From Eubacteriales bacterium (lineage in GTDB: Bacteria > Bacillota > Clostridia > Oscillospirales > CAG-272), in the NCBI GenBank assembly GCA_045531795.1, contig JAZSET010000092.1:1-52857 (forward strand): a DNA stretch of 52,857 nucleotides, given 5' to 3'. Positions 1 through 52,857 of this stretch are shown here, one piece after another; the stretch's first letter is position 1, and each line of letters opens with the position of its first letter. The notes under the pieces were generated by a model. The model saw only the letters and a program-made list of their open reading frames with translations. It was not told where the DNA came from and ran no database searches. The position numbers and the translations under genes were made by a program.

Positions 1-53
1 GTCCGAAAAACCTTTCCGCCAAAGCGGACAGTTATGGCGGAGAGGGAGACTAT

Positions 54-1541
54 ATGCGATTTTTTGAAGTGCTTGACGGCACAAAAATTCTTGAAACGAA
101 CATTAACTGCTTTGACTTCTGCTTTGGCAAAATCTGCAGCAAGTCAAACGAGGTAAATCTTGGAGATGTATTTGTGTGCCGGAAAGGCAGCAAAGCAGAC
201 GGCCACGATTTTATAGAAACGGCATATAAAAACGGTGCGAGAACCTTTGTTATTGAAAAAAACGCCCCATTTTTAAAAAGCAATCCGGATATACGATATA
301 TACGAGTGAACGATGCCTCTGTTGCCGAAGCAAAAATGCTCGACTGCTTCTATGGGCACCCGACGAAAAGTATGCGTCTTGTGGGAATTACCGGCACAAA
401 CGGAAAAACCTCAAGTGCATATATGCTTAAGCAAATATTTGATTTTGCAGGGTACAAAACGGGTATTATCGGCACTGTAAAGACAATTGCCGGAGAGTGT
501 GACATCACAAAAAAGAACGCAGGCAGTAATTACAGTGATATGACAACGCCCTCTCCCAGTAAGCTATACGCCTACCTTTCGGAAATGGAAAAGCACGGCG
601 TTGAAATTGTAATTCTGGAAGCCTCGTCACACGCACTTTCCCAAAAGAGGCTCGATGCATTAAACTTTGACACCGGTATATTCACAAATCTAAGCGAAGA
701 CCACCTTGATTATCATAAAAGCCCCCTCGAATACAGAAAAGCGAAAATGCACCTCTTTGATTTGTGCAAGCAAGCCCTTATAAATTCCGACTCGGCAGAA
801 TGTGAAGCCTTTTTAAAAAGCATTCCCTGTAAAGCTCACACATTTGGGAAAACCTCGTCGGAATTCAGACTGAAAAACGCATACTTTGACGGCAAGTACA
901 ATAATCTTGAACTTGAATATAACAAAAATATCTCCCATATCATTTCACCGATTCTCGGCAGCTTTACGCCATATAATATAGTATCTGCCGCCTCGTGCGC
1001 AAAACTTTTCGGCGTAGATGACAGCATTATAGAAGATGCCATATTCAATCTTAAGAATATCCCGGGCAGACTTGAAAAAGTAGACTCTGTGACAAATGCG
1101 CGCATATACATTGATTATGCACATTCCCCTGACGCCCTCGAAAAAACCATAAAAACGCTCAGGGAAATATGCCATAGCCGTCTTTTAACAGTATTCGGCT
1201 GCGGCGGTGACAGAGAACGCGAAAAAAGGCCTGTGATGGGAAGAATAGCCACAAGCCTCTCCGATTATACGATTATTACAAGCGATAATCCCCGAAGCGA
1301 AGATCCGAAAAAAATTATAGCAGACATTCTGTTAGGTGTAAAGCCAAACAGCAAATATGAAATAGTAGAAAACCGAAAAGAAGCAATATGGCGCGCTCTC
1401 GGGCTTATAGGTGACAGTGATGTACTGCTGCTTGCCGGAAAAGGTCACGAAGACTATGAAATAACAAACTCCGGCAAACACCCCTTTTCCGAAAAAGCAA
1501 TTATAAACGATTACTATAAGAGCAAAGCAAATAAATCATAG
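54..1541 (+). CDS. murE: UDP-MurNAc-tripeptide synthetase (meso-DAP type)
   Basis: GITGTNGKT P-loop, EASSH, DYAH, FGCGGDR, DNPR (DAP-specific) and LAGKGHE motifs; first gene of the dcw run. Confidence 0.95.
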   Translation: MRFFEVLDGTKILETNINCFDFCFGKICSKSNEVNLGDVFVCRKGSKADGHDFIETAYKNGARTFVIEKNAPFLKSNPDIRYIRVNDASVAEAKMLDCFYGHPTKSMRLVGITGTNGKTSSAYMLKQIFDFAGYKTGIIGTVKTIAGECDITKKNAGSNYSDMTTPSPSKLYAYLSEMEKHGVEIVILEASSHALSQKRLDALNFDTGIFTNLSEDHLDYHKSPLEYRKAKMHLFDLCKQALINSDSAECEAFLKSIPCKAHTFGKTSSEFRLKNAYFDGKYNNLELEYNKNISHIISPILGSFTPYNIVSAASCAKLFGVDDSIIEDAIFNLKNIPGRLEKVDSVTNARIYIDYAHSPDALEKTIKTLREICHSRLLTVFGCGGDREREKRPVMGRIATSLSDYTIITSDNPRSEDPKKIIADILLGVKPNSKYEIVENRKEAIWRALGLIGDSDVLLLAGKGHEDYEITNSGKHPFSEKAIINDYYKSKANKS

Positions 1542-1565
1542 ATTTAACTCAAAAAGGATTTTGTA

Positions 1566-3008
1566 ATGAAAAGAATTGAACTTGAAAACTACAGCTTTAA
1601 AATTGAAGAAATTGCCAGAATAACAGACGGAAATATCGTCAGAAACAATGACGGTTTAATAACATCGGTTTCAAGTGATTCCAGAGACTGCGTGCCCGGC
1701 ACTTTATTCGTGGCAATCAAGGGTGAACATTTTGACGGTCACGATTTTATAAAAGCAACAATGGACAAAGGCGCAGTGTGTGCTCTGTGCGAAAAAATAC
1801 CTGCAGATGCAGCTTCACTCAAAGGCTCACTTGTAGTTGTAAAGGATACAACAATAGCCCTTGGAAAAATCGCTTATGAATATGCAAAGAAAACAGCTCC
1901 CGAAATTGTTGCGGTTACAGGAAGTGTCGGAAAAACCACCACAAAAGAATTCATATATGCGGTACTTTCAGAAAAGTTCAATGCTCATAAAACAGAGGGC
2001 AACTTCAACAACGAGCTTGGTCTGCCCCTCTCTATTTTATCAATGAAAAAGAATACCGAAGCGGCAGTATTCGAGCTTGGTATGAGCTTTAAAGGCGAAA
2101 TATCATATCTTTCAAAAATCGCCTGCCCCAAAATTGCCGCTATCACAAATATAGGCAACTCACATATAGAAAACCTTGGAAGCAGAGAAAACATATGCGC
2201 TGCAAAGCTTGAAATAATCGACGGACTTGACCCTGACGGAATAATACTATTAAATGCAGACGAACCGCTTTTGTTTGCGCAAAAGGGAAAGCTTTCGCAT
2301 AAAACATTCTTTATCTCAATGCAAAATCCGAGTGCCGATTTCAGAGCGCTGAATATAAGAACATACGACGACTATTCGATCTATGATCTTGTTCTTCCAA
2401 ACAGAGTTGTCACAAACATTCAGATCCCCACAATTGGCGTTCACAATGTCTTTGATTCTGCCTACGCCTTTGTTATCGGTATGCTTTTCGGTATGACTGA
2501 CGACGAAATCAAGCGCGGACTAATGAAGTTCAGAAATACAGGAATGAGACAAAATGTATATAAGTACGGTGGCATTACAATAATTGAAGACTGCTATAAT
2601 GCCGGCCCCGAATCTATGAAAGCATCGCTTGATGTGCTTTCAAGACTAAGCAGGCAGAACTCTCAGCGTTCAATAGCAGTACTCGGCGAAATGCGTGAGC
2701 TTGGTGAATACAGCAAGCAGCTTCATATGGAAATAGGTAAAATTGTTGCATCAAAGGGAATTGATAAGCTGTTCACCTTTGGTCATGAAGCGGAAAACAT
2801 CGTGCTTGGAGCAATAAATCACGGATATCCCTCCGAAAGTTTCGGAACAAGCACAGATATAGATGCCCCCGAAAAAATGGCTCTTGCCATTAAAAACACT
2901 CTGCAGCACGGAGATATTGTTCTTTTCAAGGCAAGCCGTGCCGTTGAACTTGAAAGGGTAATTGGGCTTCTCAAAAAATATCTTGATGAAACTCCACTAA
3001 ACAACTAA
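1566..3008 (+). CDS. murF: UDP-MurNAc-pentapeptide synthetase
   Basis: AVTGSVGKTTTKE, GNFNNELGLPL, EDCYNAGPESM, LGEMRELG, KASR motifs. Confidence 0.95.
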   Translation: MKRIELENYSFKIEEIARITDGNIVRNNDGLITSVSSDSRDCVPGTLFVAIKGEHFDGHDFIKATMDKGAVCALCEKIPADAASLKGSLVVVKDTTIALGKIAYEYAKKTAPEIVAVTGSVGKTTTKEFIYAVLSEKFNAHKTEGNFNNELGLPLSILSMKKNTEAAVFELGMSFKGEISYLSKIACPKIAAITNIGNSHIENLGSRENICAAKLEIIDGLDPDGIILLNADEPLLFAQKGKLSHKTFFISMQNPSADFRALNIRTYDDYSIYDLVLPNRVVTNIQIPTIGVHNVFDSAYAFVIGMLFGMTDDEIKRGLMKFRNTGMRQNVYKYGGITIIEDCYNAGPESMKASLDVLSRLSRQNSQRSIAVLGEMRELGEYSKQLHMEIGKIVASKGIDKLFTFGHEAENIVLGAINHGYPSESFGTSTDIDAPEKMALAIKNTLQHGDIVLFKASRAVELERVIGLLKKYLDETPLNN

Positions 3009-3039
3009 AAAGTACAGTCAAAAGGAAGGAACGGACCAA

Positions 3040-4035
3040 ATGAACACTATACACATCATATTTACAGTATCACTTATAAGCGTTTTTCTCCTTACAGTGC
3101 TTTTTACAAGGCTTATAATCCCGAAGCTTAAAAGTATGAAGCTTGGTCAGACAATTCTTGAAATCGGTCCTCGCTGGCACAAGAGCAAAGAGGGTACTCC
3201 GACTATGGGCGGTGTTGCCTTTATATCGGCCTCGCTTCTTGTAGCTGCAGTTGTAATCGCCATAATGGTAACACTGCTTGATTACACCCTGCCGGCAACT
3301 CTTATCGTTACTTTGATTTTTGCCGCTGTAAACGGTGCTATCGGCGTAATTGACGATATGACAAAATTCAAAAATCACAGAAACGAAGGTCTCAGTGCAT
3401 CACAAAAGTTTTTACTTCAGCTTTTATCGGCAGGCATATACCTTTTTGTCCTTGTAAGACTCGGTGCAATTACAACAGTTATGCACATTCCGTTTACAAG
3501 CATCGGTATCGACCTTGGCTTTGTATATTATCCTGTAGCCCTCATAATAATAACAGGAATAATAAACAGCGTAAATCTTACAGACGGAATAGACGGACTT
3601 GCTTCAAGCGTTACAATGGTGGCAGGTGCTGCATTTGCAGTAATTTCATTCTTGATTGCAAATACAGACCTTACAGTTTTGTCCGCACTTGTCATAGGCG
3701 CGTGTCTCGGCTTTCTTACATATAATTTTTACCCCGCCCGTATATTTATGGGAGACACAGGCTCACTGTTTTTAGGTGCGCTTGTTGTGGGGTGTGCCTT
3801 TATAATGAATGATCCTTTAATATCTCTTATAATCGGCATCATATATGTTATAGAATCATTTTCAGTTATACTTCAGGTAGGCTCATTTAAACTTACTCAC
3901 AAAAGAATCTTTAAAATGAGTCCTATTCACCACCATTTTGAAAAATGTGGATGGAGTGAAATCAGAATTGTATCTGTCTTCTCTATTGTAACACTGATTG
4001 TATCAACAATTGCTGTTATTCTCACAATTATTTAA
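3040..4035 (+). CDS. mraY: Phospho-MurNAc-pentapeptide transferase
   Basis: KEGTPTMGG, IDD, NLTDGIDGL, FMGDTGS, PIHHHFE motifs; polytopic membrane protein. Confidence 0.96.
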   Translation: MNTIHIIFTVSLISVFLLTVLFTRLIIPKLKSMKLGQTILEIGPRWHKSKEGTPTMGGVAFISASLLVAAVVIAIMVTLLDYTLPATLIVTLIFAAVNGAIGVIDDMTKFKNHRNEGLSASQKFLLQLLSAGIYLFVLVRLGAITTVMHIPFTSIGIDLGFVYYPVALIIITGIINSVNLTDGIDGLASSVTMVAGAAFAVISFLIANTDLTVLSALVIGACLGFLTYNFYPARIFMGDTGSLFLGALVVGCAFIMNDPLISLIIGIIYVIESFSVILQVGSFKLTHKRIFKMSPIHHHFEKCGWSEIRIVSVFSIVTLIVSTIAVILTII

Positions 4036-4057
4036 AATAAAAAATCTGGAGTTTTCA

Positions 4058-5323
4058 ATGAACAACACCCCAAAAAACAACAAAACCGATGCGCCGAAGC
4101 GTCAGATGCCGCCTGATTCAAAATCACGCAGTGTAAAGATCAGACGCATAGAAACAGCACAGAGAAATAATACAAGTGTTGCAAAGGTACCCGAAAATAT
4201 TGTTCGTTACAAGGGCCCCTGTGACCGCACATTTCTGACACTTGTGCTTATACTTATCTGCTTTGGTTCGGTTATGGTATTCAGCGCAAGCTATGCCTAC
4301 TCAATGTCGCAGGATCCGGGTAACGGATACCTCTACATAAGCAGACAGATAATGTATGTACTTGCGGGCCTTGTTGCTATGTTTTTTGCTTCTAAGGTTC
4401 CGCCCGAAATAATCAAACGCTTTACACCTACCCTGTACTGGATTACAATAGGACTTCTTTTGCTTGTTTTCGCAATTGGTACAGTCGGCGGCGGTGCAAA
4501 GCGCTGGATCCCTCTCGGCCCGTTTTCATTACAGCCGTCGGAGATTGCCAAAGCAACCCTTGTTATGATGCTTGCACTTTATTTTGATAAGAACGGTGAA
4601 AAAATACAAAACGCAAAAACCTTAAAAGAACACGCCGGAATCGGTCTTCTGAAACCGCTTTTTTATACCGGTCTGGTTTGTCTTCTTGTTGTGCTTGAAA
4701 AGCATCTTTCGGGTACAATTATTCTGTTTTGCATAGGTCTTATGCTTATATGGATGGGAGGCATAAAGCCAAGAATTATTGTTGCTCCTCTCTTGATAGG
4801 AGGCGCCGTTCTTGGACTTATTGCCTGGTTTGTTCCATACACAAGACGAAGACTTGATATATGGTTTGACCCGACAAAGGATATACAGGGCAGCGGCTGG
4901 CAGACAATACAAAGTCTCAGAGCCATAGGCTCAGGCGGATTTTTAGGACTTGGTCCCACAAACAGCCGTCAGAAGCATATGTATGTATCTCAGCCACAAA
5001 ACGACTTTATTTTCAGTATTCTTTGCGAGGAGCTCGGATTTGTGGGAGCAGTAGCGGTTATAATACTGTTTATACTGCTTATAGTAAGAGGATTTAAAAT
5101 TGCAATGAAAGCCCCTGACACATATTCCTCCCTCGTAGTTATGGGAATTGTCGGCAAAGTGGGCCTGCAGGCGGCACTTAACATAGGTGTTGTAACAAAC
5201 ACTCTTCCCAATACCGGTATATCTCTTCCTTTCTTCAGCTATGGCGGTTCTTCTACTATAGTACTGCTTGCGGAAATGGGAGTAGTGCTGTCAATTTCAA
5301 GATTTTCACGGCATGACAGATAG
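4058..5323 (+). CDS. ftsW: SEDS family protein FtsW/SpoVE (start moved to ATG 4058 after GGAG)
   Basis: GAKRWI, QPSEIAK, DFIFSILCEELG, PNTGISLPFFSYGGSS motifs; lies between mraY and murG. Confidence 0.9.
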   Translation: MNNTPKNNKTDAPKRQMPPDSKSRSVKIRRIETAQRNNTSVAKVPENIVRYKGPCDRTFLTLVLILICFGSVMVFSASYAYSMSQDPGNGYLYISRQIMYVLAGLVAMFFASKVPPEIIKRFTPTLYWITIGLLLLVFAIGTVGGGAKRWIPLGPFSLQPSEIAKATLVMMLALYFDKNGEKIQNAKTLKEHAGIGLLKPLFYTGLVCLLVVLEKHLSGTIILFCIGLMLIWMGGIKPRIIVAPLLIGGAVLGLIAWFVPYTRRRLDIWFDPTKDIQGSGWQTIQSLRAIGSGGFLGLGPTNSRQKHMYVSQPQNDFIFSILCEELGFVGAVAVIILFILLIVRGFKIAMKAPDTYSSLVVMGIVGKVGLQAALNIGVVTNTLPNTGISLPFFSYGGSSTIVLLAEMGVVLSISRFSRHDR

Positions 5324-5348
5324 CAAAATTTATATTTAAGAGGTCAAC

Positions 5349-6470
5349 ATGAGAGTAATCGTCACCGGCGGAGGAACAAGCGGACACGTAAATCCCGCTT
5401 TATCTATTGCCAACACAATAAAAAAGAATATCCCTGGTTCCGAAATCATTTTTGTAGGCACAAAACGCGGAATAGAAAACAAGCTTGTCCCGAATGAGGG
5501 TTATAAGCTCTGCCACGTTGAAGTACAAGGCATAAGGCGCTCGCTTTCGCTTTCCAATTTAAAAAGCCTTTACCTTGCCGCAGTTTCTCCCATAAAAGCA
5601 AAAAAGCTTATCCGTGAATTCAAACCCGATGTGGTTATAGGCACAGGCGGATATGTCTGCTGGCCTGTTATGAAAGCAGCGGCGGATATGAAAATCCCCA
5701 CCGTCCTTCACGAATCAAACTCCATTCCGGGCGTTGCAATAAAAATGCTTGCAAAATATGTTGACCGGATATTTGTTAACTTTGAAGCCACAACAAACAA
5801 ATTCTCAGAAGAATACAGGCACAAAGTTATGAGAGTGGGAAATCCTCTCAGAGGAGAGTTTTTAAGCCTTGATTATAATGAGGCAAGAAACAGACTCGGT
5901 ATCACGGGAAAATATGAAAAATTCATTCTCTCCTGCGGCGGAAGTATGGGTGCTGAAAAAATAAATGAATCAGTTCTTGAGCTTATGAAGAATTATACCT
6001 CAAAGCATCCAGAAATATTGCATCTTCACGCAACGGGAGCCATTGAATATGACGCTTCTATGCAAATGTACAGAAATTATTTTCTTGATAAATTTGACAA
6101 TATTAAAATAGTAGAGTACATTTATGATATGCCTCTGCAAATGGCAGCGGCTGACCTTGTTATAAACAGGGCCGGAGCAATGACACTGTCTGAACTTGCA
6201 GTTTTAAGAAAAAGTGCAATTCTGATCCCATCCCCTAATGTTACAGATAATCACCAGTATAAAAATGCCCGTGAGCTTGAACTTGCAGGAGCAGCTTCTC
6301 TTATCGAAGAAAAGGATCTTTGTGCAGAAAAACTCGAAAAAGAAGTAAATGCTCTGCTCTTTGGAAGCCGGGGACAGGAGCTTTCAAAGAATATATACTC
6401 CTTTGCTCTTCCCGATGCAGAAAGAGTAATTTTTGAAGAAATTATAAACCTCGTTAAAAATAAAAAGTAA
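5349..6470 (+). CDS. murG: Lipid I N-acetylglucosaminyltransferase
   Basis: GGGTSGHVNP, GTGGYV, HESN, GNPLR, GGSMGA, RAGAMT, HQYKNA motifs. Confidence 0.96.
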   Translation: MRVIVTGGGTSGHVNPALSIANTIKKNIPGSEIIFVGTKRGIENKLVPNEGYKLCHVEVQGIRRSLSLSNLKSLYLAAVSPIKAKKLIREFKPDVVIGTGGYVCWPVMKAAADMKIPTVLHESNSIPGVAIKMLAKYVDRIFVNFEATTNKFSEEYRHKVMRVGNPLRGEFLSLDYNEARNRLGITGKYEKFILSCGGSMGAEKINESVLELMKNYTSKHPEILHLHATGAIEYDASMQMYRNYFLDKFDNIKIVEYIYDMPLQMAAADLVINRAGAMTLSELAVLRKSAILIPSPNVTDNHQYKNARELELAGAASLIEEKDLCAEKLEKEVNALLFGSRGQELSKNIYSFALPDAERVIFEEIINLVKNKK

Positions 6471-6481
6471 GGTGAGGTGCG

Positions 6482-7300
6482 GTGTTGAAAAAGAAAGAAG
6501 AAATAACAAACACGAATGACGCAAAGCTTGAAAACTTTGCGAAAAAAAACGAAAAAAAGAAAAAGTTCAAAAAACTCATTCTTATACCTGTAGGGATTAT
6601 AACAATAATTGTATTTTTCATTGTATGCTTTGTGTTTTTCTTCAAGGTTAAAACCGTAGAAGTTACAGGTGCATCCAAATACAGCGCAGACCTCCTTATT
6701 ATTAAAAGCGGTATTACCGCAGGTGAAAACCTGTATGCCTACAGCGAAAACGAAATTGAAGAGACACTTATGCTCAGATATCCCTATATCAGCAGTGTGA
6801 ATTTAAAAAGGCGCTGGCCTGACAGGATAATCCTTGAAATAGAGGAAGAAAAGGCATTTTATGCCACCGAAATATACGGCGAAACACTTATTCTTTCAAA
6901 GTCTCTCAGAATACTTGAAAATCCTGCTGCAAATATCGAGTCTCTTGAGCTTTTGAAACTTATACTTCCCGATATTGACCGTGCTCTTGTCGGTAACAAG
7001 CCCGTATTTTCCAAAAATGCAGACTATATCGAAAAAGCTCTGTCGGCAATTATGTCAAGTAATATTGCAGACAGGATAACTTGTATAGACCTGAGAAATA
7101 AGTTTTCACTTGATTTTTTAATGGGAAATACTTATAAAATCAAATGCGGCGACACCGATGACCTGGCACTCAAGCTTACAATGACCGAAAAAATACTCTC
7201 AAGCGGACAAATACCCGCATCCACAAAAGCCGAAATTGATGTAAGTAACCCTGCAGAATGCTCTGCCATACTCGGAGACAGTGCCGACATTTCGCTTTAA
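6482..7300 (+). CDS. ftsQ: Cell division protein FtsQ/DivIB (POTRA domain)
   Basis: Basic N-terminal tail, single TM, then POTRA signature (FKVKTVEVTG...YPYISSVNLKRRWPD); between murG and ftsZ. Confidence 0.8.
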   Translation: MLKKKEEITNTNDAKLENFAKKNEKKKKFKKLILIPVGIITIIVFFIVCFVFFFKVKTVEVTGASKYSADLLIIKSGITAGENLYAYSENEIEETLMLRYPYISSVNLKRRWPDRIILEIEEEKAFYATEIYGETLILSKSLRILENPAANIESLELLKLILPDIDRALVGNKPVFSKNADYIEKALSAIMSSNIADRITCIDLRNKFSLDFLMGNTYKIKCGDTDDLALKLTMTEKILSSGQIPASTKAEIDVSNPAECSAILGDSADISL

Positions 7301-7397
7301 AATCATCTTTTTGCATAAATTCAACAAAACCCACCCCCGTTTTTCAAAAGAAAATTAAGTTAAATTGTAAAAATATCATAAATTTTTGCAAAACATA

Positions 7398-7426
7398 TTG
7401 CATTCTTGACTTTTTTATATTATCAT
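7398..7426 (+). promoter_or_regulatory. Candidate sigma-A promoter for ftsZ
   Basis: TTGCAT-17 bp-TATCAT upstream of the ftsZ RBS AGGAGG. Confidence 0.45.
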
Positions 7427-7509
7427 ATAGGGTGACGGATATTACACTATGGCAATAGGATGATTGTCAAAAAAATATATGTGTTGAAAACATAGGAGGA
7501 AATATAACA

Positions 7510-8556
7510 ATGGCAGTAGAATTTGCAGACCTCAACAACAGAGTTTGTATAAAAGTAATCGGTGTAGGCGGCGGCGGTTGTAACGCTGTTAACCGTATGA
7601 TTACCGCAGGCGTAAAGGGCGTTGAATTCATCGCTATAAATACCGATGTTCAGAACCTTGACAAAAACCTTGCTGCAACAAAAATTGCAATCGGTCAGAG
7701 AACAACAAAGGGCTTCGGTGCAGGCGCTAACCCCTCAGTTGGTGAAGCAGCAGCAGAAGAAAGCCTTGAAGAAATCAAATCTGCAATCCAGGGCGCAGAT
7801 ATGGTATTCATAACCGCAGGTATGGGCGGAGGCACAGGTACAGGTGCTGCTCCCGTAGTTGCAAAGCTTTCCAAGGAAATGGATATACTTACAGTTGGTA
7901 TCGTAACAAAGCCTTTCGCATTTGAAGGCAGGAGAAGAATGGTTCAGGCTGAATCAGGTATCGAAAACTTCTCTCAGTATGTTGACTCTCTTATCACAAT
8001 CCCCAACGAGCGTCTGAAGCACGTTTCCGAAACAAAGATTACACTTATGAACGCATTTGAAATCGCAGACGACGTTCTCCGTCAGGGCGTACAGAGCATC
8101 ACAGAGCTTATTGATGTTAACGGTGCAATCAACCTTGACTTTGCTGACGTTACATCTGTAATGAAGGATGCAGGCGTTGCTCATATGGGTATGGGTACAG
8201 CTAAGGGTAAGGACAAGGCAGAGCTTGCGGCAAAGGCTGCTATCTCCAGCCCGCTTCTCGAATCATCAATCGCAGGTGCAAAGGGACTTATCGTAAGCAT
8301 TATGGCTTCTGCAGACATCAGCCTTGATGAAATTGATATTGCTTCAACACTTATTTCAGACGAAGCTAATCCCGATGTTGACCTTATCTGGGGTTATGCA
8401 TTCGATCCTGCTCTTGAAGATGAAATGAAAATTACAGTTATCGCTACAAAGTTTGACAGCACTCCTGCTGCAAACGCAAAGGCTGATGCATCAACGACAA
8501 TCTCCAAGGATGAATTTGAAGATTTGATCGATGTTCTCAACCGCGGTGCGAAGTAA
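7510..8556 (+). CDS. ftsZ: Cell division GTPase FtsZ
   Basis: [19 protein letters not shown] tubulin signature, INLDFADV T7 loop. Confidence 0.98.
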
Positions 8557-8576
8557 TATAAATACGCATAAAACTG

Positions 8577-8612
8577 TCACCTCAACGCATATAATGCGTT
8601 GAGGTGATTTTT
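8577..8612 (+). terminator. Intrinsic terminator after ftsZ, overlapping the RBS of the next gene
   Basis: Perfect 14-bp inverted repeat TCACCTCAACGCAT/ATGCGTTGAGGTGA followed by TTTTT. Confidence 0.7.
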
Positions 8613-9758
8613 GTGTTTATAAAAAGGCTTACAACAATTTTACTTGCAATTATTATAACAATACTTTCAATTATTCCGGCAATGTCTGCCGATATGCAGT
8701 TTGATGCAAAGAGTACCATTTTAATTGAAGCATCAACGGGCAAGGTGCTGTATGAAAACAACGCAGATGAGGCTCTGCCGCCTGCTTCTGTTACCAAAAT
8801 AATGACTTTGCTTATTGTTATGGAGGCGATTGATGCAGGGAAAATATCTCTTGATGATATGGTCAGTGTATCAAACAATGCCGCATCTATGGGCGGTTCG
8901 CAGGTATATCTCGAGGTCGGCGAGCAAATGAGCGTTGATGAGATGATAAAGTGCGTGGTCGTGTCCTCAGCCAATGATGCCGCAGTCGCACTTGCTGAAC
9001 ACGTTGCCGGCAGTGAAGAGGTGTTCGTCGGACAGATGAATGCGCGTGCAAAAGAGCTTGGTATGGAAAACACAAATTTTGAAAACACCAACGGTCTTGA
9101 TGATTCGGTCACTAATCACAAAACAAGTGCGCGCGACATAGCAATTATGTCAAGAGAACTCATCCGTCACGAAAAGATACTCGAATACAGTTCAATCTGC
9201 ATGGATACAATCAGAGGCGGCGCATTTACCCTTACAAACACCAACAGACTGATAAGATTTTATAACGGAGCAAACGGTCTCAAGACAGGCTCTACCTCAA
9301 AGGCAGGGTTCTGTATAAGTGCAACGGCTCTTCGAGACAATATGCAGCTTATTGCCGTTGTAATGGGTGCTCCCAACAGAGATACACGAAACGAAATTGC
9401 AAAGAAACTCCTTGATTACGGCTTTGCTACATATACCGTCTACACAAAAGAGGCTTGTGAACTTGAACCTCTGAAGCTTCTCGGAGGCATAAAAACAGAC
9501 TGCCGGATTTCAAGTCAGGAATTTGAGGCAGTTATAGAAAAAGGGAAAACAGATTCGGTAGAAAGTCAGACAAATCTTCCCGATAACCTCACAGCACCCG
9601 TCAAAAAAGGTGATGTGGTCGGCGAAATCACATACAGCGTAGACGGCGAAACAATCGGAAAGTCTGCTATCTGCGTCCTTGAGGATATAGACAAAATCGG
9701 CTATTTCGGCGTTCTTTCAAGAATATTCAGTAAAATGCTCTACTCGTGCGAAAAGTAA
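8613..9758 (+). CDS. dacF: D-alanyl-D-alanine carboxypeptidase (peptidase S11, DacF-like); probable GTG start at 8613
   Basis: Signal peptide, SVTK (SxxK), SAN (SxN), KTG motifs, C-terminal PBP5 domain; MGGSQVYL typical of DacF. Confidence 0.8.
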   Translation: MFIKRLTTILLAIIITILSIIPAMSADMQFDAKSTILIEASTGKVLYENNADEALPPASVTKIMTLLIVMEAIDAGKISLDDMVSVSNNAASMGGSQVYLEVGEQMSVDEMIKCVVVSSANDAAVALAEHVAGSEEVFVGQMNARAKELGMENTNFENTNGLDDSVTNHKTSARDIAIMSRELIRHEKILEYSSICMDTIRGGAFTLTNTNRLIRFYNGANGLKTGSTSKAGFCISATALRDNMQLIAVVMGAPNRDTRNEIAKKLLDYGFATYTVYTKEACELEPLKLLGGIKTDCRISSQEFEAVIEKGKTDSVESQTNLPDNLTAPVKKGDVVGEITYSVDGETIGKSAICVLEDIDKIGYFGVLSRIFSKMLYSCEK

Positions 9759-9777
9759 TAAAAATTCCTTTCACTAC

Positions 9778-9806
9778 TTGACATACAGGCTTTCAAATGT
9801 TACAAT
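9778..9806 (+). promoter_or_regulatory. Sigma-A promoter of the CofE-like gene
   Basis: TTGACA-17 bp-TACAAT with an extended TG. Confidence 0.7.
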
Positions 9807-9838
9807 TATTTGTAGTATTTGAAAGGATAATTCAGATA

Positions 9839-10534
9839 ATGGACGAAAAATTTGTAAACCCCGGAAAAAATCCAAGTGTTGAGGTGGACGGCATAAGCTA
9901 CAGAAGATTATGTATAAAAACGCACGTTATCACAAACGATGATAATATAGTTGATGTGTGCGAAAAGTACGCAAAGCCACTTGCACAGGCGGGAGATACC
10001 CTTGTAATAAGTGAAAAAGCGGTAGCCTGCACACAGGGCAGAGCCATCCCTTTAACTGATATAAAGCCGAGAAAGCTTGCAGTCTTCTTGTCTAAGCACG
10101 TAACCAAAACCCCCGTAGGAATAGGTCTTGGAATGCCCGAAACTATGGAAATGGCACTGAGAGAATGCGGCACTCCGCGCATACTTTTTGCTGCATTTGT
10201 CTCTGTTATCGGTAAACTCTTTGGAAAAAGCGGTTGGTTTTATATCGTTGCAGGAGACAGGGCACGCAGTATAGACGGCCCCTGCCACTATACACTTCCC
10301 CCCTATAATAAATATGTGGTTCTCGGTCCCGAAAAGCCCGAAAAGGTCGCAGAAGCAATTTCCGCAAAAATCGGAATAAATGTGGCGATAATTGATGCCA
10401 ATGACCTTGGCTGCGTAATACTCGGCTCATCAAAGAATGCTTTGTCGGACGATATCCTTTGCCGGATACTTAAGGATAACCCACTCGGACAAACAAACGA
10501 ACAGACTCCGATGGGAATAATAAGAACCGAATGA
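9839..10534 (+). CDS. CofE-like (F420-0:gamma-glutamyl ligase family) protein; start moved to ATG 9839
   Basis: ISEKAVACTQGR, IDG, IIDANDLG, NPLGQTNEQTP resemble the CofE family; RBS AAGGA upstream. Confidence 0.7.
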   Translation: MDEKFVNPGKNPSVEVDGISYRRLCIKTHVITNDDNIVDVCEKYAKPLAQAGDTLVISEKAVACTQGRAIPLTDIKPRKLAVFLSKHVTKTPVGIGLGMPETMEMALRECGTPRILFAAFVSVIGKLFGKSGWFYIVAGDRARSIDGPCHYTLPPYNKYVVLGPEKPEKVAEAISAKIGINVAIIDANDLGCVILGSSKNALSDDILCRILKDNPLGQTNEQTPMGIIRTE

Positions 10535-10539
10535 TAAGC

Positions 10540-10570
10540 AAAACGGTGCAACAATGTTGCACCGTTTTTT
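10540..10570. terminator. Bidirectional terminator between convergent genes
   Basis: AAAACGGTGCAACA/TGTTGCACCGTTTT inverted repeat with A and T tails. Confidence 0.8.
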
Positions 10571-10580
10571 GTATGTCCTC

Positions 10581-11393
10581 TTACTTGTTTTTGACGTGGA
10601 CATCCACTTGAGGATATGGAATTTCAATACCGTTCTTATCAAACTCTGCCTTTACACTTTCCATAAGAGAGAAGTATACGTCCCAATAGTCTGCGCTGTT
10701 TACCCATACTCTGCAAACATAATCTACTGAATTCTGATTATGGCTTACAACACCGATAAAGGGTTCAGGCACAGATAAAACTGCTCTTTGCGCGTCAACA
10801 CAAGACTTTATTACCGACTTTACCTTGTCGATATCATTTTCATAGGAAGCCGAAAAGGTAATATCCACTCTTCTTGTATCCTTTGTACTGTAATTTGTTA
10901 TTACTCCGTTGGATACTGCACCGTTGGGGCAGGTTATCACCTTATTATCGGGAGTTAACACAACAGTATAGAATAAACTGATTGATTCAACAGTACCCGA
11001 GATTCCGTTAACTTCCACAAAGTCGCCAACAGTAAATGGTCTGAAGATAAGAATCATTATACTTCCTGCGATATTTGAAAGCGAACCCTGGAGTGCAAGA
11101 CCAATTGCAACACCGGCAGATGCAAGTATTGTAATAAACGATGTTGCCGGAATACCGAGAATTGATGCAGTGCAAATAATTACCAATATGTAAAGTACAA
11201 TTTTTATTGCACTGAGCAAAAAGGTGTAGACGCTTTTATCAATTTTCTGAAAGCCCCGGCTTTTGCCAAGCCTTTTCACAAAAAATGATGAAAGCTTCAG
11301 TCCTATAGCAAGCACCAAAATCGCCGAAACAAGCTTCAGAGCAAAAGGCACTGCCATTTGTGCAAGTGAATCAATCATTATCCTTAAATCCAT
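10581..11393 (-). CDS. mscS: Small-conductance mechanosensitive channel
   Basis: Three TMs, GLALQGSLSNIAG, RPFTVGD, NYS, RRVD, IEIPYPQ motifs. Confidence 0.92.
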   Translation of the reverse strand: MDLRIMIDSLAQMAVPFALKLVSAILVLAIGLKLSSFFVKRLGKSRGFQKIDKSVYTFLLSAIKIVLYILVIICTASILGIPATSFITILASAGVAIGLALQGSLSNIAGSIMILIFRPFTVGDFVEVNGISGTVESISLFYTVVLTPDNKVITCPNGAVSNGVITNYSTKDTRRVDITFSASYENDIDKVKSVIKSCVDAQRAVLSVPEPFIGVVSHNQNSVDYVCRVWVNSADYWDVYFSLMESVKAEFDKNGIEIPYPQVDVHVKNK

Positions 11394-11502
11394 TTTTACA
11401 TCCTCTTTTCTTAAATAAGTCCTTTTGCAGTAACATTTTACAATGTACTGCTGTCAGCAGGGGGATAATACAAAGATTATCCCGCTGATGCTATTTTTAT
11501 TT

Positions 11503-11655
11503 ACCGTAATTTCTGTTGTCCGGTTACCCGGATTTTTGTTATACGGCTTACGAGTAGCGTTTTTTAACTTCACGCACCCCGGAGAACCATCCGCCGATAA
11601 TTCGATGCTGCTCTCTCCTCGTCAACCGCAATTTTGCGGTCCCGGCGCTTTTGTT
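11503..11655 (-). ncRNA. glmS ribozyme (GlcN6P-activated self-cleaving riboswitch)
   Basis: Minus strand reads AAAAGCGCCGGGACCGCAAAATTGCGGTTGACGAGGAGAGAGCAGCATCGAATTATCGGCGGATGGTTCTCCGG...ACAAAAATCCGGGTAACCGGACAAC, matching the conserved AGCGCC / P1 / UUGACGAGG / AUCGA..UCGGCGGAUG core and the P4 region; directly after glmM. Confidence 0.9.
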
Positions 11656-11662
11656 TACCAAA

Positions 11663-13018
11663 TCAGTAGGTTGCAAGACTTGCTTTTATTGCTTCGGCTG
11701 TTTCCTTTGCAACTCTTTCGGTAAGTTCATTGTCCTCGCCCTCAGTCATAACTCTGATAAGAGGCTCTGTACCCGAAGGTCTGACTACAATTCTTCCCGT
11801 CTGCATAAGTTCCTCTTCTGCTTTTTTGAGTATACTCTTTACATTTGAATCAGTGTAGAATGCAAGTTTACCCTCGTCTGTTGTCCTGATGTTGACAATA
11901 TACTGAGGATATCTTGTCATAACAGATGCAAGCTCTGAAAGCTTCATTTTACTGCGTTTCAGATGTGTAAGAAGCTGTACTGCTGTAAGCTGTCCGTCAC
12001 CCGTTGTTGCAAAATCTCTGAAAATAACGTGACCTGACTGCTCACCGCCAAGACTGTAGCCCTCAAGTAACATTTCTTCAAGAACATACCTGTCACCTAC
12101 CTTGGTAGGAATAAAATTGATATCATTTTTTTCACAGAACTTTGTAAAACCAAAGTTTGTCATAATTGTACCTACGACAGTATTTCTTCTGAGTTTTCCA
12201 CGTTCCTTCATATCAAGAGCGCAAATAGCCATAATAAAGTCGCCGTCAACTTCTTCACCGTTTTCGTCAACACAAAGACATCTGTCTGCGTCTCCGTCAA
12301 AAGCAACTCCTGCACAAAGCTTATTTTCAAGCACATATTCGCGAAGTCTTTCCATATGTGTTGAACCGCAGCCGTCATTGATGTTAATGCCATTAGGTTC
12401 ATCTGATAAAATATGAACCTTTGCGCCAAGCTCTTCGAATAACTTTCTTGCACTTACACTTGACGAGCCGTTTGCACAGTCAACTGCAATTTCCATTCCC
12501 TCAAGAGAACAAATCGATGAGCTTACTATATGCTCAATATAATCGTCAATCGCATTTGTCGCATATGTCACTCTTCCGATGTTCTCAGGTTGAGCAAGGC
12601 TGACTTCAGGCTTTCCGTCAATAACGATTGATTCAATTCTCTCCTCAATTTCGTCCGGGAGCTTAAAGCCGTCCTCGTTAAAAATTTTAATTCCATTAAA
12701 CTCAAAAGGGTTATGCGATGCCGAAATCATAATACCGGCAGTTGCCTTGTATTTTCCGACAAGATACGCTACTGCAGGAGTCGGAACAACACCAAGCAAA
12801 ATTACATCTGCGCCAACAGAGCAAAGTCCTGCGCAAAGAGCATTTGCAAGCATATCAGACGAAAGTCTTGTGTCCATACCGATAATGATTTTCGGTATGC
12901 TTCGTCTGTTACCCGAAAGCACCATCGCTGCGGCACGGCCAATCTGCAGCGCTTTCTCAACAGTAAGCGCCTCATTTGCAATACCTCTTACGCCGTCTGT
13001 ACCAAAAAGTCTTCCCAT
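11663..13018 (-). CDS. glmM: Phosphoglucosamine mutase
   Basis: LFGTDGVRG, ISASHNP, DGDADR, GGEQSGH, RPSGTEP motifs. Confidence 0.97.
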   Translation of the reverse strand: MGRLFGTDGVRGIANEALTVEKALQIGRAAAMVLSGNRRSIPKIIIGMDTRLSSDMLANALCAGLCSVGADVILLGVVPTPAVAYLVGKYKATAGIMISASHNPFEFNGIKIFNEDGFKLPDEIEERIESIVIDGKPEVSLAQPENIGRVTYATNAIDDYIEHIVSSSICSLEGMEIAVDCANGSSSVSARKLFEELGAKVHILSDEPNGININDGCGSTHMERLREYVLENKLCAGVAFDGDADRCLCVDENGEEVDGDFIMAICALDMKERGKLRRNTVVGTIMTNFGFTKFCEKNDINFIPTKVGDRYVLEEMLLEGYSLGGEQSGHVIFRDFATTGDGQLTAVQLLTHLKRSKMKLSELASVMTRYPQYIVNIRTTDEGKLAFYTDSNVKSILKKAEEELMQTGRIVVRPSGTEPLIRVMTEGEDNELTERVAKETAEAIKASLATY

Positions 13019-13035
13019 TTGTTTCTCCTTTTAAA

Positions 13036-13707
13036 TTAGTTTTTGGTAACGATTTTGTGTTCATCTTTGTAAATCGAATTTTCAGGGACAACTCCCCTTA
13101 CTCTTGACAAAGGATAAACGTTTGAATTTCTTCCGATAACACTACCCGGACAGAGCACGCTGTTGCAACCGATTTCAACATAGTCGCCAAGCATTGCTCC
13201 GAGCTTTTTTCTACCCGTGTCGATAGTCTCAGCTTCACTCTTGATGCTGACAGGAGTTTTGTCGCTCTTCACATTTGAAGTAACACTTCCCGCCCCCATA
13301 TGCGATTTATAGCCAAGCACCGAATCTCCCACATAATTAAAATGCGGAACCTGCACAGAGTCAAACAAAACAGAGTTTTTGACTTCGCACGAATTGCCGA
13401 CAACACTTCCCTTGCCGATTATCGCGCTTCCCCTTATATACGCACAGTGGCGGATTTCAGCACCGCTGTCAATAATACAGGGACCATTGATTTCTGCACT
13501 TTTTGCTACCTTTGCATCCTTTGCTATCCAAATGTTCTCACCGATTTTGTCAAATTCCTTTTCATCCAGGGTATTTCCGAGTTTTATAATAAAGGCTTTG
13601 ATATTATCAAGCAAGTCATATGGGTAAACAGAATTTGCAAACAACTCTGCCGCTATGGTTTTTGAAGTATCAAAAAGCTCACTTGTTTTTGGAACGTTCG
13701 TCATCAT
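13036..13707 (-). CDS. Stand-alone left-handed beta-helix acetyltransferase resembling the GlmU C-terminal domain
   Basis: Hexapeptide repeats, EVKNS, HFNYVGDS, GAGSVTSN, GAMLGD; directly upstream of glmM. Confidence 0.75.
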   Translation of the reverse strand: MMTNVPKTSELFDTSKTIAAELFANSVYPYDLLDNIKAFIIKLGNTLDEKEFDKIGENIWIAKDAKVAKSAEINGPCIIDSGAEIRHCAYIRGSAIIGKGSVVGNSCEVKNSVLFDSVQVPHFNYVGDSVLGYKSHMGAGSVTSNVKSDKTPVSIKSEAETIDTGRKKLGAMLGDYVEIGCNSVLCPGSVIGRNSNVYPLSRVRGVVPENSIYKDEHKIVTKN

Positions 13708-13847
13708 TACACCTCCTCTCCAAATGATATAATATGCAAATGCATATCCATAGTATTATATCACATTCCGAAATCATGTGCAATGTTAAAAAAACACAAA
13801 GCCTGCCTGTAAAAAAAGCCGCATATTGTAAATACTACGGCTTTTTA

Positions 13848-14633
13848 TTATCTCTTTATATGTTTATCCCTGTAATCCTTGGGTGTCTTCCCGGTAATTT
13901 CAAGGAAAGCCCTATTAAAAGAACGGATTGAGCCAAAGCCCACCTCTTCGGAGATATCGGATATTCTCTTGTCACTTTCAACAAGTAGTGTGCGCGCCTT
14001 GTCAACCCTGAGCATATTTATATAAGTGCTGAAGCTTATACCAAGTTTTTCGTTCATAAGGTGTGAAATATGGAATTTGCTTATATGCAGGCTTTGGGAG
14101 ATACTTTCAAGAGTTATATCATCGTCAAAATTATCCGAACAGTATTCAAGTAGTGCCTGGAAAACAGATTTTCCTTTATTGCTTTTAGGCTTAGTCTCAA
14201 TATTTGACATACAAAGACCGATAGCCTGGTTTAAAAGTCCTGCAACAACCGTACTTTTATATTCCCCCTTAAACTCTAATGCCCTATTGAAAAGTTCGCC
14301 TATTTCTTTGGTTTTTTCACTACTTATTACATTTGAAATAGGAATATTAGTTTCCATTATGTCCTTGAGTCCGTAAAGAAGGTTCGGGTTTAATATGATA
14401 ACATTGAATCTCCCCTTTTCGGGGCAATTATAATAGTGGATCTGGCGTGGGAAGCAAATGAAAACATCTCCCTTTTTTACGAGGGCACTTTCATTGTCGG
14501 CGTAAACCATACATTTACCCTCACAAACATATATGATTTCAATTTCCCTGTGATAATGAGGAATATTTGAAAGTATGTGTTGAATACTGAGTGTTACGGG
14601 ACTTGTCTTGTGTTCAAATACTATGTTTTCCAT
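13848..14633 (-). CDS. AraC family transcriptional regulator
   Basis: N-terminal cupin (PHYHREIE) and C-terminal double HTH (ISEEVGFGSIRSFNRAF...TP..YR). Confidence 0.92.
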   Translation of the reverse strand: MENIVFEHKTSPVTLSIQHILSNIPHYHREIEIIYVCEGKCMVYADNESALVKKGDVFICFPRQIHYYNCPEKGRFNVIILNPNLLYGLKDIMETNIPISNVISSEKTKEIGELFNRALEFKGEYKSTVVAGLLNQAIGLCMSNIETKPKSNKGKSVFQALLEYCSDNFDDDITLESISQSLHISKFHISHLMNEKLGISFSTYINMLRVDKARTLLVESDKRISDISEEVGFGSIRSFNRAFLEITGKTPKDYRDKHIKR

Positions 14634-14705
14634 AATCTCCTCCCCCTCTCGCGTTTATAATATGCATTTTACCATAAATTCAAGTAAATGTCAATAAAAA
14701 CCGCA

Positions 14706-14764
14706 ATATTTGTCTATAAAATACCTATATTTGACTTGAACATTGCCGTCCTAAGTTGTATAAT
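14706..14764 (+). promoter_or_regulatory. Sigma-A promoter with adjacent direct repeats (possible AraC sites)
   Basis: TTGAAC-17 bp-TATAAT (14736-14764); ATATTTGTCT and ATATTTGACT repeated 21 bp apart. Confidence 0.5.
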
Positions 14765-14868
14765 TTATTTAGAAATATGTATCATCCGTAATTTCAATTT
14801 GTAGCTTGACCAGATATTACCATTCTGTTAAGCTTGGTTGTCGACAGAATACATAGGAGGTTTACTTT

Positions 14869-15783
14869 ATGAAACTTGGAGTTGTAAGTGCAATTTATGA
14901 CGGATTTACATTTGAGGAAATGATTGATGATATTTCAGCTAACGGATGCACCTGTGTTGAAGTTGCATGCTGGCCTCAGGGTAAGGCTGAACGCAGATAT
15001 GCTGGTGTCAGCCACATTGATGTTGAAAACACATCAAAAGAGTACATCGAATATGTAAAGGACTACTGCAAGAAGCATTCGGTTGAGATCTCATCTCTTG
15101 CGTTCTACCCAAACACAATGGACGGAAACCTCGAAAAGAGACAGGCGAGCATTGACCACCTTAAGAAGGTTATCAATATGAGTGCACTTCTTGGCGTTAA
15201 TATGGTTACAACCTTTATAGGCCGTGACCAAACCAAAACCGTTGAAGACAATCTTGAAATTTTCCGCGAAGTATGGCCTCCCATTATCAAGTTCGCAGAA
15301 GAAAAGGGTGTAAAGGTTGCAATTGAAAACTGTCCTATGCTCTTCGGTGCTGACCAGTGGCCGGGCGGACAGAATCTCTTTACAACACCAAAGCTCTGGA
15401 GACAAATGTTCGACATTATAAAGAGCGACTATTTCGGTATAAACTATGACCCCAGCCACTTTGTATGGCAGCAGATAGATTATATCAAGCCCGTTTATGA
15501 GTTTAAAGACAAAATCTTTCACGTTCACTGCAAGGATATAAAAGTATATCCCGACAGACTCAATGATGTCGGTATTATGGCATATCCTCTTGAATATATG
15601 TCCCCGAAACTTCCCGGACTCGGTGATGTTGACTGGGGCAAATACATTTCAGCTCTCACAGACATCGGCTACAACAGCTTTGTATGTGTTGAAGTCGAAG
15701 ACAAGGCATTTGAGTCATCAAAGGAAAGAATACTCGATTCTGTAAAACTCAGCTGCCGTTATTTGAATCAGTTTGTAATTTAA
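14869..15783 (+). CDS. Sugar phosphate isomerase/epimerase (xylose-isomerase-like TIM barrel)
   Basis: AIENCP, NYDPSH, HVHCKD, VEVED metal-binding motifs. Confidence 0.85.
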   Translation: MKLGVVSAIYDGFTFEEMIDDISANGCTCVEVACWPQGKAERRYAGVSHIDVENTSKEYIEYVKDYCKKHSVEISSLAFYPNTMDGNLEKRQASIDHLKKVINMSALLGVNMVTTFIGRDQTKTVEDNLEIFREVWPPIIKFAEEKGVKVAIENCPMLFGADQWPGGQNLFTTPKLWRQMFDIIKSDYFGINYDPSHFVWQQIDYIKPVYEFKDKIFHVHCKDIKVYPDRLNDVGIMAYPLEYMSPKLPGLGDVDWGKYISALTDIGYNSFVCVEVEDKAFESSKERILDSVKLSCRYLNQFVI

Positions 15784-15815
15784 TTTAAAATATATTTATT
15801 TGGAGGTAAATCAAA

Positions 15816-16985
15816 ATGGCAATTGACATGAATGATTTTTCATCAAATCAAGCCGAATCCACAGTCGCTGTAAACAGCGGCAAAAAAATCCGCGTAGGTA
15901 TTATCGGTACAGGCGGTATCGCAGGCGGACACATCACAGCTTATATGAGACAGCCCGATGTTGATATTGTTGCAGCTGCTGATATTATCCCCGGCAAGGC
16001 TCAGAAGTTCCTTGAAACGAATGAAGTACCTAATGCAAAAGCTTTCATCGACTACAAGGAAATGATCGACACTATGAACCTTGACGTTGTAAGTGTTTGT
16101 ACATACAACCGCACACACGCCGAATGTACTATATACGCTCTCGAGCATGGTCTCCCCGTACTTCTCGAAAAGCCTATGACTGTAACACTTGATGAAGCTA
16201 TTGCAATCTGCAAGGCAGAAAAGAAGTCAGGCAAAATTGTATCTGTCGGCTTCCAGCCCAGAATGGATGCTAATATGCAGATGATAAAGAAAATTGTACA
16301 GTCAGGCGAACTCGGCAGAGTTTACTATGTACAGACAGGTGGCGGACGCCGTCACGGTATTCCGGTAAGCTGGTCTGAAACATTTATCGAAAATGATAAG
16401 GCAGGTCTCGGTGCAGTAGGTGATATCGGTTGTTATTCAATCGACCTCGTTATGAATGCACTCGGCAACCCGAAGCCCCTTACAGTATCAGGTACTACTT
16501 CAGGCTTCTTCGGAAAGACACCCGAGGCTTATTCATCATTCAGCCCCGAAAAGGCTGCTGAGTGTGCAAATAAATTCTCTGTTGACGATTTCGCATCTGC
16601 TTACATTCGTCTTGAAGGTGGTATCATACTCGACTTCCGTATTTCCTGGTATATGCACCTTGACACTCCCGGTGATACAATCATTATGGGTACAAAGGGT
16701 TCACTCCGCATTCCTTCAACAGATTCCTGGAACGGCTCCTTTAATAAGCCTATGACACTTTATCACGATGTTGCAGGTGAGGCTGTTGACACAACAATCC
16801 CGCTTCTTCCCGCAACCACAGACATCTGGGATAAAAAGATCCGTTCCTTCCTTGATGCTGCAATGAACGGCGGTAAGGCTCCCGTTCCCACAGATGAAAT
16901 TATTTACAATCAGGCTATTATCGACGGTATCTTCCGTTCAAGCGAGCTCGGAAAAGAAGTAACAATAGAAATCCCCGAAATTTAA
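15816..16985 (+). CDS. Gfo/Idh/MocA family oxidoreductase
   Basis: IIGTGGIA Rossmann motif, EKP, DIGCY. Confidence 0.9.
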   Translation: MAIDMNDFSSNQAESTVAVNSGKKIRVGIIGTGGIAGGHITAYMRQPDVDIVAAADIIPGKAQKFLETNEVPNAKAFIDYKEMIDTMNLDVVSVCTYNRTHAECTIYALEHGLPVLLEKPMTVTLDEAIAICKAEKKSGKIVSVGFQPRMDANMQMIKKIVQSGELGRVYYVQTGGGRRHGIPVSWSETFIENDKAGLGAVGDIGCYSIDLVMNALGNPKPLTVSGTTSGFFGKTPEAYSSFSPEKAAECANKFSVDDFASAYIRLEGGIILDFRISWYMHLDTPGDTIIMGTKGSLRIPSTDSWNGSFNKPMTLYHDVAGEAVDTTIPLLPATTDIWDKKIRSFLDAAMNGGKAPVPTDEIIYNQAIIDGIFRSSELGKEVTIEIPEI

Positions 16986-17002
16986 TTCAGGAGATACATA
17001 TT

Positions 17003-17815
17003 ATGATTAAGTTTCCAATAGCACTTCAGCTCTACTCTGTCAGAGATGATATGGCAGCAGACTTTGAGGGTACACTTAAAAAGGTTAAGGCTATGGGCTA
17101 TGACGGTGTTGAATTTGCAGGACTTTTTGGCAAATCTGCCGCAGAGGTCAAGACACTGTGTGATGAAATCGGATTAACCCCCATTTCTGCGCACGTAACT
17201 TTTGTTGATATGATAGCTAACCCCGATATGCTTAAAACTTATCAGGAAATTGGTTGTAAATTTGTTGTTATTCCCTATCTTAATCCCGAATATCGTCCCG
17301 GAAACGAAAAGTTTGACGATGTTATAAAGTATTCAAAGATACTTGGCGAAAAGGCAAACTCATTCGGTATGAAGCTTGCATACCACAACCACGATTTTGA
17401 ATTTGAAAAAATAGACGGTGAGTATGCACTCGATGTTCTCTACAAGGAAGTACCCGCCAATCTTTTACAGCCCGAGCTTGATACTTGCTGGGTAAACGTT
17501 GGAGGCGTTGACCCTGCAGACTATATCCGCAAGTACACAGGCAGACAGCAGATTCTTCATCTCAAAGATTTTGTTGGTACAAAGAGCGAAAATATGTATG
17601 CTCTTATCGGTATTGACGAAAACGAAAAGAAGGATACAAAAGGACAGTTTGAATTCAGACCCGTTGGTAAGGGAGTTCAGGACTTCCCTGAAATTTTAAA
17701 GGCTGCAGAAGATGCCGGCGTTGAATGGGTAGTTGTCGAACAGGATAACCCCAGTATGGGACTTTCCCCATTAGAATGTGCTAAAACAAGCATTGACTAT
17801 TTAAAGACTCTTTAA
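17003..17815 (+). CDS. Sugar phosphate isomerase/epimerase (TIM barrel)
   Basis: LQLYSVR, YHNHDFEF, ELDTCW, HLKD, VEQD motifs. Confidence 0.88.
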   Translation: MIKFPIALQLYSVRDDMAADFEGTLKKVKAMGYDGVEFAGLFGKSAAEVKTLCDEIGLTPISAHVTFVDMIANPDMLKTYQEIGCKFVVIPYLNPEYRPGNEKFDDVIKYSKILGEKANSFGMKLAYHNHDFEFEKIDGEYALDVLYKEVPANLLQPELDTCWVNVGGVDPADYIRKYTGRQQILHLKDFVGTKSENMYALIGIDENEKKDTKGQFEFRPVGKGVQDFPEILKAAEDAGVEWVVVEQDNPSMGLSPLECAKTSIDYLKTL

Positions 17816-17829
17816 GTTATAAAAAACAC

Positions 17830-17862
17830 GGTGCGGAAAACAATTTCCGCACCATATTTTTT
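17830..17862 (+). terminator. Intrinsic terminator of the sugar operon
   Basis: GGTGCGGAAA/TTTCCGCACC stem followed by a T-rich tail. Confidence 0.7.
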
Positions 17863-18284
17863 GATATGTTACCGAAACTACCGATAGAAATTCCGAGAGT
17901 TTCCAACATGTTGGTTGGTACTTTTTTGTTGTTTTGCAAGCTTTGTTGCAATTGTTCACACTTTGGCCACAAAATGTTTGTTACCAAAGTGTAAACATTA
18001 TATTTTTTGTTATAAAATACCCCGAAAAAGCCTTGTCGTACAAGGCTTTTTTGTTTTCCTGAAAATCCGATCCATAATCGGCCTCTATATTAGGCCAGAG
18101 TCGAATACCGTCGAATGATAGGGGCTTACATATATGCGATTTTTGTGCTAAAATATAGTTGTGCTAAAGAGAAAGTTTAACGGAACAAATGCGACAATTT
18201 TATCTCATAAAAATCGACATTTTACACCTGTAAGCTACAGTAAAATATAAATAGCACCACAATTAAATTTTGGAGGATAATCCT

Positions 18285-18545
18285 ATGAACCAGACTAAAA
18301 ACTACTCAAGCATCCGCGCCATTAAAAATACTGCGCGGGACACTGTACTCATCTACAAAGCAATACATATTGAAGACAACAGCTTTGAGTTATCAATTGA
18401 TGAATACAGAAACGATTTTCTCGCCCACACATCAAACACAGTTGCCTCATTTGAAAGTCTTGCTGACCTTGAAGTACTTATGCAAGATATGTGTAAAGGT
18501 GCCCTTGAGCCCTGTCACCTTAAAGATATAATCGAAGATTTATAA
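18285..18545 (+). CDS. Small conserved protein, DUF6514-like
   Basis: GGAGG RBS before ATG 18285; C-terminal G..EP.HLKDIIED resembles my recollection of DUF6514. Confidence 0.55.
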   Translation: MNQTKNYSSIRAIKNTARDTVLIYKAIHIEDNSFELSIDEYRNDFLAHTSNTVASFESLADLEVLMQDMCKGALEPCHLKDIIEDL

Positions 18546-18546
18546 T

Positions 18547-18582
18547 AAAAAGGCGGTGAAATAAATTTCACCGCCAATTTTT
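18547..18582. terminator. Bidirectional terminator
   Basis: GGCGGTGAAAT/ATTTCACCGCC between convergent genes. Confidence 0.75.
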
Positions 18583-21265
18583 ATCCTATAAAACTATCAG
18601 CCGCTTCAAGACTTGGGAAAAGCGCAAATTCCTTTATCGTAAAGTAATCATCCTGAGTAAATGCCTCGGCATTCTTTTCGTCCCAAGCGCCAATTCGTAT
18701 ACACATATCGTTTTTGTAGGAATTCTTATCTATTGCACCTGCATAGGGCGAAAGATCCACAAGAACATATCCCTCGGAAACCATTGCAACAGAATTAATT
18801 CCCTTGTTCTCTTCCCAACCTGCGGCACTTTTTGCTGTAAGGAAGAAGTCTATACTGTCTTTAGCGATATTTGTATCAAATTTAATTACAATGTATGGGT
18901 TTTCAATCCAGTCAAGCTCAGTATTATATGCATGCATAACACCAAGTGTGCGCTTTGCAGTTGAACCGGGAATCATAAACGGAACGAGCTTTACGGCATT
19001 GTCTGATTCAACTGTTGCCCTGATCAGAGAGGAATCAAGCATTTTCTTAAGTGCTTCGCCGTTTACGGACAACGCCTCATACTTGGTAAAATCGCCCTTT
19101 GCCCTGCCAAGGTATGTTACAAATCGCTTTATCATTGTAGCAACCTCTGTTCTTGTCGCACTGTTTTTCGGCTTGATTGTATTGTCCGAATATCCACCGA
19201 TAATACCGTTTATTGTACAGAACTTGACGCCATCAAGGTAATCCGGACTTATATCTTTTGAGTCTGCAAAATCAGTAGCGCCCTCAAGAGAGCCGCCCTT
19301 ATAAAGCATTACGGCGTATCTGTAAAGCATATCCGCAAGTTCTTCTCTTGTTGCATTATCATCAGGTCTGAACTTGCCGCCTGCTTTTACAATACCGTTC
19401 TTTTCTGCCCAGGCAACACCATTTGCATACCAGGCATTTTCACTAACGTCAGTAAATGTGCAACTATCTTTTCCTGCATCTCCCGCAAGACGCGAAAGTA
19501 CCGTTACAAGCATAGCACGGGTCATTTTGCCGTTTGGTGAAAATTCAGTGGGTGTTGTGCCGTTAAAGAGTCCCTTTAGCACTGCAAAATCTATTGCATC
19601 CCTACCCCAGAAGTTATCATCAATATCCTCAAAAATATTAACTCCGTTAGTGGGGATACATAATTCATACATATTACCAAGCGGCATAGGCTTTGTTATG
19701 TAGAACTTGGTGTTCTTTTCATGACCTGCTTTTGCCACCCTTTTAATGTTCTCTTCATTATATTCGCCCGCAACCGGTGTAGGTCTGTATGTGTCGCCAA
19801 GCTGTTTACCCTCTTCCATAATATAAACATTGTCATGAGGGTTGAATTTTTGCGGTGAAGTTGCCGCAAAGGAGTGGGAAGAGGATCCTGAAAACATATA
19901 GACATTGTTCATTATATCATTATTTTTGCAAATCATATTAACATTGGCTGCGCCATAGAAGAAGCCACCTGCACCTATCCAACCTGAGCCGTTTTTGTTA
20001 GTTCTCGAATTGTTGCTGGGTCTCTGATGCGACCAGCCATAGCCAATATAACGGTCATAGTTATCATAAACCTTCATATCGGTTATATAACCGCCGTCTG
20101 CAACCCATACCTCTGTGCCTGTGTTTGCAAACTCTGCAACATTATTGTATATCTGCAAATTATTAAATGTCGACTTTCCACCTGACTGAGCTGTCCAGCA
20201 GCAGTCGTAAACCTGACTTGCATAATTGTGTCGGATTGTAAAGTTTTCGGAGGAACCATAGGATTCAATCGCGTTTCCGTAGCGGGTAGCGCCATTTGTT
20301 TCATGAACACCCTGGATAGATCCTCCAATCCATGTTAATACGCAGTTCTGTACAGTAAGATTCTTTATTGTGCCTGCACCGATACCGTGTGAACCTGTAC
20401 CGAACACCTCGATATTATCTATAACCGCATTGCTTCCTGCTGCAATACCATGACCTGCATCGGCAAGCTCAATGGATGTGAATACTTCTCCCGGGTTGCC
20501 GTCTTTTGAGTAAAGGAACAATTCGCCTGTTTCAAGATCGTGGTAAAATTCAAGGTTACCCTTTAAATCCTTTCCGCCCTCAAAGGGTCCGTAAGGAATC
20601 GTGTATTCTTCAAGTCCGTTGAATACAGTACCATTATCTATACGGGTAGTTACACTTTTGTTCCCCTTGGGAAGAGGAGAAACGTGTATACCCCATGCTC
20701 TGCCGCCATCAAAAATGATAGCACCGATATTTGTGGAAAGTCCGCCAACATTCCGCTTACATTTGTAGATGTTTTCCCATTCGGTCGCTTCCCATTTTTC
20801 AGCACCGGAGGCATCTACTGAACAAATAAGCTTAGGCTTTGCCCCACTTCCGTAAGCTGAAAGTGTAAATCCAGAAACCCTTAAGGGAGAACTGATTCTC
20901 CAGCTGTCGCCACGCTTCAAAAACACACCGACATTTTCAGCTTCTTTGAATTTTTCATAATTTTCGTTTATTTTGTTTATTGTCTTCCAGGCAGTTTCGG
21001 GAGTAAGACCGTCATTTTTATCGTCACCTGTTGACGAAGAAACATAGTACTTTGTGCCTGTTACTTCTACTTCTGTCGGCGAGTTTTTGATTTCTTCGAT
21101 AAGAGCATCAATTTCTGCATTGTACTTGTTAATAAGCTTAATACTCGCTTCTTCGAAGAAATATTCGTCAGCATCCCCGCTTTCGGCACATACGCTCACA
21201 GGAGCAAAAAGTGAAAGCGGTAAAATTGTTACTGCCACGAGCAGTATTGCAATAAATTTTTTCAT
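18581..21265 (-). CDS. Secreted right-handed beta-helix (pectin-lyase-fold) protein with three SLH domains
   Basis: Signal peptide; YYVS..GDD.NDG.TP.TAWK N-cap; SLH motifs MTRAMLV, ATREELA, ATRTEVA. Confidence 0.75.
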   Translation of the reverse strand: MKKFIAILLVAVTILPLSLFAPVSVCAESGDADEYFFEEASIKLINKYNAEIDALIEEIKNSPTEVEVTGTKYYVSSSTGDDKNDGLTPETAWKTINKINENYEKFKEAENVGVFLKRGDSWRISSPLRVSGFTLSAYGSGAKPKLICSVDASGAEKWEATEWENIYKCKRNVGGLSTNIGAIIFDGGRAWGIHVSPLPKGNKSVTTRIDNGTVFNGLEEYTIPYGPFEGGKDLKGNLEFYHDLETGELFLYSKDGNPGEVFTSIELADAGHGIAAGSNAVIDNIEVFGTGSHGIGAGTIKNLTVQNCVLTWIGGSIQGVHETNGATRYGNAIESYGSSENFTIRHNYASQVYDCCWTAQSGGKSTFNNLQIYNNVAEFANTGTEVWVADGGYITDMKVYDNYDRYIGYGWSHQRPSNNSRTNKNGSGWIGAGGFFYGAANVNMICKNNDIMNNVYMFSGSSSHSFAATSPQKFNPHDNVYIMEEGKQLGDTYRPTPVAGEYNEENIKRVAKAGHEKNTKFYITKPMPLGNMYELCIPTNGVNIFEDIDDNFWGRDAIDFAVLKGLFNGTTPTEFSPNGKMTRAMLVTVLSRLAGDAGKDSCTFTDVSENAWYANGVAWAEKNGIVKAGGKFRPDDNATREELADMLYRYAVMLYKGGSLEGATDFADSKDISPDYLDGVKFCTINGIIGGYSDNTIKPKNSATRTEVATMIKRFVTYLGRAKGDFTKYEALSVNGEALKKMLDSSLIRATVESDNAVKLVPFMIPGSTAKRTLGVMHAYNTELDWIENPYIVIKFDTNIAKDSIDFFLTAKSAAGWEENKGINSVAMVSEGYVLVDLSPYAGAIDKNSYKNDMCIRIGAWDEKNAEAFTQDDYFTIKEFALFPSLEAADSFIG

Positions 21266-21287
21266 TTTCTTTTCCTCTCTTTTCTTA

Positions 21288-22874
21288 TTATTTGTTTTTG
21301 GGAAGACATAATTTGTACATATCCCCTAAGGGGTTTGGTTTAATATGATAAAATACTGTTCCGTTTTCAGCGCCGGACTCAAGTCCCTTGGCGATGTTTT
21401 CTTCATTATATTCTCCTCTGAACGGAGAAAGAGGATAACTGCCGGCACGTTTGCCGTCCTCCATTATGTAAACATTATCATGAAAATTAAACTTATCAGG
21501 TATTGCTGCGGGAACATTATTTGATATGCTTCCAGCAAACATATATACATTATTCATAACATCATTGTTTTCGCAGTTCATTTCATTGTTTGTCGCAGCG
21601 TAGAAAAAACCACCGGCGCCAATCCAGCCTGCACCATTTTTATTTCTTACTGAATCTCCGCTCGGTCTCTGATGAGACCAGCCATATCCGATATAACGGT
21701 CGAAGTTATCATAAACCTTGAGCCCCGTGACATAGCCTCCGTCTTTGACCCAGATTTCTGTACCTGTATTTGAAAACTCAGCTACATTATGATGACTTTG
21801 TACATTGTCAAACCTTACTGCACCGCCGCACTGAGCAGTCCAACAACAGTCATAAACGCCCCAGGCATAGTTGTGATGCATAATGAAGTTCTGACTATAT
21901 CCGTATGACTCTATTGCATTACCGAAACGTATGTAAGCTCCATTAGCACCCGTATTTTTGCCCTGAACAGAGCCGCCAATCCATCTGAAAGTACAGTACT
22001 GGACAGTAATATCTTCAAAATTACCGCCACCGATGCCGTGTGATCCTGTGCCAAATATTTCGATATTATCAATAATAATGTTTTTTGCACAATGGTAAAT
22101 CATATCTCTCGGCGTCTTAGTGTCAGATACAAGCTGTATGCCGTGACCATAGTCAACAAGCTCAATTGACTTAAATACCTCGCCGGGATTACCACCTTTG
22201 CACATAAGGAACAGTTCCTCGCTCGCCATATCGTGATAAAATTCAAGATTACCCTTTAGGTCTTTATATCCCGAAAAAGGTCCATAGGGAGTAGTATATG
22301 TTTCCAGTCCGTTGAATACAGTTCCATTGTCAAGTCTGTATTCTTCACCTGCTTTGTATTTTTCGCGATTTTCATCAATTGAAAGTTTCGAAACATGGAT
22401 ACCCCAGGCTCTGCCACCGTCAAAAATTATTGTGCCTACATTGTGAGCAAATCCTCCAATAATGCCGGTGTATCTGTATACATCCTTTACATCTGTTTCG
22501 GCCCAAGACTCAGCGCCCGACGCATCAACAGAGCAGATAAGTTTTGGTTTTTTGCCCTCACCGTATGCTGAAATCCTCATTCCGCTTCTTGCTTTAACAG
22601 GTACAACAATTCTCCACTCATCTCCTCTTTTGAGATATACTCCGTCACCAGAATTGAAATTGAAGGCATTAACCTTATCCATACTCTTCCAGGGGGTTTC
22701 GGGAGATAATCCGTCATTTTTATCATCACCCATTGACGAGGAGACATAGTACCTTGCGCCCTCAACCTCAAGTCCTTTGGGATAATTTTCGATTTCGTCA
22801 ATTCGTGCATCTATTTCCTTGTTGTATTTTTCAATCAATGAAATGTCTGCTTCTCTGTAAAAATTTTTTTGCAT
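21288..22874 (-). CDS. Beta-helix protein paralog without signal peptide or anchor
   Basis: Shares GRAWGIHVS, LKGNLEFYHD, GNAIESYG, VYDCCWTAQ, SHQRPS, WIGAGGFFY with 18581-21265. Confidence 0.75.
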   Translation of the reverse strand: MQKNFYREADISLIEKYNKEIDARIDEIENYPKGLEVEGARYYVSSSMGDDKNDGLSPETPWKSMDKVNAFNFNSGDGVYLKRGDEWRIVVPVKARSGMRISAYGEGKKPKLICSVDASGAESWAETDVKDVYRYTGIIGGFAHNVGTIIFDGGRAWGIHVSKLSIDENREKYKAGEEYRLDNGTVFNGLETYTTPYGPFSGYKDLKGNLEFYHDMASEELFLMCKGGNPGEVFKSIELVDYGHGIQLVSDTKTPRDMIYHCAKNIIIDNIEIFGTGSHGIGGGNFEDITVQYCTFRWIGGSVQGKNTGANGAYIRFGNAIESYGYSQNFIMHHNYAWGVYDCCWTAQCGGAVRFDNVQSHHNVAEFSNTGTEIWVKDGGYVTGLKVYDNFDRYIGYGWSHQRPSGDSVRNKNGAGWIGAGGFFYAATNNEMNCENNDVMNNVYMFAGSISNNVPAAIPDKFNFHDNVYIMEDGKRAGSYPLSPFRGEYNEENIAKGLESGAENGTVFYHIKPNPLGDMYKLCLPKNK

Positions 22875-23113
22875 GACAATTCTCCTTAAATCAAGATGAA
22901 AAAACAGGCTTTATAAGCCTCCTACATATTAATTGTATCACCATGTGTAAAATATTACTATAATTAATTTGTCCGAAAATGCAAGAAAATTGTCATACGC
23001 AAGTTTTACATAATGTCAAAACATCCTCGAGATTATCATAAAACAAGGGGAACTCAAGACTTTGAGCTGATAATTAATAGAAAACAAAATTTTAATATTT
23101 TAATATTATTATC

Positions 23114-23145
23114 AAAAAGCTCCCGGCGTAATGTCGGGAGCTTTT
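23114..23145 (-). terminator. Intrinsic terminator
   Basis: AAAAGCTCCCG/CGGGAGCTTTT after the SLH-SGNH gene. Confidence 0.7.
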
Positions 23146-23156
23146 AGGTCATACCA

Positions 23157-25466
23157 TTACTTGATTCCTTCTACAAAGAATCCGCTTATTCTGTGAGTTT
23201 CATTCAGGTTAGCCCCTGTCTCCGTCGGGCCCTTGATTGAAATGGTTATTGTATGCTTGCCGGGAGTAAGTCCGTGAACAAGCCTGAATGGTATCTGATC
23301 AAAGGTAAGAACCTTTTTCATTTCTCCGTCATCAATGGAGTAGAAGATATATATTCCCTTTGAAACGGTAATATCAATACCTGTACCCGTGAATGAGAAT
23401 GAGAACTCATTGTCAGGAGCAGTTGCATAAAGTGATCCCCTAATTGCGCTATTCTGTGAAGTTGATGTAGGATCTACTTTGATATTTTCATAGCTGTCTA
23501 AAATGTCAAGGCTTTTAATCTGAACGAGCTCAGGCTTTATAGCAGCATTTCTTTCATCCGCATAAGTTTCAGGGAGAGAATGTGCTTTGGTTTCCCCGTA
23601 TGTATATGTGGGAGCGCCAAGGAGATATTCCCGTAAGTACTCGGTAATTGTATCGGCATATACCTTATATCCTGCATCAGCAGGGTGAACACTATCCGAA
23701 ACATACTTTGACCAGTTATCCACAATACCGCCCTCAAGTTCCTGAAGTGTTCTTGTAAGTGCGCCACCTACATTTATGGAAGTTACACCATACTTTTCGC
23801 AAACAATATCCTGTGCTGCGGCTGCTGTACAAAGCTCATTTGCCGCAACTTTTCGTGCACTTTCATTGTCAGTTGTAAATATTGAAATAATATCGCACTC
23901 AGGGAGCTTTTCTCTTATCTGACGGATTACCTGCTCGTAGTAGAGTGTGGTGTCTCCATGAGCTTGAGTCTGGCAGTAGTAGTCATTTACAACAAACTCA
24001 ACAAATACAAGGTCGGACTTAGGGTCTATAAGATCAATCTGCGCTCTGAATGCGCCGTAATGAGAACCTGTTCCACCAGGCGCTCTGTTGTTCTGAATGA
24101 GAGCTGCCTTAGGGAAGTTTTCCTTCAGCCAGTTAAAAGTAAGTCCACGCCATGAGTTGTTACGATTTGATGCACCGTGTCCGTCGGTAACAGAACCGCC
24201 AAAATAAGAAATTACAGTTCTTTCACCTGAATTTAATTTATTGTAGAGGTTGTTAAGGTTTCCCCTGACCTTTATGAAATCTTTGTATTCTCCACTCGTA
24301 CCCATTGTTCCGGCTCCTATTATTGCATTACGCATAAATCTCTGTATCATTGTGGCAACTTCAGCTCTTGTTGCTTCCATCATGGGAGCAAGAGCTACTT
24401 TACTGCCCGCAGCTTTACCTGTTACTATACCGTTGTCCGTGCAGTAGAATGCTGCTTTAACAAGCTTTTCATCTGTTACACGACCGGCATCAACAAATCC
24501 TGCGAGATTTGTTTCTGTAATCTCTTCTGTAATACCGAGCTTAAGAGCGAATCTGTAAAGCATATCCATAAGCTCTATTCTTTTAACATTATCGTTAGGT
24601 CTGAAGCTGTCACCGCCGTCAACAATGTTGTTTTCAAAAGCCCAGTTAACGCCCTTTGCAAACCAGGCCGTTTTGTCCGTGTCTGTATATGTATACGTGA
24701 TGTTATCAGAATTGTAGCCATCAATTCGGGAAAGGACGGTTACAACCATTGCACGAGTCATCTTTGCATCGGGCGAGAATATTCCTGCACCTGTGCCATT
24801 AAAAAATCCCTTGCTTGTTACATAGTCTACTGCCGCTTTTCCCCAGAAATTATCTGCAACGTCTGTGAATTCTGGAGCCGTAGTTGTTTCAAACTTTGCA
24901 TCAATGTCTCCCTTTACAGTAAAGCCCCAATTTGCACCGTCAACATATGATAACGCAAGAGGACTACCGCCGGCAGATACGGAATTGTAGTCGGAAGAAT
25001 CCGGAACACCAAATGCTGAGGCGCCGTTTTCGAGTGTAATGGGTGCGTTGTCACCAAGATATGTTATCTTAATACCGTCACTTGAGTCAAGCGAAAAAGC
25101 AAATTCTTGTTTGATTTTTCCGGCAAGCTCCTTTATTGATGCTTTAGCGAAAATCAGTGTTGCCTTTGGCGTAATAACCTTGATCTTCATACCTGCTTTT
25201 GCCATATCGGCAAGTGCAGTTGCCGATATTTTAAATGATGCCATATTATTATTTGTAGCAACAACTGCAAGAGTATCAACTCCGTTATCTTTTGCAAGTT
25301 TTGCCACATTGTGACTTGCCGTTACAGATGCACCGGACTGTACTACAACAAGGCCTGCGTTTCCGTCAAATTCGGGGGTCTGGCTTATAGCGCCAACCTG
25401 CGAAAATGCAGCGAATAATGAAACCATCATCGTTATAACGAGAAGTATTGATGTAACCTTTTTCAT
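23157..25466 (-). CDS. Secreted SLH-domain protein with SGNH/GDSL hydrolase domain
   Basis: Signal peptide, three SLH repeats, then FGGSVT (block I), G (II), EFVVND (III), DSVHP (V). Confidence 0.8.
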   Translation of the reverse strand: MKKVTSILLVITMMVSLFAAFSQVGAISQTPEFDGNAGLVVVQSGASVTASHNVAKLAKDNGVDTLAVVATNNNMASFKISATALADMAKAGMKIKVITPKATLIFAKASIKELAGKIKQEFAFSLDSSDGIKITYLGDNAPITLENGASAFGVPDSSDYNSVSAGGSPLALSYVDGANWGFTVKGDIDAKFETTTAPEFTDVADNFWGKAAVDYVTSKGFFNGTGAGIFSPDAKMTRAMVVTVLSRIDGYNSDNITYTYTDTDKTAWFAKGVNWAFENNIVDGGDSFRPNDNVKRIELMDMLYRFALKLGITEEITETNLAGFVDAGRVTDEKLVKAAFYCTDNGIVTGKAAGSKVALAPMMEATRAEVATMIQRFMRNAIIGAGTMGTSGEYKDFIKVRGNLNNLYNKLNSGERTVISYFGGSVTDGHGASNRNNSWRGLTFNWLKENFPKAALIQNNRAPGGTGSHYGAFRAQIDLIDPKSDLVFVEFVVNDYYCQTQAHGDTTLYYEQVIRQIREKLPECDIISIFTTDNESARKVAANELCTAAAAQDIVCEKYGVTSINVGGALTRTLQELEGGIVDNWSKYVSDSVHPADAGYKVYADTITEYLREYLLGAPTYTYGETKAHSLPETYADERNAAIKPELVQIKSLDILDSYENIKVDPTSTSQNSAIRGSLYATAPDNEFSFSFTGTGIDITVSKGIYIFYSIDDGEMKKVLTFDQIPFRLVHGLTPGKHTITISIKGPTETGANLNETHRISGFFVEGIK

Positions 25467-25642
25467 TTTATAATCCTCCTTTAACTTCGAATAAGGTGTA
25501 CCGTTTATATTATACCATAATTTGAATTAATTTCAAGACATTTTTGACTGTAAATATCAACAAAATTAAAAATCATTTTTTGTATGATATTACAAAAAAA
25601 ACATCCTTGATTTGTGCCAAAGCGCAAATCAAGGATAATATT

Positions 25643-26500
25643 TCAATTATTTGCAATGATGTCTCTGAGATAATCAGCGGCTGTATTTATGTCCCTTGTA
25701 GGATTATCCCCAACCTCGCGCTCAATGGTCAAAAATCCCTTGTAGCCGATTTCTTCAAGTGCCTTGAGGTATGCCTTAAAATCAACTCCGCCCGTTCCGA
25801 GAGGCACCTCTTCAAAGAACTTCATAGCAGCTATTTCAGGCGGTACGGGATGCACTATCTGATATATGTACTCGGGATTTGATTCCTTGAGCTTGAGTCC
25901 GTCTTTTGCGTGGGTATGTACTATATAGTCCTTGAGATTGTGTACTGCCCGAACAGGATCATCGCCTGTTACCATAACAAGGTTTGCAGGGTCAAGGTTT
26001 ACCGCTACTCCGCGTGAACCGAGTGAATCGAGGAAGCTCTTGAGTGTTGCTGATTTTTCAGGACCTGTTTCGATAGCGAAATGAGCTTTTACGCTATCTG
26101 CATATTCAGCAAGCTTTTTGCACGCCTCCTGCATTACCTTATAGCGCTCGTGATTCTTGTCAGACGGAACAACGCCGATGTGAGTTGTTACAACATTTGT
26201 TTCAAGTTCAAGAGCAAGGTCAACTATTCTCTTTGACTTTTCTATAAGTTCAGGGTTCTTTTCTGCATTACCGAAGCCACAACCAAGGTCGCCGCAGATT
26301 GCAGAAAAGCAAAGTCCTGAAGATTTTACCATATCAAGAATTTCGCGTCTTTTTGCAGTATTCATATTTTCGGGTGCATGCTCACCGGTTGTAGCATACA
26401 TCTGAATGCCCTTTGCACCGCACTTGACTGCTTCCTTGAGCGCTTGTTCAAATGGCAGATTGAACGAATCAACAATAACGCCTATTGGAAAGTTATACAT
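25643..26500 (-). CDS. Sugar phosphate isomerase/epimerase (TIM barrel)
   Basis: AIETGPE, NLDPAN, HTHAKD, TIERE motifs. Confidence 0.85.
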   Translation of the reverse strand: MYNFPIGVIVDSFNLPFEQALKEAVKCGAKGIQMYATTGEHAPENMNTAKRREILDMVKSSGLCFSAICGDLGCGFGNAEKNPELIEKSKRIVDLALELETNVVTTHIGVVPSDKNHERYKVMQEACKKLAEYADSVKAHFAIETGPEKSATLKSFLDSLGSRGVAVNLDPANLVMVTGDDPVRAVHNLKDYIVHTHAKDGLKLKESNPEYIYQIVHPVPPEIAAMKFFEEVPLGTGGVDFKAYLKALEEIGYKGFLTIEREVGDNPTRDINTAADYLRDIIANN

Positions 26501-26710
26501 AAAATTACCCCCTCTTGTATAGTTGTATTTACAAATCGATTATATCATATTCTCCAAAAAAAGTAAAGCAAGAATTGGGAAAATATTGCTGAGTTTTGGT
26601 ATTATATTGCTCTCTTTTGCATAAATCTCCGAAAAGCATATTGCACCTATTGCAAAATACTCGTTTTTGGAGTATAATTATTCAGTAGTTATTTTAACAG
26701 GAGAGATTTT

Positions 26711-27244
26711 ATGACAGTAGAAACCAACAGACCCGAAAACACTTCGGAAAGACTGCCGAAAGAAGTCAGAGTATATGACTTTCTAGACTCACTCAGCATT
26801 GAATATACAAGAGTCGACCACGAGGCGGCAATGACAATGGAAGCGTGCATAGAAATTGATACGGCTCTTGGCAGTAAAATGTGCAAAAATCTATTTCTTT
26901 GCAACAGACAGGAAACAGACTTCTATTTATTGATGATGCCCGGAGAAAAGCCATTTAAAACAAAGGATTTGTCTGCGCAGATAAACAGTGCAAGGCTCTC
27001 CTTTGCAAGTGGCGAATATATGGAAAAATTTCTTGACATCACTCCCGGTTCACTGAGCGTACTCGGGCTTATGAATGACAAGGAAAACAGAGTTCGTTTG
27101 CTTATAGACAAGGAGATCCTTGAAAGCGAATATATCGGGTGTCACCCTTGCACAAACACATCAAGTCTCAGTATTAAAACGCGTGATTTGATTGAGAAAA
27201 TAATTCCTGCGACAAATCACAGCATAACAACGGTGGAATTATGA
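26711..27244 (+). CDS. Prolyl-tRNA trans-editing protein (ProX/PrdX, YbaK superfamily)
   Basis: KNLFL, RLSFAS, PGSLSVLGL, HPCTNT motifs. Confidence 0.85.
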   Translation: MTVETNRPENTSERLPKEVRVYDFLDSLSIEYTRVDHEAAMTMEACIEIDTALGSKMCKNLFLCNRQETDFYLLMMPGEKPFKTKDLSAQINSARLSFASGEYMEKFLDITPGSLSVLGLMNDKENRVRLLIDKEILESEYIGCHPCTNTSSLSIKTRDLIEKIIPATNHSITTVEL

Positions 27245-27930
27245 AAGTAATTGCGCATATCTACAATGGGTTTGAAACAAGCTTCGGTGTACCCCGGCAG
27301 GGCGGCATTGCAAACGGAATTTTGTCGGAAATTGTATTTGAAAAAGAGTTCAGGGTGCGCGAGGCCTTTCGCGGACTTGAGGATTTTTCCCATATCTGGG
27401 TGCTTTGGGAGTTTTCAGACTCAAAATGCGACAAATTTTCGCCTACAGTGAGACCTCCAAGGCTTGGCGGTAACAAGCGTATAGGAGTTTTTGCAACCCG
27501 CTCCCCTTACAGACCGAACCCCATCGGGCTTTCTGCATTGGAACTTGAAAAAATCGTATACGATGATGTACGCGGGCCTGTACTTGTTGTAAAAGGTGCA
27601 GATATGAAAAACGGCACGCCCATTTACGATATAAAGCCGTATATAAAAGAATTTGACAGCATAGAAGCTTCAAAGTCAGGCTTTGTTTGTGACACATATT
27701 CTCACAGTGTCGATGTAACTGTACCTGATGATATTGAAGAAAACTTCGACAAAGACCTTTTATTACAGATAAAATCCATTCTTGCTCACGATGTAAGGCC
27801 CTCATATCAGAAAGACGGCAAAGAGTACGGCCTTGTGTTTTCGGGATACGAGATAAAATTTGTTTATGACTATGATAAAATAGCCGTTATATCAATAGAA
27901 AAAGCACAAAATAGTAAAAATCAACATTAA
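27241..27930 (+). CDS. trmO: tRNA m6t6A37 methyltransferase TrmO (TsaA/YaeB)
   Basis: FGVPRQ, TVRPPRLGG, GVFATRSPYRPNPIG, GTPIYDIKPY. Confidence 0.9.
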   Translation: MKVIAHIYNGFETSFGVPRQGGIANGILSEIVFEKEFRVREAFRGLEDFSHIWVLWEFSDSKCDKFSPTVRPPRLGGNKRIGVFATRSPYRPNPIGLSALELEKIVYDDVRGPVLVVKGADMKNGTPIYDIKPYIKEFDSIEASKSGFVCDTYSHSVDVTVPDDIEENFDKDLLLQIKSILAHDVRPSYQKDGKEYGLVFSGYEIKFVYDYDKIAVISIEKAQNSKNQH

Positions 27931-28039
27931 AAAAAGGATATATTTGTAAAAATATGTGCTTATAACTATATACAAACGGCAAAAAATATGTTAAAATATA
28001 TTGTTAGATTTAGATAAGTCTGTGTCAAGGAGAAAAATT

Positions 28040-29872
28040 TTGATTAGAGAAGATTTAAGAAATATCGCAATAATTGCCCATGTTGACCACGGCAAAACCA
28101 CTCTCGTTGATGAAATGCTCAAGCAGGGCGGTATCTACCGTGAAAACCAGGCAACCGAAGACAGAGTAATGGACTCAAACGACCTTGAGCGTGAGCGCGG
28201 TATCACAATACTTGCAAAAAATACGGCAGTTCACTACAAGGATAAAAAGATAAATATTATAGACACTCCCGGTCACGCCGATTTTGGGGGAGAGGTTGAG
28301 CGTATTCTCAAAATGGTAAACGGAGTCCTGCTTCTGGTTGATGCAGCAGAGGGTCCTATGCCCCAGACTCGCTTCGTTCTTCAGAAAGCACTCGAACTCA
28401 ACCACAGAGTTATCGTTGTAATAAACAAGGTGGACAAGCCTGATGCAAGACTTGACGAAGTGCAGGACGAAGTTCTCGAGCTTCTCATAAGCCTTGATGC
28501 AAACGACGATCAGCTTGACAGCCCTATGGTATTCTGCTCAGGCAGGGCAGGTACTGCATCAATGACTCCGGACAAGCAGGACGATGACCTCAAATGCCTG
28601 TTTGACCTAATCCTCGATTATATTCCCGCACCCGAGGGCGATGAAAACGGAGCTTTGCAGCTTCTGGTTTCCGCCATCGACTACAATGACTATGTTGGAC
28701 GAATCGGTATCGGCCGTGTTGAGCGCGGTGTTGTGAAAACAGGAAGCGAAGTTGCTGTTTCAAACTTCCATAAACCCGGAGAGGTAAAAAAAGCAAAAAT
28801 CGTTGCTCTTTATCAGATTGACGGTCTTAAACGTGTTCCCGTAACAGAAGCCCGGGTTGGCGATATCGTCTGCTTCTCGGGTGCCGAGGACATAAACATC
28901 GGTGACACAATCACATCTCCCGCCTGCGTTGAGCCACTTGAATTTGTAAAGGTAAGCGAACCTACGATGGAAATGACCTTTATGGTTCACGACAGCCCCT
29001 TTGCAGGACAGGAGGGCAAATTCGTAACCTCCCGTCAATTAAGAGAGCGTCTTTACAAGGAGCTTTTAAAGGATGTATCCTTAAGAGTCACAGACGGAGA
29101 AACAACAGACTCATTTATGGTAGCAGGCAGAGGCGAAATGCACTTGTCTATTCTGCTTGAAAATATGCGTCGTGAGGGATATGAGCTTGCATGCAGCAAT
29201 CCCCGCGTGCTTTACAAGGAAATTGACGGCGTAAAATGCGAGCCTATGGAAAGGGTTACAATTGATGTGCCAGATGGTTCACAGGGTGCGGTTATTGAAA
29301 AACTCGGTTCCCGCAAGGGCGACCTTATTGAAATGACTATGCACGGCGACCGCTGGAGAATAGAATACACCATTCCCGCCCGTTGTCTGTTCGGCTACAG
29401 AAGCGAATTTCTGACTGACACAAAGGGCGAGGGAATCCTCAATTCGGTATTTGACGGATATCAGCCCTGCAAAGGTGATATAACGCTCCGTTATACAGGC
29501 TCACTCGTTGCAAGTGAAAACGGCGAAGCAACCTCATACGGTCTTTACAACACTCAGGACCGTGGACAGATGTTCATCGGTGTCCAGACACTCGTTTATG
29601 AGGGAATGGTAGTAGGTGAGTCTCCCAAAATCGGAGATATTTCAGTAAATGTATGCAAGAAAAAACATTTGACAGCCATTCGTTCTGCAGGTGCAGATGA
29701 AGCACTCAGACTTGTAACACCTAAGATAATGAGTCTTGAAGAAGCAATAGAATTTATAGCAGATGACGAGCTTATTGAAATCACGCCCAAGAGCATCAGA
29801 GTAAGAAAACGCATACTTGACACAGCAAACAGATTAAAGGCTCAGAGCCGTCTTAAGAAAGCTCAGGAATAA
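28040..29872 (+). CDS. typA: Translational GTPase TypA/BipA; TTG start at 28040
   Basis: [48 protein letters not shown]; AAGGAG RBS. Confidence 0.96.
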
Positions 29873-29921
29873 CCACTTTAAAATAGATTAGCAGTATTGA
29901 AAGGAGTGTCCCGCACGGGAC

Positions 29922-31979
29922 TTGAACTTGAAAATGCATTGGTCAGAAGAAATTGCTCAGAAGATAATTGAGCGCAATCCCGAAAAAGAAGAATATGTAT
30001 GTGCCGCAGGTGTCAGCCCCTCGGGTTCTGTACACATCGGTAACTTCAGAGATCTGGCAACACCTTTATTTGTAGTAAAGGCTCTCAAGAAAAAGGGCAA
30101 GAAAGCAAAGCTCCTTATATCCTGGGACGAATATGACCGTTGCCGTAAAATCCCCGCAAATGTACAGGAAGTTGTGGGAAGCGACTACGACAAGTATATA
30201 GGTTGCCCTTACGTTGACATTCCCGACCCATGGGGATGCCACGAGAATTATGCAAAGCACTTTGAAGAAGAATTTTTAAAGGGTATAAAACCCTTTGGAA
30301 TTGAACTTGACTGCCGTTATCAGGCAGAAATGTACAGAAGCGGAAAGTACACAAAGGATATTATCGAGTCTCTTCAGAAAAAAGACGAGATATTCGAAAT
30401 TCTTGACAGCTTCAAGACAAAGGATACAAGCAAGAGTGAAGAAGAACTCAAAGCAGAACACGATGCAGAAAAGGCTGCATATTATCCTGTGAGCATTTTC
30501 TGCCCCGAGTGTCACACAGACTTCACAAAAATTACTGCTCTCTCTGATGACTGCTTAGAAGCAGACTTCGAGTGCCGTTGCGGATATAAGGGACACTTCA
30601 AATTCCTTGAAAACTTCAACTGTAAGCTCGGCTGGAAGATAGACTGGCCTATGCGCTGGAGATACGAGGGCGTTGACTTTGAGCCCGGCGGAAAGGACCA
30701 CGCAGCTCCTACCGGCTCATACAACAACTCAAAGATTATTTCCGAAAAGGTATTCGGTTTTAAAGCTCCCCTGTTCCAAGGATACGAATTTATCGGTATT
30801 AAGGGTATGACAGGTAAGATGTCAAGTTCTTCAGGACTCAATCTTACACCAGAAACACTTCTTAAGCTTTATCAGCCCGAGGTACTCTTGTGGCTTTATT
30901 CAAAAACCGACCCCACCAAGGCTTTTGATATTTGCTTTGACGACGGAATTCTGCGTCAGTATTTTGAATTTGACAAGATGCTCACAGATGTCCGCGAAGG
31001 CACGGCAAATGAGATAACACAGGATATTATGTACAATTGTATGGTACCCGGCAGAGATGTTTCAACAGTTCCTATGTCACTTCTTGTACAGCTTGGCTCT
31101 GTTGTAAACTTTAATGTTCCTATGCTTGAAACCGTATTTGAAAAAATCAATATGCCCTACAAGGAAAAGGATTTTGCAGACAGACTTATGAGAGCGAAAT
31201 TCTGGCTTGAACAGTGTGCTCCCGACCAGGTTAACCGCCTGCGTAACACCCGTAATTTTGAGGTTTACAATGCACTCGATGACAATGAAAAGAAGACTAT
31301 CGAACTTCTTCACGCATACATCTCAAAGGGTGGGTACAACCTCGACGAATTAAACAGCGAGCTTTACGCAATACCCAAGGAAGTGTACGGTACAGATATG
31401 TCCGACAAGGAACTCAAGACCGTGCAGGGAGCTTTCTTCAAGAATGTATATAAGCTTCTTATAGATAAGGAAAAGGGTCCGAGACTTTATCTCTTCCTCT
31501 ATGCTATTGAATCTGAAAAGTATGTAGGACTTCTTGACTTCTCATATCCGCAGACCGAGGCTGAAATTGAAGCAGACAAGCCCGAAGAGGAATGCGTTGA
31601 ATGTGAACAGGTTGAAATAAACCGTGAGCCCGACCCCGTTCTCCCCGTTAAGGAGCAGATTGAAATTGACGACTTTGAAAAGCTCGATTTCAGAGTATGC
31701 AAGATACTCAAGGCCGAGGGTGTGCGCAAATCACATTCCTGCCTGAAGCTTACATTGTCTGACGGAATAGGCGAACGTGTGATTATGTCCTCCATCAAGG
31801 AAGAATACAAGCCCGAAGAGCTTATTGGCAGAAAGATTATTGTAATCGCCAATTTAAAGCCCAACCGTATATGCAATATCAACTCACAAGGTATGCTTTT
31901 AGCTGCAACAAACAATGCTTGCGGTTGTAAGATAATATTTGTAGACGACTCTGTTCCTGAGGGAACTGCTATTCATTAA
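29922..31979 (+). CDS. lysS: Class I lysyl-tRNA synthetase with C-terminal tRNA-binding OB-fold
   Basis: MHW N-terminus, PSGSVHIGN (HIGH), KMSSS (KMSKS), EPGGKDH, GPRL; C-terminal IDDFEKLDFRV...NLKP...SQGMLL resembles the MetRS-C/Trbp111 domain. Confidence 0.92.
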   Translation: MNLKMHWSEEIAQKIIERNPEKEEYVCAAGVSPSGSVHIGNFRDLATPLFVVKALKKKGKKAKLLISWDEYDRCRKIPANVQEVVGSDYDKYIGCPYVDIPDPWGCHENYAKHFEEEFLKGIKPFGIELDCRYQAEMYRSGKYTKDIIESLQKKDEIFEILDSFKTKDTSKSEEELKAEHDAEKAAYYPVSIFCPECHTDFTKITALSDDCLEADFECRCGYKGHFKFLENFNCKLGWKIDWPMRWRYEGVDFEPGGKDHAAPTGSYNNSKIISEKVFGFKAPLFQGYEFIGIKGMTGKMSSSSGLNLTPETLLKLYQPEVLLWLYSKTDPTKAFDICFDDGILRQYFEFDKMLTDVREGTANEITQDIMYNCMVPGRDVSTVPMSLLVQLGSVVNFNVPMLETVFEKINMPYKEKDFADRLMRAKFWLEQCAPDQVNRLRNTRNFEVYNALDDNEKKTIELLHAYISKGGYNLDELNSELYAIPKEVYGTDMSDKELKTVQGAFFKNVYKLLIDKEKGPRLYLFLYAIESEKYVGLLDFSYPQTEAEIEADKPEEECVECEQVEINREPDPVLPVKEQIEIDDFEKLDFRVCKILKAEGVRKSHSCLKLTLSDGIGERVIMSSIKEEYKPEELIGRKIIVIANLKPNRICNINSQGMLLAATNNACGCKIIFVDDSVPEGTAIH

Positions 31980-31990
31980 AATAGTTAAGT

Positions 31991-32074
31991 AAAATAAAGA
32001 AAAGCAGACTTAGCGTCTGCTTTTCTTTATTTTATTTAAAAGCATCCGCGACACATTGTATCACGGATGCTTTT
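31991..32074. terminator. Two tandem terminator hairpins between convergent genes
   Basis: 19-bp inverted repeat at 31991-32033 and AAAAGCATCCG/CGGATGCTTTT at 32038-32074. Confidence 0.75.
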
Positions 32075-32082
32075 ATCATTTA

Positions 32083-33978
32083 TTATCCTACTGTTATGAA
32101 AAGACGAGGCAAAATCTGGTATGAAGCCCAGCCTGCCCAGTGGCGGTTCAGGATAATAACATCAGTCAATGATACCTCTCCATCGCAGTTAACATCTGCT
32201 ATTAAAGTATCAATATTATCATAACCTTCCCAACCGGCGTTGTGACGCGCAATATTTATGAGGTCAAGCGAGGTTATTTCATTGTCGCCCGTAATGTCCC
32301 CGTACTGAACTTCAGCAGTTTCTCCGTTAAGACAAAGCTCATACATATTACCGAGCGGATTTGGCTTTGTGTAATAAAAGTCTGTGCCGGGTTCAATTCC
32401 CTTAGCCACGACCGTTGCAATATGCTCTGCTGTGTAATATCCTCTGTTTGAGCTTAATGTTCCTGCAAACTTCTTGCCCTCTTCCATAATATACGTGTTA
32501 TCGTGGAAATTAAAGTGATCAGCATCTGAAGCCTCCAGAGAGTGTGCGCTTGAGCCTGCAAACATATAAACATTATTATAAACATCATTATCTGCACAGG
32601 TAAAGTTCTTGTTGTAAGCTCCGTAGAAGAATCCGCCTGCACCTATCCAGTTTCCGTCTGCCTTGCAAGCAGGATAATTTGTGGAAGGTCTCTGATGAGA
32701 GTATCCGTAACCGATATAACGGTCGTAGTTATCGTGTACCTGCATATTGATTACTTTGCTTTCCTTTAAAACACCGTCCACAGTTTTTGAGTCTCCAAGC
32801 CATACCTCGGAGCCTGTATTTGCGTATTCTGCTACATTACTGTAAATATGAAGATTCTCCATTGTTACAGGCGAAAGATTCTGCGCCGTCCAACAACAGT
32901 CATAAACCTGACTTGCATAGTTGTGATGCATTGTAAAGTCGACATTGCTACCGTATGATTCAATAGCATTTCCGTATCTTATGGCAAAGTTTCTTTTGAA
33001 ATCCGAATTCGCACCTGCTCCAAACTGACAAGAACCGCCAATCCATTTAAATGTACAATACTGCACTGTAACATTGTTAACTGAACCAAAGCTTATACCG
33101 TGAATGCCTGCACCATATATTGCTATGTTATCAATTACAATATTTGTTGCAGGGCCGCTCTTCTGGATAATACCGCTTCTTCTGCAAACAAGTTCTACAG
33201 AGTTAAATACCTCTGCAGGATTACCGTCCTGGGAGTAAAGATAAAGCTCATCATTCTTCATATCGTGATAGAATTCAAGATTTCCCTTTAAGTCAACAGC
33301 ACCGGCAAATTCTGTGTGGGCAGGAACTGCATAGAATTCAAGTCCGTTAAATACCGCACCATTATCAACTCTCTGACCTGCATACTTTGCATTTGCATCA
33401 TCAAATATATCTACAATTCCGGACACATGAATTCCCCAAGCACGTCCCTTGTTAAACACTATTGCACCTACATTGCTTTCAAATCCGCCAATTGTACCGG
33501 TATACTTATAAATATTATCCCATTCGGTTTCTTCCCAGTCAGATGAATCTGATGCATCAAGGGATAAATTAAACAAAGGTTTCGCACCCTCTCCGTATGC
33601 CGAATACGAAACACCGTTCTGAACCTTCAGGCTGGCAGTGTTTCTCCATTCGTCACCGCGCTTGAAATACACAACATCACCTTCGGCAAAAGTGGTGGCA
33701 GTTACTTTAGCGGTTGTCTTCCAGGGAGTTTGGGGAGAAAGCCCGTCATTTGAGTCATCACCCTCGCTAAAGGATACATAATAAGCAGTGCCGCCGTCAG
33801 CAGGTTCTACTGTTGACTCAGCAGACTCAATTTCTTCAATAAGAGCATCAATTTGTGCATTGTAGCTGGCAAGCAGTTCATCAGATGCCTTTTCATATAT
33901 TGCGGCAGTTGCGCTTGTTGCTGTTGCAAATGAGAACATACAAACAAGAGCAAGTACAATAGCAAGCAGTTTTTTCAT
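32083..33978 (-). CDS. Secreted beta-helix protein paralog with C-terminal dockerin
   Basis: Signal peptide; same core motifs as the 18.6-22.9 kb pair; duplicated Ca-loops GDITGDNEITSLD and ADVNCDGEVSLTD. Confidence 0.78.
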   Translation of the reverse strand: MKKLLAIVLALVCMFSFATATSATAAIYEKASDELLASYNAQIDALIEEIESAESTVEPADGGTAYYVSFSEGDDSNDGLSPQTPWKTTAKVTATTFAEGDVVYFKRGDEWRNTASLKVQNGVSYSAYGEGAKPLFNLSLDASDSSDWEETEWDNIYKYTGTIGGFESNVGAIVFNKGRAWGIHVSGIVDIFDDANAKYAGQRVDNGAVFNGLEFYAVPAHTEFAGAVDLKGNLEFYHDMKNDELYLYSQDGNPAEVFNSVELVCRRSGIIQKSGPATNIVIDNIAIYGAGIHGISFGSVNNVTVQYCTFKWIGGSCQFGAGANSDFKRNFAIRYGNAIESYGSNVDFTMHHNYASQVYDCCWTAQNLSPVTMENLHIYSNVAEYANTGSEVWLGDSKTVDGVLKESKVINMQVHDNYDRYIGYGYSHQRPSTNYPACKADGNWIGAGGFFYGAYNKNFTCADNDVYNNVYMFAGSSAHSLEASDADHFNFHDNTYIMEEGKKFAGTLSSNRGYYTAEHIATVVAKGIEPGTDFYYTKPNPLGNMYELCLNGETAEVQYGDITGDNEITSLDLINIARHNAGWEGYDNIDTLIADVNCDGEVSLTDVIILNRHWAGWASYQILPRLFITVG

Positions 33979-34190
33979 GATTTCCTCCGTTTCTGTTTAT
34001 TTGATATACCATATATTATATCATATATTGTACCATGTATTACAGATATTTACAACTGTTATTTTATCAAAAAATATTTTTTAAATCTATGCAAAATGCA
34101 CAAGCCAACGCACCAAAACCTTTCTTTACAGAAAGGTAAAATCATATGAAAAACAAAAACGGTGAATACATAGAGTACCCACCGTTTACT

Positions 34191-35663
34191 TCAAGAAAGT
34201 TCAAAGTAGAATGTACTTCCCTTGCCCTTTTCGCTTATAACGCCGTATTTTGCTCCGTGAAGCTTTAGAATATTCTTTACAATTGAAAGTCCAAGCCCCG
34301 CACCTATATTTGCCCGCTTATGCACCTTGTCAACCTTGTAATATCTGTCCCAGATATACGGCAGATCTTCTTCTGCTATCCCCTCTCCTGTGTCACTTAC
34401 CTCAATTCTTACGGAATTGTTGTCATCACTTACAATCTGGCGGACAACGACTTTTTTATCTTCGCCCGTGTGGTTGATAGCATTGATAATAAGGTTGTAA
34501 ACCACCTGAAGCATTCGTGTTTCGTCTGCATAGACTATAGCATCGTGGTCACAGATAAACTCGATATTGTAACCGTCTGCCGCACTCATTCTGCCAACTC
34601 GCTCAATCACAGATTCAATGCTTTGTGTTAGCTTGAATTCACTCATCTTAAGGCTTTCAACATTTGAATCAAGCTTTGACAAATCCATAACATCACTTAC
34701 AAGCGATGTCAGCCTTTTTGACTCATCAACGATAATCTTCAGGTTATCGGAGGTCATTTCACCGGGAATATCCTGCATCATTTCAGCGTATCCCGAAATC
34801 ATTGTAAGCGGAGTACGAAGATCGTGCGATATGTTTGCAATAAGTTCCCTTTGGAACTTGTCTGTCTTTGAAAGCTCTTCTGCCGCATAATTGAGTGAAT
34901 TTGCAAGCTCGTTACTTTCCCTGTAAAGGCCGCCCTTAAAGTCAACACTGTAGTTACCCTGAGCAAGTTTTCTCGCATTTTGCGACATTCTTGTTATCGG
35001 TGCTGAGATTTGTCTCGCCATAAAATATGAAAAGACAACAGCAAAAACAAGTAAAATTGCCACAATAAACACCAGCTCAGTTTGCAGAGTTTTCTTTGTG
35101 GCACTTACAGGAGAGGTTATTGTATTAAGAAATACAACCATATTTTCTCCTCGTGCTTCACTGTATTCTACATATGTCAGCATAAGGCTTTCTCCCATAC
35201 CCTCATCACTCTTCGGCACATCGCCTCTGAAGTTCTGCGGATTGTATTTCCCGTTCTGGAAACCTCCTCTGGGCAAAACAAAGAAATCCTTACCCCCGTT
35301 TGAAAGAGCATCCGTATAGTGCTTAAACAGCACGTCTGAGGGCATATTATGAAGCATACATGCTCTGTTTATATGCGACTCCGCCACCTTTACTCCGTCA
35401 CCTGTATATATACTTATGCAAATATCATTTTCCTGTGATATTCTGGTCATAAGCGTTTCAATCTCATCACTGTCTATGTTGTTGCAGAGACTTGTCGCTC
35501 CTCTTGTCAGCTCAGCCCTTTTTACAGACTGATAAACCTCTTCAAGAAAAACCACCTGAAAAAGCCAGAGTATCAGTATCATCAAAATACAGAACAGCGA
35601 CATAAAGCCGATAATGCGCCACCTGAGTCCCGGTGTTTTTTCTTCATTACTGCGGTGTTTCAA
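34191..35663 (-). CDS. Sensor histidine kinase (2 TM, HAMP, HisKA, HATPase)
   Basis: SHDLRTPL H-box, NAINH N-box, DTGEGI, GLGLSIVK. Confidence 0.95.
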   Translation of the reverse strand: MKHRSNEEKTPGLRWRIIGFMSLFCILMILILWLFQVVFLEEVYQSVKRAELTRGATSLCNNIDSDEIETLMTRISQENDICISIYTGDGVKVAESHINRACMLHNMPSDVLFKHYTDALSNGGKDFFVLPRGGFQNGKYNPQNFRGDVPKSDEGMGESLMLTYVEYSEARGENMVVFLNTITSPVSATKKTLQTELVFIVAILLVFAVVFSYFMARQISAPITRMSQNARKLAQGNYSVDFKGGLYRESNELANSLNYAAEELSKTDKFQRELIANISHDLRTPLTMISGYAEMMQDIPGEMTSDNLKIIVDESKRLTSLVSDVMDLSKLDSNVESLKMSEFKLTQSIESVIERVGRMSAADGYNIEFICDHDAIVYADETRMLQVVYNLIINAINHTGEDKKVVVRQIVSDDNNSVRIEVSDTGEGIAEEDLPYIWDRYYKVDKVHKRANIGAGLGLSIVKNILKLHGAKYGVISEKGKGSTFYFELS

Positions 35664-36336
35664 AGCGATATCCTACCCCTCTGAGAGTTATTATAAATTT
35701 GCTGTACGGTCCGAGACTTTTTCTTAAAAGCTTGATATGTGTACCGAGGGTACGGTCATCTCCGTAAAAATCATATCCCCATACATCGCTGATAAGCTTT
35801 TCCCTTGAAAGCGCAATATTCCTGTTGCGAAGCAGATAGAAAAAGAGTTCATATTCCTTTGGCGACATTTCCGCACGTTTGCCGTCAACATATACAATGC
35901 GCGCAGTTACATCCACACGAAGCCCCTCAATTTCTATTATCTCGTTCTGAGTCACGGGCTCTCGGCTCTTCGACTTCTTGCTTCTGTTCATTATAGCATT
36001 TATTCTGAGCATAAGCTCCCGCGGAGAAAACGGCTTGACAACATAATCGTCAACACCTATCTCAAAGCTGTTTATTCTGTCATACTCCTCTGCCCTTGCA
36101 GAAAGCATTATTATAGGTACATCGGAAAATTTGCGTATCTCCCTGCAGGCAGAAAACCCATCAAGCTCAGGCATCATTATATCCATTATTACAATGTCAT
36201 ACTTGTTTTGCCTGCACTTTTCAAGCGCCTCCATACCGTTCTCCGCTTCCTCTACAGTATGTCCCTCAAAGATTGCATACTTGGAAACAAGCTTTCGTAT
36301 CATTTCTTCATCGTCAACAACAAGAAGCTTATACAA
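35647..36336 (-). CDS. OmpR family response regulator
   Basis: VVDDE, DIMMP, KPF receiver motifs; winged helix ending in RGVGY. Confidence 0.95.
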   Translation of the reverse strand: MYKLLVVDDEEMIRKLVSKYAIFEGHTVEEAENGMEALEKCRQNKYDIVIMDIMMPELDGFSACREIRKFSDVPIIMLSARAEEYDRINSFEIGVDDYVVKPFSPRELMLRINAIMNRSKKSKSREPVTQNEIIEIEGLRVDVTARIVYVDGKRAEMSPKEYELFFYLLRNRNIALSREKLISDVWGYDFYGDDRTLGTHIKLLRKSLGPYSKFIITLRGVGYRFETPQ

Positions 36337-36393
36337 ACAAACATCTCCTTAAATAAAATTCAAAAGAAACAGGGGTTTCCCCCTGTTTCCGGA

Positions 36394-37890
36394 TTAAAAT
36401 CCAAACCAGCTTGAAAAGGGAGAATTAAAGAATCCCTCTACACTCTTTTCCTCGGTTTTATCTGTATCTTCTTTGCTTTCACCGGGAATATATTCGTGAC
36501 ACTCCATTTCAACATCAACATACTTGCCGTCACGGACAACGGTAAGTATTATCTTGTCGCCAACCTTATGGTCTTTGAGTGCCGCCTTGATATCCTTTCC
36601 GTAGGTCACTTCAACACCGTCAACAGCTGTTACACGGTCACCAATCTTTAAGTTTTCATTATGCTCGCTTTCAAGAATATATACGCCGAGAGTATTTACC
36701 CTGTACATCATAGCAGTATAGGAATCACTGATATCCATATATGTGATACCAAGAGATACTCTGCCTCTTACATAACCGTAGTTTATGAGCTGTTCAACTA
36801 CCTGAGACGCCATATTGCTGGGAATAGCAAATCCGAGTCCCTCGATGCCCGAGCCCGAAGATTTTGCGTTTACTATACCTACAAGCTCTCCTGCAAGATT
36901 GAAAAGACCGCCTCCCGAGTTACCGGGATTTACAGCCGCATTTGTCTGCAAAAGAGTCATTTGTGTACCGTCAATTGTCACCTGACGGGCAAGTGCACTG
37001 ATAATACCGTTTGTCACCGTACCGCCAAGGCTTCCGAGAGGATTACCGATAGCAATAACCTCTTCGCCTACAACAAGCTTTGTACTGTCTCCTACAACTG
37101 CAGGAGTAAGGTTTTCAGCTTCCACCTTTAAAACAGCAAGGTCACTTTCCGCATCAAATCCGATTACCTCTGCAGGATATTTTGTGCCATCGGTTGTTGT
37201 GACTGTGACGGTAGAAGCACCCTCAATTACGTGATTGTTGGTTATAACATAACCATCTGCCGTGATAACAACACCGCTACCTGCACCTGTTGTAATATAC
37301 TGACTGAAAATACTGCTTGTAGATACCTTTTCGGTTCTGATTTCCACAACTGATCCTGAAACCTTCGCTGCAACCTCAGCATATGTTCCGGGTGTACCAA
37401 ATGTTGAATCAGTATTCTTTATTGAACCGGCTTCATTATATACACTCTTGTAAATAACCGATGCACTGTTTCTCTGATGCGCATCATTGATTCTGCCTGC
37501 AAGATATGTGCCGCCAAATGCCGCGAGTCCCGACAAAATCACGCATAATGCTGCTACAATTGCAACAGCTGCGTAAGGATGCTTTTTCTTCTCCTTTTTT
37601 GGAGCATCTGATACAGGTGTACCCGTTTGATTTGCCCTGTTTATATACACCTCTGTTCTGGGAGCAGTCTCGGTAATAACAGTTTCTTTTTCAGTGATTT
37701 CATCTGCAGTTAAATGATATGTTTTATCGCTTTCTTCACCCGTTGTCTCTTCTGAAATTTCCGCCGAAACTTCACAGGTCTCTGCTGATTCTTCATTCTC
37801 TGTAATAGGAGCTTTTGCATCAACAGTATTATTTTCAGTTATTTCTACTGTTTCTTCGTTTTCATTATCAAATACTTTATTTTCGTCCAT
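36394..37890 (-). CDS. htrA: HtrA-like serine protease with PDZ domain
   Basis: Acidic N-tail, TM, TNNHV, DLAVLK, GNSGG catalytic triad, PDZ. Confidence 0.9.
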   Translation of the reverse strand: MDENKVFDNENEETVEITENNTVDAKAPITENEESAETCEVSAEISEETTGEESDKTYHLTADEITEKETVITETAPRTEVYINRANQTGTPVSDAPKKEKKKHPYAAVAIVAALCVILSGLAAFGGTYLAGRINDAHQRNSASVIYKSVYNEAGSIKNTDSTFGTPGTYAEVAAKVSGSVVEIRTEKVSTSSIFSQYITTGAGSGVVITADGYVITNNHVIEGASTVTVTTTDGTKYPAEVIGFDAESDLAVLKVEAENLTPAVVGDSTKLVVGEEVIAIGNPLGSLGGTVTNGIISALARQVTIDGTQMTLLQTNAAVNPGNSGGGLFNLAGELVGIVNAKSSGSGIEGLGFAIPSNMASQVVEQLINYGYVRGRVSLGITYMDISDSYTAMMYRVNTLGVYILESEHNENLKIGDRVTAVDGVEVTYGKDIKAALKDHKVGDKIILTVVRDGKYVDVEMECHEYIPGESKEDTDKTEEKSVEGFFNSPFSSWFGF

Positions 37891-37922
37891 TGTAAATACC
37901 TCCTGCCTAATTATATGTCTAC

Positions 37923-37955
37923 ATTATAACTGCCGTTTGTGACGATTTCGTGACG
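37923..37955 (-). promoter_or_regulatory. htrA promoter with OmpR/PhoB-type direct repeat at the -35 position
   Basis: -10 TATAAT (37923-28, minus strand); CGTCAC repeated 11 bp apart (37939-44, 37950-55). Confidence 0.55.
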
Positions 37956-37995
37956 GCATTAAAAAATACATATGAAAATAACATTATTTTAATTT

Positions 37996-38481
37996 TCAGT
38001 CGTGAACAATGTCTGCAAAGAAAGCCGAACAAAGAGAAGCGATATCAGACGGTCTTGCCTCTATCTGCCAGCCTATTCTGCCAGCACTTACAAGCATCGT
38101 TTCAAGACTTTCTGCACTTATATCAAAGAAAGTCCTGAACTGTTTTTTCATTCCCACGGGAGAGCAGCCGCCCCTCACATATCCCGTAAGCGGATTGATT
38201 TCAGCTACGTGAATCATCTCGACAGACTTAACCCCTGCCGCCTTTGCCGCCTTTTTAAGGTCAAGCTCACACAAAACGGGAATATCAAAAACATAATAGT
38301 TTTTGTCGCTTCCACGAGTCACAAGAGTTTTATAAACTTTCGCCGGATCAATTCCAAGGCTTTCGGCAATTGTTGCACCGTCCGGTGCCACATCACCGTG
38401 CTCGTATCTGTGTATAGTATATTTAATTTTTGCGCTGTCAAAACGCCGTATTGCGTTTGTTTTATTTTCCTTTTCTGCCAT
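37996..38481 (-). CDS. ybaK: Cys-tRNA(Pro) deacylase
   Basis: KTNAIR, VYKTLV, LDLKKAAK, TGYVRGGCSPVG, SAGRIG. Confidence 0.92.
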   Translation of the reverse strand: MAEKENKTNAIRRFDSAKIKYTIHRYEHGDVAPDGATIAESLGIDPAKVYKTLVTRGSDKNYYVFDIPVLCELDLKKAAKAAGVKSVEMIHVAEINPLTGYVRGGCSPVGMKKQFRTFFDISAESLETMLVSAGRIGWQIEARPSDIASLCSAFFADIVHD

Positions 38482-38549
38482 TTTAATACCTCTGGTGCGA
38501 TTTGCAAAACAATTATAATTTGACTGTCTTTATCGGAATTGCAAAAATA

Positions 38550-38578
38550 TTGACTTTTATAGAAATATATGATATAAT
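38550..38578 (+). promoter_or_regulatory. Strong sigma-A promoter with no protein gene directly downstream
   Basis: TTGACT-17 bp-TATAAT with extended TG. Confidence 0.7.
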
Positions 38579-38584
38579 GTTTCC

Positions 38585-38750
38585 ACCACACAAATCAAAT
38601 AAGGTATATTTCAAGAGAATGTTTTTTTGTTTTCGCAAAAAAATGCATTCTCCATTTGTGCATTCCTTGTGATATGCCAAATGATTTGTGTGGTAGCAAA
38701 CAGGAGTTATGCATTTTTTGGTGCATCGACTTTTGTTGGTGCACTTTTTT
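38585..38750 (+). ncRNA. Candidate structured non-coding RNA (~165 nt)
   Basis: Starts at the predicted +1; perfect 13-bp closing stem 38585-97/38682-94; nested stems; terminator 38721-38750. Confidence 0.55.
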
Positions 38751-38826
38751 ATTTGACTCTCCGTTTCAATGTTGCTACACACTTTAAAAATTCGCTTTCC
38801 GGACGAATTTTTTACTTTTCAATTTC

Positions 38827-38855
38827 ATTATACTATATTCGAAAGAAAAATTCAA
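38827..38855 (-). promoter_or_regulatory. Sigma-A promoter facing left, antisense to the RNA candidate
   Basis: TTGAAT-17 bp-TATAAT on the minus strand. Confidence 0.5.
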
Positions 38856-39029
38856 TAGCTGTGTATAAAAACCAAGTATTCCAAAAATCGACCGATAAGT
38901 TATTAGCCTTGTATATATTGGTTTTTAAGTGAAAAAATATACAAAATTTTCATATAGTTGCCGTAAAACCCAACATTTCCTAACATAATTATAGTAGAGA
39001 TATAGAAATTATGTTGGAGGTAAAAAATA

Positions 39030-40673
39030 ATGGCAAAAACAAAAATTACTATGGAGAACATATCTGAGTTCCTTAATTCTTTGCCATATACGCAATTTAA
39101 AGCGCTGGTCGAGAATTATGCGGAGTGCAATCAAAACAATTTTGACAAAGAAATGAAGCGTCTTGTTACAATGGACCTTCAAAAACGGTTAGAAGTCTTG
39201 AATATCAACTCTATTTGTCCTCAATGCGGTTCGAGTATTGTTGTAAAAAACGGTAAAAAGAGTACAGGCGTCCAAAAATACAAATGTGCCGAATGCAATC
39301 ACGAATTTACACGCTTTAGCGGAACCATTTTAGAGAAAACACGATGGCACTGGGAGGTCTGGATCAAAGTCTTAGAACAATTATTATCCTTCAAATCAAT
39401 TGAAGATACCGTTACTGTTTTGAAAAAAGACTATGGTTGTGTTGGCATTAACAAGAAAACGGTCTGGCTTTGGCGGCTGAAATTGATGCATGCATTAGCC
39501 GTTTATCCACTGCCCACACTGACAGGTGTTATTCAAATGGATGAAACTTTTATTAGAGAAGCTCAAAAAGGAAGCCGAAATCTGCAAAGCCCGCTTCCAA
39601 AACGCGAACGAAAGCCGCGTTACGCCCGCTCTACATCAGAAATGGGTACTATGGGACCGGAATTTGCTACAGTAGTTGCTGCCGTTGATAGTAGAGGCTA
39701 CTGTGTATGCAAAGTGAGCAGCATGGGAAAACTCACAGTAGAGCAACTTGTAGATTTTATCGACCCTTATATCGAAAATCCGTCGTATATTTGTAGCGAC
39801 GGAAATGGTGCTTACGATGAGTATTGCAGAATGTTTAATTATGTTCACTACATAAAACCTTCTGGGTACAAAGACATCCTAAAAAATGAAGGTTATGAAA
39901 CTGTTGAACACCCTGATACACCAGAAGGCAAGAAAATAGCTGCTGAGAACAAAAAAATATTGCAAAGATTATATAAGGATGATAAGATTGATCGAATCAG
40001 TAATCGAGGCATGATTCCTTATTCGGAATTTTTGGAACTTAAATCCAAGCACGGATTAAACCTGGCAAGTGTAGATGGACTTCACAAGAAAATTAAAAAT
40101 TTTATTCGTGATAATTGTTCCAACGTGAGCACTAAATACCTACCCGATTATATTGGATTTTTAACCTTTAGAACAAATTGGACCGTAAAACACGGAGAAA
40201 GACCAGTCTCACTAAAAGACGCAGAAGAAATCCTTACAGAAATACTCAAGTTGAAGGTTAATTACACTACAGTTGACGTTGCAAATCAAACGATTACTGT
40301 GCCTAAACCAACCGGAAGATACATTGGCATGTTAAAGGCAGCAACAGAAAGAGCAAGAATCGCAACACAAAATAAGTACTTCAAATTTAACGAAGAAGAT
40401 GGGGTAAGAACCTTCAACAAGCGAGATTATTTATTAGACCTTCCGGAATGCAAATTTTATGCCATTTGCAGAGAGTGTAAATTAGAACGAGGCTATAAAA
40501 AACTTTCCACGTGGACTGTTGCAAATATGCTTCTAAAACATCCTGATATTGATGATATAATTTACAGAACTATTGCAAACGATAGGCATAGCCCATTTAC
40601 AGAAGAAGATCTCGAGTATTTCGAAGCAGAAAAAAGAAAAGCCAAATATAAGTCAAAAACTCCGGCGGATTAA
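39030..40673 (+). CDS. IS1595-family transposase-like protein, unusually long (547 aa)
   Basis: CPQCG...CAEC zinc ribbon, HTH (KTVWLWRLKL), DETF, SDG, VDGLH..IK, VSTKYL..Y. Confidence 0.8.
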   Translation: MAKTKITMENISEFLNSLPYTQFKALVENYAECNQNNFDKEMKRLVTMDLQKRLEVLNINSICPQCGSSIVVKNGKKSTGVQKYKCAECNHEFTRFSGTILEKTRWHWEVWIKVLEQLLSFKSIEDTVTVLKKDYGCVGINKKTVWLWRLKLMHALAVYPLPTLTGVIQMDETFIREAQKGSRNLQSPLPKRERKPRYARSTSEMGTMGPEFATVVAAVDSRGYCVCKVSSMGKLTVEQLVDFIDPYIENPSYICSDGNGAYDEYCRMFNYVHYIKPSGYKDILKNEGYETVEHPDTPEGKKIAAENKKILQRLYKDDKIDRISNRGMIPYSEFLELKSKHGLNLASVDGLHKKIKNFIRDNCSNVSTKYLPDYIGFLTFRTNWTVKHGERPVSLKDAEEILTEILKLKVNYTTVDVANQTITVPKPTGRYIGMLKAATERARIATQNKYFKFNEEDGVRTFNKRDYLLDLPECKFYAICRECKLERGYKKLSTWTVANMLLKHPDIDDIIYRTIANDRHSPFTEEDLEYFEAEKRKAKYKSKTPAD

Positions 40674-40693
40674 TTTCCGTCGGAGCCTTTTTT
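40655..40693. terminator. Bidirectional terminator at the transposase 3' end
   Basis: AAAAACTCCGGCGGA/TCCGTCGGAG stem with T tails on both strands. Confidence 0.7.
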
Positions 40694-40761
40694 ATGCTTA
40701 AAAATCAATCTTTGATATCGCAAAATATTATTGAAACATCTTACATAATGAAGATGAAAAC

Positions 40762-40788
40762 TTACGCAAAATAGTTAATTTTGCGTAT
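40762..40788. repeat. Left inverted recombination site (IRL)
   Basis: TTACGCAAAATAGTTAATTTTGCGTAT: 10-bp palindromic arms around an asymmetric core; reverse complement matches 41806-41832 at 26/27. Confidence 0.88.
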
Positions 40789-40801
40789 AATTTAACGACT
40801 A

Positions 40802-40830
40802 ATTATACCATAAATCGACAGTTTTTACAA
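40802..40830 (-). promoter_or_regulatory. Outward-facing sigma-A promoter inside the invertible segment
   Basis: Minus strand TTGTAA-17 bp-TATAAT with extended TG; predicted +1 near 40795, just inside IRL. Confidence 0.7.
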
Positions 40831-40901
40831 TATTAGATTTGTAACATTTTATCGATTTCTGTCTGTTAGTATATATTAATTGCATATTAAGGAGGATTTC
40901 T

Positions 40902-41819
40902 ATGCTATTTTCAAATGAAATTATATCAAATTGGCTACAGAGTAAAGAGCCACAGGTAAAAAGATCATCGTATCTACAATATAAGCGAACGGCAGAAATA
41001 GTGATGCGAGAAACAGAAACAATTCACACTCTTGAAGAGTTAGACGGACAGCAATTATATGAATGTTTATCAGAAAGATACCGTACAAAAACAATTCGCA
41101 GTATTTTTACTACTGCGAACCAAATAATATTATTTGCTTATAAAAACGGTTATTTCAAAACCTTAAAAACTCTTTCATTCAAATCAAGAAACACACGCAA
41201 AAATACGGTTGAAGTACTGACCGTAAAAGAACAAACCATATTAACGGATTTTCTGATGAAGGATATGAATTCTTCAAAGTTTGGCGTGCTGCTTTGCCTT
41301 TATACCGGAATGCGTCTTGGGGAACTGTGCGGTTTGAGGTGGGAAGATTTCAATATAAAAAGAAAGAGTGTTTACATACGTCGAACCATTCAGCGCATAG
41401 GAGCAAAAGGCGAAAAATCCTATTTTTCAATAGATACACCCAAAACAGACAACTCCACAAGAGAAATACCTTTCCCACCACTGCTTCAAAACATCATTAT
41501 GAGCTGGTATAAGCAGCAAAGTAAAGAAAACTATGTTGCATCAGGTTGTTGTGATTTCGTGCAACCAAGAACGTATCAAAACCGCTTAAAAGCCTATTTT
41601 AAGCAGTGCGGATTGCCTCAATATCATTTTCATACGCTACGTCACACATTCGCCAGTAGGGCTGTAGAGTTGGGGTTTGATGTGAAATCTTTGAGCGAAA
41701 TTTTAGGACACGCCAGTATTAAAACCACGTTGGAATTATATACGCATCCGTCTTTAGAGTGCAAGGCAAAAGAAATGAAGAAGTTCTCTAAGTTCATAAA
41801 AAATCATACGCAAAATTAA
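40902..41819 (+). CDS. Tyrosine recombinase, probable invertase
   Basis: YTGMRLGE (R), PKT (K), HTLRH, LGH, LYTH (Y) catalytic set intact; stop codon lies inside IRR. Confidence 0.92.
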   Translation: MLFSNEIISNWLQSKEPQVKRSSYLQYKRTAEIVMRETETIHTLEELDGQQLYECLSERYRTKTIRSIFTTANQIILFAYKNGYFKTLKTLSFKSRNTRKNTVEVLTVKEQTILTDFLMKDMNSSKFGVLLCLYTGMRLGELCGLRWEDFNIKRKSVYIRRTIQRIGAKGEKSYFSIDTPKTDNSTREIPFPPLLQNIIMSWYKQQSKENYVASGCCDFVQPRTYQNRLKAYFKQCGLPQYHFHTLRHTFASRAVELGFDVKSLSEILGHASIKTTLELYTHPSLECKAKEMKKFSKFIKNHTQN

Positions 41820-41832
41820 CTATTTTACGTAA
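41806..41832. repeat. Right inverted recombination site (IRR)
   Basis: ATACGCAAAATTAACTATTTTACGTAA, inverted copy of 40762-40788 with one mismatch. Confidence 0.88.
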
Positions 41833-41870
41833 ATTCACATTTTCAATTCAAATGCAAAGGAGAAATTCTT

Positions 41871-42596
41871 ATGGAACAGTTCTTTTTCAACAACACAGAG
41901 GCCCCTGCTATTGTAAATGCGAGCGAACATCACATGGCACTATTATTTTTACTTGACACATCAGGCTCGATGGGAGCTCAACTTATGGGTTCAAATTCAA
42001 CGCCGATAAACGAATTAAACAAAGCAATTAACCGTTTTAAGGCGGAAGTGTGTCAAGATGAGCACACAAAAGACATCCTTGACGTTGCAGTAGTGGAGTT
42101 TAACAGCGAATTCAGAGTTGTTCAGGAGTTTTCTCCAATCGAATACTTAAAACCGGTTGAGCTGCAAGCTAATGGAACTACATATCTTTGCGAACCATTG
42201 AACGTCGCTCTTGATATGGTAACCGAGCGTTCAAGATTTTATCGCAGATCAGGTGCGGAGCCTTACAAGCCTTGGATTGTTATTATTACCGACGGAATGG
42301 CTATGGATGATTCCAGATCTTTAAGCGCAGCAATTGAAAGAACCGCTGAAATGGTTAATCAAGAAAAGGTTGCTGTATGGTCCCTTGTTGTTGGAGATGC
42401 TACTGAAGATGAAAATGTGTTGCATCTGCTTCATCAAATATGCGGAAAGCGTGTTTTAAAGCTTGAGGGATATGATTTTTCCGGATTTTTGGATTGGGCT
42501 AATAAGAGTATGCGTGCGGTATCTCAAAGCTCTCCCGGCGACAAGGTGAAAGGTCAGCAGCTTCCGGACACGGTATCTATTGACGATTTGATGTAA
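41871..42596 (+). CDS. TerY-like vWA domain protein
   Basis: LLDTSGSM MIDAS, ANGTT, YKPWIVIITDG; first gene of a vWA-PP2C-kinase triad. Confidence 0.88.
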   Translation: MEQFFFNNTEAPAIVNASEHHMALLFLLDTSGSMGAQLMGSNSTPINELNKAINRFKAEVCQDEHTKDILDVAVVEFNSEFRVVQEFSPIEYLKPVELQANGTTYLCEPLNVALDMVTERSRFYRRSGAEPYKPWIVIITDGMAMDDSRSLSAAIERTAEMVNQEKVAVWSLVVGDATEDENVLHLLHQICGKRVLKLEGYDFSGFLDWANKSMRAVSQSSPGDKVKGQQLPDTVSIDDLM

Positions 42597-42610
42597 GGAG
42601 CCAGAACTTT

Positions 42611-43492
42611 ATGATTTACTCATATGGTGTTACTCAAACAGGACAGTACCACATAAAAAATAATACTGTATGTCAGGATTCTCATTGTATAAAAATTATT
42701 AATGAGCATTTTGCAATTGCTGCGGTAGCTGATGGTTTGGGTAGTGAAAAATATTCTGATATTGCATCTAAAATTGCCGCTGAGGATTCTGTAAAGTATT
42801 GTTGCGAGAATATTGCAGAAGACGATACCGAAACCGTGATTTTATCAGCAATTAAGGCCTCTTTTGAAATAGCGCTGAATAATATTCGAAAAACCGCACA
42901 AAACAATCAACACGATATTAATGAATACGATACAACACTTGCACTTGCAGTTTTTATCAACGGAAACGTATGCTTTGGTAATTCCGGAGACAGTGGAATA
43001 GTCGTTCTCAACAGTGATGGCACATACGAAAACTTGACAGAACAGCAACGCGACGAAAACGGTTGTGTATTCCCTCTTTATTTTGGGGAAGATAAATGGG
43101 TTTTTGGAAGCAAAAACAAAGTTGCAAGCGTACTACTTGCAACTGACGGTATTTATGAAACCTTATTCCCGTATTTACTGCGTGGAGAAGATGAAGAAAT
43201 GTATATAGCGCTTGCAAGATATTTGATGAGCGAAGAAAGTCTTGGTTTTGAGAATTCTGAAGAAGGACAAGTGCAAAAGCAGATGTATTCTTTTATAGAA
43301 AGCATTCCTGGCGATCAAGTATCAGACGATAAAACTGTTGTTGTTTTAGTCGATACATCTGTAAAGGTTGAAAAACAGCCTGATGAATATTATCAAGCTC
43401 CGGACTGGGCAGCCTTAAAAAAGAAGCGAGACGAGGAATATCGCCGTGCGGCATATCCGCATTTATTTGATGATTCTTCATCGGAAAAATAA
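42611..43492 (+). CDS. PP2C-family phosphatase (TerY-P type)
   Basis: G.YH......CQD, AVADGLGS, GDSG, LATDG, DDKT motifs. Confidence 0.88.
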   Translation: MIYSYGVTQTGQYHIKNNTVCQDSHCIKIINEHFAIAAVADGLGSEKYSDIASKIAAEDSVKYCCENIAEDDTETVILSAIKASFEIALNNIRKTAQNNQHDINEYDTTLALAVFINGNVCFGNSGDSGIVVLNSDGTYENLTEQQRDENGCVFPLYFGEDKWVFGSKNKVASVLLATDGIYETLFPYLLRGEDEEMYIALARYLMSEESLGFENSEEGQVQKQMYSFIESIPGDQVSDDKTVVVLVDTSVKVEKQPDEYYQAPDWAALKKKRDEEYRRAAYPHLFDDSSSEK

Positions 43493-43513
43493 AAACATCT
43501 TGGGGGAACTATT

Positions 43514-46093
43514 ATGAAACTATACGGAACACAAGGAGAATATCAACTGCCGGATAAGCCTTTAGCACAAGGAGGCGAAGGCGCAATTTATACAGTTGAA
43601 AACAAAACAGATTTAGTCGCTAAGGTCTATCATCAAGAAAAACTTAATTCTGACCCGGAGTTGGAAAGCAAAATTAAGTATATGGTAAGCAACACGCCTA
43701 ACAAATCTGTACTCAACCAAATCGCCTGGCCATTGGACATTTTGTATGATGGCTCAAGACGTTTTATCGGATTTACAATGCCGAAACTTAACACCGACAC
43801 AGATTTGAAGACAATATACCCATACCCACCCAAAAAGGAACTGCCGATATCAAACGAACAAAAGCTCATTGTGGCTATAAATATTTGTATCGTAATTTCA
43901 GAAATACATAAGGCGGGATATATATTCGGTGATTTCAATCCTATGAACATAGGCGTAAATCTTACAACAGGGCACGTCGCTTTCTACGATACGGATTCTT
44001 ATCATTTTACCGATCCTAACACGGGACATACTTACCGCTGTGGAGTTGGTGCTGATGGATATATTGCTCCTGAACTCATACAGCATTGCCATGATTGCAA
44101 GTCGGATTATTTAAATGCTCCATTGCCGACCTTTACAAGAGAAACAGATGAGTTTGCTTTGGGCATTCATATATTTAAGTTGCTTATGAACGGATACACA
44201 CCGTTTAACGGCATAAAAGAGTGCGAAAGCGCTTCTCAATCTTCTCCCGGCACGGGTAATATTGCCATTGAAAGAGATAATTATTGTTTCAAACCCGGCA
44301 ACAAGCCTCAAAGTCCTGCTACTCCGGATTTGTCCAGCTTAACACCGGATATTCAATTCCTTTTCAAGAAAACATTCCTTGGCGGTAATAAAGACCCACA
44401 AAGCAGGGCCACACCCGAGGAATGGAAAGATGCTTTGATTGAATACAAAAATGAAATGAAGCAGTGTGCAAACAACCCGCTTCATCATTACTATGTAAAC
44501 AATTCCTCCTGTCCATATTGTGAAGCAGATAAGCGATATCAACAAAGTATTTCTCAGGCTTCACAAACATATAAAACAGGCACAAGCGGCAGCTCACAAT
44601 TCGGTTTTTCCAATCCCATAAACGTGCCGCCATCTTCCTCGAATCAATCATCGAATCAATATCAGCAGCCAAACAAAGCTCAAAAAACACGCAATCAGAT
44701 AATTCTTCGTGTATTGCTTTGGGTATTCTTTTGGCCCATTATGCTTTCAATAAAGATATATAAGACAAGGTGGCACGGATTAGTAAAGGCTATTGCAATT
44801 TATATGGTAATCTCAATGGGATTTAATATTTATGGCGGAGCGTTAGCGGGTGTAGTTGGAATACTCTCGCTTGGATCCGGTGACGGAAATTCAGCTTTTA
44901 GCAGTAATACCGTTATAGACGGCGATTATATGTTCACAAAGGAAGACGATAGTTATACCGTAAGCGTCGCTCCAAAGCGTGTATCCAATATTAAGGGTGA
45001 AATTGAAATTCCATCAAGCCACAAGGGCATTCCGGTAACAGGAATTTCAGAATACGCCTTTGAAAACTGCAGTAACATCACTTCTGTTGTTGTGCCGGAT
45101 TCGGTTGTTAGCATTGGAAAAGGAGCGTTTAAGGGCTGCGATAGCATTGAAAGTATTACACTGCCATTCATAGGCACTTCGGAAGATGCAACAAAAAACG
45201 AAGCATTATTCGGCAACATCTTTGGAGAAGAAGTTATACGAAAAGATGGCGAGTATGTATCATATGATGATACTGCTTTAAATAAAAGCCCGGTCGAAAT
45301 TCCGGGAGAAACTTGGCAGTATACTTGGCAAGAATATGGTGGAATAATCTCTGATACTTATACTGAATATTACTATTATTATATTCCGGATACGCTTTCC
45401 GAAATAATTATAACAAAACAAAGGAATATTCCGGACTATGCATTTAATGGTTGTGAAAATATCGAAAAAATAACTTATCTCGGTAAAGCAAAAGCGGGAG
45501 ATAAATTGACAGTTGGAGAGGCTGCTTTCCAAAATTGTCACAAGTTAACATTTGATGATACTCTCTACATTGGGGATGAGTATATGTCGATAGGTGACTA
45601 CGCCTATAAAAACTGTTACAACATTAAGGCTGTAGAGATATCGAGTTATGTGCGATATATTGGGTATGGGGCATTTAACGGATGTAATCAAATTGAGAAA
45701 ATCACATTGCCTTTTATCGGCACAGCCGAAGATGCAACCCGAAATAATGCTGTGTTTGGTAATATTTTTGGTGGAGAAGTTGTCCAAAAAGGCGAATATA
45801 TATCAACCCAAGATACGGCACTAAACAAAAAGCCAATAGAAATATCAGGAGAAACTTGGCAGTACACCTGGCAAGAATATGGCGGACTTGGTTCTGAGAC
45901 CTATACAAACTATTACTATTATTATATTCCTGACAGCTTGACAGAAGTTGAGGTTACAAAACAAGCAAAAATTCCGGACTACGGATTTAATGGTTGTAAA
46001 AATCTTGTTTCAATAGGTTTGCCTAACGGATATATACTTGGTGAATTTTCACTCCAAGATTGTCCGGCTATCATTACAGAAAGCACTAATTAA
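43514..46093 (+). CDS. TerY-P-type Ser/Thr kinase fused to zinc knuckle, TM segments and BspA-type LRRs
   Basis: QGGEG, VAKVY, AWP, GDFNPMN, DTDS, APE; C...H.Y....CPYC; two hydrophobic helices; IPDSVxSIGxxAFxGC-type repeats. Confidence 0.85.
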   Translation: MKLYGTQGEYQLPDKPLAQGGEGAIYTVENKTDLVAKVYHQEKLNSDPELESKIKYMVSNTPNKSVLNQIAWPLDILYDGSRRFIGFTMPKLNTDTDLKTIYPYPPKKELPISNEQKLIVAINICIVISEIHKAGYIFGDFNPMNIGVNLTTGHVAFYDTDSYHFTDPNTGHTYRCGVGADGYIAPELIQHCHDCKSDYLNAPLPTFTRETDEFALGIHIFKLLMNGYTPFNGIKECESASQSSPGTGNIAIERDNYCFKPGNKPQSPATPDLSSLTPDIQFLFKKTFLGGNKDPQSRATPEEWKDALIEYKNEMKQCANNPLHHYYVNNSSCPYCEADKRYQQSISQASQTYKTGTSGSSQFGFSNPINVPPSSSNQSSNQYQQPNKAQKTRNQIILRVLLWVFFWPIMLSIKIYKTRWHGLVKAIAIYMVISMGFNIYGGALAGVVGILSLGSGDGNSAFSSNTVIDGDYMFTKEDDSYTVSVAPKRVSNIKGEIEIPSSHKGIPVTGISEYAFENCSNITSVVVPDSVVSIGKGAFKGCDSIESITLPFIGTSEDATKNEALFGNIFGEEVIRKDGEYVSYDDTALNKSPVEIPGETWQYTWQEYGGIISDTYTEYYYYYIPDTLSEIIITKQRNIPDYAFNGCENIEKITYLGKAKAGDKLTVGEAAFQNCHKLTFDDTLYIGDEYMSIGDYAYKNCYNIKAVEISSYVRYIGYGAFNGCNQIEKITLPFIGTAEDATRNNAVFGNIFGGEVVQKGEYISTQDTALNKKPIEISGETWQYTWQEYGGLGSETYTNYYYYYIPDSLTEVEVTKQAKIPDYGFNGCKNLVSIGLPNGYILGEFSLQDCPAIITESTN

Positions 46094-46114
46094 AATTTTT
46101 CGGAGGTAACAATT

Positions 46115-49100
46115 ATGAACACAACACTGTCTGTATTTGAACAGAATCAACACCAAATGATAAGCGACGGACTTCTTGCCGCAGATAGATTGATAAATAA
46201 AAGTTACCTCATAAACTTGATAAACAGCAAGGTTTTACCGCTTGATGAAAATAAAAAAACGACATCTCCTATTCGTCTTTGCAAAATTGAAAAGCTTGTT
46301 TTTGACAAAGAGGAGAATATTAACGATAAACTTATCAGCGTATATAGTAGCTTATTGAATATCAATAGCACGGCCTTGCTGATTATCAAGGGAAACAAAG
46401 AAGAAGTGTCTTTCTATATCGGTGTTCGCTCAGACACAAACGCAGCTGTTGCAGAACTGATACTTGAAAAAAGCTTTCTCGGAAATTTTGCAGGTAGCAG
46501 TTTAAAGCGACTGAGAAATACCGATATCGCGAACGTTATGAATATATCTTCAGACAATACATCTAATTCGTCTAAGAATATATCTTGTGTAACAGTAGTT
46601 CCCTCTATGCGCGACGAAGATAAAAAGCAGTTTGTTCAAGGAATAGAAAAATTCATTGACACAATGCAAGGCGAATGCTATACGGCGGTTTGTATTGCCC
46701 AGCCGTTAAGTAAAGAAAACCTTGAGATCCGAAAGCGCAGCTTGGAGGAAATGTATTCTGCCCTTTCGCCGTACGCAAAAACAACGCTTACATACGGCGA
46801 CAATTACAGTAAAGCAGTTACTGCCGGTATGAGCGAAAGCTTTACTCAAGGTATAAATAACAGCATTTCAACATCCAATGGTATAAATAAAAGCACAAGC
46901 GCTTCAAATAATACAGGGCTTAATGTAGGTATTATGGGTTCAGGCTTTAATACCGGGCATTCAAAGAGCTACACAACAGGAACTTCTTGGACAAATTCGG
47001 TTACAAAAGGAACATCGAATTCCACATCACAAAGCACAAACTCATCCGAATCTGAAACAAACGGAACATCAAGAACCCTATCTTCAGAACATCAAAACAA
47101 GTCCGTAGCAATACTACTCGAAAAGATCGACCAACAGCTTAAGCGTTTTAAGGATTGCGAGGGCTTTGGAATTTGGGAGTGTGCTTCATACTTTATTGCC
47201 GATGATGTTCAAACGTCTGTTGTTGCGGCTAATACGTATAAAGCATTGATGCTCGGCGATAATACCTCTGTTGAGAATTCTTATGTCAATGTTTGGGGGC
47301 CTCAGGCAAATATCGAAAAAGACGCCGTAATTGAGTACATAAAATACGGCATTCATCCTATATTTGAAATTCAGTCCAATCACGGATATACATCTCAAAT
47401 CGTCACACCGGGCAACTACATAAGCGGAAAAGAGCTTCCGCTTTTGGTTGGCATACCGCATAAATCAGTTGCTGGTATTCCAATTATTTCTACTGCTGAA
47501 TTTGGAAGAAATGTATTTGTTCAAAACTCACGGCAAAACAGTAAAAAAATGCGTCTCGGCAGAGTGCATCATATGGGTAGAACCGAGTTTGAGCCGGTTG
47601 AACTCGACTTAAATAGCTTTACGTCTCATTGCTTTATAACCGGCTCTACCGGCTCTGGTAAATCAAATACGGTTTATTGTCTTCTTGAAAACTTCATGCA
47701 CAATAATATTCCGTTCTTGGTTATTGAGCCGGCAAAAGGCGAATATAAAGACGAATTTGGTGGCGTTGAAAATATAAATATTTTCACAACTTCACCTTCG
47801 GTGGGCAGACTTTTGAAACTAAATCCGTTTAGCTTCAACCAAAACATTCATATTCTCGAACATTTAGACAGGCTTATTGAGATATTCAATGCTTGTTGGG
47901 AAATGTATGCTGCAATGCCCGCAATACTTAAAGACGCCATTGAAAAAATATACATCAACAAAGGATGGGACTTATTAAACTCTGTTTACAGAGGTGATGG
48001 AGAGCCGACCTTTCCGACTTTTGACGATTTAATGCAGGTTCTGCCCCAAATTATAAATAATTCGGAGTATTCTGCCGATACCAAAGGAGACTATGTCGGT
48101 GCGCTTGTAACAAGAGTTTCTTCCCTGACAAATGGTATATCCGGTCAAATATTCTGCGATTGCTATGATATACCGGACACAACTCTGTTTGATGAGAATA
48201 CAATCATTGATTTAAGCCGAGTAGGCTCAAGCGAAACAAAATCCCTCATTATGGGTATCCTTGTCCTTAAACTTTCGGAATACAGAATGGCAACTGCAAA
48301 TTCTGCAAATTCCGGCTTAAGACATATCATCGTATTAGAGGAAGCACACAATTTGCTGAAAAAATCAACTCACGAATCAGCAGGAAGCAATGTTGTCGGC
48401 AAATCTGTCGAGATGATATGTAATAGTATCGCCGAAATGCGTACATACGGCGAAGGATTTATTATAGTTGACCAGTCCCCCACAGCAGTGGATATCGCAG
48501 CCATAAAAAACACAAACACAAAAATCGTTATGCGACTTCCGGAGAAAAGCGACTGCGATGTCGCAGGTAACGCTGTCGGTCTTGATGAAAACCAAATGAA
48601 AGAATTATCAAGACTTGAAACCGGAGTGGCGGTTGTTATGCAAAATAATTGGCTGCAAGCCGTTCTAACCCATATCGATGCTTTCTCAGGCTCGTATTAC
48701 TGCAAGGTTCCATCGGTATCATATGATTCGGTAAGACATTTACGTGGTGCCGCAATTCGCGAATTGATGGATCAATATATTGTTGAGCGTCAAATGAACT
48801 TGGAAAAACTGCACGGTGTAATAGATAGCATTGAAATAGCACCCCACAAAAAGCAAGAAATGAAGTGTTGTTTACAACAGGTATTCAATAGACTCGATAA
48901 AGGAAGAGATATTGATTTCTTCTGCGAAACTTTGTTAAACGTCTCAGGTGCAAAGTCACTCTTTGATATCATACAATCAACTGTAATTAAAATAAACGAT
49001 GGTGAAAAAGATACTTACACTGTTGATAGTGTCAAAGAATGGCAAGAAAGATTTTACAGCGGTATCAAAAAATATATTGATTTGCCTGACGAATATGTTT

Positions 49101-52857: not shown

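What the first reader, a model, noticed from the sequence alone, without database searches (positions are those of the whole stretch)
40762..41871. Self-inverting recombinase cassette: a promoter switch for the downstream conflict operon
Seen: 27-bp sites at 40762-88 and 41806-32 are inverted copies (26/27; 30/32 when extended), each with palindromic arms (TACGCAAAAT/ATTTTGCGTA in the left site) around an asymmetric core. Between them lie the whole tyrosine recombinase gene and a TTGTAA-17-TATAAT extended promoter pointing outward through the left site into a bidirectional terminator. The recombinase stop codon falls within the site, so the protein is unchanged after flipping. Known: inverted arm-core-arm sites give inversion; the Salmonella hin segment has this layout with a serine enzyme, and fimS is a tyrosine-recombinase promoter switch. 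Inference: flipping would place the promoter ~70 bp before the vWA start, so the assembled state is OFF and the operon is phase-variable. Caveat: recombinase read-through could give basal expression.
Basis: partly seen in the sequence, partly recalled or inferred. Interest (0 to 1): 0.92.

Follow-up and report, generated by a model that had tools for sequence, protein, structure and literature searches.

The report
Self-flipping recombinase-promoter switch before defence operon
A 1.07-kb DNA segment that carries its own recombinase gene and a strong outward promoter is found in both orientations in animal-gut samples, so it very likely works as an on/off switch for the neighbouring vWA-phosphatase-kinase-ATPase operon, and many gut Clostridia carry cassettes built the same way.

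Summary
Two 25-nt arm-spacer-arm sites (40763-40787, 41807-41831; 24/25 as inverted copies) occur nowhere else in the 1.84-Mb assembly. They bracket one tyrosine recombinase gene and a minus-strand TTGTAA-17-TGgTATAAT promoter.

Contigs from two independent gut metagenome studies (X1, X2) carry the exact inverted form. The promoter end is joined to the vWA gene and the left flank to the recombinase 3' end. The window and a 93%-identical MAG (L036) carry the other form.

The layout recurs in distant relatives (31-43% identity). 71 of 108 loci have flanking inverted repeats, which collapse to 51 distinct cassettes. 45 of the 51 have a near-consensus outward promoter just inside the upstream repeat; 8 of 51 have an inward one. 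Near-identical cassettes lie in either orientation between the same flanks. A cultured example is on Ruminococcus albus 7 pRUMAL02.

So this is a real, self-contained invertible promoter cassette. Orientation-dependent expression and switching within a clone are inferred, not shown. The kind is known. Six full-text searches found no description of this tyrosine-recombinase-inside variant.

The parts
40763..40787 (.). Left recombination site (IR-L): 10-nt arm, 5-nt asymmetric spacer AGTTA, 10-nt arm. Similarity to the right site extends over 40749-40793.
   Evidence: The joints of the inverted contigs fall here.
40802..40830 (-). Outward promoter P(out): TTGTAA, 17 nt, TGgTATAAT (extended -10). 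In this orientation it fires leftward through IR-L.
   Evidence: 10 of 12, TG yes. A matching promoter sits at the same place in 45 of 51 related cassettes, in the nearest relative L117 and in R. albus 7.
40902..41819 (+). Tyrosine recombinase gene, 305 aa, the only ORF inside the segment. Its stop codon lies in the spacer of IR-R.
   Evidence: PF00589, E 9e-25. R138, K181, H244, R247, H270 and Y280 are invariant in 25 homologues and align with Tn1549 Int 6emy.
41807..41831 (.). Right recombination site (IR-R), an inverted copy of IR-L (24/25). Similarity extends over 41801-41845.
   Evidence: and the joints.
40660..40685 (.). Two-way intrinsic terminator outside IR-L. It ends the IS1595-like gene and would stop P(out) transcripts in the assembled orientation.
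   Evidence: + strand.: -20.4 kcal/mol (+) and -18.7 kcal/mol (-), with U-runs on both strands.
41871..42596 (+). First gene of the controlled operon: a TerY-like vWA protein with a DxSxS MIDAS motif (D-T-S-G-S, read).
   Evidence: PF00092, E 1.7e-8. PADLOC TerY, E 3e-5.
42611..43492 (+). PP2C-type Ser/Thr phosphatase.
   Evidence: PF13672, E 1.2e-25.
43514..46093 (+). Protein-kinase-like domain fused to BspA-type leucine-rich repeats, 859 aa.
   Evidence: PF13306, E 8e-33. PF00069, E 2.7e-6, is below Pfam's cut-off. PADLOC PD-T4-6, E 6e-6.
46115..49198 (+). HerA/FtsK-type ATPase, 1027 aa.
   Evidence: PF01935, E 8e-17. PADLOC HerA, E 5e-23.
49198..50787 (+). Big_2 (bacterial Ig-like) domain protein, 529 aa, on the same strand with start overlapping the previous stop.
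   Evidence: PF02368, E 3e-16.
50833..52857 (+). Open-ended ORF that runs off the window, with a weak DUF6782 metallopeptidase-like match.
   Evidence: PF20573, E 7e-4, below cut-off.
39030..40673 (+). IS1595-family transposase-like gene that forms the left flank and converges on P(out).
   Evidence: NCBIfam NF033547, E 1.7e-25, above cut-off.

Best explanation
The segment 40763-41831 is a self-contained invertible promoter cassette.

The recombinase it encodes binds the two inverted arm-spacer-arm sites and exchanges strands within the identical asymmetric spacers. This flips the 1.07-kb segment.

In the assembled orientation (state A) the strong promoter P(out) fires leftward. Its transcript meets the IR-L hairpin and then a two-way terminator. 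The vWA-PP2C-kinase/LRR-HerA-Big_2 operon then receives at most read-through from the weakly promoted recombinase gene.

In the flipped orientation (state B) P(out) sits about 80 nt before the vWA start and drives the operon. The recombinase gene now points away.

Shown here: the sites, an intact catalytic set, both orientations in natural DNA, and conservation of the whole layout, outward promoter included, in distant relatives.

Inferred: that this recombinase is the enzyme that does it, that P(out) is active, that operon RNA follows orientation, and that switching is frequent within a clone.
For: (a) Inverted sites, unique in the genome, bracket the recombinase gene and the promoter.

(b) Inverted-form junctions appear in contigs of two independent studies:
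- X1 record 4 joins 43000..41828 (-) to 40767..41626 (+).
- X2 record 8 joins 40691..40767 (+) to 41826..41448 (-).
- X2 record 9 joins 42350..41828 (-) to 40767..40845 (+).
The longest exact stretch shared by the two sites is 26 nt, read. That is shorter than the 31-letter words the runs are indexed by (tool description), so I would not expect the repeat alone to create these joins. I did not check which word length Logan's assembler used.

(c) The window and L036 (93.2% identical over 8948 nt) carry the other form.

(d) The catalytic residues R138, K181, H244, R247, H270 and Y280 are present.

(e) Family level:
- 71 of 108 homologous loci have flanking inverted repeats scoring at least 17, and these collapse to 51 clusters.
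- 45 of 51 have an outward promoter scoring at least 10 within 220 nt inside IR-L. 11 of these are perfect TTGACA/TATAAT pairs. Only 8 of 51 have an inward one. In 29 of 51, at most 1 of 100 shuffles reaches the observed score.
- In all 20 cassettes inspected, the recombinase is the only ORF of 80 aa or more that lies wholly inside. In six a short ORF (80-149 aa) straddles a repeat.
- All 51 spacers are asymmetric.

(f) Near-identical cassettes sit in either orientation between the same flanks. There are 66 same-side and 66 opposite-side flank pairs. For example L050 against L081 is 99.2% and 98.4% identical over 1500 nt, reverse-complemented.

(g) The nearest relative, L117 (46% identity), keeps a similar site and an outward TTGATT-17-TGgTATAAT.

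(h) The IR-L hairpin in the leftward RNA folds at -11.3 kcal/mol, against -4.0 for the rightward IR-R. This fits termination on the left and read-through on the right.
Against: - There are no expression data. One search listed no RNA holder.
- The inverted forms lie in related strains (11 differences in 860 nt of the cassette, 49 in 1173 nt of the flank), not in the same clone. They show that inversion happened, not how often.
- No terminator separates the recombinase stop (41819) from the vWA start (41871). State A may therefore be low rather than OFF.
- Only 12 of 51 relatives have a terminator-like hairpin after the recombinase gene.
- In relatives the gene after IR-R is co-directional with the recombinase in 39 of 44 cases. 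This would also fit control by read-through.
- P(out) is a consensus match only. The scan found 10 promoter-like sites in the 2-kb region against 7.0 +/- 2.8 in shuffles, so a match on its own proves little.
- X2 shows unlike sequence at 40845, between P(out) and the recombinase gene. This is unexplained.
Confidence: 0.8

Rival explanations
1. The segment inverts, but control runs through the recombinase gene's own transcript. In state A the operon is co-transcribed with the recombinase (ON), and in state B it is cut off (OFF). This is the reverse of the first reader's polarity. P(out) would then serve something else, for example antisense control of the left flank.
For: The recombinase stop and the vWA start are 51 nt apart on one strand with no terminator. 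In relatives the right neighbour is co-directional in 39 of 44 cases, while the left neighbour points away in only 24 of 45. Only 12 of 51 have a terminator-like hairpin after the recombinase.
Against: No plus-strand promoter-like site lies before the recombinase gene in the window. Inward promoters scoring at least 10 occur in only 8 of 51 relatives, against 45 of 51 outward ones, 11 of them perfect consensus. Such conservation of a strong outward promoter 10-40 nt from the repeat is hard to explain if it is not the switched element.
Confidence: 0.1
2. The orientation difference is a rare, fixed strain polymorphism with no programmed regulatory role. It would have arisen from occasional recombination between the repeats, and the recombinase would be a leftover integrase.
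For: Both forms were seen only in different strains or samples. No within-clone data are available.
Against: The longest exact stretch shared by the repeats is 26 nt, read. The arm-spacer-arm anatomy with an asymmetric spacer is that of a recombinase site. The catalytic residues are intact. Both orientations recur in every multi-member cluster of relatives, with 66 and 66 flank pairs. In X5 the contigs end at 40788 and begin at 40762. From, those are the bases next to the first differences between the two forms at the left junction. This weakly hints that both forms coexist in that sample.
Confidence: 0.05
3. The cassette is primarily a mobile element, a small tyrosine-recombinase transposon with terminal inverted repeats, and its position before the operon is incidental.
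For: Related cassettes sit before very different genes, including regulators, capsule genes, pilus genes, BrxA and a double GTPase. This implies they moved at some time. An IS1595-like gene lies next to this one. A few relatives have a third site about 100 nt outside.
Against: The genome holds only this one copy of the site pair. In relatives the flanks stay the same while the cassette flips, which is inversion in place and not transposition. The layout includes a conserved outward promoter.
Confidence: 0.05

Closest known systems
Salmonella hin/H segment and the Gin/Cin/Pin invertible segments
   Same: The recombinase gene lies inside the segment it inverts, together with an outward promoter that switches a neighbouring operon. 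Sekulovic et al. 2018 (PMC5903667, passage read) cite Hin as the example of a recombinase 'occasionally within the invertible segment'.
   Different: Those enzymes are serine invertases that use a Fis-bound enhancer (recalled). This one is a tyrosine recombinase (PF00589) whose nearest solved relative is Tn1549 Int. The sites are 10-5-10 arm-spacer-arm sites.
fimS (FimB/FimE) of E. coli and the RecV-dependent switches of Clostridioides difficile
   Same: A tyrosine recombinase inverts a promoter-bearing element between short inverted repeats to give ON/OFF expression of a neighbouring operon (abstracts of PMC6083910 and PMC7446863 in the listings).
   Different: In those systems the element is short, about 150-300 nt (recalled), and the recombinase is encoded outside it or far away. 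Here the 1.07-kb element consists essentially of the recombinase gene plus the promoter. The recombinase gene's own orientation and transcriptional context therefore change with each flip.
Phase-variable Type I R-M hsdS 'epigenetic invertons' and pglX shufflons with a tyrosine recombinase between the repeats
   Same: A tyrosine recombinase gene lies within or beside the inverting DNA of a defence locus (PMC7672463 abstract; PMC9881135 passages).
   Different: Those inversions swap coding segments, with the repeats lying inside hsdS or pglX. Here the repeats are non-coding, apart from the last codons of the recombinase, and what is swapped is a promoter. There is no hsdS or pglX in the operon.
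TerY-P triad (vWA + PP2C + Ser/Thr kinase) conflict modules
   Same: The first three genes after the switch are a TerY-like vWA with a DxSxS motif, a PP2C phosphatase and a kinase. Passages of PMC11090510 define the triad and say that TerY-P-like modules act as stand-alone antiphage systems.
   Different: The kinase here is fused to BspA-type leucine-rich repeats, not to a zinc ribbon or an OB fold. It is followed by a 1027-aa HerA-like ATPase and a Big_2 protein. The matches to PADLOC TerY and PD-T4-6 are weak. Two searches found no report of phase-variable control of such a module.

Membership tests
Tyrosine site-specific recombinase (PF00589) | Catalytic-domain match above the curated threshold. 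| tested here: met
   87.8 bits against a cut-off of 27.1, E 9e-25.
Tyrosine site-specific recombinase (PF00589) | Catalytic residues R, K, H-x-x-R, H/W and the Tyr nucleophile. | tested here: met
   R138, K181, H244, R247, H270 and Y280 are invariant in 25 homologues. They align with the matching motifs of Tn1549 Int 6emy. Which positions are catalytic is recalled knowledge of the family.
Curated invertase or Xer families (NCBIfam XerC/D/A/S, FimB/E-type 'tyrosine-type DNA invertase') | Score above the family's curated cut-off. | tested here: not met
   The best match is 79.4 bits against a cut-off of 220 (XerA). The invertase model NF007370 gives 33.9 against 221. It is a generic tyrosine recombinase and not a member of a named invertase family.
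Invertible promoter switch (inverton) | A DNA segment bounded by inverted repeats. | tested here: met
Invertible promoter switch (inverton) | Both orientations exist in natural DNA, with junctions at the repeats. | tested here: met
   The inverted form is in X1 and X2. The other form is in the window and L036.
Invertible promoter switch (inverton) | Both orientations coexist within one clonal population (reversible switching). | tested here: inconclusive
   Only contigs were available. In X5 they end at 40788 and begin at 40762, next to the points where the two forms first differ. This is a weak hint. No raw reads were laid.
Invertible promoter switch (inverton) | A promoter inside the segment that faces a gene in one orientation only. 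| tested here: met
   A sequence match of 10 of 12 with TG, conserved in 45 of 51 relatives. Promoter activity itself cannot be tested with these tools.
Invertible promoter switch (inverton) | Expression of the neighbouring genes depends on orientation. | not testable with these tools
   No RNA holder was listed.
Hin/Gin-type invertible segment | A serine recombinase (resolvase/invertase fold). | tested here: not met
   The only Pfam match is PF00589.
Hin/Gin-type invertible segment | The recombinase gene lies inside the inverted segment. | tested here: met
fimS-type switch | The recombinase is encoded outside a short (about 0.3 kb) element. | tested here: not met
   The gene lies between the sites and the element spans 1069 nt.
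TerY-P triad | Adjacent vWA (with MIDAS), PP2C and Ser/Thr kinase genes. | tested here: met
   D-T-S-G-S is read. The kinase Pfam score of 27.4 is below its 31.7 cut-off.
TerY-P triad | The kinase is fused at its C-terminus to a zinc ribbon, or to an OB fold in the defence variant. | tested here: not met
   The C-terminal part is LRR_5 (E 8e-33). The definition comes from passages of PMC11090510.

The most novel reading that the evidence does not exclude
The window holds one member of a large and, as far as six full-text searches show, undescribed class of autonomous switch cassettes in gut Clostridia.

Each cassette is a 1.1-1.5-kb module made of one tyrosine recombinase gene and a near-consensus outward promoter, set between arm-spacer-arm sites. 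It flips in place and gates whatever lies beside it.

The right-hand neighbours seen here include regulators, capsule and pilus genes, BrxA, a double GTPase and HerA-type ATPases. In this window the neighbour is a TerY-P/HerA conflict operon.

The cassettes are longer than the elements that at least one inverton survey is tuned to. DeepInverton trained on sequences under 300 nt (PMC11602134). The class may therefore have been systematically missed, and phase variation of defence and surface loci in Clostridia may be much commoner than surveys report.
Probability: 0.45. Interest if true: 0.78.

Novelty: new variant of a known kind. Interest (0 to 1): 0.64.

Why it matters
Invertible promoters are the main known route to phase variation in gut Bacteroidales. 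Clostridia are reported to have few of them: a median of 3 invertons per genome in Firmicutes_A in the hCom2 survey (PMC11892184, passage read).

A self-contained recombinase-plus-promoter cassette that flips in natural populations, and that recurs before surface, regulatory and defence operons in many Clostridia, would change that picture.

It would also give a simple portable switch made of one gene, one promoter and two 25-nt sites.

For this locus it predicts that a TerY-P/HerA-type conflict system is expressed only in part of the population. That bears on the cost of such systems and on phage-host dynamics in animal guts.

A cultured strain with the same layout, Ruminococcus albus 7 pRUMAL02, makes the idea directly testable.

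Tried and rejected
- RNA evidence: one search listed no RNA holder, so expression could not be examined.
The genome-contig scan returned only L036. A scan of 400 genomes of the same family returned one closer relative, L117 at 46%.
- Metagenome scan: with the alignment A1 as query it returned only relatives at 43% identity or less. These turned out to be informative for the family layout.
- Third site between promoter and recombinase: this would have meant a short inverton with an adjacent recombinase. None was found in the window. The related cassettes searchable each showed only the two flanking sites, and five also had a third site outside the pair.
- Terminator insulation after the recombinase: it is not general (12 of 51).
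- Plasmid and phage collections: 7 and 6 records at 40% identity or less. The family is not mainly plasmid- or phage-borne in those collections. One hit, R. albus 7, was followed up.
- PADLOC: no model matched the recombinase, and the operon proteins gave only weak TerY and PD-T4-6 matches plus HerA matches.
- Literature: searches found no paper describing tyrosine-recombinase-inside promoter cassettes. One search returned only irrelevant papers. Supplementary tables of the inverton surveys (PMC11892184, PMC11602134, PMC9881135) were not open and could list such elements.
- Size limit of PhaseFinder: I could not confirm it from PMC11892184. My memory of a default limit of about 750 nt is recall only.
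- The many roughly 1.1-1.8-kb contigs among the homologues might reflect assembly breaks at the repeats. The collection's contigs are short anyway, so I did not use this.
- No structure prediction, complex prediction or representative search was run. None would have changed the reading.
Full report
**What is in the sequence**

The region 40749-41845 holds an inverted repeat with 45-nt arms, 87% complementary. Each site has two 10-nt arms that are palindromic to each other, around the 5-nt asymmetric spacer AGTTA / TAACT.

With up to five mismatches the site occurs nowhere else in the 172 contigs (1.84 Mb, 41% G+C) of the assembly. On the same ungapped score on which this pair scores 27, mismatched left and right zones of unrelated loci mostly score 8-12 (300 random pairs).

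Between the sites lie two features:
- One ORF, 40902-41819, 305 aa, a tyrosine recombinase (PF00589, E 9e-25).
- A minus-strand promoter-like site, TTGTAA-17-TATAAT preceded by TG, at 40830..40802.

No plus-strand promoter-like site precedes the recombinase gene. The recombinase stop codon is the first three bases of the right spacer, so exchange within the spacer leaves the protein unchanged.

Left of the element is a hairpin with U-runs on both strands (-20.4 and -18.7 kcal/mol), at the end of an IS1595-family transposase-like gene.

Right of the element, 51 nt after the recombinase stop and on the same strand, begins a tight gene row:
- a TerY-like vWA protein with a D-T-S-G-S motif
- a PP2C phosphatase
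- a kinase fused to BspA-type leucine-rich repeats
- a 1027-aa HerA-type ATPase
- a Big_2 protein
- an open-ended ORF

**Direct evidence of inversion**

No public run holds more than 0.34 of the sampled words of the stretch. The holders are animal gut and manure metagenomes. I laid Logan contigs of four of them on window:39800-43000.

X1 record 4 (3043 nt) runs along the minus strand from 43000 to 41828 and then continues on the plus strand from 40767 to 41626. The vWA side is therefore joined to the promoter end of the segment. This is the right-hand junction expected after flipping.

X2 holds both junctions. Record 9 shows the same right-hand join. Record 8 joins 40691-40767 (+) to 41826-41448 (-), which links the left flank to the recombinase 3' end. 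X3 gives figures identical to X2 and I count it as the same data.

The longest exact stretch shared by the two sites is 26 nt, read. That is shorter than the 31-letter words the runs are indexed by (tool description), so I would not expect the repeat alone to produce such joins. I did not check which word length Logan's assembler used. The joined pieces are also the two expected products, not a hairpin of one piece on itself.

The inverted-form contigs differ from the window by 11 of 860 letters in the cassette and 49 of 1173 in the flank. They are related strains, not the same clone.

A second assembly, L036 (a Lachnospiraceae MAG by its record title), is 93.2% identical over 8948 nt and collinear with the window. 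Each form is thus seen in two independent sources.

In X5 the contigs end at 40788 and begin at 40762. From the repeat arms, those are the bases next to the first differences between the two forms at the left junction. This weakly hints that both forms are present in that sample.

**The layout is a family trait**

I collected homologues of the recombinase from 551 related genomes and from metagenome contigs. For each I looked for the best inverted repeat between a zone up to 500 nt before the gene and a zone from 120 nt before to 220 nt after its stop.

Of 108 loci with room on both sides, 71 scored at least 17 (57 of 75 metagenome loci, 12 of 28 genome loci). These collapse to 51 clusters at 88% DNA identity.

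In all 20 cassettes inspected, the recombinase is the only ORF of 80 aa or more that lies wholly inside, and the span is 1.08-1.49 kb. In six of them a short ORF (80-149 aa) straddles a repeat. The sites have the same anatomy as here, with arms of about 8-13 nt around an asymmetric spacer. The spacer is 5 nt in 23 cassettes and 7 nt in 11, and all 51 are asymmetric.

Most telling is the promoter. In 45 of 51 clusters the first 220 nt inside the upstream repeat hold, on the outward-reading strand, a promoter scoring at least 10 on my scale. 11 are perfect TTGACA/TATAAT pairs. The -10 usually ends 10-40 nt from the repeat. Only 8 of 51 have an inward one of that score. In 29 of 51, at most 1 of 100 shuffles reaches the observed score.

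A FastTree of 100 of these proteins puts all 70 repeat-flanked ones, the window's included, in one clade of 91 (local support 93). The paralogues in the window's own genome (L002-L004) and a further clade (L027-L032) fall outside. None of those reaches a repeat score of 17; the highest is L030, at 15.

The nearest relative outside the species, L117 (46% identity), has a similar site (ACGCAAAGG-AGTTT-CCTTTGAGT) and an outward TTGATT-17-TGgTATAAT.

**Relatives also flip**

Where several metagenome assemblies hold near-identical cassettes, the flanks are as often swapped and reverse-complemented as not. There are 66 same-side and 66 opposite-side flank pairs.

For example, the left flank of L050 equals the reverse complement of the right flank of L081 (99.2% over 1500 nt), and the converse holds at 98.4%. 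The same is seen for L055 against L069, L060 against L079, L073 and L076, L066 against L068, and L076 against L087. The flanks stay and the cassette turns. This is inversion in place, not transposition.

**What the cassettes stand beside**

The gene after the downstream repeat is co-directional with the recombinase in 39 of 44 clusters. The gene before the upstream repeat points away in 24 of 45. Many cassettes therefore have outgoing genes on both sides and could toggle between two units.

The 38 right-hand neighbours are diverse:
- HTH and TetR regulators
- a NusG-like protein
- a sugar transferase and Wzz
- DUF7601 and signal-peptidase genes
- a cadherin-like protein
- BrxA
- a double GTPase
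- DUF87 and TrwB ATPases

The regulators apart, these are mostly surface or defence genes, the classes reported near invertons (PMC11892184, abstract).

A cultured example exists. On Ruminococcus albus 7 plasmid pRUMAL02 the integrase RUMAL_RS19675 is flanked by a perfect 20-nt inverted repeat and has an outward TTGACA-17-TATAAT just inside the upstream copy.

**How it most likely works**

The recombinase has the full catalytic set: R138, K181, H244, R247, H270 and Y280. It binds the four arms and exchanges strands in the identical asymmetric spacers. Because the sites are inverted, the outcome is inversion.

In state A (the window) P(out) fires leftward. Its RNA begins a few bases before IR-L, forms the IR-L hairpin (-11.3 kcal/mol, followed by a short U-run) and then meets the two-way terminator. 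In state B P(out) lies about 80 nt before the vWA start. The hairpin on that side is weak (-4.0 kcal/mol) and no terminator follows.

State B should therefore be ON. State A should be OFF or low, because read-through from the recombinase gene is not blocked in this member.

The sites, the enzyme's integrity, both orientations and the conservation are shown. Promoter activity, dependence of operon RNA on orientation and the switching rate are inferred.

**Rivals**

- Control by recombinase read-through, with the polarity reversed, fits the co-directional bias (39 of 44). It leaves the conserved strong outward promoter unexplained. I give it 0.10.
- A fixed strain polymorphism without function fits the lack of within-clone data. 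It does not fit the site anatomy, the intact enzyme or the recurrent both-way orientation in relatives. I give it 0.05.
- A transposon fits the diversity of neighbours over evolutionary time. It does not fit the constant flanks or the single copy per genome. I give it 0.05.

**Comparison with what is known**

The kind is known. [quoted passage not shown] In layout it works like hin, but with a tyrosine enzyme. It shares the enzyme class with fimS and the RecV switches, but there the recombinase is outside a short element. Tyrosine recombinase genes inside inverting DNA are known for hsdS and pglX shufflons, where coding segments, not promoters, are exchanged (PMC7672463 abstract; PMC9881135 passages).

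The recombinase falls below the cut-off of every curated Xer or invertase family in NCBIfam. Its nearest solved relative is the Tn1549 integrase (E 3e-14).

Six full-text searches found no description of this class. Supplementary tables of the surveys were closed and might list members. DeepInverton was trained on invertons under 300 nt (PMC11602134, passage), so elements of 1.1-1.5 kb lie outside what that model was trained on.

The downstream genes match the TerY-P triad as defined in PMC11090510 (passages), except that the kinase carries leucine-rich repeats instead of a zinc ribbon or OB fold. The PADLOC matches are weak.

**Verdict**

It is a new variant of a known kind, with a fair chance of representing a widespread class that has not been described. 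Interest 0.64.

Noticed in passing
window 40845 (runs X2/X3): In X2 the contig carrying the vWA-promoter junction runs on unlike the window after 40845, for 133 nt. Another contig enters the recombinase gene at 40845 after 30 unlike nt. That strain may have an insertion or a different sequence between P(out) and the recombinase gene. The same contig also diverges from the window beyond 42350.
   Followed up: no
window 39030-40673: A 547-aa IS1595-family transposase-like ORF (NF033547, E 1.7e-25) with an N-terminal zinc ribbon ends 90 nt before IR-L. At 547 aa it is much longer than the 215-position IS1595 model it matches. Whether it displaced a gene once served by P(out) is unknown.
   Followed up: partly
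L068 6079-6099; L103 4309-4330; L114 4320-4342; L013 2478-2500; L017 897-913: Five related cassettes have a third copy of the site about 100-120 nt outside one of the two flanking sites, in the same orientation as its neighbour. This could allow alternative inversions or small deletions.
   Followed up: no
L118 (NC_014825.1, R. albus 7 pRUMAL02) 3171-4256 and 5049-6128: Two paralogous integrase genes face each other about 800 nt apart. The first is flanked by the perfect 20-nt repeat with an outward consensus promoter. The 5' coding ends of the two genes are themselves similar as inverted copies (44 nt, 80%). The plasmid record has three matches to the query.
   Followed up: partly
related loci, e.g. 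L112, L050, L084, L090, L105: Many cassettes have genes pointing away on both sides. The promoter may therefore toggle between two alternative transcription units rather than between ON and OFF.
   Followed up: partly
window 40749-40762 and 41832-41845: The similarity between the two sites extends about 13 nt outward beyond the arms (9 of 13 matches, read). This might be an accessory binding region.
   Followed up: no
window 35647-37890 (minus strand): An OmpR-type response regulator (229 aa) and an HtrA-like trypsin/PDZ protease (498 aa) lie upstream. They look like ordinary housekeeping context.
   Followed up: no
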